A stretch of DNA of 32,000 nt from Candidatus Iainarchaeum sp. GTDB taxonomy: Archaea > Iainarchaeota > Iainarchaeia > Iainarchaeales > JAZDEL01. Each line of letters opens with the position of its first letter. Within the stretch, counting starts at the first letter, position 1. The notes below the pieces were generated by a model. The model saw only the letters and a program-made list of their open reading frames with translations, was not told the origin of the DNA and did no database searches. The stretch lies in NCBI GenBank assembly GCA_043808785.1, contig JAZDEL010000006.1, forward strand, positions 81,831 through 113,830, read 5' to 3'. Shown piece by piece: positions 1 through 32,000 of the stretch. The translations under genes and the position numbers were made by a program.

Positions 1-429
1 CATAATTGGCACGACAAACCCGTCCATCTTAATCAAACCCCCGACCAAACCCGTATCGAAGCGGGTTATTTTTTTGTTTTTCTGGGTTATGCACGCGCTC
101 GCTTGGGAAGGGAAGGCAAGCAGCCCTTCCTCGTTGAAAATTTCAACAACCTTCGCGCACAGCCTTTCCATCGAATTGTGCGTTTCCACGAAACCCTTAA
201 CCTGCTCCTTAGTGCGCACGCCGTTGTTTATTCCATATTTTTCAACAGGCACGTGCCCGAAAGGCCCCGCGCCCAAAACAATGATGAGTTTGAATTTTTT
301 CTCAGCGGAGGCGCGCTTAATTTCCTGCGCGATGCGCCTCACGGCATCTTCCCTTACCCTTGCTTCCCCCGAAGCCTTGTCCGTGATGACGCTTCCCCCT
401 AATTTGGTTATGTATAAGTTAGCGCTCAT
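1..429 (-). CDS. ipk: isopentenyl phosphate kinase (amino-acid-kinase fold); N-terminal part only, continues past window start
   Basis: Absent from the ORF track because it is open to the window edge. My translation from the ATG at 429 is MSANLYITKLGGSVITDKASGEARV...FKLIIVLGAGPFGHVPVEKYGINNG...FDTGLVGGLIKMDGFVVPIM. It has the KLGGS and GxGxFGH motifs of the IPK family. ATGA start/stop overlap with the upstream gene (426-429). Confidence 0.8.
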   Translation of the reverse strand, partial: MSANLYITKLGGSVITDKASGEARVREDAVRRIAQEIKRASAEKKFKLIIVLGAGPFGHVPVEKYGINNGVRTKEQVKGFVETHNSMERLCAKVVEIFNEEGLLAFPSQASACITQKNKKITRFDTGLVGGLIKMDGFVVPIM

Positions 430-818
430 TTTATTATCACTGTTCCTTTATCCGCATCAACCTCAACCATGCTTCCGCTTTTTATTTTTTCAATTTCAAT
501 CTTATCCACGCACGGCACGCCCGAGATTATCGCCCCCACGGCAACAATTGTTTCGCACTCGGCGTTAACAATCGCGGCGGGCGCCTTGCCGTTCTTCTTC
601 AATCTGTAAAGCGTGTAAGAGCCCACTGTGCTCCCCTTTCCCTGCGGGAACACAAGAACCTTTCCCGAAACGCTTTTCCCCTCCAAATCGTGCCCCTTTT
701 CAACAACCTTGCCTGTATCAGGGTCCACGCCCCCGTAAAAGGAAATCCCCATCTTCGAAACAAGCGCCTCGCCCTTTGCTTTTCCAGGGGAGATTTTCCT
801 GCCTTTGAGTTCGGTCAT
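426..818 (-). CDS. aconitase X swivel-domain protein (DUF126); putative phosphomevalonate dehydratase small subunit
   Basis: 130 aa. Typical DUF126 pattern: GKAKGEALVS..ISFYGGVDPDTGKVV...GKVLVFPQGKGSTVGSYTLYRL...APAAIVN. ATGA overlaps on both sides, and it is adjacent to the AcnX catalytic subunit. Confidence 0.85.
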   Translation of the reverse strand: MTELKGRKISPGKAKGEALVSKMGISFYGGVDPDTGKVVEKGHDLEGKSVSGKVLVFPQGKGSTVGSYTLYRLKKNGKAPAAIVNAECETIVAVGAIISGVPCVDKIEIEKIKSGSMVEVDADKGTVIIK

Positions 819-2002
819 TCAGTTGCCTCCTTTACACAGGCATCCAAATCACGCATTTTAACCTTGAACCCGTGCTTCCCCGAGCAATAATACGCACTCT
901 TCGCTGAATTAGTCGCAATGCATTTGAACCTTCCCTTTATTGGGGCAACAACCATGCATGTGTCGCACGCGAATTTTGCGCCAGCGCGCTCGATTTTCTC
1001 AGTGTAACCCATCGTGTCCGCGATTTTCTTAGTAGGCCTCGCTGTGCAAACCCAGAACTCCTTCCCCGCCTTTACCTTTTTCCCTTCGAGCAGTTCCGCA
1101 AGTTTTGCAATTTCCTTTATGCTCGCGTGCGGGCAGCCTATGCTTATTATGTCCGCGGCTTCCGAAGGGGAGGCGGTATTCATCTTCGCCTTTGCCTCAT
1201 CAATATCCTTGCGCGAAACAGCAAAACTCTCGCCCGGAGTTTTTGTTTTATCAGGGGTTACCCTCTCCATATGGAACATCGCGGTTCCGCCATAAGTGGC
1301 AATGCTCGCGCTCAAACTCTTGAGTTCCTCGATTGAAGCATTTTTAACCCCGATAATTAGCGGAATTTTGTTTTTTATTTTATTCCCAATCACGTGTCCA
1401 AGTGCGCCGAAATCCGTCTCGCCATTAAGTTCAGTTTCAACAGTTACCTTAACCTGTGCCTGCCTGTTCTCGTCAAGATGCAGGCCGAATTCGGGCGTTC
1501 TTCCCGCAATCGCGGCTGCAATCGCGCTTGGGCCGCCCTCCCTGTTAGTGCGCGCGCCGAGAACCGAGTTAGCAAAGCACACAGCGCTCGACTCGCTCCA
1601 TGCAATATGCTCCCCGAACCTCGGCAAATTCCCGATTAGGTAAGGGGTGCAGGTACAAGTAGTTACAATCCCCATCTTCCTGAAAGCGTCAATAACTAAT
1701 TTTTGCTTTTTCGCAAACTCGGGCGGAATGCCAAGTGCCTCCCAGTTCTCCAAATCCATCCCCGCAGGGTTAAGCGTTGTCAGCACCCTTACCATGCCAT
1801 CCTTCGCCATTTCATCAAGGAATTCCAGCCCCGCATCCCCGAGGTTATCATAAGAAACCCCTGCAACCTGCACGCTTGCAACAGGCACCATCCTCTCCGC
1901 GCCGAAAATCTCCCCGAGCGCAACGAGAATTTCCATGCTCTTCTTTGCCGCGTTCCCGTGCTTTCCAGCGAGCATTTCCTGCTCTTCTTTTGTAAGTTGC
2001 AT
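815..2002 (-). CDS. aconitase X catalytic domain protein (DUF521); putative phosphomevalonate dehydratase large subunit
   Basis: The track ORF starts with GTG at 2020. I prefer the ATG at 2002 (MQLTKEEQEMLAGKHGNAAKK...), a typical AcnX N-terminus preceded by AAGGGA. Full-length ~395 aa, overlapping the small-subunit gene. Confidence 0.88.
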   Translation of the reverse strand: MQLTKEEQEMLAGKHGNAAKKSMEILVALGEIFGAERMVPVASVQVAGVSYDNLGDAGLEFLDEMAKDGMVRVLTTLNPAGMDLENWEALGIPPEFAKKQKLVIDAFRKMGIVTTCTCTPYLIGNLPRFGEHIAWSESSAVCFANSVLGARTNREGGPSAIAAAIAGRTPEFGLHLDENRQAQVKVTVETELNGETDFGALGHVIGNKIKNKIPLIIGVKNASIEELKSLSASIATYGGTAMFHMERVTPDKTKTPGESFAVSRKDIDEAKAKMNTASPSEAADIISIGCPHASIKEIAKLAELLEGKKVKAGKEFWVCTARPTKKIADTMGYTEKIERAGAKFACDTCMVVAPIKGRFKCIATNSAKSAYYCSGKHGFKVKMRDLDACVKEATE

Positions 2003-2037
2003 GCTTTTTCCCTTCTGCACAAAAACAATGTTGAACC

Positions 2038-2775
2038 TTATATTAATGGTTTCTTCATCTTAAGGAACCCTGTTGGGCGCCTTTTCACCCTTAAGTCCCT
2101 TTGCGGGAAATGTTCGTAAATCGGCGTGTTGTTCCGTCTCGTTTCCAGCGCAAGCCTAGCCTTTTGATAGTTGTCAATCAGTGCATTTAGTTCCTTTTTC
2201 GGCACATTTCCTGCGGCGTGCGCTTGCTGGATTTTTTTGTGCAGGCTGAGTAATTCCCATTCAAGCCTGCCGACTTTTTGAGAGGGCGGGATTATGTGTT
2301 CAGCGGCATGGCTCTCAATAGCCGATTTGAGCCCGACAGGCATTTCCGTGGACGGTTTGCCAATTTTTTTCTTCCGCTGCCCGAGTTTCCTTGCAACTTT
2401 GTTTATTTCATTTAACGAATGTACTAGCAGGTCGTTTAACGAAACGAAGTGCACTCCGCTGCCCTTGAGGGCCGCCTTCGCTATATTTTTGTAGTCCGCG
2501 GGCGCAGCGGTATATGCAATAACCGTGCTTTTTTTGGCGGCAGACCTCAGAAAAGGTTCAAGGAAAACAATGTGTGGCCACTTGTCATGGAATAAATCTG
2601 ACATAACAACATCAAAGGTTTTACTTTGTATCAGCCCATTTGCCTTCGTAAAGTCGTCACACACGGTTATTTCGCAATTAGCCCACTTCTTCATATAAGA
2701 AACGAGCGACTCCGACAACTTCGGGCTGTCTTCCACAAGCAGGACTTTTGGCACCCCCGTCTTTTGCTTTGCCAC
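2038..2775 (-). CDS. CheY-like receiver domain protein with uncharacterised helical C-terminal half
   Basis: 245 aa with a GTG start 2 nt after the UbiD-like stop. N-terminus reads KVLLVEDS...FDVVMSDL...VIAYTAAP, so the acidic pocket, phospho-acceptor Asp and Thr positions are recognisable. The conserved Lys position appears to be missing (HFVSLND). The C-terminal ~110 aa are basic and helical with no motif I recognise. Confidence 0.6.
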   Translation of the reverse strand: MAKQKTGVPKVLLVEDSPKLSESLVSYMKKWANCEITVCDDFTKANGLIQSKTFDVVMSDLFHDKWPHIVFLEPFLRSAAKKSTVIAYTAAPADYKNIAKAALKGSGVHFVSLNDLLVHSLNEINKVARKLGQRKKKIGKPSTEMPVGLKSAIESHAAEHIIPPSQKVGRLEWELLSLHKKIQQAHAAGNVPKKELNALIDNYQKARLALETRRNNTPIYEHFPQRDLRVKRRPTGFLKMKKPLI

Positions 2776-2777
2776 AG

Positions 2778-4085
2778 TTAGTTCCCCTTCAAAAATTTGC
2801 CAATGTCAACCTTCGGCACAGGCACCTTTGAAAAATCCTTCCCGTGCGCAACTATGGGCTTCGTCATGTCGAACCCCGCCTTGCACGTCGCCCTCGTGTT
2901 CGGGTCCGCGCTCGGGTCTATGCTCGACCCTTTTTCATTCGGCTTCATAACGAAATCCTTGTCCGCCTGGAAGCGCGTTGACATCGCCCACTCGACATCC
3001 TGCGGATTGTAGATGTTTATGTCGTCATCAACAACAAAAACATGCTTGCACGACCTGTGCCCGCGCATTGCGGCTTCAATAGCCCTCTTCCCGTCCTCTT
3101 CCGCGCGCTTCTGTATCTGCACAATCACGTGCAGCCACGAGCACCCGCCCGTGCTTACAAAAACATCCCTGCATTTCACGCCCGCCTTCTCCACTTCCTT
3201 GAATACCGTGGGCTCCTTAGGCATCCCCATCAGCAGCCTGTGCTCGTAATATGAGGAAAGAAGCGCGTGGTAAATAGGGTTCTTCCTGTGCGTGATTTTC
3301 TTCACCTCAAAAACAGGCTGCTCCCTCTGCACGTCCATGGTTCCCGTCAAATCAACAAACGGCCCCTCCTTCGCGGTTTCCTTTGTGAAGCGCCCTTCAA
3401 GGACGAACTCGGCGTCGGCGGGAACCATGACGTCCGTGCTTTTTGCTTTTGTTATTTTCAATGGTTCAAGCGTGTTTGCAATCGTGAACTCGTCGATGCC
3501 GAGGTCCACGGATGTCGCCCCCGCAAGCAGCACATTCGGGCTCATGCCTATGCAGAACGCGGCATCAAGTTCTCCGTCATTGCGCTTTATGAACTCGTTC
3601 AGGTGCCTCTCAAGTATGCGCATCGTGAACTTATTTTTCCCAATCTGCAGCGCCCTGTGGAAAGAAAGGTTCATTCCCGCCTCGCGGTCGCGTGCAAAGA
3701 CAATGCCGGCCGTAACATAGTTGCCTGCTTCCCCCCCGAAGTGGTGCAGCAGCGGCAGCTTGTCAAGGTCAACAGGCATCTCCATTTCCTTGCATGGCGC
3801 GTCCTTCACAACCGCAGGCTCCGTCCTTGCATCCAGCGCCCTAATCATGCGCGGAATTAATTCCCGTGTTTTTATCCCGAAATACTCCGCAATCAAATCC
3901 TTCGTGCTGAAAAAATTCGCGGCAGTCCGTATTCCCGTTCCCCCGATATCCTCGAAAACCATCGGCTGTTCCGGCATTGCAGCCATTATCCCCGCAGCCT
4001 CGAACTTCTTCGAAACCTTGCCTGAAATTTTCCTGACCCTGCCCTGCTTCTCCAATTTTGCAACGAACTCCCTGAAACCCATCAT
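2778..4085 (-). CDS. UbiD-family decarboxylase; putative anhydromevalonate phosphate decarboxylase
   Basis: 435 aa with UbiD-like features throughout (e.g. FVVDDDINIYNPQDVEWAMSTRFQADKD). GGAGGG lies 5 nt upstream of the ATG. Flanked by UbiX, MVK and AcnX genes. Confidence 0.88.
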   Translation of the reverse strand: MMGFREFVAKLEKQGRVRKISGKVSKKFEAAGIMAAMPEQPMVFEDIGGTGIRTAANFFSTKDLIAEYFGIKTRELIPRMIRALDARTEPAVVKDAPCKEMEMPVDLDKLPLLHHFGGEAGNYVTAGIVFARDREAGMNLSFHRALQIGKNKFTMRILERHLNEFIKRNDGELDAAFCIGMSPNVLLAGATSVDLGIDEFTIANTLEPLKITKAKSTDVMVPADAEFVLEGRFTKETAKEGPFVDLTGTMDVQREQPVFEVKKITHRKNPIYHALLSSYYEHRLLMGMPKEPTVFKEVEKAGVKCRDVFVSTGGCSWLHVIVQIQKRAEEDGKRAIEAAMRGHRSCKHVFVVDDDINIYNPQDVEWAMSTRFQADKDFVMKPNEKGSSIDPSADPNTRATCKAGFDMTKPIVAHGKDFSKVPVPKVDIGKFLKGN

Positions 4086-4133
4086 GAACCCTCCAAACCA
4101 TTGCCGCGTTTTTTGTTTTGTTATTTTGTTTTT

Positions 4134-4727
4134 TTATTTCCGATTCCCCGCAATTGCTTGCTTTCCTTCCCAGCGCCTGTAAAGGTTGTTCTCCAACCCA
4201 ATTAAATCCATAACCTTCCCCGCAACAAAGTTCTCCAAATCGCCTATGGTTTTGGGTTTGTGGTAAAACCCGGGGCTGAGCGGAAAGACAATCCCTCCGG
4301 CAACCGCAATCTTGTGCAGGTTCTCGAGTGCGGGTGCGCTCAGCGGAGTCTCCCTCACGCACACGACCAGCGGCTTCCTTGTGCGCAGCATGTTGTCGGC
4401 ACAGCGCGTTATAAGCGTGTTTGTGTACGCATTAGCAATCCCCGAGCACGTCTTCACGCTCGTGGGAACAACAACCATTGCATCCACTTTAAACGAGGTG
4501 CTTGAAACCTTTGCCCCCATCTCCTTTTCCGAGTAGTGGAAGTGCGCCAGTTCTTTTATTTGCTTTGCCCCAATGTTCGCTTCGGCCTTAACCAGTTCCT
4601 CCGCCCACTCGCTCATTATCAGGTGCATCTCAACGCCCCTTTCCTTCCCCAGCGCCTTAAGCAGTGCAACCGCGTAATTCACTCCAGATGCGCCGCTCAT
4701 TGCAATAATTATCCTGCGCTTAGCCAT
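4134..4727 (-). CDS. ubiX: UbiX flavin prenyltransferase (prFMN synthase)
   Basis: MAKRRIIIAMSGASGVNYAVALLKAL...VVPTSVKTCSGIANAYTNTLITRCAD. The ATG at 4727 lies 1 nt after the MVK stop. The track start at 4736 is GTG. Confidence 0.9.
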   Translation of the reverse strand: MAKRRIIIAMSGASGVNYAVALLKALGKERGVEMHLIMSEWAEELVKAEANIGAKQIKELAHFHYSEKEMGAKVSSTSFKVDAMVVVPTSVKTCSGIANAYTNTLITRCADNMLRTRKPLVVCVRETPLSAPALENLHKIAVAGGIVFPLSPGFYHKPKTIGDLENFVAGKVMDLIGLENNLYRRWEGKQAIAGNRK

Positions 4728-4728
4728 G

Positions 4729-5667
4729 TCACACACCGATTCTTGTTTTCACACTCGAATATCCGAGTTTTTCAATCGCTTCCGCAACCTTCCCCTGCAG
4801 GTCCTTCCCTGGCGTGAGCGCAACCATAAGCCCGCCCCTTCCTGTGCCTGTCAATTTTGCCCCCAGTGCCCCCGCACCGCGCGCGGCACCAACCATCTCA
4901 TCCAACTCATCACAACTAACCGTAATTTTTTGCAGGAGTCCGTGGTTTTTGTTCATCAGACCGCCAACCTTTTTGAAGTCGGAAGCAAGCAGGGCTTTTT
5001 TCGCCTCCTCCGCAATTTTTTCATACTCATCAAAAACCTTCGCGGTTTCGTTTGGTTTTTCATCCTTAAGCCTGCGCACGTCAGCAATCACTTCCTTAGT
5101 GCTGCTTGTCCTCCCGCTGTTGCCTAGCACAATCTCCACAGGCTTCTCCATTTTCAGTTTCTCCATTTCGTTCTTCCCCCCATCAGCGCCCTTCCTGAAA
5201 ACAATCATCCCGCCGTAAACCGCCGCGGTATTGTCAATCCCGCTCGGCGTGCCGTGCGGCCCCTTCTCGCCCTCATATGCGGCCTCGTTTATTTTCTCAT
5301 TATTCCGGCCCATTTTGAACTCGTCATCAATCGCCCGTGCAAGCGCGGTAGCGCACGCCGCGCTCGCCCCCACGCCCGAAGCCGCAACCAATGTTCCGCC
5401 AAGCGTGATGCGCACCTGCTCCTTCACGCCCATGAACGCAAGCACATTCTCAATCAGCGCCTCGTATTCCCCGCGCTTCTGAACCTTATACCCCGGTGTT
5501 TCGGGCCTGTTGTCAACAAGTTCGTATTTTTTCCCGTTTGCCAATTTCACGCGCCCGACCTTGGCAGTTGTCGCATCCCCGAGCGCGCACGCAATCGCGG
5601 ACATTCCATAAACAACGAAATGTTCGCCGAAAAGGATTGTTTTCCCGAAGCCCGAACCAGTGCCCAT
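4729..5667 (-). CDS. mvk: mevalonate kinase (GHMP kinase)
   Basis: MGTGSGFGKTILFGEHFVVYG..., plus the GHMP motif GGTLVAASGVGASAA and C-terminal GAKLTGTGRGG. The track start at 5748 is TTG and translates an A-rich spacer, so I chose the ATG at 5667. Confidence 0.9.
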   Translation of the reverse strand: MGTGSGFGKTILFGEHFVVYGMSAIACALGDATTAKVGRVKLANGKKYELVDNRPETPGYKVQKRGEYEALIENVLAFMGVKEQVRITLGGTLVAASGVGASAACATALARAIDDEFKMGRNNEKINEAAYEGEKGPHGTPSGIDNTAAVYGGMIVFRKGADGGKNEMEKLKMEKPVEIVLGNSGRTSSTKEVIADVRRLKDEKPNETAKVFDEYEKIAEEAKKALLASDFKKVGGLMNKNHGLLQKITVSCDELDEMVGAARGAGALGAKLTGTGRGGLMVALTPGKDLQGKVAEAIEKLGYSSVKTRIGV

Positions 5668-5788
5668 TGCAACCAACCGCGCCCAAAAAACCAAACCGCC
5701 ATCCAAAAAACAGAAAACGGTTTTTTGTTTTTCGTTTCCGCCAACCAAGAAACCAAATGCGTTTTTGTTTTTTTATTTCCGCTTCCCC

Positions 5789-6190
5789 TTACTTCACGAC
5801 CCTGAACTTGTAGCCGTAGGCAATCGCCCCTTCTTTCCTCTGCTCGGAAATCTTCCTGAAAACCTTCTCCACATGTGCGCCTATCCTTACCTTTTCATTT
5901 TCGCTGTCCACGACCTGGCTTAACAGCCTCGCGCCGTTCTCAAGTTCTATTATCGCAAGGAAATAAGGCGTTTCGTGGTCGAACCCCGTGGGTCCTGTCA
6001 TTACCTCCGTGTATGAAATAACCTTCCCCTTCCTCGGCATCTGCTTTGCTGAAAGCTTCCCGCGCCTCCTGCAGTTCGGGCAAACTCCCCTTGCCGGGAA
6101 GAAATCCTCGCCGCATGTGCTGCACGAATTGCCGGCAAGCGTGTAGCGCTCGGGGAACTTCCTCCAGATTAACGGCAGTGCTTCGCTCAT
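5789..6190 (-). CDS. DUF35 OB-fold/zinc-ribbon protein (scaffold of the archaeal thiolase/HMG-CoA synthase complex)
   Basis: MSEALPLIWRKFPERYTLAGNSCSTCGEDFFPARGVCPNCRRRG... shows a CxxC...CxxC ribbon followed by an OB-fold-like C-terminus. The ATG at 6190 lies 1 nt after the upstream stop. Confidence 0.85.
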   Translation of the reverse strand: MSEALPLIWRKFPERYTLAGNSCSTCGEDFFPARGVCPNCRRRGKLSAKQMPRKGKVISYTEVMTGPTGFDHETPYFLAIIELENGARLLSQVVDSENEKVRIGAHVEKVFRKISEQRKEGAIAYGYKFRVVK

Positions 6191-6191
6191 T

Positions 6192-7478
6192 TCATGCACC
6201 CCCCGCAACACAATATGCGAATTTATTTCCCGTTAATTTCCTCTCGACAAGCCCCTCTTCAGACATCCGCAATAGAACATCGCGCACATGCCTTCCCGAC
6301 CTTTTGCACGCCTTTGAAATGCCCGAAGCGGTTGCGAGAACGCCCTGCGCATTAAGATTTGTGATTGCTTTAATATAGTTCTCCGAAGCCTCGTGGCGCG
6401 GGAAAGACTCGAGCCCGTCAACATACCTGCCAAGAACATGCACGAGTTTGTTTTCCTTCCGTTCCAGGCCGAAACCGACCTTCTCGAGATATTTCCGCAG
6501 GTTCTCCCTACCGCTTATTATAAGTGTCCAATTGAGCGTAACTTCCCCGCTGCTTTTGAAATTGCGCCCCCTGACGACTATTTTTGATTTAATGCCCATG
6601 ACTTCCAATGACTGCTGAACATCCGACAGCAACTGCGGCTTTTTTGCGGCAGTTTCTTCCGCAGCGGTTGTGGGGCATATCAGAGTAATCACCCTGCAGT
6701 GATAATTATCCACAACACAGCCGTCATCGTCAAACAGCCGTCTCAGGAGGGCTATAAGCGGCTTTCTATCGCCCGCCGCAATGAACTGCCTGGGAATTCC
6801 TAATTCGTAATTATAATTTTTGTTGCCGTCAGGAATCCCGATAGTGCCGAGGATTACGCCGATTATTTTGGGGAAAATTACGCAGGGCACGCCGCTTGTC
6901 GACCTGTGGCGTGCAAACCTGACATCGCCAAATGTGGAAACAACCGCACCCACAAAACTATCGACCTGCTGGCGCTCGTTGTTGAAGTACCAGACGCGCA
7001 TCTTGCTTTTTTCTATCCCGCCGTCGCCCAAAACTCCGCCAACAACAAGCCCGAATTCCTCGGTCAAAATTTCGAAAGGCAGCTTCGGGTTTTTTATTTT
7101 CTCTTTTGATTTCAGGGTTTTCAATTCAATTACTTTCTTTTCTATCTTCCGCCCGTTAATGCCAAGTTCATCCGCAGCCCTGGCCAAAAACGAAAGCGGC
7201 ATGCCGCTCCTTCCGACGGAATACCGCCTTGCGGATTCGCCCCTGCCGAGCCCGAAAGCCCTTGCGATTGCGGAAAACGAGCCGTGTTTCTTCAAGAGCG
7301 CCCCGAATAGTTCCTTCCTGAACTCGGCATCCAGCGTAACGCGAATTTTGCCCGCAGGCAAATCAAAAAGGGAAATGCTCGCCATTTCATCTTCACCAGC
7401 AATAAATATGTTTTTTATCCCCTTAAATAGTTTCGGGAGAGTGCATTTCCGGTGCGAAACAGAAATTTCCGTATTCAT
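6192..7478 (-). CDS. free-standing double-motif LAGLIDADG homing-endonuclease-like protein with N-terminal HTH-like and C-terminal winged-helix regions
   Basis: Two LAGLIDADG motifs are present: FGLVVGGVLGDGGIEKS and LIALLRRLFDDDGCVVD. The C-terminus (ISKACKRSGRHVRDVLLRMSEEGLVERK) looks like a wHTH. The ATG at 7478 forms an ATGA overlap with the thiolase stop. Codons are visibly richer in A/T endings (GAT, ATT, AAT, TAT) than in neighbouring genes. Confidence 0.8.
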   Translation of the reverse strand: MNTEISVSHRKCTLPKLFKGIKNIFIAGEDEMASISLFDLPAGKIRVTLDAEFRKELFGALLKKHGSFSAIARAFGLGRGESARRYSVGRSGMPLSFLARAADELGINGRKIEKKVIELKTLKSKEKIKNPKLPFEILTEEFGLVVGGVLGDGGIEKSKMRVWYFNNERQQVDSFVGAVVSTFGDVRFARHRSTSGVPCVIFPKIIGVILGTIGIPDGNKNYNYELGIPRQFIAAGDRKPLIALLRRLFDDDGCVVDNYHCRVITLICPTTAAEETAAKKPQLLSDVQQSLEVMGIKSKIVVRGRNFKSSGEVTLNWTLIISGRENLRKYLEKVGFGLERKENKLVHVLGRYVDGLESFPRHEASENYIKAITNLNAQGVLATASGISKACKRSGRHVRDVLLRMSEEGLVERKLTGNKFAYCVAGGA

Positions 7479-8644
7479 CTTTTCCCCTCCAGTGCCTGCA
7501 AAATGTGAATCACGCATGTTGCCCCACTCCCCCCGATATTGTGCGTCAGCCCTATGTGCGCATTCTTAACCTGCCTCTTCCCCGTAACCCCCCTTACTTG
7601 CTCGCAAATCTCGATAGCCTGCTTAACGCCTGTTGCGCCGACAGGGTGCCCGCATTTAAGCCCGCCCGAGGTGTTAATCGGGATTTCACCTTTTAGTGCG
7701 GTTTTTCCGTCCTCGCTTGCTTTTCCCCCTTTGCCCTTTTTGAAGAACCCCAAATCCTCTATTGCAAGTATTTCCGCGATTGTAAAGCAGTCATGCACTT
7801 CCGCCAAATCAATATCCGAAATCTTAAGTCCCGACTGCCTGAGCGCCTCCTGCACCGCAACCTTCGTCGCCCACAGTTCGGTAAGGCTCTTCCTGCTAGC
7901 AACGGCAAGAGTATCCGAAGCCTGCGCGCTCGCAATAATCTCGACAGGTTCCTCACACAGTTTTCTTGCCTTATCCGTCGCACACAGGATTGCCGCTGCT
8001 GCACCGTCGCTGATGGGCGAGCAATCCAGCAGTTTCAGGGGAGTTGCAACATACCCTGAATTCATCACATCCTCAATTGTAATTTCATTGTGGAATTGTG
8101 AGTGGGGGCTGTGCATGCCGTTCGCATGGTTCTTCACTGCAACAGCGGCCATCTGTTCCTCCGTTGTTTTGAACTCGTGCATATGCCTCCTTGCAAGCAG
8201 CGCATAGAGTGCGGGGAAAGTTGCGCCCTGGAAAAGCTCGGTTTCCTGGTCCCCCGCGCCCCCCAAAGCAAAGCCCGCTTCCTCGGTGCTTACCTCAGTC
8301 ATCTTCTCCGCCCCGCCGACAGCAACAACATCATACATTCCGGAAGCGATCGCGTGGTAAGCCGCCCTAAGGGCAACCCCGCCAGAAGCGCATGCAGCCT
8401 CAACACGCGTGCTCGGCGCGGGATTCAGCCCTAACTGATCCGCAATAAGCGCCCCAATATGCTCCTGCCCTATGAACCTTCCAGAAGCCATGCATCCGCC
8501 GTAAACCGCCTCTATATCCGCCCCGCTTATGCACGCGTCGCTTATCGCCATTATTCCCGCCTCGGCAATAAGCTCGCGGAACGACTTGCCCCAGTGCTCC
8601 CCGAATTTCGTTATGCCCGCGCCGATAACCGAAACGCTCCTCAT
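7475..8644 (-). CDS. archaeal-type acetoacetyl-CoA thiolase
   Basis: MRSVSVIGAGITKFGEHW...VEAACASGGVALR (nucleophile Cys)...GLKCGHPVGATG...NIGGSGATCV. ATG at 8644; the track start at 8653 is GTG. Confidence 0.9.
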   Translation of the reverse strand: MRSVSVIGAGITKFGEHWGKSFRELIAEAGIMAISDACISGADIEAVYGGCMASGRFIGQEHIGALIADQLGLNPAPSTRVEAACASGGVALRAAYHAIASGMYDVVAVGGAEKMTEVSTEEAGFALGGAGDQETELFQGATFPALYALLARRHMHEFKTTEEQMAAVAVKNHANGMHSPHSQFHNEITIEDVMNSGYVATPLKLLDCSPISDGAAAAILCATDKARKLCEEPVEIIASAQASDTLAVASRKSLTELWATKVAVQEALRQSGLKISDIDLAEVHDCFTIAEILAIEDLGFFKKGKGGKASEDGKTALKGEIPINTSGGLKCGHPVGATGVKQAIEICEQVRGVTGKRQVKNAHIGLTHNIGGSGATCVIHILQALEGKR

Positions 8645-8770
8645 GCCGCGCACCCCGTGCCAATGCCGATTGCGGAAACGCCTCTCATAGCATCAACCCT
8701 TTCGACAAATTTTCCCGCAAAACCCCGCCCGTGAACCCGCGCGCGGTTTTTTGTTTTTTTGCCGCCCCCG

Positions 8771-9817
8771 TCAGAGCGACTTCAGCTTCCTCCTGTGTTT
8801 CGTGTAAAGCGCGTAATCGATGTACTTTTTCTCCTTTACCATTTCAAGCACAGGCACCTTCGCCCTTCTCCCCGGGATGTTCCTTGTGGCAGTAAATGAG
8901 AACGCATCGCTTCCCGCCCCCGAACCGTAACTTACCGCAAGAATTTTCTGCTTCGGCTTTGCAACATCAAGAATGCTCGCCAGGCCCAGCATTGTTGAGC
9001 CCGAGTATGTGTTGCCTATTATGGGCGTTACCAGGCCCTGCTCCAGCCTCCCCCTTTCCACGCCCAGAATTTTCCCCGCGCGCAAAGGAAACTTCCCGTT
9101 GGGCTGGTGGAAAACCACGTAATCGAAATCCGAAACCTTCTCCCCCGTCCTGTTCAGCAGCCCCTTTGCGGCGCCAACCACATGCCTGAAATATGCCGGC
9201 TCTCCTGTGAAACGCCCCCCGTGCTCGGGGAACTCCGCGTGCTGCCTCCTCCAGAAATCGGGCGTGTCAGTTGTGAATGAAAATGTGTCATTAACCCGCG
9301 CAATAATTTCCTTCGGCTTCCTGCCGATTATTATCGCCGCCCCGCCGCTCCCCGCGGTGTATTCAAGCGCATCACCGGGCTTCCCCTGTGCAGTGTCCGC
9401 GCCTATAGCCATCCCGTACTCTATCATTTTGCTCTCGCAAAACCCTATGCACATCTGCACCCCCGCAGTGCCGGCCTTGCACGCAAACTCCAAATCCGCA
9501 GCCATGTACTCGGGCGCTGCGCCTATCGCGTCCCCGACAATTGTTGATGTGGGCTTCACAGCATAAGGGTGGCTCTCGCTCCCCACGTAAAGCGCCCCTA
9601 TTTTGATTGCATCAATCTTCGCGGTTTCCACAGCGCGCCTTGCCGCTTCCACAGAAATGGTTGCGCAGTCCTCGTCATAGGCGGCAACAGCCTTCTCCCT
9701 CACCCCCAGGCCCGCGCTTATGCGCTTTCCGTCCTTTTCCCAGACGCGCGCTATATCCTCGACCGCAATCCTGAACTTCGGCACATATGCGCCGTAACCC
9801 ACAATTCCGCAATCCAT
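8771..9817 (-). CDS. HMG-CoA synthase (archaeal type)
   Basis: MDCGIVGYGAYVPKFRI...DEDCATISVEAARRA...DLEFACKAGTAG (active-site Cys)...VFHQPNGKF...NTYSGS. Confidence 0.9.
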   Translation of the reverse strand: MDCGIVGYGAYVPKFRIAVEDIARVWEKDGKRISAGLGVREKAVAAYDEDCATISVEAARRAVETAKIDAIKIGALYVGSESHPYAVKPTSTIVGDAIGAAPEYMAADLEFACKAGTAGVQMCIGFCESKMIEYGMAIGADTAQGKPGDALEYTAGSGGAAIIIGRKPKEIIARVNDTFSFTTDTPDFWRRQHAEFPEHGGRFTGEPAYFRHVVGAAKGLLNRTGEKVSDFDYVVFHQPNGKFPLRAGKILGVERGRLEQGLVTPIIGNTYSGSTMLGLASILDVAKPKQKILAVSYGSGAGSDAFSFTATRNIPGRRAKVPVLEMVKEKKYIDYALYTKHRRKLKSL

Positions 9818-9842
9818 ATGCCCACCGGTTATTAATGTTCAA

Positions 9843-11144
9843 TTAACCTCTCTTTTTATTCTCTTTCCTTTCCCCCGCGGGTTTTGCCGCCTTCTTTCGC
9901 AGATTGACGAGAATTTCCGCTGCGTTATCCGCGGATATCCTGCCGCATTTTGCCATTTCCCCCGCAACCTTCTCAATTTCCCCGCCTTTTGCCCCCGCTG
10001 CAACCGCAACATTCTTCGCATGCAGCCCCATGTGCCCTTTCTGTATCCCCTCCTTCACAATCGCGCGGTTTGCGGCAAATGTCTGCGCAAGCCCGACAGC
10101 GCAGCACACCTCCGCAAGCTCCTTCGCGCTTTTAATTCCCATAATTTTCAATGCAATTTTTGCAAGAGGGTGAGTTTTTGTCGCCCCCCCGACAATTCCC
10201 AAAGCGAGCGGCATTTCCATTTCCCCCGCCAAATCCCCCGATTTGGTTATGTAGAAGTTCTGCAGTGCCCTGTATGTTCCGTCCCTCGCGGCATAGGCAT
10301 GCGCCCCGGCCTCCGCAGCGCGCCAGTCATTGCCCGCAGCAATCAGCACGGCATCGATGCCGTTCATAATCCCCTTGTTGTTCGTGCACGCCCTGAAAAC
10401 ATCCGCCTGCGCAAGCGCGCTTGCATCCGCGATTGCCTCAACCAATTCGCCCCCCAATTCCTCCTTTTTCCACACCGCGCACGCCTTTACGGTGCGGTGT
10501 ATCGCATAATTGCTTATTATTTTAAGGCGCGCCCTGCCGCCTGCCAACCTCTCCAATTCGGGCGCAATCCTCTCGCACATGCTGTTCACGGCATTCGCGC
10601 CCATCGCATCGCCGCAGTTCACGAGGATGTGCATAACCAGCATCTTCCCGCGCTGCGTTTCCACTTCGCGCAGCTGAATTTCCTTTGCGCCTCCCCCGAA
10701 TTTCAGGAGGACAGGGTCGCAGGAATTTGCTGTTTTGAGCAGTGAGGCGGAATTTGCCGTTATCTCGCGCTCCGCCTTCCCGAAATCCTTAACCCCCACC
10801 AGCTGCACCTGCCCTATCATAATCGGTTCGCTCGCCTCCGCCTTGAACCCCCCCAAAGCGCGCGCCAATTTTGCCGCGTTGGAGGCGGCGGCAATAATGC
10901 TCGGCTCCTCGGTAACCATGGGCACAAGATAATCCTTCCCGTTCACGCGGAAGTTCGTCGCAACCCCCATAGGCATTCCGTAAACGCTCACCGCGTTCTC
11001 CACCATCCTGTCCGCGGTCTCGAACTCCAGCCCGCCCTTCCCGAGCGCCGCAACCTCATCAGCGCCGAGCGCGGACTCGCGCTTGAGCACATCAAGCCTC
11101 TCCCCGCGCTTCAATTTGTAAAACCCGCTTATGTCAGATTTCAT
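9843..11144 (-). CDS. HMG-CoA reductase, class II (bacterial-like)
   Basis: TADRMVENAVSVYGMPMGVATNFRVNGKDYLVPMVTEEPSIIAAAS and GDAMGANAVNSMCE match the class II pattern. No membrane domain. Lys-rich C-terminal tail (KKAAKPAGERKENKKRG). Confidence 0.88.
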   Translation of the reverse strand: MKSDISGFYKLKRGERLDVLKRESALGADEVAALGKGGLEFETADRMVENAVSVYGMPMGVATNFRVNGKDYLVPMVTEEPSIIAAASNAAKLARALGGFKAEASEPIMIGQVQLVGVKDFGKAEREITANSASLLKTANSCDPVLLKFGGGAKEIQLREVETQRGKMLVMHILVNCGDAMGANAVNSMCERIAPELERLAGGRARLKIISNYAIHRTVKACAVWKKEELGGELVEAIADASALAQADVFRACTNNKGIMNGIDAVLIAAGNDWRAAEAGAHAYAARDGTYRALQNFYITKSGDLAGEMEMPLALGIVGGATKTHPLAKIALKIMGIKSAKELAEVCCAVGLAQTFAANRAIVKEGIQKGHMGLHAKNVAVAAGAKGGEIEKVAGEMAKCGRISADNAAEILVNLRKKAAKPAGERKENKKRG

Positions 11145-11170
11145 TTAATGCACCCTTTGCCAAGCAGCAG

Positions 11171-11893
11171 TCACGCACCATCAGTAAGCACCTTCAGCCC
11201 CGCATTTTCCAGCAGTTCCTTTGCAGCACACATCTCACTATTTGTAGGGGCTCGAACTCCTTTTAAGGGGAATTTCAGCCCTATCTCCGTCCATTTCCTT
11301 TCGCCGAGCGCACTGTAAGGCAGCAGTTCAACGCACTCCAGCATTTCAAGGGTTTTCGCAAACTCCGCGAGCGCGGCAATATCCGCTTCGGCATCCGTGA
11401 AGCCCGGAACAACCACATAGCGCAGCCTTACGGGCCTGCGCGCCGCGGCAAAGCGTATGTTCGCGAGCGCCTCCCCGTTGCTCCTGCCCGTTATTTCGCG
11501 GTGCCTTTTATCGTCCATATGCTTCACGCTGCACATGAACAGGCTTGTGTAAGGCAGCACGGTTTCGACCGCGGACCTGTCCGCGTACATGCACGAATCC
11601 AGCGCGGTGTGTATTCCGCGTTCGTTGCAGCGCCTCATCACTTCGGCAACGAACCCGGCCTGCATAAGCGGCTCGCCCCCGGAGAAGGTAACGCCGTTTA
11701 TGTACCGCACGCTGCGCTCTATGCCGAGGAACAGTTCCGTTGCAGACATCTTCTTCCCGCCCTTCCCCGCCGCAACATCTATGTTCTGGCAGAACTTGCA
11801 CCTGAGGGGGCAGCCCTGCATGAAAATAACATAGCGCCTTCCCGGGCCGTCAAGGGTGCCGAAACTTTCGACAGAGTGGACCAAACCCTGCAT
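11171..11893 (-). CDS. pflA: pyruvate formate-lyase activating enzyme (radical SAM)
   Basis: VESFGTLDGPGRRYVIFMQGCPLRCKFCQNID contains the CxxxCxxC cluster. Lies immediately downstream of pflB. Confidence 0.9.
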   Translation of the reverse strand: MQGLVHSVESFGTLDGPGRRYVIFMQGCPLRCKFCQNIDVAAGKGGKKMSATELFLGIERSVRYINGVTFSGGEPLMQAGFVAEVMRRCNERGIHTALDSCMYADRSAVETVLPYTSLFMCSVKHMDDKRHREITGRSNGEALANIRFAAARRPVRLRYVVVPGFTDAEADIAALAEFAKTLEMLECVELLPYSALGERKWTEIGLKFPLKGVRAPTNSEMCAAKELLENAGLKVLTDGA

Positions 11894-11921
11894 GCGAAAC
11901 CACGCCGCGGTTTTTTTATTT

Positions 11922-14177
11922 TTATATTTTCTCGTGGAACGAGCGGTTAATCACTTCCAGCTGCTGCTCCCTGCTCAGCCTGCTGAAATTCACCGCGTAA
12001 CCGCTAACCCTTATGGTAAGCAGCGGATATTTTTCAGGATGCGCCATCGCGTCCTTAAGCATCTCCCTGTTCAGCACGTTCACATTTATGTGCTGCGCCC
12101 CCTTTGCGAAATAGCCCTCAAGCAGCCCTGCAAGGTTTTCAACGCGCTCATCCGCGCCTTTCCCGAGGCCCTCCGGCACGACAGAGAACGTGTTGCTTAT
12201 CCCGTCAAGGCAGCTACTGTATGGCAGTTTCGCCACGGAGTTGAGCGAAGCCACTGCTCCGCAGCAGTCCCTTCCGTGCATCGGGTTCGCGCCCGGAGCG
12301 AAAGGCTCGCCCGCCCTTCTCCCGTCCGGCGTTGCCCCTGTCTTCTTCCCGTACATCACGTTGGACGTAATCGTAAGTATGCTCAGCGTGTGCTCCGCGT
12401 GCCTGTATGTGGGGTACTTCTTCAGGAACTGGTTAAACCCGACAACGCCCTCCACTGCAATATGGTCCGCCCTAGCATCGTCATTCCCGTAGCAGGGGAA
12501 TTTCCCCTCCACAACAAAGCCTGTTGCTATTCCGCGCGCGTCCCTTACAGGCTTCACTTTCGCATACTTTATCGCGGAGAACCCGTCCGCAAGCACGCTC
12601 AGCCCCGCAAGCCCGAACGCCATATACCTTTTCACCTTCGTGTCGTGCAGTGCCATCTGCAATGCCTCGTAATTGTATTTGTCGTGCATCGCGTGAATTA
12701 TGTTCATTGCCTCCACGTAGTTCTTCGCAACCCAGTCGGCGAGAACCAAAAAGTTGTTCTTGACCTCGTCGTAATCCAGGTATTCGCCCTGCGGCAGAGG
12801 CACCTGCGGCGCAATCTGCTCCCCGGTAATTTCGTCCTTTCCCCCGTTAATCGCGAGCAGCAGCAGCTTCGCCCCGTTGCACCTCGCGCCGAAGAACTGC
12901 ATCTCTTTTCCCGTGCGCATAGCGGAAACGCAGCACGCTACGGAGTAATCGTCCGAAAAATACGCGCGCATCAGGTCGTCGTTCTCGTACTGTATGGATG
13001 AAGTTTCTGTCGAAACCTTTGCCGCAAACTTCTTGAACTCCGCAGGCAGCGCGCTGCTCCAGAGCACGGTTAAGTTCGGCTCGGGCGCAGCGCCCAGATT
13101 GCGCAATGTCTGCAAAAACCTGTAGCTTGTCCTGCTCACAAGCGGCTCGCTGCTTGCCCCGCCAAGGCAAACCGTAACCCAGTTCGGGTCCCCCGCAAAT
13201 ATTTCGCCGTACTCCTTGGGGCGAAGATGCCTTACAAGGCGCATCTTGATTACTATCTGGTCAACCAGTTCCTGCGCCCCGGCTTCGCTTAATTTTCCCG
13301 CGTCCATATCCCGCCTTATGTAAATATCGAAGAACGAATCAGGCCTTCCGAAGCTCATTGCAGCGCCGTCCTGCTCCTTCACCGCGGCAAGGTAAGCAAG
13401 CCAGGCCCACTGCACGCATTCCCGTGCGTCCTTTGCAGGCTTCCCTATATCGAACCCGTACGATTTCGCCATTTCCTTAAGTTCATGCAGTGCCGCAATC
13501 TGGTTAGCAACCTCCTCCCTCAGGAACGGCCCGTTTGCGTCCATCTTCGCGAGATCCTTTTCCTTTTCCCCAATAAGCCTGTCAACTCCGTAAAGCGCCA
13601 CACGCCTGTAATCCCCTATAATCCTCCCCCTGCCGTAGTTGTCGGGCAGTCCGGTTATCACGCCCGCACTCCGCAGTTTCTTTATCCCTTCAGTGTACGC
13701 GTCAAACACGGCATCGTTATGCGTCTTCCTGTGTTTGGTGAAAATTTCCTTAACCTCCGGGTTCAGTTCAACCCCGTATTCCCCGCACGCCTTCTCAACA
13801 AGGCGTATTCCGCCCTTCGGCTTTATCGCCCTTACCAGAGGCTTCTCGGTTTGCAGGCCGACAATAACCTCGAGCCCCTTTTCAATATAGCCGGGCGCGT
13901 GCGAATTTACAGTTGACGGCTTTGAGCAGTCAATCCCAAGCACGCCGCCCTTTTCCGCCTCCTCTTTCAAGAGTCCCAGGCACCTTCCCCAAAGCTCTTT
14001 TGTGCGTTCGCTCTTGCACTGCAGGAATTCCACACTCCCCAAATAAGGCACATGGTTCTTCTGTATGAAATCCCTTACATCAATAGTGCGCCGCCACTGC
14101 CCCGCATTGAAGCCGCGCCATTCACTAACCTCTTCTGCGGAAGCAATTGCCTGCTGTACGTCGTGCCTATTCTGCAT
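11922..14177 (-). CDS. pflB: pyruvate formate-lyase (formate C-acetyltransferase, glycyl radical enzyme)
   Basis: 751 aa. Active-site [22 protein letters not shown] and glycyl-radical motif [11 protein letters not shown] are both present. The N-terminus ([12 protein letters not shown]) is typical of PflB. Confidence 0.95.
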
Positions 14178-14200
14178 CCAACTATTGTGCCCCCCGCGGC

Positions 14201-14209
14201 TTTTAAAGG
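14201..14209 (-). promoter_or_regulatory. TATA box (CCTTTAAAA on the minus strand) 24-32 nt upstream of the pflB ATG; implies a leaderless or near-leaderless mRNA
   Basis: Read directly from the sequence. The spacing fits archaeal TATA-to-TSS geometry. Confidence 0.5.
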
Positions 14210-14215
14210 TTTCGT

Positions 14216-14236
14216 CAAAAACCGAAGTATAGTTCG
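14216..14236 (-). terminator. short hairpin (CGAACTATACTTCG) followed by GTTTTTG, downstream of nadK
   Basis: Minus strand reads AACGAACTATACTTCGGTTTTTGAC. An oligo-T tract after the last gene of the unit is typical of archaeal termination. Confidence 0.4.
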
Positions 14237-14272
14237 TTGATTGGCGATATTAACATGGTTAATTTGTGCAAC

Positions 14273-15031
14273 TCAGGCGCGAAGCAAAAGCGCGGGTTCT
14301 CCGCGCCGCAGCAGCACGCTTCCCCGTGCAGGAACCCTTACCTTCCCGTCAATAATAACCTCGCATCCTTTCGTGAATTTTGCCAGGGTTATTTTTGCCC
14401 CGTTACCAACAACAAAAACCTTCCCGCGGTTGAGCATGGAATTGATTGGCACAACCTCAAAAACCCCGTGCTTCGGGTTTATTTTTTTTCCGCCTGCGGA
14501 GTAAGCGTGCGCAGTGCTCCCTGTCGGAGTTGAAACAATAACCCCGTCCGCCCTGTCCTTTAATTTCAATTTCCCGTTCACGCGCAGTTCGTATTCCATA
14601 ATGTGCCCGAATTTTCCTGTCACAAGTTCAACTTCGTTAAGCGCAAGCGCATGTTTCCTGCCGTTAACAACCGGCAGAATCCGCGCGCGTTTTTCGATTT
14701 TATATTTTCCCGCGAGCAGTTTTTCCGCGGCGCTTAGCATCTTTTCCCTCGGCACCCTCATCAGGTTCCCGTGCCTGCCGCAGTTCACCCCAAGCACTGG
14801 CGTGCCGTGCTTCAGTTCCCTGCAGGCGCGAAGCAGTGTTCCGTCCCCGCCGAGCGCGATTGCCACGTCAACCCTGAACGCGCCAAGTTTTTTCCCCTGT
14901 GGTAAAAGTTCCCCGTCAAAAACAAACTTAACCCCGCGCTTCTTCAGGAACGCTGCAAGTTTCTTCGCCTCCGCCCTTGCGCAGGGGTTTTTCCCGCTGC
15001 CGATGATGCCGAGCGATTTAGGCGGTTTCAT
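14273..15031 (-). CDS. nadK: NAD kinase
   Basis: 252 aa with IALGGDGTLLRA and downstream GVNCGRHGNL motifs. ATGA overlap with the upstream ORF. Confidence 0.85.
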   Translation of the reverse strand: MKPPKSLGIIGSGKNPCARAEAKKLAAFLKKRGVKFVFDGELLPQGKKLGAFRVDVAIALGGDGTLLRACRELKHGTPVLGVNCGRHGNLMRVPREKMLSAAEKLLAGKYKIEKRARILPVVNGRKHALALNEVELVTGKFGHIMEYELRVNGKLKLKDRADGVIVSTPTGSTAHAYSAGGKKINPKHGVFEVVPINSMLNRGKVFVVGNGAKITLAKFTKGCEVIIDGKVRVPARGSVLLRRGEPALLLRA

Positions 15032-15618
15032 GGCAAACGCCTCACGAGTTTAGGCTTGAATTTGATGTCGTTGAGTTTGTTTAACACCTCTTTATGTCGC
15101 CTAATTAGCTGTGCCCTCAGGTTTCCGCCCCACAGTTGCTGCGAACTGAACTTTTTTCCTAACTCCCCCAATTCCAGCCTCAGCTCTGGCTCCCTTCGCT
15201 TATCGGGCGGAAGTTTGCCTAATTCCTCAAAGACACGCCAACGCTCCTTGTCAATCGGCGACTGGATGTGTGTTGGTTTGCCCCATGCATCTATCCCGGA
15301 CATGCTTTTGAAGTAGTTCCGCTCCTCCTTTCGCATTGACCCGATGAACTTTCCACTCTTCTCAGGGTTGCCCAGCTCGGTCGGAATATCGCGGCATTCA
15401 AATTTAGCCCCATTGTAGCCGCCCAAAAAAGCGCCGCCTTCTTTGCTATACAGCCCCGAATGAATAATTTTTTTGCCCGTACTCGCTTTAGTGCAAGGGA
15501 TAACAATCCAATCAGGCCTAATCGCCACGATGTTCTTCGTGCATGCCCGCAATTTAGCCGCACATCGTTCATAGTGCAGCCCCTCATCGAACAGCATCAC
15601 AGTTAGCCCTTTTCTCAC
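15028..15618 (-). CDS. hypothetical protein (no recognisable family)
   Basis: 196 aa ORF. Its GTG start overlaps the upstream stop (GTGA), and an alternative ATG lies at 15597. Its stop overlaps the nadK start (ATGA). Codon usage is richer in A/T endings than in either neighbour. Confidence 0.5.
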   Translation of the reverse strand: MRKGLTVMLFDEGLHYERCAAKLRACTKNIVAIRPDWIVIPCTKASTGKKIIHSGLYSKEGGAFLGGYNGAKFECRDIPTELGNPEKSGKFIGSMRKEERNYFKSMSGIDAWGKPTHIQSPIDKERWRVFEELGKLPPDKRREPELRLELGELGKKFSSQQLWGGNLRAQLIRRHKEVLNKLNDIKFKPKLVRRLP

Positions 15619-17009
15619 GTTCCCGCCTCCTCGGCAATCGCCCTTGCAGCAGCCCTGCCGTCCCTGATTGCCTCAATCGCGGTGCGCGGCCCAGTAACAG
15701 CATCGCCCGCAGCATAAACCCGCGCAACGGAAGTGCGGAACTTTTCATCAACCTTTATGTTGCCCTTTTCATCAAGTTCAATCCCCGCATCATTCATCTG
15801 CTGCACAGCCGAAGCCTGCCCGCATGCAATAACCGCCCAACTTGCGGATATTTTTTTTGTTTCCCCAGTAGGCTCAGGCTTCGAGCGCCCGCTGCTGTCA
15901 GGCTTGCCAAGGCGCATGCGCTCGAACAAAACCGCGGTTAGTTTGTTTTTTTCTTTTCCGCCGCCCAGAAATTCCCCGGGTGAGAGCAAAAATTCGAATT
16001 TCACGCCCTCCTTTTTCGCGTGCTCCAGCTCAAGAGCGCGGGAAGGCATCTCCTTTTCGGTGCGCCTGTAGGCAACAACCGCCTCCGCCCCTGCGCGGGC
16101 GGCAACCCTCGCGGCATCCATCGCGCTGTTCCCCCCGCCTATAATCAGAACTGTTTCGCCCTTTTTCAGCTTCAGCCCCCCCCATTTCTCCCCCTGCAGG
16201 AATGCCAGGGCGCCTATTACGCCCTCTGTTCCTTCTCCCTTCGCGCCGAGGCACATATCCTCCCCCGCGCCAATTCCCAAAAACACAAAGCCAAACCTGC
16301 CCAGCAGCGCCTTTACCGAGGTTATCTTCCTCCCCGCCTCGAACATGACGCCCATCTCGCGCAGGTTTTGCACTTCCCTCTCGACAACAATCCCCGCGAG
16401 CCTGAAATCGGGAATCATCTGCCCCGCAATTCCCCCGAACTTTCCCCTCTGCTCGAAAACCGTAACCCCAAAGCCGCGCAGAGCGAGCTCATAGGCGCAT
16501 GCCAAACCCGCAACTCCCGAACCCACAACCGCAACCGAACCAACCACTGCCGCGGTTTTGTTTGTTTTTTTTCCGCCAGCAGCAGCGGAACCAACCGCGG
16601 CGGCGGTTTTGTTTTTGTTTGTTTTTTTTCCGCCCGCGGATTTTGATTTTTTTATTTTTTCCGTTATTTTCTTCCGCTCATACTCGGCAAGGAACTCCTC
16701 CAATTTGCCTATCCTTATCGCCTTCCCCGCCCCTGCAAGCACGCACGCGCCCTCGCACTGCCTCTCCTGCGCGCAGATGCGCGAGGTTATGGAGGGGAAA
16801 GGGTTGACGCCCCTGACAAGCGCGAGCGCAGAGTCAAATTTGCGCTCCGCTATAAGCCGATTCACCTCCTTTATCGGCCTGTGCGCGGGGCAGCCCTGCT
16901 CGCACAGGGGAACAGCACACTGCAGGCAGCGCTTCGCCTCGGCTACCGCCTCTTCCTCGGTGTAAACCCTGCCCGAATTGCAGGTTTTATCCTTATTGCG
17001 CCCGACCAT
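15615..17009 (-). CDS. GltD/SudA/NfnB-like NAD(P)H-dependent FAD oxidoreductase (glutamate synthase small-subunit family)
   Basis: N-terminal Fe-S region CLQCAVPLCEQGCPAHRPI...RICAQERQCEGAC, then Rossmann motifs VAVVGSGVAGLACA and LIIGGGNSAMDAAR, and C-terminal VYAAGD. The ATG at 17009 lies 25-32 nt downstream of a TATA box. The track start at 17030 is GTG. Confidence 0.85.
   Translation of the reverse strand: MVGRNKDKTCNSGRVYTEEEAVAEAKRCLQCAVPLCEQGCPAHRPIKEVNRLIAERKFDSALALVRGVNPFPSITSRICAQERQCEGACVLAGAGKAIRIGKLEEFLAEYERKKITEKIKKSKSAGGKKTNKNKTAAAVGSAAAGGKKTNKTAAVVGSVAVVGSGVAGLACAYELALRGFGVTVFEQRGKFGGIAGQMIPDFRLAGIVVEREVQNLREMGVMFEAGRKITSVKALLGRFGFVFLGIGAGEDMCLGAKGEGTEGVIGALAFLQGEKWGGLKLKKGETVLIIGGGNSAMDAARVAARAGAEAVVAYRRTEKEMPSRALELEHAKKEGVKFEFLLSPGEFLGGGKEKNKLTAVLFERMRLGKPDSSGRSKPEPTGETKKISASWAVIACGQASAVQQMNDAGIELDEKGNIKVDEKFRTSVARVYAAGDAVTGPRTAIEAIRDGRAAARAIAEEAGT
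16536..16634. repeat. imperfect tandem duplication (~45-48 nt units) inside the GltD-like CDS, encoding GGKKTNK(NK)TAA(A/V)VGS twice
   Basis: Plus-strand units are cgaaccaaccactgccgcggttttgtttgttttttttccgcc and cggaaccaaccgcggcggcggttttgtttttgtttgttttttttccgcc. The protein reads ...SAGGKKTNKNKTAAAVGSAAAGGKKTNKTAAVVGSVAVVGSG. Confidence 0.8.
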
Positions 17010-17033
17010 ATACCAAACCTTCCCGCACACACG

Positions 17034-17040
17034 TATTTAA
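17034..17040. promoter_or_regulatory. shared TATTTAA TATA element between the divergent GltD-like (ATG 17009) and DJ-1 (ATG 17071) genes
   Basis: It lies 25-31 nt from each start codon, one on each strand. Confidence 0.45.
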
Positions 17041-17070
17041 CGTTTTCTGCGCACATTATTTCGTGGTTTC

Positions 17071-17586
17071 ATGCCCGCAAAAGGTAAAAAAATCCTGTTC
17101 GTAATCGCCCCTAAAAATTTCCGTGACGAGGAGCTTTTCCACCCCAAGGAGGAACTTGAGAAAGCGGGCGCAGTATGCGCAATCGCAAGCACAAAAATAG
17201 GCGTCTGCAACGGCACGCTTGGCGGAACCGCTGACGCAAAAACCCTTGTCGAGGAAGCCAACCCCGCGGATTTCGATGCAGTGGTTTTTGTCGGCGGCTC
17301 AGGCTCGAGCGTTTATTTCGACGACGAGGATGCGCACAAGCTTGCGAGGAAGTTTGCGGAGCAGGGCAAGGCTGTTGCGGCAATCTGCATAGCCCCGAGC
17401 ACTCTCGCAAACGCGGGCCTGCTGAAGGGAAAGAAAGCGACGGCATACCCTTCCGAAAAAGACAACTTGGTTTCAAAGGGCGCAAAGTTCACCGGCAAGG
17501 GCGTCGAGGCGGACGGAAAAATAGTAACCGCGGACGGCCCCAAGAGCGCCCGCGATTTCGGGAAGAAGATTGCGGCGTTGCTGTGA
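17071..17586 (+). CDS. DJ-1/PfpI family protein
   Basis: 171 aa. KKILFVIAPKNFRDEEL...AVVFVGGSG...AVAAICIAPSTLANAGLL contains the nucleophile-elbow Cys. Confidence 0.85.
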   Translation: MPAKGKKILFVIAPKNFRDEELFHPKEELEKAGAVCAIASTKIGVCNGTLGGTADAKTLVEEANPADFDAVVFVGGSGSSVYFDDEDAHKLARKFAEQGKAVAAICIAPSTLANAGLLKGKKATAYPSEKDNLVSKGAKFTGKGVEADGKIVTADGPKSARDFGKKIAALL

Positions 17587-17692
17587 GTGCCGCGTGAGCG
17601 GGGGAAGCGGCTGCGGAACTGCCGCGAGCATGCGTGCGCACGCCCCAGGCACTCCGATAGCGGAAACAATTTAACCCCTTTCCCCCAACAGT

Positions 17693-19054
17693 ATGCTTAT
17701 GGGCTTCCTTGATTCCCTCCTTGATTTCCTGAACTCGATTTTCGGCAGGCGCCCGCAGCGCGGCGCAGCTGCAAGGCAGATTGTCCAGCGCGCGAAGCCC
17801 GTTACTCTGGAAGAGGCGCGGCAGCTCGCGGAGGAAAAATCCAAAACAAGCTTCGACGAATTGGAACGCGTAGCCTTTGCGCGCTTTGCGGAGATAAAGC
17901 ACCTCCTCACGGAAATAAAAAACGAGCTCAATAATTTCGAGTCCCGCAACCTCGAGGAGGAGGAAGGGAACCAGCGCCTTCGCAAAATTGTGGAAACAAG
18001 CAAGCGCAACCTCACAAGGCAGATGCACACACTCGCGGAAAAACTATCCCCTCCAGAATCGCACGAGTATGCAGTGCTCCGCCAGTACTGCCTCAACTCA
18101 AGCGCAATCCTTTCCGAGGAAGTGAACACCTTCGGCAGGAACGTGATGTACACAGGCATCCTTATGAAAAAAGAGGTGAAAAACCTCGGCGGATATATAA
18201 ATGAACTTAACACAATCTTCCTCGGCCTTAAAACAATGTTCGAGTCCGGCGGCACGGGAAAGGCGCTCTCGGCAAAAAGCAGCCTTAAGCAATTGCAGCG
18301 CGCACTCGACGAAAGGGAACTGATCCTCAAGGACGCGAGAGCGGTTAAAGGGCACCTTGCAGCGCTCACGGAAGAAAGGCGTGCAAAGGAAGCCGCATTA
18401 AGCGCAACGCGTGATTCTGCTGACGCAAAGGAACTCGGCGTGCTGGAGGCAAAAAAGGCAAGCCAATTGAGGGAAAAACAGGAACTCAAAAACAAGTTCA
18501 TAAATCTCCTTGCGCCCATAGACAGGCCGCTGAACAGGTTCATGAAGCTTGCTGAAAGCGGCGCATACCCGCTCAGCGACGCCGAGCGCGCCCTCCTTAA
18601 CGCATACATGACAAACCCTTTCCACGCGGCAAAGCAGGACCCCAAGGCGCAGATGCTGAAGAAAATGCTCAAGGAAGTCGAAAACCTCGTGCATGAGGAG
18701 AAGATAAAGCTCAAGGAAAAGGAAGCCGCAAAAATGCTGCGCTCAATAGCCGAACTGCAGGACTATGATTTCTTCGGAGAACTTTTCTGGAGGCTCAACT
18801 CAATAGATGTCGAACTCATTGCAACGGAAAAAAGCATAGCCACCTCAAAGGCGGGTTCCGCAATAATGGCGCTCGAGCGCGAGATAAGGAACCTGGACAG
18901 GGCATACTCCGAGCAGGGTGCACTCCTTAAGGCGGAGGAGCAGAAACTCCTTTCAAAGGACGATGAAATCGCCGGCTTCAGGGAAAGCGCGGAAACCATG
19001 CTGCAGGGCCTTGCGGGAACGCCAGTTGCGATAAAAGTCCCTGCCGATAGCTAA
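17693..19054 (+). CDS. long coiled-coil protein with N-terminal amphipathic helix; function unknown
   Basis: 453 aa, rich in E/K/L/A. The N-terminus is MLMGFLDSLLDFLNSIFGRR. The 347 aa antisense ORF (17671-18714) is S/F/L-rich, which is typical of a shadow frame. Confidence 0.6.
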   Translation: MLMGFLDSLLDFLNSIFGRRPQRGAAARQIVQRAKPVTLEEARQLAEEKSKTSFDELERVAFARFAEIKHLLTEIKNELNNFESRNLEEEEGNQRLRKIVETSKRNLTRQMHTLAEKLSPPESHEYAVLRQYCLNSSAILSEEVNTFGRNVMYTGILMKKEVKNLGGYINELNTIFLGLKTMFESGGTGKALSAKSSLKQLQRALDERELILKDARAVKGHLAALTEERRAKEAALSATRDSADAKELGVLEAKKASQLREKQELKNKFINLLAPIDRPLNRFMKLAESGAYPLSDAERALLNAYMTNPFHAAKQDPKAQMLKKMLKEVENLVHEEKIKLKEKEAAKMLRSIAELQDYDFFGELFWRLNSIDVELIATEKSIATSKAGSAIMALEREIRNLDRAYSEQGALLKAEEQKLLSKDDEIAGFRESAETMLQGLAGTPVAIKVPADS

Positions 19055-19088
19055 AGCCCGCGGAAATTTAAAACTAAATCAGGCGCGC

Positions 19089-19862
19089 CTACTCTATCTT
19101 CACAACCTTGTCGCAGAACTGGCTTATTGTCTGCAGTATCCCCGAATACTCGTCCGAGCGCACGAAGATAAGCACGCCCTTGACCCTGTTCTGGTTTGCT
19201 TTCCCTATAAGCGAATGCGTGAACTTCTTCACACCCTCCGCGGAATTATACACAAGCAGCGTTGATACGGAATCCAGAATAAGGAATTTCTTGTTCTGCT
19301 GTATTGCGCCCATTTTCTTCTCAATTGCAAGCATAAGGTCCGTAAGTTCCGCAGCGGAATTTATGTATGTGACATTCCGCTCCCTTAGCATGACCCCTTC
19401 GGACATCCTTGTGACTACATCTATGAAATCTATGCCCTCCCACTTGATGCCGCGCTTCTCAAGCTCCTCTTTCGTTTTTTCGTAGCTCTTGTTCACGCAG
19501 ACATATACGCCAGGCATTTTCTCCGCATTGACGAAACGCCTGAGCAGGCCTATCCTCATTTCCCCGTATTCCTCCGGCTCGACAATGGCAAGCACGCAGT
19601 AGTTCCCCTTGAGGTCGCCGAGCCCCCTCTCGATCTTGACATCCATTTTCGAATCAGGGCTGAGCAGGCGCCTTACCTGCTCGTCCTCTATGTCATCCAT
19701 ATTTTCGAGGTCCAGCAGTTCGGCCGCGGCCGCCCGTTTTAATTTCGCGGCATCGCCAAAAACTTTTGGCGCCCCTTCTTCGGCCTTCTTGCCCGCCGCC
19801 TGCCCGGCATTTTTTCCCGAACCCTTTGCCGCGGCCTTTTCACTAACCTTTGCCGCAGGCAT
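19089..19862 (-). CDS. KaiC/RecA-fold paralogue without Walker A (DUF835/MEDS-like), with basic disordered N-terminus
   Basis: 257 aa. No GxxGxGK[ST] motif. It keeps a Walker-B-like strand, FLILDSVSTLLVYNS..KFTHSLIGK, paralogous to ORF 20778-21731. Its start overlaps the stop of the upstream KaiC-like gene (TGATG). Confidence 0.55.
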   Translation of the reverse strand: MPAAKVSEKAAAKGSGKNAGQAAGKKAEEGAPKVFGDAAKLKRAAAAELLDLENMDDIEDEQVRRLLSPDSKMDVKIERGLGDLKGNYCVLAIVEPEEYGEMRIGLLRRFVNAEKMPGVYVCVNKSYEKTKEELEKRGIKWEGIDFIDVVTRMSEGVMLRERNVTYINSAAELTDLMLAIEKKMGAIQQNKKFLILDSVSTLLVYNSAEGVKKFTHSLIGKANQNRVKGVLIFVRSDEYSGILQTISQFCDKVVKIE

Positions 19863-20647
19863 CAGCCCACTTCCTCGAACAGTTCGGCCTTTGTGAGAAC
19901 CTTTACCCCGTTGTCGGTTATTTGTATTGGTTTCAGCTGTTCCGATATTTCAGTGTTCCGCATCTTCAGTATGCCTATGCTCCTCACAAACCTGTTCCTT
20001 AGCTTGGTGTGGTATAAAAGCAGCACCCCGTCGGCAACATATTCCTCGAGCCCGTAAAGGCTCTGCGTTTTATCCAGTGAAATCTCGCTTGTTATTATGG
20101 TTGTGCAGCCTATCCTCTTGAACATTTTCCCGAGGGAAACAATCCTCTTCCTTGCCTCGAGTTCCCTGTCGAAAAACAGCTTGAAAATTACGCCAGGGTC
20201 TATTACGACCCTTACGGCATTTATGCTCGCCACCGTGTCCTCGACAGCGTTCTTCAGCCTTTCAAAATCGTAAAGTTCTATGGTTATTATCTTCAGCTTC
20301 TCCTGGTCGATAAGTTCCTTAATGTCCATGCCGAACTCGAGCGCGCCGCTCACAATCGCGTCTTCGGTTTCCTCAAGGCTGACATAAACGCCGCTTTCGC
20401 CGTATTTCTTCGCACCCTCGTAAAGGAACTGCAGGCAGAAAACGGTTTTCCCCGAACCGGGGTCGCCACTCAGCACGACAAGGTTCCCCCGCGGTATGCC
20501 CCCTCCTATCATTTCATCAAGCCCGGGTATGCCGGAAAACGTCCTCTCCACAACGCACTTTCCGTCCTTCATACTTATGTTTAGCCTCCTCCCCCCTGGC
20601 TTTTCTGCAGCCGGCTTCGGCGCCCTTTCCGCGGTTTTCTCCTTCAT
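19862..20647 (-). CDS. single-domain KaiC-like (RecA-superfamily) ATPase
   Basis: FSGIPGLDEMIGGGIPRGNLVVLSGDPGSGKTVFCLQFL (Walker A)...RVVIDPG...YVADGVLLLY...RSIGILKMRNTE. The ATG at 20647 lies 26 nt downstream of TATATAAA. The track start at 20716 is TTG. Confidence 0.85.
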   Translation of the reverse strand: MKEKTAERAPKPAAEKPGGRRLNISMKDGKCVVERTFSGIPGLDEMIGGGIPRGNLVVLSGDPGSGKTVFCLQFLYEGAKKYGESGVYVSLEETEDAIVSGALEFGMDIKELIDQEKLKIITIELYDFERLKNAVEDTVASINAVRVVIDPGVIFKLFFDRELEARKRIVSLGKMFKRIGCTTIITSEISLDKTQSLYGLEEYVADGVLLLYHTKLRNRFVRSIGILKMRNTEISEQLKPIQITDNGVKVLTKAELFEEVG

Positions 20648-20672
20648 GCTTGCAATATTATGGCTGATGGGG

Positions 20673-20680
20673 TTTATATA
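20673..20680 (-). promoter_or_regulatory. TATA box (TATATAAA on the minus strand) for the KaiC-like/partner bicistron; leaderless geometry
   Basis: Read directly from the sequence. Its 3' end is 26 nt from the ATG at 20647. Confidence 0.5.
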
Positions 20681-20721
20681 GTTAATTCCGCGGTTTTTTC
20701 CGCAGCCCGCGCCCAAAATTG

Positions 20722-20738
20722 CAAACGTTTTTATATTT
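20722..20738 (+). promoter_or_regulatory. BRE/TATA-like CAAACGTTTTTATATTT upstream of ORF 20778
   Basis: The TATA lies ~40 nt upstream of the ATG, with AAGGTG 8 nt before the ATG. The 14 nt core is identical to the one at 22924-22937 on the other strand. Confidence 0.5.
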
Positions 20739-20777
20739 GCGGTGCGTTATCTTGTTCAGCGGCTTTAAGGTGCCCCC

Positions 20778-21731
20778 ATGCTGACACTTTTAATAATCCC
20801 GAACAAGGAATACCAGGAGGACGTGATGCGCCTCGCAAAGCAGCTGGGCGCGCGCTATGAAAAAATATGCTATGTCAGCCTCAACGAGCTCTACGGCTCC
20901 CTGAAAAAAACTTTTGTCAGGAACGGCATACCCGTGCAGAAATTTTTTGTGGTTGACGCAATAACCCGCAGGACAGACGCATGCAGGAAGCCCGAAGGCG
21001 GCTGCGTTTTCGTCAGTTCGCCCAACTCCCTCATCGAGCTCAGCCTTGCCATAACCGGCGCAATGCGCGCCCAGGGCTCGCAGCTGATGCTTTTCGATTC
21101 CGTCTCAACACTGCTCATTTATGAATCCGTGGACATAGTGACAAAATTCATGCATTCGCTTGTCGGCAAGGTAAAGGAAGCGGGGGCCGACAGCATTTTC
21201 ATCGCCCTGCAGAGCGACATAAACAGCGAAACAGTAAAGGACCTCGAGATGTTCGTCAATGAAACCATCACGATGGACGAGTACAATGTCAGGAACGAGA
21301 TGAAGGAGAAAGCCACGCAGCGTACCCGGATTTCGCAGGTGCCGAAGCCAAATCCCGCAAAGCGGCCAAAACTCGCCCTTAACCCTGGAATGATCGAGGT
21401 CGGGGGCAAGCCTGTGGAAGTTCCCGCAAAGCCGACACTGCCCAGGCCCGCGCCGGTGCCAAAGCCCGCCGTTCCACAAATGCATACGCCCGCGGAAAAG
21501 CCGAAACCGGCCCAAGTGCCAAAGCCTGTGCAGTTCCCGGCGCAGCGGCGGCCAACCGAACCAGCGGCAGCCGTAGCGCAAGCGCCAAAGCCCGCGCAGC
21601 CGCCAAAGAAGCCGCGCGCAAAAAACGGCGTTCCGCAAGCAGTGCGGTCGGAAGAAGAAACGCGGAGTGAAGAAGAGCCGCATGGCGAAGGCGAACCGCG
21701 GGGTGAAGAAGAAAATAAGCAGTACGGCTAA
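20778..21731 (+). CDS. KaiC/RecA-fold paralogue without Walker A (DUF835/MEDS-like), with long Pro/Lys-rich then acidic C-terminal tail
   Basis: 317 aa. The N-terminal ~170 aa are paralogous to ORF 19089-19862 (LMLFDSVSTLLIYESVDIVTKFMHSLVGK). The tail reads PKPNPAKRPK...PAPVPKPAVPQ...KPKPAQVPKPVQFP...PKPAQPPKKPRAK...EEETRSEEEPHGEGEPRGEEE. Confidence 0.6.
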   Translation: MLTLLIIPNKEYQEDVMRLAKQLGARYEKICYVSLNELYGSLKKTFVRNGIPVQKFFVVDAITRRTDACRKPEGGCVFVSSPNSLIELSLAITGAMRAQGSQLMLFDSVSTLLIYESVDIVTKFMHSLVGKVKEAGADSIFIALQSDINSETVKDLEMFVNETITMDEYNVRNEMKEKATQRTRISQVPKPNPAKRPKLALNPGMIEVGGKPVEVPAKPTLPRPAPVPKPAVPQMHTPAEKPKPAQVPKPVQFPAQRRPTEPAAAVAQAPKPAQPPKKPRAKNGVPQAVRSEEETRSEEEPHGEGEPRGEEENKQYG

Positions 21732-21768
21732 AAAGAAAATCGAACCTTTGGCGCAATCACGTGCCCCT

Positions 21769-22899
21769 TTACCTGAACAGTTCCTGGTCTATGTAAACCT
21801 CTATCCCCCGCCCCGTGATTTTGTAGGGCACAATTTTCTTGTCGTGGTTCGATGACCTCAATTTGAGTATCTCGAGCCCGCGCTCCCTCATGTTGTGTAT
21901 GCGTATGTTGTAAAGCACAATGACCCCGTCGGCAAGGAACTCCTCAATGCCGCTCCTGCTGTATACGCCCGGTTCCTGTTCCGTCTCCCCCAGCACTATG
22001 TTCACAGAATTGTATTTCTCAAGCGTTTCGAACAGGTGCCTCAAATACTGCCTGTAAGCCTGCTCATTCTCCATGAACGCAATGCTCAGCGCAGAAAGCG
22101 AGTCGACAACAACCCTGTCAGGCCTGAAAGGCAGGTTCAGCTTGAATGGCAGTTCGATATCGTCGACATCTATATACAATCCGCCGCGCTCCTTTGTAAG
22201 CATCGCCTCCACAGCCCGTGCAATTGTAAGCGGGTCCTGCTTTAGTATTAGCAGTTTGCCCTCGTCCTCCATCCTGTACAAATCCCAGCCGAAGTTCTGC
22301 AGCAGGTTCTCCTTCATTTTTTCCGCGCTCTCCTCAAGGGTTATGTAAACGCAGTGCTCGCCGTGCAGCGCCGCATTGTAAAGCGACTGCATAGCAAATG
22401 TTGTCTTCCCCGTGCCGCACCCCCCGGAAAGCAGTATTGTGTCCCCGCGCTTAAGCCCGCCCCTCTCCACAAGCTTGTCGAAATCGCTCACCCTCAGCGG
22501 CATTATCTCCCTGAACTGCGCCTTTCCCCTACCGCTTGGAAGTTCCGTGTAAGCAATGCCCTTAACCGCACCGCCAGCAGTGTTCCCCGCCGCAGCCACG
22601 TATTCGTAGGTTTGCCCTTCCGCCCCCTCCCCACGCCACTGCCCGCCATCCTCGCCACCGACTATTTTTTCCCTTATTTTCCCGAGCTCGCCCTTCGGCT
22701 TCATGAATCCCGCAAAAAGCCCGCCAAGAACCCCCTTTCCCCTCCCCTTTTCCGCAACAGCCTTTGCCCCCTTTATTATCTGCCCGGCCTCCTCATCGGA
22801 CAGCCCGGCTTCCACAAGGCTTGCCTCAATCTCGGCATCATGTACGCCCTCCTTCAGCATCCTGCCCGCGGCAGAGCGCAGTATCTCGTTTTTTCCCAT
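21769..22899 (-). CDS. KaiC-like ATPase with ~150 aa N-terminal extension (small helical module plus Gly-rich linker)
   Basis: GDTILLSGGCGTGKTTFAMQSLY (Walker A)...RVVVDSLSALSIAF (Walker B)...FLADGVIVLYN...LEILKLRSSNH. The N-terminus reads MLKEGVHDAEIEASLVEAGLSDEEAGQIIKGA. Confidence 0.85.
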   Translation of the reverse strand: MGKNEILRSAAGRMLKEGVHDAEIEASLVEAGLSDEEAGQIIKGAKAVAEKGRGKGVLGGLFAGFMKPKGELGKIREKIVGGEDGGQWRGEGAEGQTYEYVAAAGNTAGGAVKGIAYTELPSGRGKAQFREIMPLRVSDFDKLVERGGLKRGDTILLSGGCGTGKTTFAMQSLYNAALHGEHCVYITLEESAEKMKENLLQNFGWDLYRMEDEGKLLILKQDPLTIARAVEAMLTKERGGLYIDVDDIELPFKLNLPFRPDRVVVDSLSALSIAFMENEQAYRQYLRHLFETLEKYNSVNIVLGETEQEPGVYSRSGIEEFLADGVIVLYNIRIHNMRERGLEILKLRSSNHDKKIVPYKITGRGIEVYIDQELFR

Positions 22900-22923
22900 A
22901 GCACATGATAACTGCTCTATTTG

Positions 22924-22937
22924 TATAAAAACGTTTG
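22924..22937 (-). promoter_or_regulatory. BRE/TATA-like CAAACGTTTTTATA, 25 nt upstream of the ATG at 22899 (leaderless geometry)
   Basis: The minus strand reads GAACAAACGTTTTTATACAAATAG. The core is identical to 20722-20735. Confidence 0.5.
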
Positions 22938-23035
22938 TTCAGGCTCCCGCAGGCTGCGCGCGCAGAACCGAAGGCAGCCGGCAAAACCCGCGCACATTTT
23001 CCGCCTTTGCGCCCGCGCCAGGAATGCCGAGGCGG

Positions 23036-24262
23036 TTATTTCCCCCCTTTCTTCCCCCGCGTGCCCAGTTCCTCAATCCTCTCCTCGATCCTCGTTATCC
23101 TCGCCTTGTATTCCGCAAGCATTTTCTTGTACGCCTTTGCAGGCATTATGCCCTTCCTGAAATATTCGTCCTGCAGCGATTTCATGAGTTCCGAGTTTTT
23201 CGCCCATTCCGCCTCGAGCGACTCGAGCTCGCCGCCCCTTTTTGCCCTGCCGTAAATCCGTGCGGCAATAAATGCGAGCGCCGCAACCAATGCAATTATG
23301 TACGCCGCATATGTTGAAACAAACCACTCCGCCCAGCCTGTTGCAACAGCGTTCACAATCGCCGAACCGGAATTTCCCGCACTGTCCGCAGCGCGTATCT
23401 CGATGCCCATTGCGCCCTCATCCCCGCCCACGGTCATTAAAACTCCGGAATAATCGCCGTTCTCATCCCGCGTGAGTGCGGTTTCCCTGCCGTTAAGGGT
23501 TGCGGAAACAACCGTGCCGCTTGCAGCATCCGCGGCCTTGCCCCCGGAATAACTGGCCCCGACTTTCAGGGGAATTCCCGAACCGAGGCTGAACGACCTT
23601 GCCTTCGGCTCTATAATCTCTATGCCAAGCGCCGCCTTTTCAATTGCAAGCCCTATTGCCGTCTCGCCGCCGCGCTTTTCAGCACCGCTTCCGCTCTCCG
23701 CAACCACAATAACGCTCCACTTTCCCTCCGATGCATCGTAAGGAATTTCGTAATCGAGGTGGTAAATTCCGTTCCCCCTGTTTTCAAGCATTGTCTTTTC
23801 CCCCACGGCATTCCATGTGAAAACCCTGCCGTCGGCAACCCCCTCCCCCGAATCCGTTACCTTCACGCTTATTGTAATGCCCCCCGCCCTTTCATAACTC
23901 CCCCCGGGCGGGCTGAGGAACCTTATTACGTAATATGCGGATTCGTGCACCTGCGCAATGCTCAGCCTTGCTTCCGCAAGTTCCCCGCGGTTTTCAAGGA
24001 AAATTTCCCACTGCCCCGAAGGGTCGAGGTAACCTGTTTCATAACTTGTTTTGAAATATCCCGCCCCTTCGCACACAACCTCGCGCTCGAAAACAACCGC
24101 CCTTTCCCTTGCCGCATACAGCCTGTTTTTTCCCTCCGAGCAGAGCCCCTCTATTGAAATAACTTCCCCCTTTGCGTAAACCTTCTTGTCCGTGGCAATA
24201 TTGAGCGCGGAAACCTGCGCAGCGGCAAAAACCAGCACGGCAATAACCGCCGCAACCCTCAT
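23036..24262 (-). CDS. secreted single-pass membrane protein: signal peptide, beta-sandwich (MG/Ig-like) ectodomain, TM helix, short helical cytoplasmic tail
   Basis: Start chosen at MRVAAVIAVLVFAAAQVSA (ATG 24262, GGGGG 3 nt upstream). TDKKVYAKGEVISIEG is an MG-like strand motif. TM segment is YAAYIIALVAALAFIAARIY. Tail is LQDEYFRKGIMPAKAYKKMLAEYKARI. Confidence 0.7.
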   Translation of the reverse strand: MRVAAVIAVLVFAAAQVSALNIATDKKVYAKGEVISIEGLCSEGKNRLYAARERAVVFEREVVCEGAGYFKTSYETGYLDPSGQWEIFLENRGELAEARLSIAQVHESAYYVIRFLSPPGGSYERAGGITISVKVTDSGEGVADGRVFTWNAVGEKTMLENRGNGIYHLDYEIPYDASEGKWSVIVVAESGSGAEKRGGETAIGLAIEKAALGIEIIEPKARSFSLGSGIPLKVGASYSGGKAADAASGTVVSATLNGRETALTRDENGDYSGVLMTVGGDEGAMGIEIRAADSAGNSGSAIVNAVATGWAEWFVSTYAAYIIALVAALAFIAARIYGRAKRGGELESLEAEWAKNSELMKSLQDEYFRKGIMPAKAYKKMLAEYKARITRIEERIEELGTRGKKGGK

Positions 24263-24278
24263 AGCCCCCGCGCCCAAT

Positions 24279-26039
24279 TCAACGCCCCCTCTCCTTCTCA
24301 ATCTCGGCCTTGTATTTGCCTTCAAGCCCATAATATTCTTCCGCATTCATCGCGCCTTTAAAGTATCTCGCCTGCACGCCTTTAATCTTTTCCTCAAGTT
24401 CCATGGTGCGCCGGTTTCTGGCATTCAATTCCGCAGTGCGTTTTCCCCTTATGAACGTTCGCAGAGCCGCGTATGCCGCAATGCAAAGTGCCGAAACCCC
24501 CGCAAACACAACAACCGGCTGTAACCCTGGTTCAGGCCCTGCGTTTCCCGCAACCTCAACATTATCCCTGGCGCCTTCGCATCCGAACTCCGTGCACAGG
24601 CTTGCAAATTCAATTTCCACGGCAGCCCTGCCCTCCTGCCTCGCCCCTTCCACGTTTTTCACGGCAATAACCCGGCAATCCCCAAACTTTCCACCCTCGA
24701 AATCGGCTGCCCCTGAAAACAAATACCTCCCCCACGCAACCTCCCTAAGTTCGGCGGTGCTGCCGTCTGGATACACGAGCAGTACCTTTGCGCCGTCCAC
24801 TGCGCCGAAGTTCTCGTCAGTTACATCAACAGTGAATTCTATCTTCTCCCCCTCGGCGTAACTTCCATTTTTCAGCCCGCCGATGTCCAGGTTCAGGAAC
24901 GATTTAACCTCTGCAGGGAACATGAATATGCCCTCAACCGCACTTTCGGGGTATTCCCCGCCCTCTTCCCCCATCCCCGATGCGATTATCCTCAGCATTC
25001 CCTCTGGGCTCGCATCCGTGCCCCTATATTCCGCCGCGAACCCCCCATCCACACCGCTCTCCGTCCGCGCGCGCCATACTGCAAAAGCCCCGTTGTTAAT
25101 TTCCAGTTCAAGTTCTGCCGCAATTCCCTTCCCGCCCTTTACAACAGTGCCGCTTATTTTCACCGTGTCGCCCTTTGTGTAATTCTTCCTGTCCGCAGAA
25201 ACGGTTATGTAGAAATCAGGCCTTATTTCATACACACGCTCAGCATGTGCCCTCGCACCGGCAAATTCCGCGTCGATCCCGACAATGTGCGCACCGTATT
25301 CCGCATCCTCGGGCACAATGCCGCTGTTGCCGTACACATTGTCGTTCTCGGCCCCGTCATTGTGCGCGCCGTCGTTGTAAAGCTTCAGTTCCCCGAAAAA
25401 CCCGTTCGCATTCACATCCGCACCGCTCACCCCGAACTCTCCGGCATAAACCGCGGCAGAAATAATGATTTTCCCCCCATGCCATAAATCCGTATTTTCA
25501 TCCCCGAGAATCTCGGCCCTTATCGCCTTTGCGCCGCAATCCGCACCGCAGCTCCCGTAATCCTCCCCCTTCTCGCACCTTGCGTTGCCGCAGCACGCGC
25601 TCGCGCTTACCGCCGCGCATTCCGCACCTATGCACGCCCTTTCCTTGCACTCGCCCGGCAGGGCGCCGGAGCACGAGCCGCAGTCCTGCGGGCAGGTGCA
25701 CGGCGTTTCCCCCACCGAAGCCCTGCACTCCGCGTCCCCGCAGCCTTCCAGGCTGCGGCACTCGGCACTGCAGCCGCCCTTTCCCGCGCAAACATCCGTT
25801 GTTGCGGCAATGCCGTCATCGCAGTCCGCGTCGCCCCTGCACGCAACACTGCACTCCGAATGCGAGCAGTACGCCCCGCAATCCCCCGCACCTATGCACG
25901 CGTCGGTTGTGAGCGGGCTGGCATCATCGCACTCTGCGGATGAAGTGCATGCAGGCACGCATTCCGCATTCGAGTAAACGAAAAAAACCTGCAGTGCACA
26001 AAGCATCAGCAGTACGGCCGCAACATGCCATGTTTTCAT
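24279..26039 (-). CDS. secreted single-pass membrane protein with Cys-rich N-terminal repeats; paralogue of ORF 26036-28171
   Basis: 586 aa. Signal peptide MKTWHVAAVLLMLCALQVFF. About 30 Cys in the first 170 aa, in repeated C..C...(A/D)CDD....T.D.C.G...C units. Motif FFGELKLYNDGAHNDGAEND. TM segment VVVFAGVSALCIAAYAAL. Tail VQARYFKGAMNAEEYYGLEGKYKAEI. ATGA overlap with the upstream paralogue. Confidence 0.75.
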   Translation of the reverse strand: MKTWHVAAVLLMLCALQVFFVYSNAECVPACTSSAECDDASPLTTDACIGAGDCGAYCSHSECSVACRGDADCDDGIAATTDVCAGKGGCSAECRSLEGCGDAECRASVGETPCTCPQDCGSCSGALPGECKERACIGAECAAVSASACCGNARCEKGEDYGSCGADCGAKAIRAEILGDENTDLWHGGKIIISAAVYAGEFGVSGADVNANGFFGELKLYNDGAHNDGAENDNVYGNSGIVPEDAEYGAHIVGIDAEFAGARAHAERVYEIRPDFYITVSADRKNYTKGDTVKISGTVVKGGKGIAAELELEINNGAFAVWRARTESGVDGGFAAEYRGTDASPEGMLRIIASGMGEEGGEYPESAVEGIFMFPAEVKSFLNLDIGGLKNGSYAEGEKIEFTVDVTDENFGAVDGAKVLLVYPDGSTAELREVAWGRYLFSGAADFEGGKFGDCRVIAVKNVEGARQEGRAAVEIEFASLCTEFGCEGARDNVEVAGNAGPEPGLQPVVVFAGVSALCIAAYAALRTFIRGKRTAELNARNRRTMELEEKIKGVQARYFKGAMNAEEYYGLEGKYKAEIEKERGR

Positions 26040-28171
26040 TTTTCACCGCCCCCTTTCCCCGCAGCCCAGCGCCCGCCCTGCGCCCCTCTGGCGTCGCAGG
26101 CGCTGCCCTGCACATTTCCCGTACCGCTCTTCTTCCCCGTGCCCTTGCCGTTTCCCGCCCCTATGAGTGCCAGCGATTTCCTCACATCATCGAGTTCCGT
26201 TTCGCACTCCCCCACAAGCCTGTCGTAATTCGCCTTGTCAAGCGTCGCCTCCCTGAAGAACTGCCTCTGAAACCCCTTAAGTTCGCCAAGCAGCTGCCGC
26301 TCCCTGTTCTTCAGTGTGCCTATCTGCGCACTGCGCCTTTTTGCATAAATAACCGTTGCAGTGGCGACAGCGGCAACAAGCAGAGCCACGATTATGTGCC
26401 CGATATAGCTGCGCAGGTAATGCCATGCGGAAACCCCGGCTATTTCGAACTGCACGCTTCTCGTGCCGCTGTTCCCATATGCATCCTCCGCAGCCACGCC
26501 GAATTCCGCAAGCCCGACATCCTCCGCCCTCACCACATAGCTGCCGGCGTAGACCCCGCGCTCGCTGCTCACCATCCCCACGCCTGTGCCGTTTACGTTC
26601 GCGTCAACCTCGGCGTTTGTTACCGGCTTCCCGTCAGGGTAACTGAGCATTAGCCTGAAATTAATCTGCTCCCCCGCCTCAAAAGTCCTGCCTGCTGGCT
26701 CGGCAACATCTATGGTGAGTGCAGCGGGCTCGACATAAATGTCAAACGAAAACGAACCGCCGTAAACGGTGTTCCTGTCGCTTTTCACGCCGCGGATTTC
26801 GAGAGAATTCTTTCCCACTGGAAAATCCCAGCCGAGGATTATCCTGTTCGAATAAATCCCGCGTACAGCCTCCTTGAACTCGGTCGATTTTCCCGCAGGG
26901 GACAGTAGTGTCGCCTTTGCGCCGCTTATCCCGCTGCCTTCAGCACTCTCGAGCGCCACATTCAGGTCTACGGTATCCCCCCGTTCGTATGCCTTCGCGA
27001 GCCCGTTGAGCACCCGTATCTCAAGCTGGGACGTCGCCTCCGGGCTTATTACCGTGATTTCTTTTTCCGCCGCGCCGACATTGTTTTTCCCATCCCTGCA
27101 CCATATCGACGCAACCCATTTTCCCGTGGGGTTAAGCAGGGTTGTGTGGTATTCCGCACCGAAATTTCCGCCCGCGTCGCTCCGCACTGTGCCCTGCCAC
27201 ACAACACCGCCCCTTGCAAGCAGATTCAGGTCAACGGCGGTTTCAACGCCGACACCGTGCTTCTTTACGGTTCCGCTGATTTTTATTATGTCCCCGGCGC
27301 TGTATTTTTCCCTGTCGGTTTCAAGGGCAACCCCGAGTTCCGCCCTGACAACCGCGGTTTTCGTAATTTTTCCGGTTGCCCCCGCAAACTCCGCCGAAAC
27401 CTCGATATCGTATTCCCCTGCCGCGGCATCGTCCACGAGCGCAACCGAATTTCCGTACCTGCCGTCGTTCTCGGTTCCGTCATTGTGCGCGCCGTCGTTG
27501 TAAAGCTTCAGTTCCCCGAAAAAACCCCTTGCAGTTACCTTCGCCCCGGCAGCCTTTGTTCCGTCGGCAGCCACGCTAACCACAATATCCATTCTGTCGC
27601 CGCGCGCATAGTAATCCTGCCATTCGCCGACAAAAGCGATTTCTACATTTGCAGGCATGCAATCCGCGCTGCAGTTCGCATATTTTTCCCCGGCTTCACA
27701 CCTCCCGTTCCCGCAGCACCCGAGCATTATCGTGCTCACGCACTGCTTCCCCACGCACGCCTTCTCGCCGCACACCCCGGCCTGGGTTTCGCCGCAATCC
27801 CCGCAGTCCTGCGGGCAGGTGCACCTTGTCTCCTCGGCGCTTTCATCGCAGACCCCGTCCCCGCACCCGGAAAGGTGGAAACACGCAGCCTCGCACCTTC
27901 TCGCCCCGGCACACACGTCCTTTGTCGCCGCAACCTTGTCATCGCAATCCGCATCTGTTTTGCACAGCGGCATGCAGTTCAGGTTCGCGCACCCGCTTTC
28001 GCACGTTCCTGTGCGGAAGCAGAGGTCCCACGTATCCGGGTTTCCGTCGTTGCACGCCGCGTCGCTTGAGCACACTATTGCACACTCCTCCGCGTAAGCC
28101 GCCCCCGCGCAGGCAATGGCGACTGCGATAAGCGCCGCCGGAAGCAACAGCCGTGCCGAATCTAAGTTCAT
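26036..28171 (-). CDS. secreted single-pass membrane protein with Cys-rich N-terminal repeats and several beta-sandwich domains; paralogue of ORF 24279-26039
   Basis: 711 aa with the same architecture. Signal peptide LLLPAALIAVAIACAGAAYA. Contains CTCPQDCGDC and FFGELKLYNDGAHNDGTEND. TM segment IIVALLVAAVATATVIY. Tail FQRQFFREATLDKANYDRLVGE, followed by a Gly/Lys-rich end. Confidence 0.75.
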   Translation of the reverse strand: MNLDSARLLLPAALIAVAIACAGAAYAEECAIVCSSDAACNDGNPDTWDLCFRTGTCESGCANLNCMPLCKTDADCDDKVAATKDVCAGARRCEAACFHLSGCGDGVCDESAEETRCTCPQDCGDCGETQAGVCGEKACVGKQCVSTIMLGCCGNGRCEAGEKYANCSADCMPANVEIAFVGEWQDYYARGDRMDIVVSVAADGTKAAGAKVTARGFFGELKLYNDGAHNDGTENDGRYGNSVALVDDAAAGEYDIEVSAEFAGATGKITKTAVVRAELGVALETDREKYSAGDIIKISGTVKKHGVGVETAVDLNLLARGGVVWQGTVRSDAGGNFGAEYHTTLLNPTGKWVASIWCRDGKNNVGAAEKEITVISPEATSQLEIRVLNGLAKAYERGDTVDLNVALESAEGSGISGAKATLLSPAGKSTEFKEAVRGIYSNRIILGWDFPVGKNSLEIRGVKSDRNTVYGGSFSFDIYVEPAALTIDVAEPAGRTFEAGEQINFRLMLSYPDGKPVTNAEVDANVNGTGVGMVSSERGVYAGSYVVRAEDVGLAEFGVAAEDAYGNSGTRSVQFEIAGVSAWHYLRSYIGHIIVALLVAAVATATVIYAKRRSAQIGTLKNRERQLLGELKGFQRQFFREATLDKANYDRLVGECETELDDVRKSLALIGAGNGKGTGKKSGTGNVQGSACDARGAQGGRWAAGKGGGEK

Positions 28172-28200
28172 TCAAATTCCCATTATATAATTAGGTTGTA

Positions 28201-28210
28201 TTATTTATAT
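28201..28210 (-). promoter_or_regulatory. TATA-like ATATAAATAA ~30 nt upstream of the ATG at 28171
   Basis: AT-rich 44 nt spacer between the PGM stop and the first surface-protein gene. A second TTATATAA lies closer, at 28183-28190. Confidence 0.4.
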
Positions 28211-28215
28211 GTTGT

Positions 28216-29616
28216 CTAAGGCAGTTCCAGCCTTGCTTCAGAAACCGCATTCAGCCTTTTCATGAAATCTTCCTTGATTTCCCCGAGCGCCTTTTCGCTC
28301 TTCGCCTCGAACCTGAGTATGAGTTTCGCCTGCGTGTTGGAAGCGCGCAGCAGAGCCCAGCCCTCGGGGTAAAGAACTCGCACACCATCTATGTCTATGA
28401 CCCCCAGTTCCGCGTCCTTTCCGAACTCCTCCTTTGCCCTCTCAACCAGCCCGAACTTCTTCCCCTCGGGATAATCCACGCGTATTTCGGGCGTGCTGAA
28501 ATATTCGGGGAACTGCCCGAAAATTTCACTCACAGTTTTTCCGCTTGCCGACAAAATCTCCAAAAAACGCGCCGCCACATAAAAGCCGTCGTCAAACCCT
28601 AACCAGCGGTCCTTGAAAAATATGTGCCCCGACATCTCGCCGGAAATCGGCGCGCCTGTTTCGCGCAGTTTCGCCTTGCTCAGCGAGTGCCCGGTTTTCC
28701 ACATGAGGGGCACGCCGCCGTTCGCTTCAATAACCTCGGGCAGAGCCTGCGAGCACTTCACGTCGAAAATAATCGTCTCGCCCCTTTTGCGCGAAAGTAT
28801 CTCCTTTGCAAACAGCATCATCAGCCTGTCAGCCCACACTATCTTGCCGTTCTCGTCTATTATGCCGACGCGGTCAACGTCGCCGTCGAAGCCCAAACCC
28901 ACATCAGCCTTCGTTTCCTTTACCTTTTCCGCAAGAGCGCGCATGTATTCGGGTATTGTCGGGTCCGGCAAGTGATTGGGGAACCTGCCGTCAAGTTTGC
29001 AGTACAGGGGAACAACTTCGCACCCCAACTTTTTCAGCAATTTCGGGGCAATCTCGCTCGCCATCCCGTTTCCCGCATCAACCGCAACCTTCAGCCCGCG
29101 CCCGAGTTTAACCCTGCCCGCGATTTCATTTATGTAAACCGGAACCATGTTTTTCTTTTTTATTTTTCCGCGTTTTTTTGTTTCGATGTAATCGCCGCCC
29201 TCAATTATCCCGCGCAGTTCCTGTATCTCATCCCCGTAAATGGTTTTTTCCCCGATGTTTATCTTCAGCCCGTTCATCCCCAAAGGGTTGTGTGAGCCCG
29301 TGACATTAATCCCGCCCGCAGACTTCAGCTTTATTATCGAATAATACATCATCGGCGTCGGGCTCAATCCCAAATCAACAACATCAATCCCGCACGCGGT
29401 TATGCCCTTTACAAGCGCCTTGTGTATCCGCACCGAGGATGCGCGCACATCCCTTCCGACAACAACAAACCCCGCCTTGGGATTTTTGGTTTTCAGGTGT
29501 GTCGCATATGCTTTGCCAATAGCCTCGACAACCTCGGCAGTCAGTTCCTTCCTGTCGTCGCCCCTTATGTCATACTCCCTGAAAATCTGCGGATTGAACT
29601 TCACAGGCGCGGGCAT
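28216..29616 (-). CDS. phosphoglucomutase/phosphomannomutase family protein
   Basis: 466 aa. REYDIRG, active-site loop GINVTGSHNPLGMNGLK, metal-binding GLGFDGDVDRVG, and GEMSGHIFF. Confidence 0.9.
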   Translation of the reverse strand: MPAPVKFNPQIFREYDIRGDDRKELTAEVVEAIGKAYATHLKTKNPKAGFVVVGRDVRASSVRIHKALVKGITACGIDVVDLGLSPTPMMYYSIIKLKSAGGINVTGSHNPLGMNGLKINIGEKTIYGDEIQELRGIIEGGDYIETKKRGKIKKKNMVPVYINEIAGRVKLGRGLKVAVDAGNGMASEIAPKLLKKLGCEVVPLYCKLDGRFPNHLPDPTIPEYMRALAEKVKETKADVGLGFDGDVDRVGIIDENGKIVWADRLMMLFAKEILSRKRGETIIFDVKCSQALPEVIEANGGVPLMWKTGHSLSKAKLRETGAPISGEMSGHIFFKDRWLGFDDGFYVAARFLEILSASGKTVSEIFGQFPEYFSTPEIRVDYPEGKKFGLVERAKEEFGKDAELGVIDIDGVRVLYPEGWALLRASNTQAKLILRFEAKSEKALGEIKEDFMKRLNAVSEARLELP

Positions 29617-29673
29617 ATGCCAAAATAAAAGCGCGAAAGGTTTAAGTTAGGTTGCGGGCGCGCTCGGCAGCGG

Positions 29674-29886
29674 CTAACGGATGCCCCATTTTCTTAAATT
29701 TTCATTCGCCTTGCGCCAGGAAACCTTGTAGGGCCCGGGCACGAGTTCCATCTCGTGCGTTTCCCGCCCCGGCATTATGCCCTTTTTCTTAACCAATGAG
29801 CAATTATCGAGATAAAGCTCCTGCGCGAGGAAGTAATCTATGCGCTCGGCGTGTTTGAACAGCCCGTAAGCCTCGCACTTAACAGC
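29674..29886 (-). pseudogene. 70-codon open frame with no start codon, overlapping the 3' end of ORF 29838-30260 in another frame; possible frameshifted continuation
   Basis: My translation is AVKCEAYGLFKHAERIDYFLAQELYLDNCSLVKKKGIMPGRETHEMELVPGPYKVSWRKANENLRKWGIR*. It is the only open frame in an otherwise unannotated 220 nt stretch. Confidence 0.3.
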
Positions 29887-30260
29887 CTATCTGCCGGCAC
29901 TTTGAAATTCACGCTCAGCACCCTGTACCTTGCCTCCGGGCCCATCTCCTGGTTGTTGAGGACGGAATTGATTCTCATTATTTCTTCCGTGTAATTTTCA
30001 GGCTTGTGTCCTTGGCGCCAGCCCTTTTTCTCAAATTCGCGCATCCTTTTGTCAAGCCCCATTTTGCGTATCCTCTCGTCTATTTCAAGTTCCGCCTGCG
30101 ACTTATTCATTTCGCGCATATGCACCATATTTTTTTCCCCGCCAGCCGCGCCTTGCTGGCGCCAGTTCGGTACATACCCCGCATTTGCGATTGTTGCCGC
30201 AATCGCAGCTGTAGCCGCAATTTTCCTGCCTGCACGCTTTATTGTTTTCCAGAGGCGCAT
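29838..30260 (-). CDS. hypothetical protein with hydrophobic N-terminus
   Basis: 140 aa (MRLWKTIKRAGRKIAATAAIAATIANAG...). The ATG is 23 nt downstream of TTAAATAT. See the possible frameshifted continuation at 29674-29886. Confidence 0.5.
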   Translation of the reverse strand: MRLWKTIKRAGRKIAATAAIAATIANAGYVPNWRQQGAAGGEKNMVHMREMNKSQAELEIDERIRKMGLDKRMREFEKKGWRQGHKPENYTEEIMRINSVLNNQEMGPEARYRVLSVNFKVPADRLLSARLTGCSNTPSA

Positions 30261-30282
30261 GAATAGATTAATCGCTCCCGGA

Positions 30283-30290
30283 TATTTAAT
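30283..30290 (-). promoter_or_regulatory. TATA box (TTAAATAT on the minus strand) for ORF 29838-30260; leaderless geometry
   Basis: Read directly from the sequence. Confidence 0.45.
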
Positions 30291-30336
30291 CGTTTGCCGC
30301 CCGCAAATTTTGCGTTATGAATTAACGCCCAAAAAA

Positions 30337-30646
30337 CCGAAAAGAACAAGTGGGGGTTATTAAGGGAAGTGCAAAGCACTTTCGGGTTCCGCAGAACCCG
30401 AAGGCGCACCTCCCTGTAATAACACAGTGGTGCCGGAGTTAGCCGCAAGGTTCCGGGGAACCGCGGCTTGGCCTGCCAACACCGTTATTGCATACGCCAC
30501 GCTGGTTAATGATTTTTCACTCTACGCTTCCCGAACCTTTTTCCCGCAAGCGAAAGCGGATTCCGAACCGCGCAAAAGCACGGGCTGCACAGGCAAAATC
30601 CCGAACAGCACGGAATTTATTACGTTCCGCATAATTGTTCTTTCGG
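30337..30646 (+). ncRNA. candidate structured non-coding RNA or element (~310 nt), identity unresolved; SRP/7S-like features are weak
   Basis: The ends are complementary: CCGAAAAGAACAAG (30337-30350) pairs with TTGTTCTTTCGG (30635-30646). Internal hairpins include GGAAGUGC-AAA-GCACUUUC, UUCGGGUUC-CGCA-GAACCCGAA, GCCGC-AA-GGUUC-CGGG-GAACC-GCGGC and CGGAA-N9-UUCCG. A CCCUGUAAU motif is present. No credible CDS. Strand is uncertain. Confidence 0.3.
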
Positions 30647-30651
30647 TCCCG

Positions 30652-31263
30652 ATGATTGCGATAGGAATAACCGGCGGAATCGCGTGCGGAAAGAGCACTG
30701 TTGCGCGCATGTTCCGCACTCTCGGCGCTGAACTTATCGACGCCGATGAAATCGTGCGCAGCCTCTACAGGAAGCCTGCGGTTGCCGCAAAAATAAAAAA
30801 GGCGTTCGGCAGCGGCGCGGTTTCCGCCCGCGGCGGCAAAAATGCGGGCGCGCGGCGCGAAACCGTGAACCGCAGGTTTCTCACGGACCTGGTTTTTTCC
30901 GATGCGCGGAAGCGCGGGAGGCTCAACGCAATCGTGCACCCGCTTGTCGTGCGGGAACTAAAAAAGCGGATTGCAAAATCCCGCACGCGCGTGGTTGTTG
31001 TTGATTTGCCGCTCCTCTTCGAGGCCAACCTTTCAAAAATGTTCGATTTTGTAATCGTGGTGCGTGCCGGCCGCAAACCCCAGTTTGCGCGCCTCAGGGC
31101 GCGCGGTCTCTCCCCGAAAGAGGCAAATTCACGCATCCTCTCCCAGATGCCCCTGCGCGAAAAGGTTAAATTGGCGGACTTCGTAATAAGTACTGAAGGA
31201 ACCAAAAAACAAACCGCGCTTCGGGTCGGGCACGTTTGCAGGGAGTTGAGGCTGATTTCATGA
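30652..31263 (+). CDS. coaE: dephospho-CoA kinase, bacterial/eukaryotic CoaE type
   Basis: MIAIGITGGIACGKSTVARMF (P-loop)...IDADEIV...IVHPLV. The track ORF from 30427 starts with GTG and translates the structured spacer, so I chose the ATG at 30652. Confidence 0.85.
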   Translation: MIAIGITGGIACGKSTVARMFRTLGAELIDADEIVRSLYRKPAVAAKIKKAFGSGAVSARGGKNAGARRETVNRRFLTDLVFSDARKRGRLNAIVHPLVVRELKKRIAKSRTRVVVVDLPLLFEANLSKMFDFVIVVRAGRKPQFARLRARGLSPKEANSRILSQMPLREKVKLADFVISTEGTKKQTALRVGHVCRELRLIS

Positions 31264-31808
31264 GCAAAAACGGGGAAACCTCTCAGCGCACGGCGGTTTA
31301 CGCAGGCACGTTCGACCCCATTACCCTAGGCCACCTCGACGTAATGGAGCGCGGCCTGAAAATCTTCGACAGGCTCATAGTTGCGGTAACGACAAACCCC
31401 TGCAAGAAGCCGATGTTTTCCCTCGAGGAACGGGCGGAACTCATCCGCGCCTCGACAAGGCACCTGAAAAACCTCGAGGTAAAAACATTCTCAGGCCTGC
31501 TTGTCGGGTTCCTCAGGCGCGAGCGCGTTAACACGCTCCTGCGGGGCCTGCGCGAGGTCAGCGACTTCGAAAGGGAGTTCCAGCAGGCAACAATGAACCG
31601 CAAGCTCAGCCCGCTTACGGACACGGTTTTCATAATGACTGGCGCGGAATACTTTTACCTCAGTTCAAGCGCGGTAAGGGAAATTGCCGCTGCAGGGGGG
31701 AACGTGAACTGCCTCGTGCCGAAGCCGGCGGCAATTGCGCTTAAGCGGAAAACAGGCAAAACCGCCGCAAAAAACCGTAAAAACGCAATTTTCGATTTGC
31801 ATATTTAA
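31260..31808 (+). CDS. coaD: phosphopantetheine adenylyltransferase, bacterial CoaD type
   Basis: TAVYAGTFDPITLGHLDVMERG (the T/HxGH nucleotidyltransferase motif)...SSSAVREI. ATGA overlap with coaE. About 20 aa Lys-rich C-terminal extension (KRKTGKTAAKNRKNAIFDLHI). Confidence 0.88.
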   Translation: MSKNGETSQRTAVYAGTFDPITLGHLDVMERGLKIFDRLIVAVTTNPCKKPMFSLEERAELIRASTRHLKNLEVKTFSGLLVGFLRRERVNTLLRGLREVSDFEREFQQATMNRKLSPLTDTVFIMTGAEYFYLSSSAVREIAAAGGNVNCLVPKPAAIALKRKTGKTAAKNRKNAIFDLHI

Positions 31809-31834
31809 CCGCAACCTTTAAATAGTGCGACACC

Positions 31835-31868
31835 TTTTATATTTGCAAACAAGTTTTATATTTAGCAA
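31835..31868 (+). promoter_or_regulatory. two tandem TATA-like boxes, TTTTATATTT(G/A)GCAA, 19 nt apart upstream of the pilin gene; GGAGGG SD at 31877-31882
   Basis: Direct repeat read from the sequence (31835-31848 and 31854-31868). A further TTTAAATA lies at 31818-31825. Confidence 0.5.
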
Positions 31869-31889
31869 CTTGAAAAGGAGGGCAAAAAG

Positions 31890-32000
31890 ATGTTTGGCAA
31901 TAAAGGTCAATCGGCGCTGGAATACCTGATGACATACGGCTGGGCTCTCGTGGTCATTGTGATCGCGATTGCGGCACTCGTCTTCCTGATCAACCCGACG
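31890..32000 (+). CDS. archaeal type IV pilin-like protein (class III signal peptide); N-terminal 37 aa only
   Basis: MFGNKGQSALEYLMTYGWALVVIVIAIAALVFLINPT has the KGQSA(L/I)EYL prepilin-peptidase site followed by a hydrophobic helix. Runs off the window end. Confidence 0.8.
   Translation, partial: MFGNKGQSALEYLMTYGWALVVIVIAIAALVFLINPT

Follow-up and report, generated by a model that had tools for sequence, protein, structure and literature searches.

A gene of 428 codons, located directly after the acetoacetyl-CoA thiolase gene in the mevalonate operon of a Candidatus Iainarchaeum sp., is probably a free-standing LAGLIDADG homing endonuclease gene, whose single-chain product carries two motifs and belongs to the intein-related PF14528 type. 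The protein is also likely to have acquired the helix-turn-helix (HTH) module at its N-terminus and the winged helix at its C-terminus. The gene is probably a selfish DNA-cutting element that is still active, and the best reading of the comparative sequence data is that it has mostly been inherited vertically, has been patchily lost or gained, and is a long-standing resident of the operon. The original prediction had offered two readings. The first, a homing endonuclease gene in a conserved junction, expressed from the operon transcript, agrees best with the comparative data, although the arrival was not recent and the codon evidence is weak. The second, a domesticated regulator, is argued against by the patchy presence of the gene and by its retained catalytic residues.

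Gene, junctions and protein architecture

The relevant features of the window (the entire 32-kb stretch of DNA that was analysed) are as follows.

7475..8644, minus strand: acetoacetyl-CoA thiolase; its 3' end is the insertion anchor and likely target location
6192..7478, minus strand: full open reading frame, 428 aa, from an ATG overlapping the thiolase stop to a TGA 1 nt before the DUF35 ATG
7386..7478, minus strand: 5' leader, or possible 31-aa N-terminal extension, present in the thiolase-associated subfamily only; open in frame in 8/8 lineages
7399..7456, minus strand: conserved nucleotide element cACCGGAAAcnCACTCnnTCTCAAAAgnAtTTAA...tATTTaTt, ~58 nt, from nhmmer
6192..7385, minus strand: core open reading frame, 397 aa, from M32 (MASISLFDLP), the start common to the public gene call and the wider family
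7104..7385, minus strand: N-terminal helical HTH-like domain and linker I-x-N-P-K-L-P (aa 32-125), from the model and from HTH_26/HTH_3 matches in relatives
6777..7073, minus strand: LAGLIDADG domain 1 (aa ~136-234) with VVGGVLGDGG, D152 and K220, from conservation and fold matches
6429..6776, minus strand: LAGLIDADG domain 2 (aa ~235-350) with LLRRLFDDDG, D252 and K341, from Pfam PF14528 (E 2e-10) and conservation
6195..6428, minus strand: C-terminal winged HTH (wHTH; aa ~351-428) with Arg-rich recognition helix CKRSGRHVRDVLL, from the model, MarR-type fold matches and a weak TrmB match
5789..6190, minus strand: DUF35 (zinc-ribbon/OB) scaffold protein of the thiolase/HMG-CoA synthase complex, immediately downstream

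The 428-aa gene is real and lies where it had been placed, and the overlapping and abutting codons described for it are borne out by the letters themselves. Positions 7478-7475 of the minus strand read ATGA, and thus the ATG of the LAGLIDADG gene is 7478-7476 and the thiolase TGA is 7477-7475. At the opposite end, the TGA of the gene (6194-6192) is followed by one base (6191) and then by the DUF35 ATG (6190-6188). The thiolase and DUF35 proteins that abut the gene had been described as complete, and both were found to be so. The start codon is uncertain: the longest open reading frame in frame extends to 7517, the 428-aa form begins at 7478, and the public call begins at M32 (7385), as do nearly all distant relatives, with profile matches beginning at profile position ~31-34. 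Further copies were sought in six frames across the 32-kb window with the family HMM, and none was found besides the gene itself. A/T-ending codons had been taken as a sign of foreign origin. The bias exists in mild form, with a GC3 of 0.559 compared to 0.60-0.69 in the operon neighbours, but the deviation is barely marked: the value is the second lowest among 24 genes, next to open reading frames 2038-2775 (0.541) and 815-2020 (0.570). Codon usage is therefore weak evidence of foreign origin.

Both predicted LAGLIDADG motifs are present. Pfam LAGLIDADG_3 (PF14528) matches aa 242-335 with an E-value of 2e-10, above the curated cut-off, and this match contains motif 2 (D252 codon, 6725-6723); motif 1 (D152 codon, 7025-7023) has no Pfam match and is confirmed by the AlphaFold model and a fold search. 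The model (pLDDT 94.9, pTM 0.87) has the expected order of LAGLIDADG elements: an HTH at the N-terminus, a double LAGLIDADG core formed by a single chain in the middle, and at the C-terminus a winged helix of three helices and a beta-hairpin. The best Foldseek matches are the TliVMA intein endonuclease (E 2.4e-9) and I-Tsp061I (2.7e-7), then PI-SceI and I-DmoI (range to 1e-4), and the core fold is by this search nearest to intein-type and archaeal intron endonucleases. A sequence search against solved structures gave no meaningful match. The Pfam match, the model and Foldseek agree on two LAGLIDADG helices at the interface of two alpha-beta-beta-alpha-beta-beta-alpha domains. The proposed HTH-like N-terminus and wHTH-like C-terminus are supported by the model, by a weak TrmB match (E 0.02) in the C-terminal region, by MarR-type folds at Foldseek ranks 49-50, and by matches of relatives to HTH_24, TrmB, MarR and HTH_26/HTH_3 domains.

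In enzymes of this type an acid at the C-terminal end of each motif serves metal binding and catalysis. These acids had been singled out for an alignment check, and they are retained throughout: an acidic residue occupies each of the two positions in all 9 orthologues and all 63 diverse relatives, with D at position 152 and D or E at position 252 in all 63. A Gly follows the first catalytic position in 63/63 (G153) and the second in 58/63. Two lysines are near-invariant among the same relatives (K220, 58/63; K341, 61/63), as are the linker prolines P131 (61/63) and P134 (58/63). Within the thiolase-associated subfamily, R393, R396, R399 and R413 of the wHTH are invariant. All copies at the thiolase site are intact (9/9 full length), and no decayed copy was found among them.

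Occupied and empty sites

Orthologues with 38-66% identity are present in seven other Iainarchaeota-like (DPANN) lineages, and in all eight lineages examined the LAGLIDADG gene directly follows the thiolase stop. In two of them, a small extra gene separates it from DUF35 (YbjQ-like in L003, unrelated in L090); the gene is thus anchored to the thiolase 3' end rather than to the thiolase-DUF35 pair. Comparison of the junctions, as had been proposed, set these eight occupied lineages against three members of the same clade (L007, L008 and L035) and 75 other species in which the site is empty. No LAGLIDADG gene was found at any of the 80 species representatives' loci searched; 78 of them count as empty, and 2 more have no DUF35 match within range. 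The thiolase-DUF35 gap at the 80 loci is below 200 nt, except in L008 (367 nt), L015 (about 3 kb), and five loci at which a DUF35 match was absent. L007 and L035 are cleanly empty, and the clade that they share with the occupied lineages has 98% support. Additionally, Ca. Iainarchaeum andersonii (L008) has the order thiolase-YbjQ-DUF35, and its occupied sister L003 has thiolase-LAGLIDADG-YbjQ-DUF35; this sister relation has 100% bootstrap support and the two thiolases are 79% identical. The possibility that many distant archaea carry the same gene at the same place found no support at the loci of the 75 other species, none of which has it. The type of thiolase tail (EGKR-stop or RKA-stop) was considered as a marker of occupied and empty sites and was rejected: both tails occur in both states, and thus tail type marks neither target nor immunity.

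If an endonuclease gene is spreading between hosts, then discordance between gene tree and host tree is expected. No such discordance was found among the eight lineages, which argues against recent spread and leaves past homing possible. LAGLIDADG distance tracks thiolase plus DUF35 distance (Mantel r 0.72, p about 6e-4, 8 lineages), in no pair of the eight lineages is the LAGLIDADG gene more alike than its host genes, and every operon gene gives the same closest pair (L001 and L004). Given this co-divergence of gene and operon, nothing suggests that the gene has recently spread horizontally. Host thiolases across the occupied lineages are just 64-80% identical, and together with the co-divergence this overturns the term "invaded" in the sense of a recent arrival. 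The LAGLIDADG proteins have diverged to a degree comparable with the HMG-CoA reductase and mevalonate kinase that the operon also encodes, a sign of ordinary purifying selection.

The wider family and known endonucleases

An exhaustive profile search returned 2,103 representative clusters at E<=1e-3, matched over nearly full length, and these family members are mostly 380-420 aa and free-standing. It was the exhaustive HMMER search that revealed the family; word-indexed profile searches yielded almost nothing more. Judged from its sequences, the family has a fixed architecture of HTH, double LAGLIDADG and wHTH (~400 aa), and each subfamily appears to follow a different housekeeping gene. For instance, one sampled subfamily lies after SRP54 (L093, L095 and L096; one SRP54-associated copy is frameshifted), another lies on the opposite strand within a pyruvate:ferredoxin oxidoreductase operon, and further sampled subfamilies lie beside Nre and before a GTPase. 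The few named members come from DPANN archaea. Searches of phage and plasmid collections found no relatives; among the fold matches, the viral ones were mostly intein-bearing proteins and phage LAGLIDADG genes. In the literature on free-standing archaeal or DPANN LAGLIDADG genes and on LAGLIDADG intronless homing, no description of the family was found.

The closest known systems are intein endonuclease domains (PI-SceI, TliVMA/PhoVMA, PF14528), which give the best profile and fold matches and share the single-chain two-motif core, one acid per motif, and an extra DNA-recognition module for a long site. In contrast to inteins, the present protein has no Hint domain and is encoded by a separate gene, and its N-terminal HTH and C-terminal wHTH appear in place of the intein DNA-recognition region. 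I-DmoI and I-Tsp061I are likewise archaeal and have the same pseudo-dimeric core (TM 0.6-0.69, normalised to target), but they are ~180-200 aa, reside in rRNA introns and lack an accessory HTH, whereas here the protein is ~400 aa and its gene lies between protein genes. HO endonuclease (F-SceII) is a free-standing member of the intein-type lineage with an added C-terminal DNA-binding domain, and illustrates that catalysis can survive leaving the intein. However, HO has Hint relics and zinc fingers and has become a domesticated enzyme of mating-type switching. The present protein lacks Hint relics and carries a wHTH as its added domain, and evidence for a host role is lacking. The seg and mob genes of T-even phages are also self-contained open reading frames between conserved genes and polymorphic among relatives, and spread is presumed to be similar, by cleavage of a gene-less allele and co-conversion. 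These are GIY-YIG or HNH genes of phage genomes, whereas the present gene encodes a LAGLIDADG enzyme, resides in an essential biosynthetic operon of an archaeal chromosome, and has a long vertical descent.

Mechanism, alternatives and implications

As a homing endonuclease, the protein would recognise, in gene-less genomes, a long site that lies at the thiolase 3' end and the junction after it or extends across them, and would cleave it by means of D152 and D252; enzymes of this class cut both strands of specific 14-40 bp targets and leave 4-nt 3' overhangs. The gene would then be copied in during break repair from an occupied allele, a process of intronless homing. Insertion at the stop codon would spare both flanking genes and probably destroy the site. 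The gene would be transcribed with the operon, and ribosomes would reach it from the thiolase stop via the open leader; the promoter-like element in the leader may also drive the core reading frame from M32.

For the openness of the leader across lineages, the joint shuffle probability is about 1e-8 when the lineages are taken as independent. The reading frame of its conserved element varies between lineages, and the element includes a promoter-like BRE/TATA-like stretch. With the leader profile, nhmmer matches occupied sites only (E 6e-11 to 4e-5), and a pattern search of the 32-kb window, including the region upstream of the operon, found the element once, with 3-mismatch matches at chance level. 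RNAalifold predicted no pairs and no conserved RNA fold for the leader. The idea that the leader is a relic of the target site, derived by duplication from the DUF35 5' end or the thiolase 3' end, is unsupported, since nhmmer finds occupied sites only. A comparison of the leader peptide with DUF35 N-termini was non-significant overall, and its register was inconsistent (p 0.008 in one lineage, 0.09-0.95 in the others). Translational coupling from the thiolase stop, part of the original prediction, is plausible given that the leader is kept open in all lineages, but the M32 start of the family core and the promoter-like element count against it.

Besides the co-divergence with the operon, several observations weigh against the homing reading. 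The tight packing at both ends, the open leader and the conserved element look like integration into operon expression; the intactness of all copies is unusual for a cycle of gain, decay and loss and would also fit a host function; and the codon bias is barely deviant, with relatives lacking among the phages and plasmids searched. A domesticated, host-selected LAGLIDADG protein, acting either as a regulator of the downstream mevalonate half-operon (WhiA/I-TevI-like) or as a cellular nuclease (HO-like), is a possible but rather unlikely alternative. It would account for the co-divergence with the operon over deep splits, the nine intact copies, the arrangement for translational coupling that every lineage shows at both gene ends, the invariant Arg-rich recognition helix of the wHTH, and the presence of an open leader whose conserved element, next to a BRE/TATA-like motif, is a candidate operator. 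However, three clade members, one of them the sister of an occupied genome, lack the gene, as do all the other archaea sampled, and thus it is dispensable for the mevalonate pathway. Furthermore, no second leader element lies upstream of the operon or elsewhere in the window, and the sister subfamilies lie beside unrelated housekeeping genes, as target-specific selfish elements do and unlike pathway regulators.

The comparison with WhiA (DUF199) bears on the same alternative. A WhiA structure is among the Foldseek matches (3hyi, E 3.4e-6), and WhiA similarly has two LAGLIDADG domains followed by an HTH, and a conserved operon position. In WhiA the catalytic acids have been lost, and the protein occurs almost throughout its lineage, whereas here the acids and lysines are invariant, with the acids in all copies, and presence is patchy, with absence in three clade members; the WhiA Pfam model is touched weakly by just 1 of the 63 relatives. 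I-TevI, a GIY-YIG homing endonuclease, doubles as an autorepressor by binding an operator that overlaps its own promoter. By analogy, the HTH and wHTH modules could bind the leader element and control an internal promoter for their own gene and for DUF35, mevalonate kinase, UbiX, a UbiD-like decarboxylase and AcnX further down the operon, although this is improbable. If true, the protein, derived from an endonuclease, would regulate archaeal lipid-precursor synthesis from inside the operon, alongside or in place of homing, and such a role would explain why it has stayed intact across deep splits in reduced genomes.

It is very unlikely that the gene is an inactive relic, fixed long ago, no longer cutting, and drifting to loss. 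The lack of evidence for recent transfer and the probable destruction of the site by insertion, which would leave nothing to cut in occupied lineages, are consistent with a relic, but every copy is full length despite 38-66% identity, the catalytic acids, two lysines, NPKLP linker and wHTH recognition helix are invariant, and a divergence like that of the operon enzymes again points to purifying selection. The least probable explanation, an intein remnant (or a fused thiolase-DUF35 gene split by an intein), draws on the intein-type Pfam core and the intein endonuclease domains among the best sequence and fold matches, and fails, as the original prediction held, because the gene starts at an ATG of its own and ends at its own TGA, Hint or intein splicing-domain matches are lacking in Pfam and the NCBIfam matches cover just the endonuclease part of intein-bearing proteins, thiolase and DUF35 are complete and at most of the 80 other loci are distinct genes lying side by side, and the ~2,100-cluster family is all free-standing at ~400 aa.

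Most of the free-standing LAGLIDADG endonuclease genes known are organellar, and intronless homing has been described chiefly in phages. The homing endonuclease gene proposed here resides in a cellular archaeal chromosome, within an essential operon, packed codon-to-codon between two genes of one complex, and is intact across deep divergence. For annotation, this is a caution that thiolase and DUF35 genes need not adjoin. More broadly, the family would constitute a natural set of long-site meganucleases with predictable targets, a marker for gene flow among uncultivated archaea, and a test case for the persistence of selfish endonucleases in very small genomes.

Placement and architecture of the LAGLIDADG gene

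The region's genes all lie on the minus strand, and include an archaeal-type mevalonate pathway operon in the following order:

9843-11144 (-), HMG-CoA reductase
8771-9817 (-), HMG-CoA synthase
7475-8653 (-), thiolase (longest open reading frame)
6192-7478 (-), LAGLIDADG gene, encoding a 428-aa protein
5789-6190 (-), DUF35 protein
downstream of DUF35 (-), in order: mevalonate kinase, UbiX, UbiD-like decarboxylase, an unassigned ORF, AcnX

The longest thiolase ORF opens at GTG 8653; orthologue starts match ATG 8644 (MRSVS…), which is probably the start. Between AcnX and the UbiD-like decarboxylase, 2038-2775 (-) is a 245-aa ORF with no Pfam match; at 0.541, its GC3 is below that of every other gene in the window. 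In related operons a HAD-type hydrolase or other genes take its place. Directly upstream of the operon, 11171-14177 (-) contains genes for a 751-aa glycyl radical enzyme of the pyruvate formate-lyase-like type and for its radical-SAM activase.

As originally noted, the ATG of the LAGLIDADG gene (7478-7476) overlaps the thiolase stop (TGA 7477-7475), and its own TGA (6194-6192) is followed by a single base and then the DUF35 ATG. In NCBIfam, its product matches intein-bearing proteins only over the part that is their endonuclease insert. The thiolase and DUF35 proteins are complete and no Hint domain was found in the LAGLIDADG protein; the gene is therefore not an intein, as had been argued, and an intein remnant is unlikely. 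The reported preference for A/T-ending codons is only mild (GC3 0.559, versus 0.60-0.69 in operon neighbours), and a similarly low value is seen for two further genes of the window.

Both expected LAGLIDADG motifs are present (VVGGVLGDGG and LLRRLFDDDG), and Pfam LAGLIDADG_3 matches the second domain (E 2e-10). The AlphaFold model, for which a 63-sequence alignment was used, has very high confidence (pLDDT 94.9, pTM 0.87). It has an N-terminal helical domain followed by a conserved linker (I-x-N-P-K-L-P), a core of two alpha-beta-beta-alpha-beta-beta-alpha domains with a LAGLIDADG helix at the start of each, and a C-terminal three-helix bundle with a beta-hairpin wing, which matches MarR-type winged helices in Foldseek and so bears out the winged-helix-like C-terminus. 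Against the PDB, Foldseek returned the TliVMA intein endonuclease (E 2.4e-9), I-Tsp061I, WhiA, PI-SceI and many I-DmoI entries; the viral models that matched were for the most part those of intein-bearing proteins, with some phage LAGLIDADG genes among them.

Occupied and empty thiolase loci

A word-indexed search found eight relatives with 44-54% identity, the named ones being Candidatus Iainarchaeum or Diapherotrites; some orthologues are already labelled LAGLIDADG endonucleases in public annotation. Seven of the relatives were placeable on contigs and, with the window, give eight lineages, in all of which the gene is directly 3' of the thiolase stop. In two lineages another gene separates it from DUF35 (a YbjQ-like gene in L003, an unrelated 103-aa ORF in L090). 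Therefore, the insertion has the thiolase 3' end as its anchor, and not the thiolase-DUF35 pair. The proposed alignment of catalytic acids found both aspartates (D152 and D252) invariant in nine orthologues, together with the GNKNY and NPKLP motifs and the arginine-rich helix of the winged helix.

The approximately 90 nt from the thiolase stop to M32 (window 7385), where a 397-aa core ORF starts, contain no stop in the frame of the core in 8/8 lineages (joint shuffle probability about 1e-8, with lineages treated as independent). An ATG lies at the thiolase stop or adjoins it in seven lineages, the exception being L092, which has none. These features support translation entering from the thiolase stop. 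Within this leader (7386-7478 (-)), a ~58-nt element upstream of the core start (7399-7456 (-)) is conserved at the nucleotide level; its frame differs from the window's in L002 (first half) and L092. It contains AAAgnATTTAA, resembling archaeal BRE/TATA, and was found by nhmmer at occupied sites only. There is no second copy within the window and no conserved RNA fold in the leader. The element may be an internal promoter or operator.

One genome per species was scanned with the thiolase, returning 80 loci in which tblastn found no copy of the LAGLIDADG gene. Seven loci apart (L008, 367 nt; L015, about 3 kb; five loci without a DUF35 match), the thiolase-DUF35 gap is below 200 nt and typically 10-40 nt; such short gaps are seen in Micrarchaeota, Thermoplasmatota, methanogens, Bathyarchaeia and several bacterial phyla. 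The suggested junction comparison sets eight occupied lineages against clean empty sites in close relatives. In a neighbour-joining tree of HMG-CoA synthase, thiolase and DUF35, three empty genomes are nested in the 98%-supported clade to which the occupied ones belong: L007 (a Ca. Iainarchaeum MAG; gap 20 nt), L035 (gap 11 nt) and L008 (Ca. Iainarchaeum andersonii), sister of occupied L003 with 100% bootstrap. L008 has the order thiolase-YbjQ-DUF35, versus thiolase-LAGLIDADG gene-YbjQ-DUF35 in L003, with 75% (YbjQ) and 79% (thiolase) identity between them. Therefore, the gene is patchily distributed inside the clade, with clean empty sites where it is absent.

Thiolase C-terminal tails end in …EGKR or …RKA/KRA before the stop (window 7475-7500; L007:5140-5173; L090 thiolase 3' end, about 1390-1414). 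Each type is present at occupied and at empty sites, so the tail is no marker of insertion state. The HMG-CoA synthase-thiolase-DUF35 trio also occurs in many bacterial MAGs with 53-57% thiolase identity (Ignavibacteria, Aminicenantes, Zixibacteria, Acidobacteriota and others; L037-L038, L051-L053, L057, L069, L071-L072, L074-L078, L080, L082-L083, L085-L086); L021, on a contig labelled Saccharimonadales (64%), looks like a misbinned archaeal contig.

A wider family beside conserved genes

When 1.84 billion representative proteins were searched exhaustively in HMMER, the orthologue profile matched 2,103 at E <= 1e-3, 652 at E <= 1e-10 and 93 at E <= 1e-30. Most are 380-420 aa and align from profile position ~31-34 to ~411, which indicates that the entire three-module architecture is common to the wider family and that the ancestral start is the equivalent of M32. 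Among 63 diverse members (21-30% identity to the protein of the window), D152, G153 and an acidic residue (D or E) at position 252 are present in 63/63, K341 in 61/63 and K220 in 58/63; an inactive relic is unlikely. LAGLIDADG_3 was detected in 46/63, besides scattered winged-helix and Cro/C1-type HTH matches. The few source-named members are Aenigmarchaeota.

Sampled members have contexts unlike that of the mevalonate operon gene, yet likewise adjoin conserved genes. For instance, L093, L095 and L096 are ftsY-srp54 loci in which a member comes directly after SRP54 and the downstream genes vary; the L093 copy (4001-5222) is split by a frameshift into overlapping ORFs (4001-4387 and 4362-5222), and is either decaying or an assembly error. 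Distant relatives (22-23% identity) lie within a pyruvate:ferredoxin oxidoreductase operon, where they occupy the opposite strand between porA and porD/porG (L087:1934-2842, L088:2713-3840); one por-operon protein, P0010, has the first LAGLIDADG motif at its very N-terminus and is thus either truncated or miscalled at its start. Members also adjoin the archaeal Nre (putative DNA-repair) gene (L099:316-2831, L100:4001-6434, L101:4001-6525, L102:3979-6503; L101 and L102 carry the same protein), co-directionally in one locus and convergently in the other three, a neighbourhood that would reflect either repeated targeting or a functional link. Another member sits just upstream of an MMR_HSR1 GTPase. 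In L103/L104, a second, shorter LAGLIDADG_3 gene (7892-8791, 299 aa) adjoins an AdoHcy hydrolase gene 2.5 kb from a family member; some DPANN genomes therefore have several LAGLIDADG genes near one another.

This kind of element is already known; in the literature searched, there appeared to be no description of the family's architecture or size, or of a gene of this kind placed codon-to-codon inside an operon of an archaeal chromosome.

History and role of the gene

Pairwise identity among lineages is 38-66% for the LAGLIDADG protein versus 64-80% for thiolase, and is similar to that of HMG-CoA reductase and mevalonate kinase of the same operons. Its distances correlate with thiolase plus DUF35 distances (Mantel r 0.72, p about 6e-4), L001-L004 is the closest pair for every operon gene, and no pair among the compared lineages has it more similar than the host genes. 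Judged from these sequence distances, the gene is not a recent arrival; they indicate purifying selection and, for the most part, vertical descent, with some branches losing or gaining the gene. By itself, co-divergence would fit both a selfish gene kept functional via homing within populations and host-level selection.

The main rival to a homing endonuclease gene, a domesticated or dual-function protein, draws on this deep co-divergence with the operon, the leader features and the lack of decayed copies at the thiolase site. It appears doubtful, since close relatives have empty sites, the catalytic residues are retained, and sister subfamilies do not behave as it would predict. Sublineages that each track a different housekeeping gene while keeping an invariant active site are the pattern expected of homing endonucleases, not of pathway regulators. 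We therefore favour, with some reserve, a free-standing LAGLIDADG homing endonuclease gene that is long resident and probably active, has its anchor at the thiolase 3' end, is expressed from the operon and has been patchily lost or gained.

Follow-up and report, generated by a model that had tools for sequence, protein, structure and literature searches.

Inactivated KaiC-like partners (iKaiC) were reportedly described by Makarova, Galperin and Koonin in mBio in 2017, and inactivated KaiC partners as such are already known. The iKaiC class includes the domains DUF835 (PF05763) and MEDS (PF14417) of the archaeal KaiC signalling network (Galperin et al. 2018, PMC5847659). KaiC-family ATPases have also been linked to type IV pilus loci of archaea (Makarova, Koonin and Albers 2016, PMC4858521). 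In that survey, KaiC-family genes in or adjoining VirB11/TadC-type pilus operons are predicted regulators, and usually no second component is evident (PMC4858521). Two other systems are close enough for comparison, namely the archaellum with its ArlH (FlaH), ArlI/ArlJ and ArlX/ArlCDE proteins and the cyanobacterial KaiC with its tandem CI-CII double ring.

We analysed a window of 32,000 nucleotides from a DPANN archaeon, Candidatus Diapherotrites, which encodes two pairs of KaiC and iKaiC (Table 1). The four open reading frames were found at 19089-22899 as claimed by the initial annotation. The TGATG overlap, in which the stop codon of B overlaps the start codon of A, was borne out by the sequence, and so was the convergent arrangement of C and D, whose stop codons are separated by 37 nt. 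The locus represents a known kind of archaeal module in which the wiring is new: it runs to a conserved helical protein, to pilus genes and to surface proteins that bear a common tail. This wiring was not found in the literature searched, outside which the 2017 mBio paper lay.

Table 1. Position, strand and supporting evidence of the features in the window
Feature	Position	Strand	Evidence or remark
Helical protein cc (453 aa)	17693..19054	+	Convergent with iKaiC-A; conserved in the B-A module as its third component
iKaiC-A, inactivated KaiC-fold protein	19089..19862	-	DUF7504 PF24336, AF2 and Foldseek
KaiC-B, single-domain CI-like KaiC ATPase	19862..20647	-	PF06745 match, all catalytic motifs
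Divergent intergenic region B/C with two AT-rich TATA-like boxes	20648..20777	.	Sequence reading
iKaiC-C, inactivated KaiC-fold protein	20778..21731	+	DUF7504 PF24336
KaiC-D, KaiC ATPase with N-terminal extension	21769..22899	-	PF06745 match
Exact 14-nt copy of CAAACGTTTTTATA upstream of D	22924..22937	-	Probably BRE/TATA common to C and D
Surface protein 1 (436 aa)	23036..24346	-	Weak MG2 match; tail profile 73.3 bits
Surface protein 2 (586 aa)	24279..26039	-	Tail profile 54.3 bits
Surface protein 3 (711 aa)	26036..28171	-	MG2 37.2 bits; tail profile 66.8 bits

The ATPases and their inactivated partners

KaiC-B and KaiC-D carry the intact Walker A motifs that had been read in them (GDPGSGKT and GGCGTGKT, respectively), and match the Pfam KaiC family PF06745 with 200.8 bits for B and 173 bits over residues 137-372 for D. 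The N-terminal extension of KaiC-D (~135 aa) consists of a small helical domain and a linker. For both proteins, the best alignment is with the CI half of cyanobacterial KaiC, its ATPase half, EE pair and K/R finger included. For KaiC-B this alignment reached 121 bits and covered Walker A, the EE pair, Walker B and the K/R finger (ILKMRNT). B and D are each a catalytically complete single-domain CI-like KaiC, which probably forms a hexamer. The positions of the CII phosphosites are Glu and Tyr in B, and no kaiA or kaiB gene was found within the window. As in cyanobacterial KaiC, two KaiC-fold domains may work together here, but they are on separate polypeptides, and the second domain is without all of the nucleotide-site motifs.

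The absence of a P-loop from iKaiC-A and iKaiC-C was confirmed, and the KaiC-like core strand quoted for them is present in both (FLILDSVSTLLVYNSAEGVKKFTHSLIGK in A and LMLFDSVSTLLIYESVDIVTKFMHSLVGK in C). The loss of Walker A stood as claimed; it extends further than had been noticed. An invariant Asn takes the place of the catalytic Glu, and the KaiC domain ends ~50 residues early, without the C-terminal hairpin that holds the K/R finger, while the invariant DSxSTLLxY...H core is kept. With P-loop and hairpin gone and Asn for the catalytic Glu, either partner would neither bind nor hydrolyse ATP. The proposed RecA/KaiC fold was found for A, whose AlphaFold core has a pLDDT of >90 and whose model matches KaiC-like proteins in Foldseek. 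The top matches were the KaiC-like protein PH0284 (E 2e-7, rmsd 2.7 A), ArlH/FlaH (4yds) and KaiC.

The initial annotation had pointed to DUF835 and MEDS. Instead, A and C fall into the Pfam family DUF7504 (PF24336), with 32.7 bits and 36.3 bits, respectively (cutoff 27); C also gave 29.3 bits with PF06745. The DUF835 score of C was 15.3 bits, below the cutoff of 33.1, and MEDS gave zero Pfam matches for A and C. No mention of DUF7504 was found in the literature searched. A and C resemble the published iKaiC in their KaiC/RecA fold with a disrupted ATPase site, in their ties to KaiC ATPases and sensor domains (PAS, REC) and in their proposed adaptor or signalling role, and differ from them in belonging to neither DUF835 nor MEDS.

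The disordered arms of both partners were present as described. iKaiC-A has a basic disordered N-terminus (residues 1-45, pI 10.1; pLDDT mostly <50 within residues 1-37, segments 1-3 and 7-37), followed by a conserved helical region (~55-87) and the core (88-257). In iKaiC-C, the core (1-170) is followed by a Pro/Lys-rich linker (171-285, 27 P, pI 11.4) and an acidic end (286-317, pI 4.4). C-type orthologues elsewhere are 530-808 aa long and carry an extra helical domain at the N-terminus and a coiled coil at the C-terminus, the latter an arm seen in many orthologues and absent from the iKaiC-C of the window. The surface DSxSTLLxY...KFxHxLxGK would be the strictly conserved part of a partner, and the arms, disordered or coiled-coil, its variable part.

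The losses of Walker A, the catalytic Glu and the C-terminal hairpin could mean that A and C are degenerating, functionless KaiC duplicates, pseudo-enzymes nearing loss. However, ten columns (N124, D148, D197, S198, T201, L202, L203, Y205, H216 and F249) are invariant among 27 sequences from several phyla, and the iKaiC family profile covers 3502 clusters (50% identity). The A-type and C-type orthologues have also been kept apart as separate clades, and the predicted core is well folded. Because of this conservation, decay is effectively refuted and has hardly any probability left; by their pattern of residue conservation, the partners are under strong constraint.

Two old lineages and the conservation of pairing

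Sequence identity is 30% both between B and D (E 2e-26) and, over 169 aa, between A and C (E 5e-21), a likeness far beyond chance. Local tandem duplication of the pairs, as suspected earlier, was not supported by the NJ tree and the phmmer scores, which point to two old orthologous lineages. The A-type and C-type clades are separate in the tree. In reciprocal phmmer searches, B-type proteins scored ~350-430 with their own type versus ~80-105 with D, and the reverse was also observed. Judged from these sequence comparisons, B-A and D-C are ancient paralogous modules, and their duplication is not recent.

Loci were sampled by the presence of iKaiC, and the associations with tail-protein and pilus genes refer to these loci. 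Only DUF7504-like genes with enough flanking sequence were counted, and a KaiC-family gene at a distance of 1.5 kb or less was taken as pairing. The pairing held in related genomes, with such a neighbour found for 74 of the 97 DUF7504-like genes. B-type KaiC and A-type iKaiC are co-directional in ~28 loci with a spacing of about -22 to +13 nt, and the full A-B-C-D array with the surface proteins is syntenic in L007 (58% identity) and L008 (44%).

Pairing is not universal across the DUF7504-like family. With 23 members unpaired, mostly from Methanomicrobiales, a neighbouring KaiC is no requirement for the iKaiC domain to work. The Methanomicrobiales clade is PAS-linked: the iKaiC genes in the two loci examined (L067 and L072) follow genes for PAS-PAS proteins, like the published REC-PAS-PAS-DUF835 architecture, and that of L072 also adjoins histidine kinases. 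In the wider family, the domain is fused to KaiB-like/V4R, WD40 and CheC-like domains; no fusion with a P-loop KaiC was found among the 10 long members checked. The signalling link proposed earlier fits the PAS-linked clade and the KaiB-like/V4R and WD40 fusions.

These unpaired members and fusions, as well as the opposite strands of C and D, would also fit free-standing signalling adaptors like DUF835/MEDS, which form no complex with the neighbouring KaiC and are adjacent to it through a common regulon. We consider this unlikely, since it conflicts with the translational coupling of B and A (~28 loci) and with several links between C and D. Even in loci with the cassette turned round with respect to the surface-protein genes, C and D remain convergent neighbours. 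They also have a domain in common, as the profile of the N-terminal domain of D finds long C-type iKaiC proteins at their N-terminal ends (E 2e-8 to 2e-5). Finally, an identical promoter-like element lies at both genes. The TATA-like box TTTATATAG (~20673-20681) faces B, and the box CAAACGTTTTTATA (20722-20735) faces C and is repeated as an exact 14-mer upstream of D, the two copies being the sole 100% complementary inverted pair within 20600-23100. These intergenic boxes may act as promoters, and CAAACGTTTTTATA is probably a BRE/TATA element common to C and D.

Links to pilus genes and surface proteins

Homologues of the helical protein cc are convergent to A-type iKaiC in 28 loci. cc has no family match in Pfam or NCBIfam. 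AF2 predicts an all-helical protein in which the helices are long (pLDDT 85), and only generic coiled-coil matches were obtained with Foldseek (best E 0.027). The conserved motifs include EGNKxxRxIVxTS, KLxPP, YLxNP and DFF..FW.LN. In 11 related loci, the gene order is T2SSE, T2SSF, T2SSF, pilin (with class-III signal peptide), KaiC, iKaiC and cc. Like the pilus-linked KaiC genes of the survey (PMC4858521), these KaiC genes are in or adjoin pilus operons; unlike them, they have constant partners, the conserved iKaiC and the helical protein, in DPANN lineages. This context suggests an accessory role for module 1 (B-A with cc) in a type IV pilus-like machine, comparable in function to that of ArlH with ArlCDE/ArlX in the archaellum. 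Neither T2SSE nor T2SSF was found among the genes of the window, and pilus genes, cc and surface proteins occurred together in none of the loci fetched.

Module 2 (D-C) is found next to another kind of cell-surface gene. Surface protein 1 has a signal peptide and an Ig/MG2-like ectodomain, and towards its C-terminus a TM helix and a cytoplasmic tail that is conserved. Surface protein 2 has a Cys-rich N-terminal region, and surface protein 3 a Cys-rich region and an MG2 domain, each followed by a TM helix and the tail motif common to surface proteins 1-3 (LQxxYFxxGxhxxxxY; 23036-28171). In the window and in L007, L008 and L038, D is the immediate neighbour of the surface-protein genes and runs in their direction.

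This co-directional adjacency, the recurring pilus gene order and the Foldseek match to FlaH (4yds) would also be expected if module 1 belonged to the structure of a pilus- or archaellum-like motor (as a stator or ring, like ArlH with ArlX/ArlCDE) rather than being a switch, and module 2 an ATPase for assembly or anchoring of surface proteins. The related loci resemble the archaellum in combining a single-domain KaiC-like protein with a T2SSE-type ATPase, T2SSF, pilin-like and helical cytoplasmic accessory genes, and ArlH is a structural neighbour of A. However, KaiC-B scored 52.7 bits on the NCBIfam ArlH model (cutoff 215), and the pilus ATPase of the related loci does not qualify as a true ArlI (268 bits, cutoff 550). 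The related pilus loci carry two separate T2SSF genes, and the inactivated KaiC partner is absent from the archaellum. In the window, module 1 has no pilus genes nearby, and D has its own promoter-like element. This reading of the two modules seems unlikely.

In related genomes, the pairs adjoin pilus genes and membrane-anchored surface proteins, which gives them the appearance of a cytoplasmic switch or scaffold. With somewhat more confidence than doubt, we hold that the two ancient paralogous KaiC/iKaiC modules are most likely ATP-driven switch or scaffold complexes in the cytoplasm, coupled to cell-surface structures. In such a complex, the nucleotide state of KaiC would control the binding choices of the iKaiC adaptor. 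Module 2 would be tied to the single-pass adhesin-like surface proteins via their conserved cytoplasmic tails. The fold, the motif losses, the conservation, the synteny and the common domains and promoter element are observed; the physical KaiC-iKaiC complex, the tail binding and the direction of signalling are inferred. In the initial annotation, the pairs were read as a heteromeric ATPase switch of unknown inputs and outputs. Its fold and conserved pairing are retained, its local tandem duplication is not, and the context narrows these inputs and outputs, pointing to a type IV pilus apparatus in the case of B-A and, for D-C, to the surface proteins that bear the tail.

The tail profile gave no match to the C-termini of C-type iKaiC, so a shared tail-tail interaction domain is unsupported. 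The same profile also matched large proteins adjoining KaiC/iKaiC pairs in L059, L060, L063 and L073.

KaiC-family ATPases and their inactivated partners

The main signalling hubs of archaea have been proposed to be ATPases of the KaiC family; to our knowledge, almost none of them has a defined partner or output. The window encodes two such ATPases (KaiC-B and KaiC-D) and two KaiC-fold partners without a P-loop (iKaiC-A and iKaiC-C). All four genes described in the initial annotation were present in the ORF listing, the stop of KaiC-B and the start of iKaiC-A overlap in TGATG as it had reported, and the disordered tails fit its description. The proteins of this region are 100% identical to database entries of a metagenome-assembled genome called Candidatus Diapherotrites archaeon (DPANN), which are annotated as 'hypothetical protein' and 'ATPase domain-containing protein'.

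Features of the window, with strand and protein length
Feature	Position	Strand	Length (aa)	Source or context
ORF with receiver-like match	2038-2775	-	245	between AcnX and UbiD-like genes
LAGLIDADG_3 ORF	6192-7517	-	441	thiolase operon
Pyruvate formate-lyase and activase	11171-14177	-	751 (lyase)	
Fer4_20/GltD-like protein	15615-17030	-		
DJ-1/PfpI gene	17071-17586			neighbour
Helical protein cc, without family	17693-19054	+	453	neighbour
iKaiC-A	19089-19862	-	257	ORF listing
KaiC-B	19862-20647, from the ATG	-	261	ORF listing
CAAACGTTTTTATA, copy upstream of iKaiC-C	20722-20735	+		
iKaiC-C	20778-21731	+	317	ORF listing
KaiC-D	21769-22899	-	376	ORF listing
CAAACGTTTTTATA, copy upstream of KaiC-D	22924-22937	-		
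Surface protein 1	23036-24346	-		neighbour
Surface protein 2	24279-26039	-		neighbour
Surface protein 3	26036-28171	-		neighbour
Phosphoglucomutase				neighbour

The assignment of the two ATPases to KaiC was borne out by profile scores. KaiC-B reached 200.8 bits and KaiC-D 173 bits against PF06745 (cutoff 26.6; model positions 3-230 and 5-230 of 231), so both exceed the gathering threshold across the whole RecA-like domain and belong to the family. KaiC-B carries the Walker A motif GDPGSGKT, the Glu pair SLEETE, the Walker B motif VVIDPG and the Lys/Arg finger ILKMRNT; the corresponding motifs of KaiC-D are GGCGTGKT, TLEESAE, VVVDSL and ILKLRSS. When KaiC-B was aligned with the CI half of KaiC, Walker A, the catalytic EE, Walker B and the Lys/Arg finger were all covered. 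The two ATPases are 30% identical to each other (E 2e-26).

Against circadian KaiC proper (NCBIfam TIGR02655 / NF006799), KaiC-B and KaiC-D scored 154 and 136 bits, far below the equivalog cutoff of 408. Both are single-domain proteins that lack the tandem CI-CII architecture, the residues of KaiC-B aligned to the CII phosphosites S431/T432 are Glu and Tyr, and no KaiB or KaiA family was detected among the window proteins scanned. Identification as ArlH/FlaH was rejected (NF052589, 52.7 bits for KaiC-B and 20 bits for KaiC-D, cutoff 215). An anti-phage defence system was rejected as well: PADLOC was negative, KaiC-B and KaiC-D giving only weak P-loop-level matches to mad8 (20-25 bits) and iKaiC-A, iKaiC-C, the helical protein cc and surface protein 1 matching none of its defence models.

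For the partner proteins, a profile check against DUF835 and MEDS had been suggested. iKaiC-C scored 15.3 bits against DUF835 (PF05763, cutoff 33.1) and iKaiC-A did not match it, and neither protein matched MEDS (PF14417) at E up to 1. Instead, both are members of DUF7504 (PF24336), with 32.7 bits for iKaiC-A and 36.3 bits for iKaiC-C against a cutoff of 27; the same domain appears in the precomputed annotation of their homologues. The KaiC profile PF06745 came near its threshold for both (model positions 48-178 in iKaiC-A and 48-199 in iKaiC-C, of 231). The two partners share 30% identity across 169 residues (E 5e-21), and both have the motif quoted in the initial annotation.

Neither partner has any P-loop. 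In an alignment of 27 relatives, P(E/N)xxY stands in its place, the position of the catalytic Glu is an invariant Asn, and D197-S198 (Walker-B-like), T201, L202, L203, Y205, H216 and F249 are invariant; the domain ends ahead of the K/R-finger hairpin. That iKaiC-A and iKaiC-C are decaying duplicates, as the loss of these motifs might be read, is contradicted by this conservation and can hardly be credited. In the AlphaFold2 model of iKaiC-A, the core (residues 88-257) has pLDDT above 90 and the N-terminus is disordered. Foldseek gave the KaiC-like protein PH0284 as the best PDB neighbour (E 2e-7, rmsd 2.7 A), with FlaH/ArlH (4yds) and KaiC CI/CII among the others, which is the RecA/KaiC likeness that the KaiC-fold claim had called for; by sequence, the profile also reached PH0284 (E 0.0046). 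Because of the DUF7504 and KaiC scores, the motif losses, the predicted fold and the matches to PH0284, iKaiC-A and iKaiC-C are inactivated KaiC-fold proteins.

The class of inactivated KaiC-like proteins already bears the name iKaiC in Galperin et al. 2018 (PMC5847659), where Makarova et al. 2017 is cited for it. KaiC with inactivated KaiC partners is thus a known kind of system, and for this reason the core idea of the initial annotation is not new. DUF7504 was not mentioned in any searchable paper. In the literature, we found no description of DUF7504 as a family of iKaiCs in which some clades are paired with KaiC and others linked to PAS, of two ancient modules in Iainarchaeia, or of the constant helical partner and the tail-bearing surface proteins described below. 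The DUF7504 family comprises at least 3502 clusters at 50% identity (E up to 1e-3), or 713 at E up to 1e-30. Fusions seen among 10 long members of the wider family (tandem iKaiC-iKaiC, KaiB-like/V4R, WD40 and CheC-like) are compatible with an adaptor role, and none of the 10 joins a P-loop KaiC to an iKaiC as a direct Rosetta stone.

Pairing with KaiC and two old modules

Related loci were collected by an iKaiC motif scan with one genome per species, and their ORFs were called and classified with phmmer and hmmsearch. The resulting 79 loci span Iainarchaeia/Diapherotrites, Micrarchaeota, Aenigmatarchaeota, Woesearchaeota, Altiarchaeales, Methanomicrobiales, Methanosarcinales and Bathyarchaeota. 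Pairing with KaiC recurs in these genomes: a KaiC-family gene lay within 1.5 kb of 74 of the 104 DUF7504-like genes, 23 were unpaired despite sufficient flank and 7 could not be assigned. The unpaired genes fall mostly in one Methanomicrobiales clade. An alternative in which iKaiCs are independent adaptors that have only regulation in common with KaiC seems unlikely to us.

In the two unpaired Methanomicrobiales loci examined (L067:6980-8543 and L072:7052-8615), the DUF7504 gene directly follows a gene for a PAS-PAS protein, an order that resembles the published REC-PAS-PAS-DUF835 architecture; in L072 it additionally lies beside PAS histidine kinases. The KaiC paired with DUF7504 in AR10-like Iainarchaeia (L047, L049 and L058; e.g. 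L047:6999-7703) has the deviant Walker A motif GG(S/A/P)GTCKT, with the last Gly changed to Cys and the Lys/Thr and catalytic EE kept.

When 104 iKaiC cores were placed in a neighbour-joining tree, the A-type clade, found beside the helical protein, stood apart from the C-type clade, whose neighbours are D-type KaiCs and surface proteins. Reciprocal scores separated the B-type and D-type KaiCs cleanly. The tree and the scores rule out a recent tandem duplication of one pair, so the pairs presented as duplicated in the initial annotation are two old modules. The genes for B-type KaiC and A-type iKaiC run in the same direction in about 28 loci, with a spacing of -22 to +13 nt, and the C and D genes remain neighbours and convergent also where the cassette is flipped with respect to the surface-protein genes. 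Synteny of the whole array, the four genes together with surface proteins and phosphoglucomutase, extends to two related loci (L007 and L008). In one lineage (L001:3859-5126 and L002:1146-2413), the KaiC-iKaiC-cc module is directly preceded by an inserted TnpB (Cas12f1-like_TNB) gene, which comes with a small ORF of 55 aa.

C-type proteins of other Iainarchaeia have 530-808 aa: a small helical domain at the N-terminus is joined by a linker rich in Lys and Pro to the iKaiC core, which is followed by a coiled coil of about 300 aa. When a profile built from the N-terminal extension of D-type KaiC was searched against 5425 ORFs, it matched the N-termini of these long C-type proteins (E 2e-8 to 2e-5) and, at two loci, small stand-alone proteins encoded directly upstream of B-type KaiC.

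Upstream of both iKaiC-C and KaiC-D lies one and the same 14-nt element, CAAACGTTTTTATA, embedded in a wider similar stretch of about 70 nt. It is likely a shared archaeal BRE/TATA of the two genes. It is absent upstream of the D gene in L007, where that gene overlaps the preceding surface-protein gene. A scan for sigma-70 promoters and intrinsic terminators was uninformative for an archaeon.

Neighbouring genes and possible outputs

The helical protein cc adjoins A-type iKaiC in 28 loci. It has conserved motifs and no transmembrane segment, and is predicted to be all-helical. Its assignment to a known family was rejected, as neither Pfam and NCBIfam nor Foldseek-PDB yielded a specific match or an informative structural neighbour. 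Genes for T2SSE and T2SSF were found within 8 kb in 15 related loci, 11 of which contain cc; in these 11 the order is T2SSE, T2SSF, T2SSF, pilin, KaiC, iKaiC, helical protein. A class III signal peptide is present in the pilin, and the ATPase resembles ArlI but scores well short of the equivalog cutoff. The window ORFs scanned included no T2SSE or T2SSF gene. Published work places KaiC genes close to type IV pilus loci of archaea (PMC4858521). This context suggests a pilus output for the B-A module. A rival reading, in which the proteins of the modules are structural parts for a motor or for assembly and do not form a switch, seems improbable to us.

The three paralogous surface proteins of the window and their homologues carry, after a C-terminal transmembrane helix, the conserved cytoplasmic tail (I/L)KxLQxxYFxxGxhxxxxYxxxhxxYxxxL, which matched no Pfam family. 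Among the collected loci, all chosen through their iKaiC gene, the tail profile also picked up very large proteins encoded next to KaiC/iKaiC pairs of Methanosarcinales, Woesearchaeota and other archaea (L059, L060, L063 and L073), in some cases with several copies of the tail. The context of the D-C module suggests a surface-protein output. A SHOCT-like tail common to C-type iKaiCs and surface proteins, a likeness seen by eye in the long C-type proteins, was rejected as unsupported: the tail profile did not match the C-termini of these proteins, and Pfam SHOCT matched one protein at only E 0.024 and none of the tails of the window. Surface proteins 2 and 3 carry closely related N-terminal Cys-rich modules with repeated C..C....C.D motifs, which suggest disulfide- or metal-stabilised extracellular domains. 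Such domains are unusual for a small anaerobic archaeon.

We lean slightly towards a mechanism in which KaiC-B and KaiC-D would each join its iKaiC (A and C, respectively) in an ATP-dependent complex. The iKaiC would be an adaptor: its conserved core would read the KaiC state, and its variable arms would contact effectors, namely cc and the pilus base for B-A and the cytoplasmic tails of the adhesin-like proteins for D-C. Fold, motif losses, conservation and synteny are observed, and these complexes and their targets are what we infer. The active KaiC, the DUF7504 iKaiC, the helical protein and membrane proteins with a recognisable tail form a compact and conserved set of parts, which therefore offers concrete, testable binding pairs.

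In a joint and rather doubtful reading, D-C would dock on the adhesin-like tails and B-A-cc at the base of a type IV pilus, giving KaiC-based control of adhesion and pili. The control, inside-out or outside-in, would be integrin-like in logic, and the inactivated KaiC would be a nucleotide-state reader linking the motor and the membrane proteins in DPANN archaea. A real link to pili and adhesin-like proteins would bear on the control of surface structures and cell contact in small DPANN archaea; if there is no such link, DUF7504 still gains an annotation as a family of iKaiCs, divided into clades paired with KaiC and clades linked to PAS.

Other genes of the window

The remainder of the window contains mevalonate-pathway, pyruvate formate-lyase and cofactor genes. 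In the mevalonate cluster, the ORF flanked by AcnX and UbiD-like genes gave a sub-threshold match to a response-regulator receiver (24.4 bits, cutoff 30.2). An ORF with a LAGLIDADG_3 homing-endonuclease domain lies inside a thiolase / HMG-CoA synthase / DUF35-like operon and overlaps the end of the thiolase gene by about 40 nt. This DPANN genome also encodes a glycyl radical pyruvate formate-lyase together with its radical-SAM activase. The protein combining Fer4_20 and a pyridine-nucleotide oxidoreductase (GltD-like) has an internally duplicated Lys/Thr/Ala-rich insert (…GGKKTNKNKTAAAVGS…GGKKTNKTAAVVGS…) immediately N-terminal of its FAD-binding motif.

What the first reader, a model, noticed from the sequence alone, without database searches (positions are those of the whole stretch)
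23036..28171. Three tandem paralogous secreted single-pass proteins share a cytoplasmic tail motif and sit directly upstream of a KaiC-like ATPase
**Observed in sequence.** Three co-directional genes encode proteins of 408, 586 and 711 aa; the first two overlap by ATGA. All three share one architecture: a signal peptide, an ectodomain of MG/Ig-like beta-sandwich repeats (D[RK]xxY[STA]xG[DE]..[KS]I[SE]G strands), one TM helix, and a 40-80 aa cytoplasmic tail. The two larger proteins also carry a ~170 aa head with ~30 Cys in repeated C....(A/D)CDD....T.D.C.G..C units, plus CTCPQDCG(S/D)C.

**Tail motif.** The tails are otherwise diverged but share a helical motif: LQDEYFRKGIMPAKAYKKML, VQARYFKGAMNAEEYYGLEGKY and FQRQFFREATLDKANYDRLV. 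This pattern resembles SHOCT-type short helical modules. It also loosely resembles the N-terminal module of the downstream KaiC-like ATPase (MLKEGVHDAEIEASLVEAGLSDEEAG).

**Inference.** The layout suggests surface receptors or adhesins whose conserved cytoplasmic tails could couple to the adjacent KaiC/partner ATPase module, giving an outside-in signalling or envelope-remodelling system. I cannot match this combination to any named system.
Basis: partly seen in the sequence, partly recalled or inferred. Interest (0 to 1): 0.78.

Follow-up and report, generated by a model that had tools for sequence, protein, structure and literature searches.

The report
Surface-protein pair wired to KaiC ATPase
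Three neighbouring genes of a tiny DPANN archaeon encode related cell-surface proteins that share a conserved short tail inside the cell, and in related archaea such proteins almost always sit next to one dedicated KaiC-type ATPase, which points to an undescribed module linking the cell surface to the cytoplasm.

Summary
Window 23036-28171 (minus strand) encodes three paralogous type-I membrane proteins of 711, 586 and 436/408 aa. Each has a signal peptide, macroglobulin-type beta-sandwich domains, one TM helix and a cytoplasmic helical hairpin with the motif Q-x-x-[YF]-F-x9-Y. The two larger ones also carry a 27-Cys head. A KaiC-like ATPase lies 136 nt downstream.

New here:
- **Family size.** The proteins belong to a large unannotated family (442 clusters at E<=1e-30) of Iainarchaeota/Diapherotrites and Micrarchaeota. 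The tail motif is the second most conserved segment.
- **Gene pair.** Members normally occur as a large + small tandem pair.
- **KaiC link.** One dedicated KaiC clade flanks the pair in 16 of 18 informative loci, in either gene order and in at least eight different flanking contexts.
- **Reciprocal test.** All 6 informative metagenome loci with a KaiC at least 50% identical carry the family. None of 71 loci with more distant KaiCs do.

The Walker-A-less partners are lineage-specific.

Best reading: a surface receptor or adhesin pair whose tails engage a KaiC hexamer. Binding and direction of signalling are inferred, not shown.

The parts
26036..28171 (-). Large paralog, 711 aa. It has a signal peptide, a Cys-rich head, an array of MG-type beta-sandwich domains, a TM helix and a cytoplasmic helical-hairpin tail.
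   Evidence: ORF. Pfam MG2 E=4e-9. AF2 pLDDT 87.7. Foldseek to C3/A2M MG arrays at E about 1e-17. Identical to NCBI V1676_05115, annotated 'hypothetical protein'.
27659..28084 (-). Cys-rich head of the 711-aa protein (residues 30-171, 27 Cys). It consists of two C-x-s-D-x-D-C-D-D...T-x-D-x-C repeats plus the conserved neck CGDGxC..E..CxCPxDCGxC...CCGNxxCExxE....CxxDC.
   Evidence: Cys positions. The neck is the most conserved region of the family, 46% mean pairwise identity. Head-only AF2 pLDDT 90.1. No significant PDB fold match, best E=0.95.
26342..26404 (-). TM helix of the 711-aa protein (residues 590-610), followed by KRR.
   Evidence: Hydropathy. AF2 predicts a continuous helix 590-639.
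26183..26269 (-). Tail motif of the 711-aa protein: QRQFFREATLDKANYDRLVGECETELDDV. It spans the end of helix 1, the turn and the start of helix 2.
24279..26039 (-). Middle paralog, 586 aa. It has the head and first MG domains like the 711-aa protein, a shortened C-terminal ectodomain, a TM helix (24462-24524) and a tail. Its start overlaps the 711-aa stop by ATGA.
   Evidence: A comparable third paralog (860 aa) is present in L007.
24288..24374 (-). Tail motif of the 586-aa protein: QARYFKGAMNAEEYYGLEGKYKAEIEKER.
23036..24346 (-). Small paralog, 436 aa (alternative start at 24262 gives 408 aa). It has MG-type domains homologous to the C-terminal 400 aa of the large paralog, a TM helix (23261-23323) and a tail. 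It has no Cys-rich head.
23087..23173 (-). Tail motif of the small paralog: QDEYFRKGIMPAKAYKKMLAEYKARITRI. This is the acidic 'small-type' variant.
22900..23035 (-). 136-nt spacer between the small paralog and KaiC. It carries a TATA-like TTTTTATACAAATA about 20-32 nt before the KaiC ATG, so KaiC may have its own promoter in this genome.
   Evidence: Read directly from the sequence. The promoter function is an inference.
21769..22899 (-). Single-domain KaiC-like ATPase, 376 aa, of the clade dedicated to this module. It has Walker A GGCGTGKT (159-166), LEE (188-190), VVVDS (263-267), an insertion GGLYI..ELPF..LPFRPD, and a lineage-specific N-terminal helical module (residues 1-50).
   Evidence: Pfam PF06745 E=8e-51. 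PDB KaiC E=2e-53. Clade alignment. Motifs.
28172..28215 (-). AT-rich region upstream of the 711-aa gene with TATA-like elements (ATATAAATAA, TTATATAA). It is the probable promoter of the three-gene unit.
   Evidence: Read directly from the sequence. This is an inference.
17693..21731 (.). Lineage-specific accessory block: DUF7504 / inactive KaiC-like (20778-21731, +), a second KaiC (19862-20716, -), DUF7504 (19089-19862, -) and a 453-aa coiled-coil protein (17693-19054, +). It is conserved with the module only in close relatives.
   Evidence: Pfam. Same block in L001, L080 and L135. No such block in L128, L130, L132 or L133; L129 and L134 carry only separate DUF7504/DUF835-like genes some kb away.

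Best explanation
The window holds one copy of a conserved, so far undescribed envelope module of Iainarchaeota/Diapherotrites and Micrarchaeota (DPANN archaea).

**Core of the module (shown).**
- A large type-I membrane protein. It has a disulfide-rich tip, a conserved Cys 'neck', and four or five macroglobulin-type beta-sandwich domains forming a stalk.
- A small paralog that has only the membrane-proximal domains.
- One dedicated clade of single-domain KaiC-like ATPase.
- This genome carries an extra middle paralog.

**Shared cytoplasmic tail (shown).** In both paralog types the TM helix runs on into the cytoplasm. It turns at the conserved Q-x-x-Y-F..G.[IL][SD][KR]..Y motif and returns as a second amphipathic helix, giving a helical hairpin.

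**Proposed mechanism (inferred).**
- The large and small proteins pair in the membrane. Their tails differ systematically in charge next to the motif.
- The paired hairpins dock on the KaiC hexamer under the membrane.
- Binding or clustering at the tip would then be read out as a change in KaiC ATPase or autophosphorylation state (outside-in). The reverse is also possible: the nucleotide state of KaiC sets the conformation or clustering of the surface proteins (inside-out).
- Depending on the lineage, output would go to inactive KaiC-like proteins (DUF7504/DUF835), a second KaiC, response regulators, or a type-IV-pilus-like ATPase/platform pair found nearby.
For: **Family and tail.**
- The profile search finds 1843 representatives at E<=1e-3 and 442 at E<=1e-30. 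Most match end to end, including the TM helix and tail.
- Nearly all of the top 150 carry the motif after a C-terminal TM helix.
- The tail motif is more conserved (33% mean pairwise identity) than the MG domains (25-30%) or the TM helix (16%). This argues for a cytoplasmic partner.
- AF2 predicts helix 590-639, a turn at 640-645 and helix 646-675, with pLDDT about 88-94.

**Pairing.** Large + small tandem pairs occur in L001, L007, L022, L033, L050, L060, L080, L111, L128, L129, L130, L132, L133 and L134. Position +2 after the motif Q is acidic in 10 of 13 small paralogs and in 0 of 20 large ones.

**KaiC linkage, forward direction.**
- KaiC is next to, or within 3 kb of, the pair in 16 of 18 informative loci. 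The order is pair-KaiC in most and KaiC-pair in L022, L060 and L133. Start and stop codons often overlap (L001, L033, L132).
- Flanking genes differ between loci: PGM, NeuB-type sugar genes, RuvABC, DsbA, HK/RR, and T2SSE/F.
- Control: only 1 of 109 non-family loci (773 kb) contains a KaiC. At the tally then available (14/15 vs 1/109) Fisher p=2e-16.

**Dedicated KaiC clade.** The pair-adjacent KaiCs are 44-71% identical to each other and 24-33% identical to the second KaiC type. They share a specific insertion.

**Reciprocal test.** All 6 informative metagenome loci with a KaiC at least 50% identical to the window's carry family genes beside it. None of 71 loci with more distant KaiCs do.

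**Background.** KaiC-family ATPases have been proposed as archaeal signal-transduction hubs and as regulators of T4P systems (PMC5847659, PMC4858521).
Against: - No direct evidence of tail-KaiC contact was obtained. No complex prediction could be run.
- In this window KaiC is separated by 136 nt with its own TATA-like element. Co-transcription here is therefore uncertain.
- Two family copies lack a KaiC neighbour. L008 lies in a genome that has a KaiC-linked copy elsewhere. L092 is a short contig with a TnpB-like gene downstream.
- In L004 and L131 the small paralog is missing.
- In L129 and L134 a 120-142 aa gene lies between the pair and KaiC. In L007 and L135 KaiC is on the other strand, about 3 kb away.
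- Several loci come from related lineages, so the 18 loci are not fully independent. About eight distinct flanking contexts were seen.
- The direction of signalling and the ligand are unknown.
Confidence: 0.5

Rival explanations
1. **Structural envelope scaffold.** The large and small proteins form an S-layer-like or stalk lattice, analogous to the Sulfolobales SlaA/SlaB pair. The KaiC-like ATPase would be an assembly, anchoring or quality-control factor that holds or remodels the tails, rather than a signalling device.
For: - The large + small tandem pair and C-terminal TM anchors recall two-component archaeal S-layers. The SlaA/SlaB model is cited in bioRxiv 10.1101/2021.04.28.441871.
- Neighbours are often sugar-activation or glycosylation genes: PGM/PMM in the window, L001, L007, L080 and L111, and NeuB/CMP-sugar genes in L128.
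- The heptad-like spacing of hydrophobic residues in both tail helices would allow oligomerisation.
Against: - There is no hit to any curated S-layer model.
- The Micrarchaeota S-layer protein described in the literature belongs to another family, with TIGR01564/01567-type domains.
- The window proteins have only 0-2 N-glycosylation sequons.
- A purely structural role does not explain a dedicated ATPase clade.
Confidence: 0.22
2. **Accessory of a type-IV-pilus-like machine.** The KaiC would act like ArlH of the archaellum, modulating a T2SSE/ArlI-type ATPase and T2SSF/ArlJ-type platform. The MG-tail proteins would be the envelope-spanning stator, collar or adhesin parts of that machine.
For: - T2SSE + 2xT2SSF lie directly downstream of family-KaiC in L004 and L131. 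They lie within 6-8 kb in L001 and L007. In L007 the KaiC closes a T2SSF-T2SSF-x-KaiC string. That is 4 of the 10 loci fetched with 10-kb flanks.
- KaiC-family ATPases are known to associate with archaeal T4P loci (PMC4858521).
- ArlH binds ArlI, and the interaction is regulated by phosphorylation (abstract of bioRxiv 10.1101/2021.03.19.436134, listed).
Against: - No T2SSE/F lies within 10 kb in L128, L129, L130, L132, L133 or L134, and none within the window.
- The KaiC scores 20 bits against the NCBIfam ArlH model, whose cut-off is 215.
- No pilin or archaellin genes were seen inside the module.
Confidence: 0.18
3. **Inherited gene order only.** The proteins are ordinary adhesins, the neighbouring KaiC has an unrelated job, and the tail is just a membrane-proximal oligomerisation helix.
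For: In the closest relatives the whole neighbourhood (CoaE, PPAT, PGM) is syntenic. For those loci synteny alone proves little.
Against: - Adjacency persists at 25-30% protein identity, with both gene orders and unrelated flanks.
- It is specific to one KaiC clade in the reciprocal test.
- The control frequency is 1 in 109.
Confidence: 0.06
4. **Protease trap.** The proteins are alpha-2-macroglobulin-like protease traps anchored in the membrane.
For: MG2 Pfam hit and Foldseek matches to C3 / alpha-2-macroglobulin MG arrays.
Against: There is no thioester CxEQ motif. No Pfam match to bait, thioester or receptor-binding domains. Only the MG beta-sandwich array is shared.
Confidence: 0.02

Closest known systems
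KaiC-like ATPase signalling hubs of archaea (Makarova, Galperin & Koonin 2017, as summarised in PMC5847659 and PMC4858521)
   Same: A single-domain KaiC/RecA-superfamily ATPase with intact Walker A/B and catalytic glutamates. It is encoded beside lineage-specific partner proteins and, in some loci, beside inactive KaiC-like domains (DUF7504/DUF835) and response regulators.
   Different: The partner is a pair of type-I surface proteins whose only cytoplasmic part is a 60-100 aa helical hairpin. No KaiB-like or other known partner was seen. I could not read the 2017 paper itself, so I cannot exclude that this neighbourhood is listed in its supplement.
ArlH-ArlI-ArlJ core of the archaellum and KaiC-associated archaeal type IV pili
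   Same: A KaiC-like ATPase lies next to T2SSE/T2SSF genes in a subset of loci (L004, L131, L007, L001). Beta-sandwich envelope proteins accompany the machine, as ArlF/ArlG do.
   Different: It is not an ArlH orthologue (20 bits against a cut-off of 215). T2SSE/F are absent from most loci. The surface proteins are anchored by a C-terminal TM helix rather than an N-terminal one, and no archaellin or pilin genes are present.
Alpha-2-macroglobulin / complement C3 MG-domain arrays (including bacterial alpha-2-macroglobulins)
   Same: A chain of MG-type beta-sandwich domains (Pfam MG2; Foldseek E about 1e-17 over about 450 columns).
   Different: It has no thioester, bait region or receptor-binding domain. 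It adds a Cys-rich head, a C-terminal TM helix and a conserved cytoplasmic tail.
SHOCT (PF09851) short C-terminal helical modules
   Same: A short C-terminal helix-turn-helix module after a membrane anchor, with a Gly-x-[IL]-[ST] turn and an aromatic residue 7 positions later. The SHOCT consensus used for this comparison is recalled from my own memory.
   Different: No HMM match at E<=10 in 58 tails. The hallmark Q-x-x-Y-F and the second and third conserved Tyr are not SHOCT features.
Sulfolobales SlaA/SlaB two-protein S-layer
   Same: A tandem large + small gene pair for envelope proteins, with a C-terminal TM anchor.
   Different: Here both proteins are anchored, they are paralogs of each other, and they carry a conserved cytoplasmic motif linked to an ATPase. 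No sequence relationship was detected.
Integrin alpha/beta heterodimers (functional analogy only, from general knowledge)
   Same: Two single-pass type-I proteins with beta-sandwich 'legs', Cys-rich repeats, and short conserved cytoplasmic tails that couple the outside to cytoplasmic proteins in both directions.
   Different: There is no homology. The pairing and the bidirectional coupling are hypotheses here.

Membership tests
KaiC family (PF06745), gene 21769-22899 | RecA-like KaiC core matching the family HMM over its full length | tested here: met
   PF06745 E=8.1e-51, profile positions 5-230 of 231. PDB KaiC chains match at E=2e-53.
KaiC family (PF06745), gene 21769-22899 | Walker A, catalytic glutamate pair and Walker B are intact | tested here: met
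   GGCGTGKT 159-166, LEE 188-190 and VVVDS 263-267. These positions are invariant in 11 clade members.
Cyanobacterial clock KaiC | Duplicated CI+CII domains, about 500 aa | tested here: not met
   There is a single KaiC domain at residues 137-372. The PDB matches align one half of the 519-aa KaiC.
Cyanobacterial clock KaiC | KaiB (and KaiA) partner encoded nearby | tested here: not met
   No KaiB/KaiA Pfam hit among the ORFs scanned in the window.
ArlH (archaellum KaiC-like protein) | Scores above the NCBIfam ArlH equivalog cut-off | tested here: not met
   NF052589 gives 20 bits against a cut-off of 215.
ArlH (archaellum KaiC-like protein) | Encoded with arlI/arlJ and archaellin genes | tested here: not met
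   No T2SSE, T2SSF or archaellin genes in the window. T2SSE/F lie near the module in only 4 of the 10 loci fetched with 10-kb flanks.
SHOCT (PF09851), the tails | Match to the SHOCT profile | tested here: not met
   No PF09851 hit at E<=10 for the three window tails or for 55 family tails. HMMER filters drop many hits above E about 0.1, so only a weak similarity could have been missed.
SHOCT (PF09851), the tails | Short helical module at the extreme C-terminus after a membrane or linker segment | tested here: met
   AF2 predicts a helix-turn-helix at 590-675 after the TM helix.
Alpha-2-macroglobulin / complement family | MG-type beta-sandwich domains | tested here: met
   MG2 at 37.2 bits (cut-off 32.8) in the 711-aa protein, 26.1 bits in the 436-aa protein, and none in the 586-aa protein. 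Foldseek E about 1e-17.
Alpha-2-macroglobulin / complement family | Thioester motif CxEQ and thioester domain | tested here: not met
   No C[GLA]EQ in any of the three proteins. No TED/A2M Pfam hits.
Archaeal S-layer protein families | Match to curated S-layer domain models (e.g. TIGR01564/TIGR01567) | tested here: not met
   No such hit in Pfam or NCBIfam.
New family proposed here (MG-stalk proteins with Q-x-x-Y-F tail) | C-terminal TM helix followed by Q-x-x-[YF]-[FY]-x9-[YF] inside a helical hairpin | tested here: met
   Present in all three window proteins and in orthologues. 111 of 152 listed members match the strict regex.
New family proposed here (MG-stalk proteins with Q-x-x-Y-F tail) | Conserved Cys neck CCGNxxCExxE....CxxDC before the first MG domain (large type only) | tested here: met
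   Present in the 711- and 586-aa proteins and invariant in A2/A3. Absent from the small paralog, as in all small-type members.
New family proposed here (MG-stalk proteins with Q-x-x-Y-F tail) | Adjacent KaiC of the dedicated clade | tested here: met
   In the window KaiC376 lies 136 nt downstream. 16 of 18 informative loci show the same. Reciprocal test 6/6 against 0/71.

The most novel reading that the evidence does not exclude
The module is an integrin-like, bidirectional adhesion receptor of DPANN archaea. A large/small heterodimer would bind the host or substrate with its disulfide-rich tip. Its affinity or clustering would be set from inside by ATP hydrolysis or autophosphorylation of a KaiC hexamer clamped on the paired tails, and the hexamer would in turn report contact to the cell. 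That would make a KaiC-family ATPase the motor or switch of host attachment in these episymbionts.
Probability: 0.15. Interest if true: 0.85.

Novelty: new variant of a known kind. Interest (0 to 1): 0.62.

Why it matters
**Open questions it touches.** DPANN archaea live attached to other cells, yet how they sense and hold on to a host is largely unknown. KaiC-like ATPases are the most expanded predicted signalling proteins of archaea, and outside the archaellum almost none has a defined partner.

**What this module offers.** It gives a concrete, testable pairing: one KaiC clade, plus two surface proteins whose only cytoplasmic part is a conserved hairpin of about 60 residues. If the tails do bind the KaiC, this would be a first example of a KaiC hub receiving input directly from a single-pass surface receptor. 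It would also give a handle on surface biology in two DPANN phyla.

**Annotation value.** The family is large (hundreds of 50%-identity clusters) and entirely annotated as 'hypothetical protein'. Defining it has immediate value for annotation.

Tried and rejected
- **Word-index homology searches were nearly blind to the family.** They returned 4, 2 and 4 hits. The third search, with alignment A2, added nothing. The exhaustive profile search was what revealed the family.
- **The search for related loci failed with the family alignments.** A2 and A3 had no stretch conserved enough. I replaced it with a degenerate DNA pattern for the Cys neck. That pattern also pulled in many unrelated DPANN, CPR and Myxococcota proteins, which then served as the control set.
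- **SHOCT membership rejected**.
- **Tail similarity to the KaiC N-terminal module rejected**.
- **No sequence match of the tail profile to solved structures.** The best hit was CdvA at E=0.09, which is not significant.
- **No fold match for the Cys-rich head**, and no Pfam family for it beyond two weak Dicty_CTDC hits.
- **Protease-trap (alpha-2-macroglobulin) reading rejected.** There is no thioester.
- **S-layer family membership rejected**.
- **The bacterial sigma-70 promoter and terminator scan gave nothing above shuffles**. It is not appropriate for an archaeon in any case.
- **The 2017 KaiC-hub paper is not held**. Literature searches found no description of this family.
- **No complex prediction was attempted.** The structure tool returns no contacts or PAE, so a tail-KaiC model could not have been evaluated.

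Full report
**Source and layout.** The 711-aa protein is identical to NCBI 'hypothetical protein V1676_05115' of a Candidatus Diapherotrites (DPANN) MAG, on a contig of 113,830 bp. Going downstream on the minus strand, the window carries:
- phosphoglucomutase/phosphomannomutase (28216-29616)
- the 711-aa gene (26036-28171)
- the 586-aa gene (24279-26039, start overlapping the 711-aa stop in ATGA)
- the small paralog (23036-24346, 436 aa, or 408 aa from 24262)
- a 136-nt spacer
- a KaiC-like ATPase (21769-22899, 376 aa)
- on the plus strand, a DUF7504 / inactive KaiC-like gene (20778-21731)
- a second KaiC (19862-20716)
- a second DUF7504 gene (19089-19862)
- on the plus strand, a 453-aa coiled-coil protein (17693-19054)

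- Paralogy: 711 vs 586 gives E=9e-93 over the N-terminal 414 residues. 711 vs 436 gives E=7e-29 over the C-terminal 400 residues, including the TM helix and tail. 586 vs 436 is weak.
- Each protein has an N-terminal hydrophobic signal-like segment ending in a small-x-small site. Each has one C-terminal TM helix followed by basic residues. The tails are about 101, 60 and 74 aa.
- The two larger proteins carry 26-27 Cys within about 145 residues.
- Pfam finds MG2 above threshold in the 711-aa protein.
- An AlphaFold2 model built on 54 family sequences is confident (mean pLDDT 87.7). It shows an all-beta ectodomain from residue 176 to 580. Foldseek matches this to the MG-domain arrays of complement C3/C4/C5 and alpha-2-macroglobulins at E about 1e-17 over about 450 columns.
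- There is no thioester motif. Only the stalk fold is shared with that family.
- The Cys-rich head, modelled alone at pLDDT 90.1, has no significant match among solved structures.
- One correction: the 72%-identical orthologue P0006 has Leu where the 408-aa form would start. The 436-aa start, which overlaps the 586-aa gene by 68 nt, is therefore more likely.

**The tail motif marks a large family.**
- Word-based searches found only two orthologues of the large protein and one of the small protein.
- An exhaustive profile search found 1843 representatives at E<=1e-3 and 442 at E<=1e-30. Most are about 600 aa long and match from the Cys neck through the TM helix to the end of the tail.
- Nearly all of the top 150 have a C-terminal TM helix followed by a 50-70 aa tail. 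Its consensus is L-Q-x-x-Y-F-x-x-G-x-[IL]-[SD]-[KR]-x-x-Y-x-x-L-[ML]-x-K-Y-E-x-E-L. Tyr at +3 is present in 94% and Phe/Tyr at +4 in 85%.
- In the 54-sequence alignment the motif region has 33% mean pairwise identity. Only the Cys neck is higher (46%). The MG domains have 25-30% and the TM helix 16%.
- AF2 predicts that the TM helix continues to the Y-F, turns, and returns as a second helix, giving a helical hairpin.
- All named members come from Diapherotrites/Iainarchaeum, Micrarchaeota/Micrarchaeia or an unclassified 'archaeon', and all are 'hypothetical protein'.
- No Pfam or NCBIfam model covers the head or the tail.

- Neither the three window tails nor 55 family tails hit SHOCT at E<=10.
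- A profile-profile comparison of the tail with the KaiC N-terminal module gives probability 0.04%.
- That N-terminal module exists only in the window, L001, L111 and L007 sub-lineage of the KaiC clade.

**Gene neighbourhood: what is conserved.** I collected contexts from assemblies that encode representatives, and from a degenerate DNA pattern for the Cys neck scanned over GTDB species genomes. Family members and neighbours were identified with HMMs in the sandbox.

Two regularities emerged. First, members come as a tandem large (about 600-1700 aa) + small (about 390-430 aa) pair. This holds in L001, L007 (three paralogs, as in the window), L022, L033, L050, L060, L080, L111, L128, L129, L130, L132, L133 and L134. 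Second, a KaiC-like ATPase flanks the pair. Its position varies:
- Directly downstream in the window, L001, L033, L080, L111, L128, L130 and L132.
- Downstream after one small gene in L129 and L134.
- Directly upstream in L022, L060 and L133.
- Directly after a lone large member in L004 and L131, followed there by T2SSE-T2SSF-T2SSF.
- About 3 kb away on the other strand in L007.

Gene boundaries often overlap (L001, L033, L132).

Two copies lack KaiC:
- L008 lies in a genome whose other copy, L004, has one.
- L092 is a 6-kb contig with a TnpB-like gene downstream.

This gives 16 of 18 informative loci. Among 109 control loci that share only the Cys motif (773 kb), one has a KaiC. At the interim tally of 14/15 against 1/109, Fisher p=2e-16.

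The flanking genes differ between groups of loci: PGM/CoaE/PPAT; prenyltransferase/DUF192; tRNA genes with HK/RR; RuvABC; DsbA; RadA/SpoIIM. There are therefore about eight independent contexts rather than 18.

**The KaiC is a dedicated clade.**
- Pair-adjacent KaiCs are 44-71% identical to one another and only 24-33% identical to the second KaiC type of the window.
- They share the insertion GGLYI..ELPF..LPFRPD and Walker A GG[CA]GTGKT.
- They are single-domain and have intact catalytic motifs.

**Reciprocal test.** A scan of metagenome contigs with the clade alignment returned 80 KaiC loci.
- Nine have a KaiC at least 50% identical to the window's. Three of these are cut at the KaiC gene.
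- The other six all carry family genes beside it (L135, L138, L139, L140, L142, L155).
- None of the 71 loci with more distant KaiCs carries a family member.
- The nearest sister KaiCs (39-48% identical) lie next to other single-pass surface proteins that lack the tail motif. Association with membrane-anchored surface proteins may therefore be a wider trait of this KaiC branch.

**What is lineage-specific.**
- The DUF7504 genes, the second KaiC and the coiled-coil protein follow the module only in close Iainarchaeal relatives (L001, L080, L135).
- T2SSE/T2SSF genes lie within 10 kb in L001, L004, L007 and L131, but not in L128, L129, L130, L132, L133 or L134.
- HK/RR genes with DUF835/DUF7504 follow the module in L129 and L134.
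- In the window itself the 136-nt spacer has a TATA-like TTTTTATACAAATA about 20-32 nt before the KaiC ATG. KaiC may therefore be transcribed separately here (inference).

**Mechanism.**
- Shown: the architecture, the family, the conserved hairpin tail, the large/small pairing of genes, and the reciprocal, clade-specific linkage to KaiC.
- Inferred, pairing: the large and small proteins associate. Their tails differ systematically. The residue two positions after the motif Q is acidic in 10 of 13 small paralogs and never in 20 large ones.
- Inferred, docking: the paired hairpins are the docking site for the KaiC hexamer.
- Inferred, function: the module couples events at the disulfide-rich tip to KaiC nucleotide or phosphorylation state, or the reverse.
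- Background: KaiC-family ATPases have been proposed as archaeal signalling hubs and T4P regulators (PMC5847659, PMC4858521). ArlH shows that a KaiC-like protein can act by regulated binding to a membrane machine (abstract of bioRxiv 10.1101/2021.03.19.436134, listed).

I put 0.5 on this reading.

**Rivals.**
- An S-layer-like scaffold with KaiC as an assembly or anchoring factor (0.22).
- An accessory of a T4P-like machine with an ArlH-like KaiC (0.18).
- Mere inherited synteny (0.06).
- A membrane-bound protease trap (0.02).

**Novelty.** I found no curated family, name or paper for these proteins or for their pairing with KaiC. I could not read the 2017 KaiC-hub paper or its supplements. 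I rate the finding a new variant of a known kind: a KaiC-centred module with a new class of partner. Interest is 0.62.

Noticed in passing
window 815-11144 (minus strand): A nearly complete archaeal-type mevalonate gene set lies in a DPANN genome. It comprises AcnX (815-2020), UbiD-like (2778-4085), UbiX-like flavoprotein (4134-4736), GHMP kinase (4729-5748), thiolase (7475-8653) with its OB/zinc-ribbon partner (5789-6211), HMG-CoA synthase (8771-9817) and HMG-CoA reductase (9843-11144). Many DPANN are thought to lack lipid precursor synthesis.
   Followed up: no
window 6192-7517 (minus strand): A 441-aa ORF with a LAGLIDADG_3 homing-endonuclease-like domain (E=2.3e-10) is wedged between the thiolase gene and its OB-fold partner gene. 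It overlaps the thiolase 3' end.
   Followed up: no
window 11171-14177 (minus strand): Pyruvate formate-lyase-like glycyl-radical enzyme (751 aa) together with its radical-SAM activase.
   Followed up: no
window 30427-31808 (plus strand); also L001, L002, L007: Bacterial-type dephospho-CoA kinase (CoaE) and phosphopantetheine adenylyltransferase-like genes. They are syntenic with PGM and the module in the close relatives.
   Followed up: no
window 17693-21731; L001 14471-18277; L080 2-2734; L135 3979-9500: A second conserved block: KaiC (284 aa), two DUF7504 proteins lacking Walker A, and a coiled-coil protein of about 450 aa on the opposite strand. It always lies beside the module in the Iainarchaeal sub-lineage but is absent elsewhere.
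   Followed up: partly
L059 4084-7778: A Micrarchaeia locus encodes a 977-aa protein with the Cys-neck motif. Its C-terminus looks like a DUF7504 / inactive-KaiC domain, and a KaiC gene follows directly. This would be a different way of wiring a surface protein to KaiC.
   Followed up: partly
L147 913-4327; L151; L153; L152/L188 about 6900-9970: Sister-clade KaiCs (39-48% identical) sit in another recurring arrangement: a surface protein with a C-terminal TM helix, a protein of about 280 aa with an N-terminal TM helix, KaiC, then a second KaiC. None of these surface proteins has the Q-x-x-Y-F tail.
   Followed up: partly
L009-L127 (pattern scan): The Cys module CCGNxxCExxE....CxxDC is not specific to the family. 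It also occurs in secreted proteins of Woesearchaeota, Aenigmatarchaeota, Nanoarchaeota, Altiarchaeota, CPR bacteria and Myxococcota.
   Followed up: partly
L130 17226-19388: RuvB, RuvA and RuvC genes, normally bacterial, lie directly beside a family-family-KaiC module. The contig may be bacterial, or the genes may have been acquired by transfer.
   Followed up: no
L132 5479-6261: A DsbA-like thioredoxin gene follows the module's KaiC. This would fit with oxidative folding of the disulfide-rich head.
   Followed up: no
L008 14942-16156; L092 979-2169: Both family copies that lack a KaiC neighbour have a TnpB/IS605-OrfB-like gene close by, which suggests rearrangement by mobile elements.
   Followed up: no
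L129 13646-14074; L134 5863-6225: A small 120-142 aa gene (weak Pfam TP_0179 hit) is inserted between the small paralog and KaiC in two loci. Both loci also carry HK/RR and DUF835/DUF7504 genes nearby.
   Followed up: no
window 21769-22899, residues 56-68 of KaiC376: After the N-terminal helical module, KaiC has a short hydrophobic Gly-rich patch, GVLGGLFAGFMKP. L001 has GILGGLFGGIIHP at the same place. This could be a membrane-associating segment.
   Followed up: no
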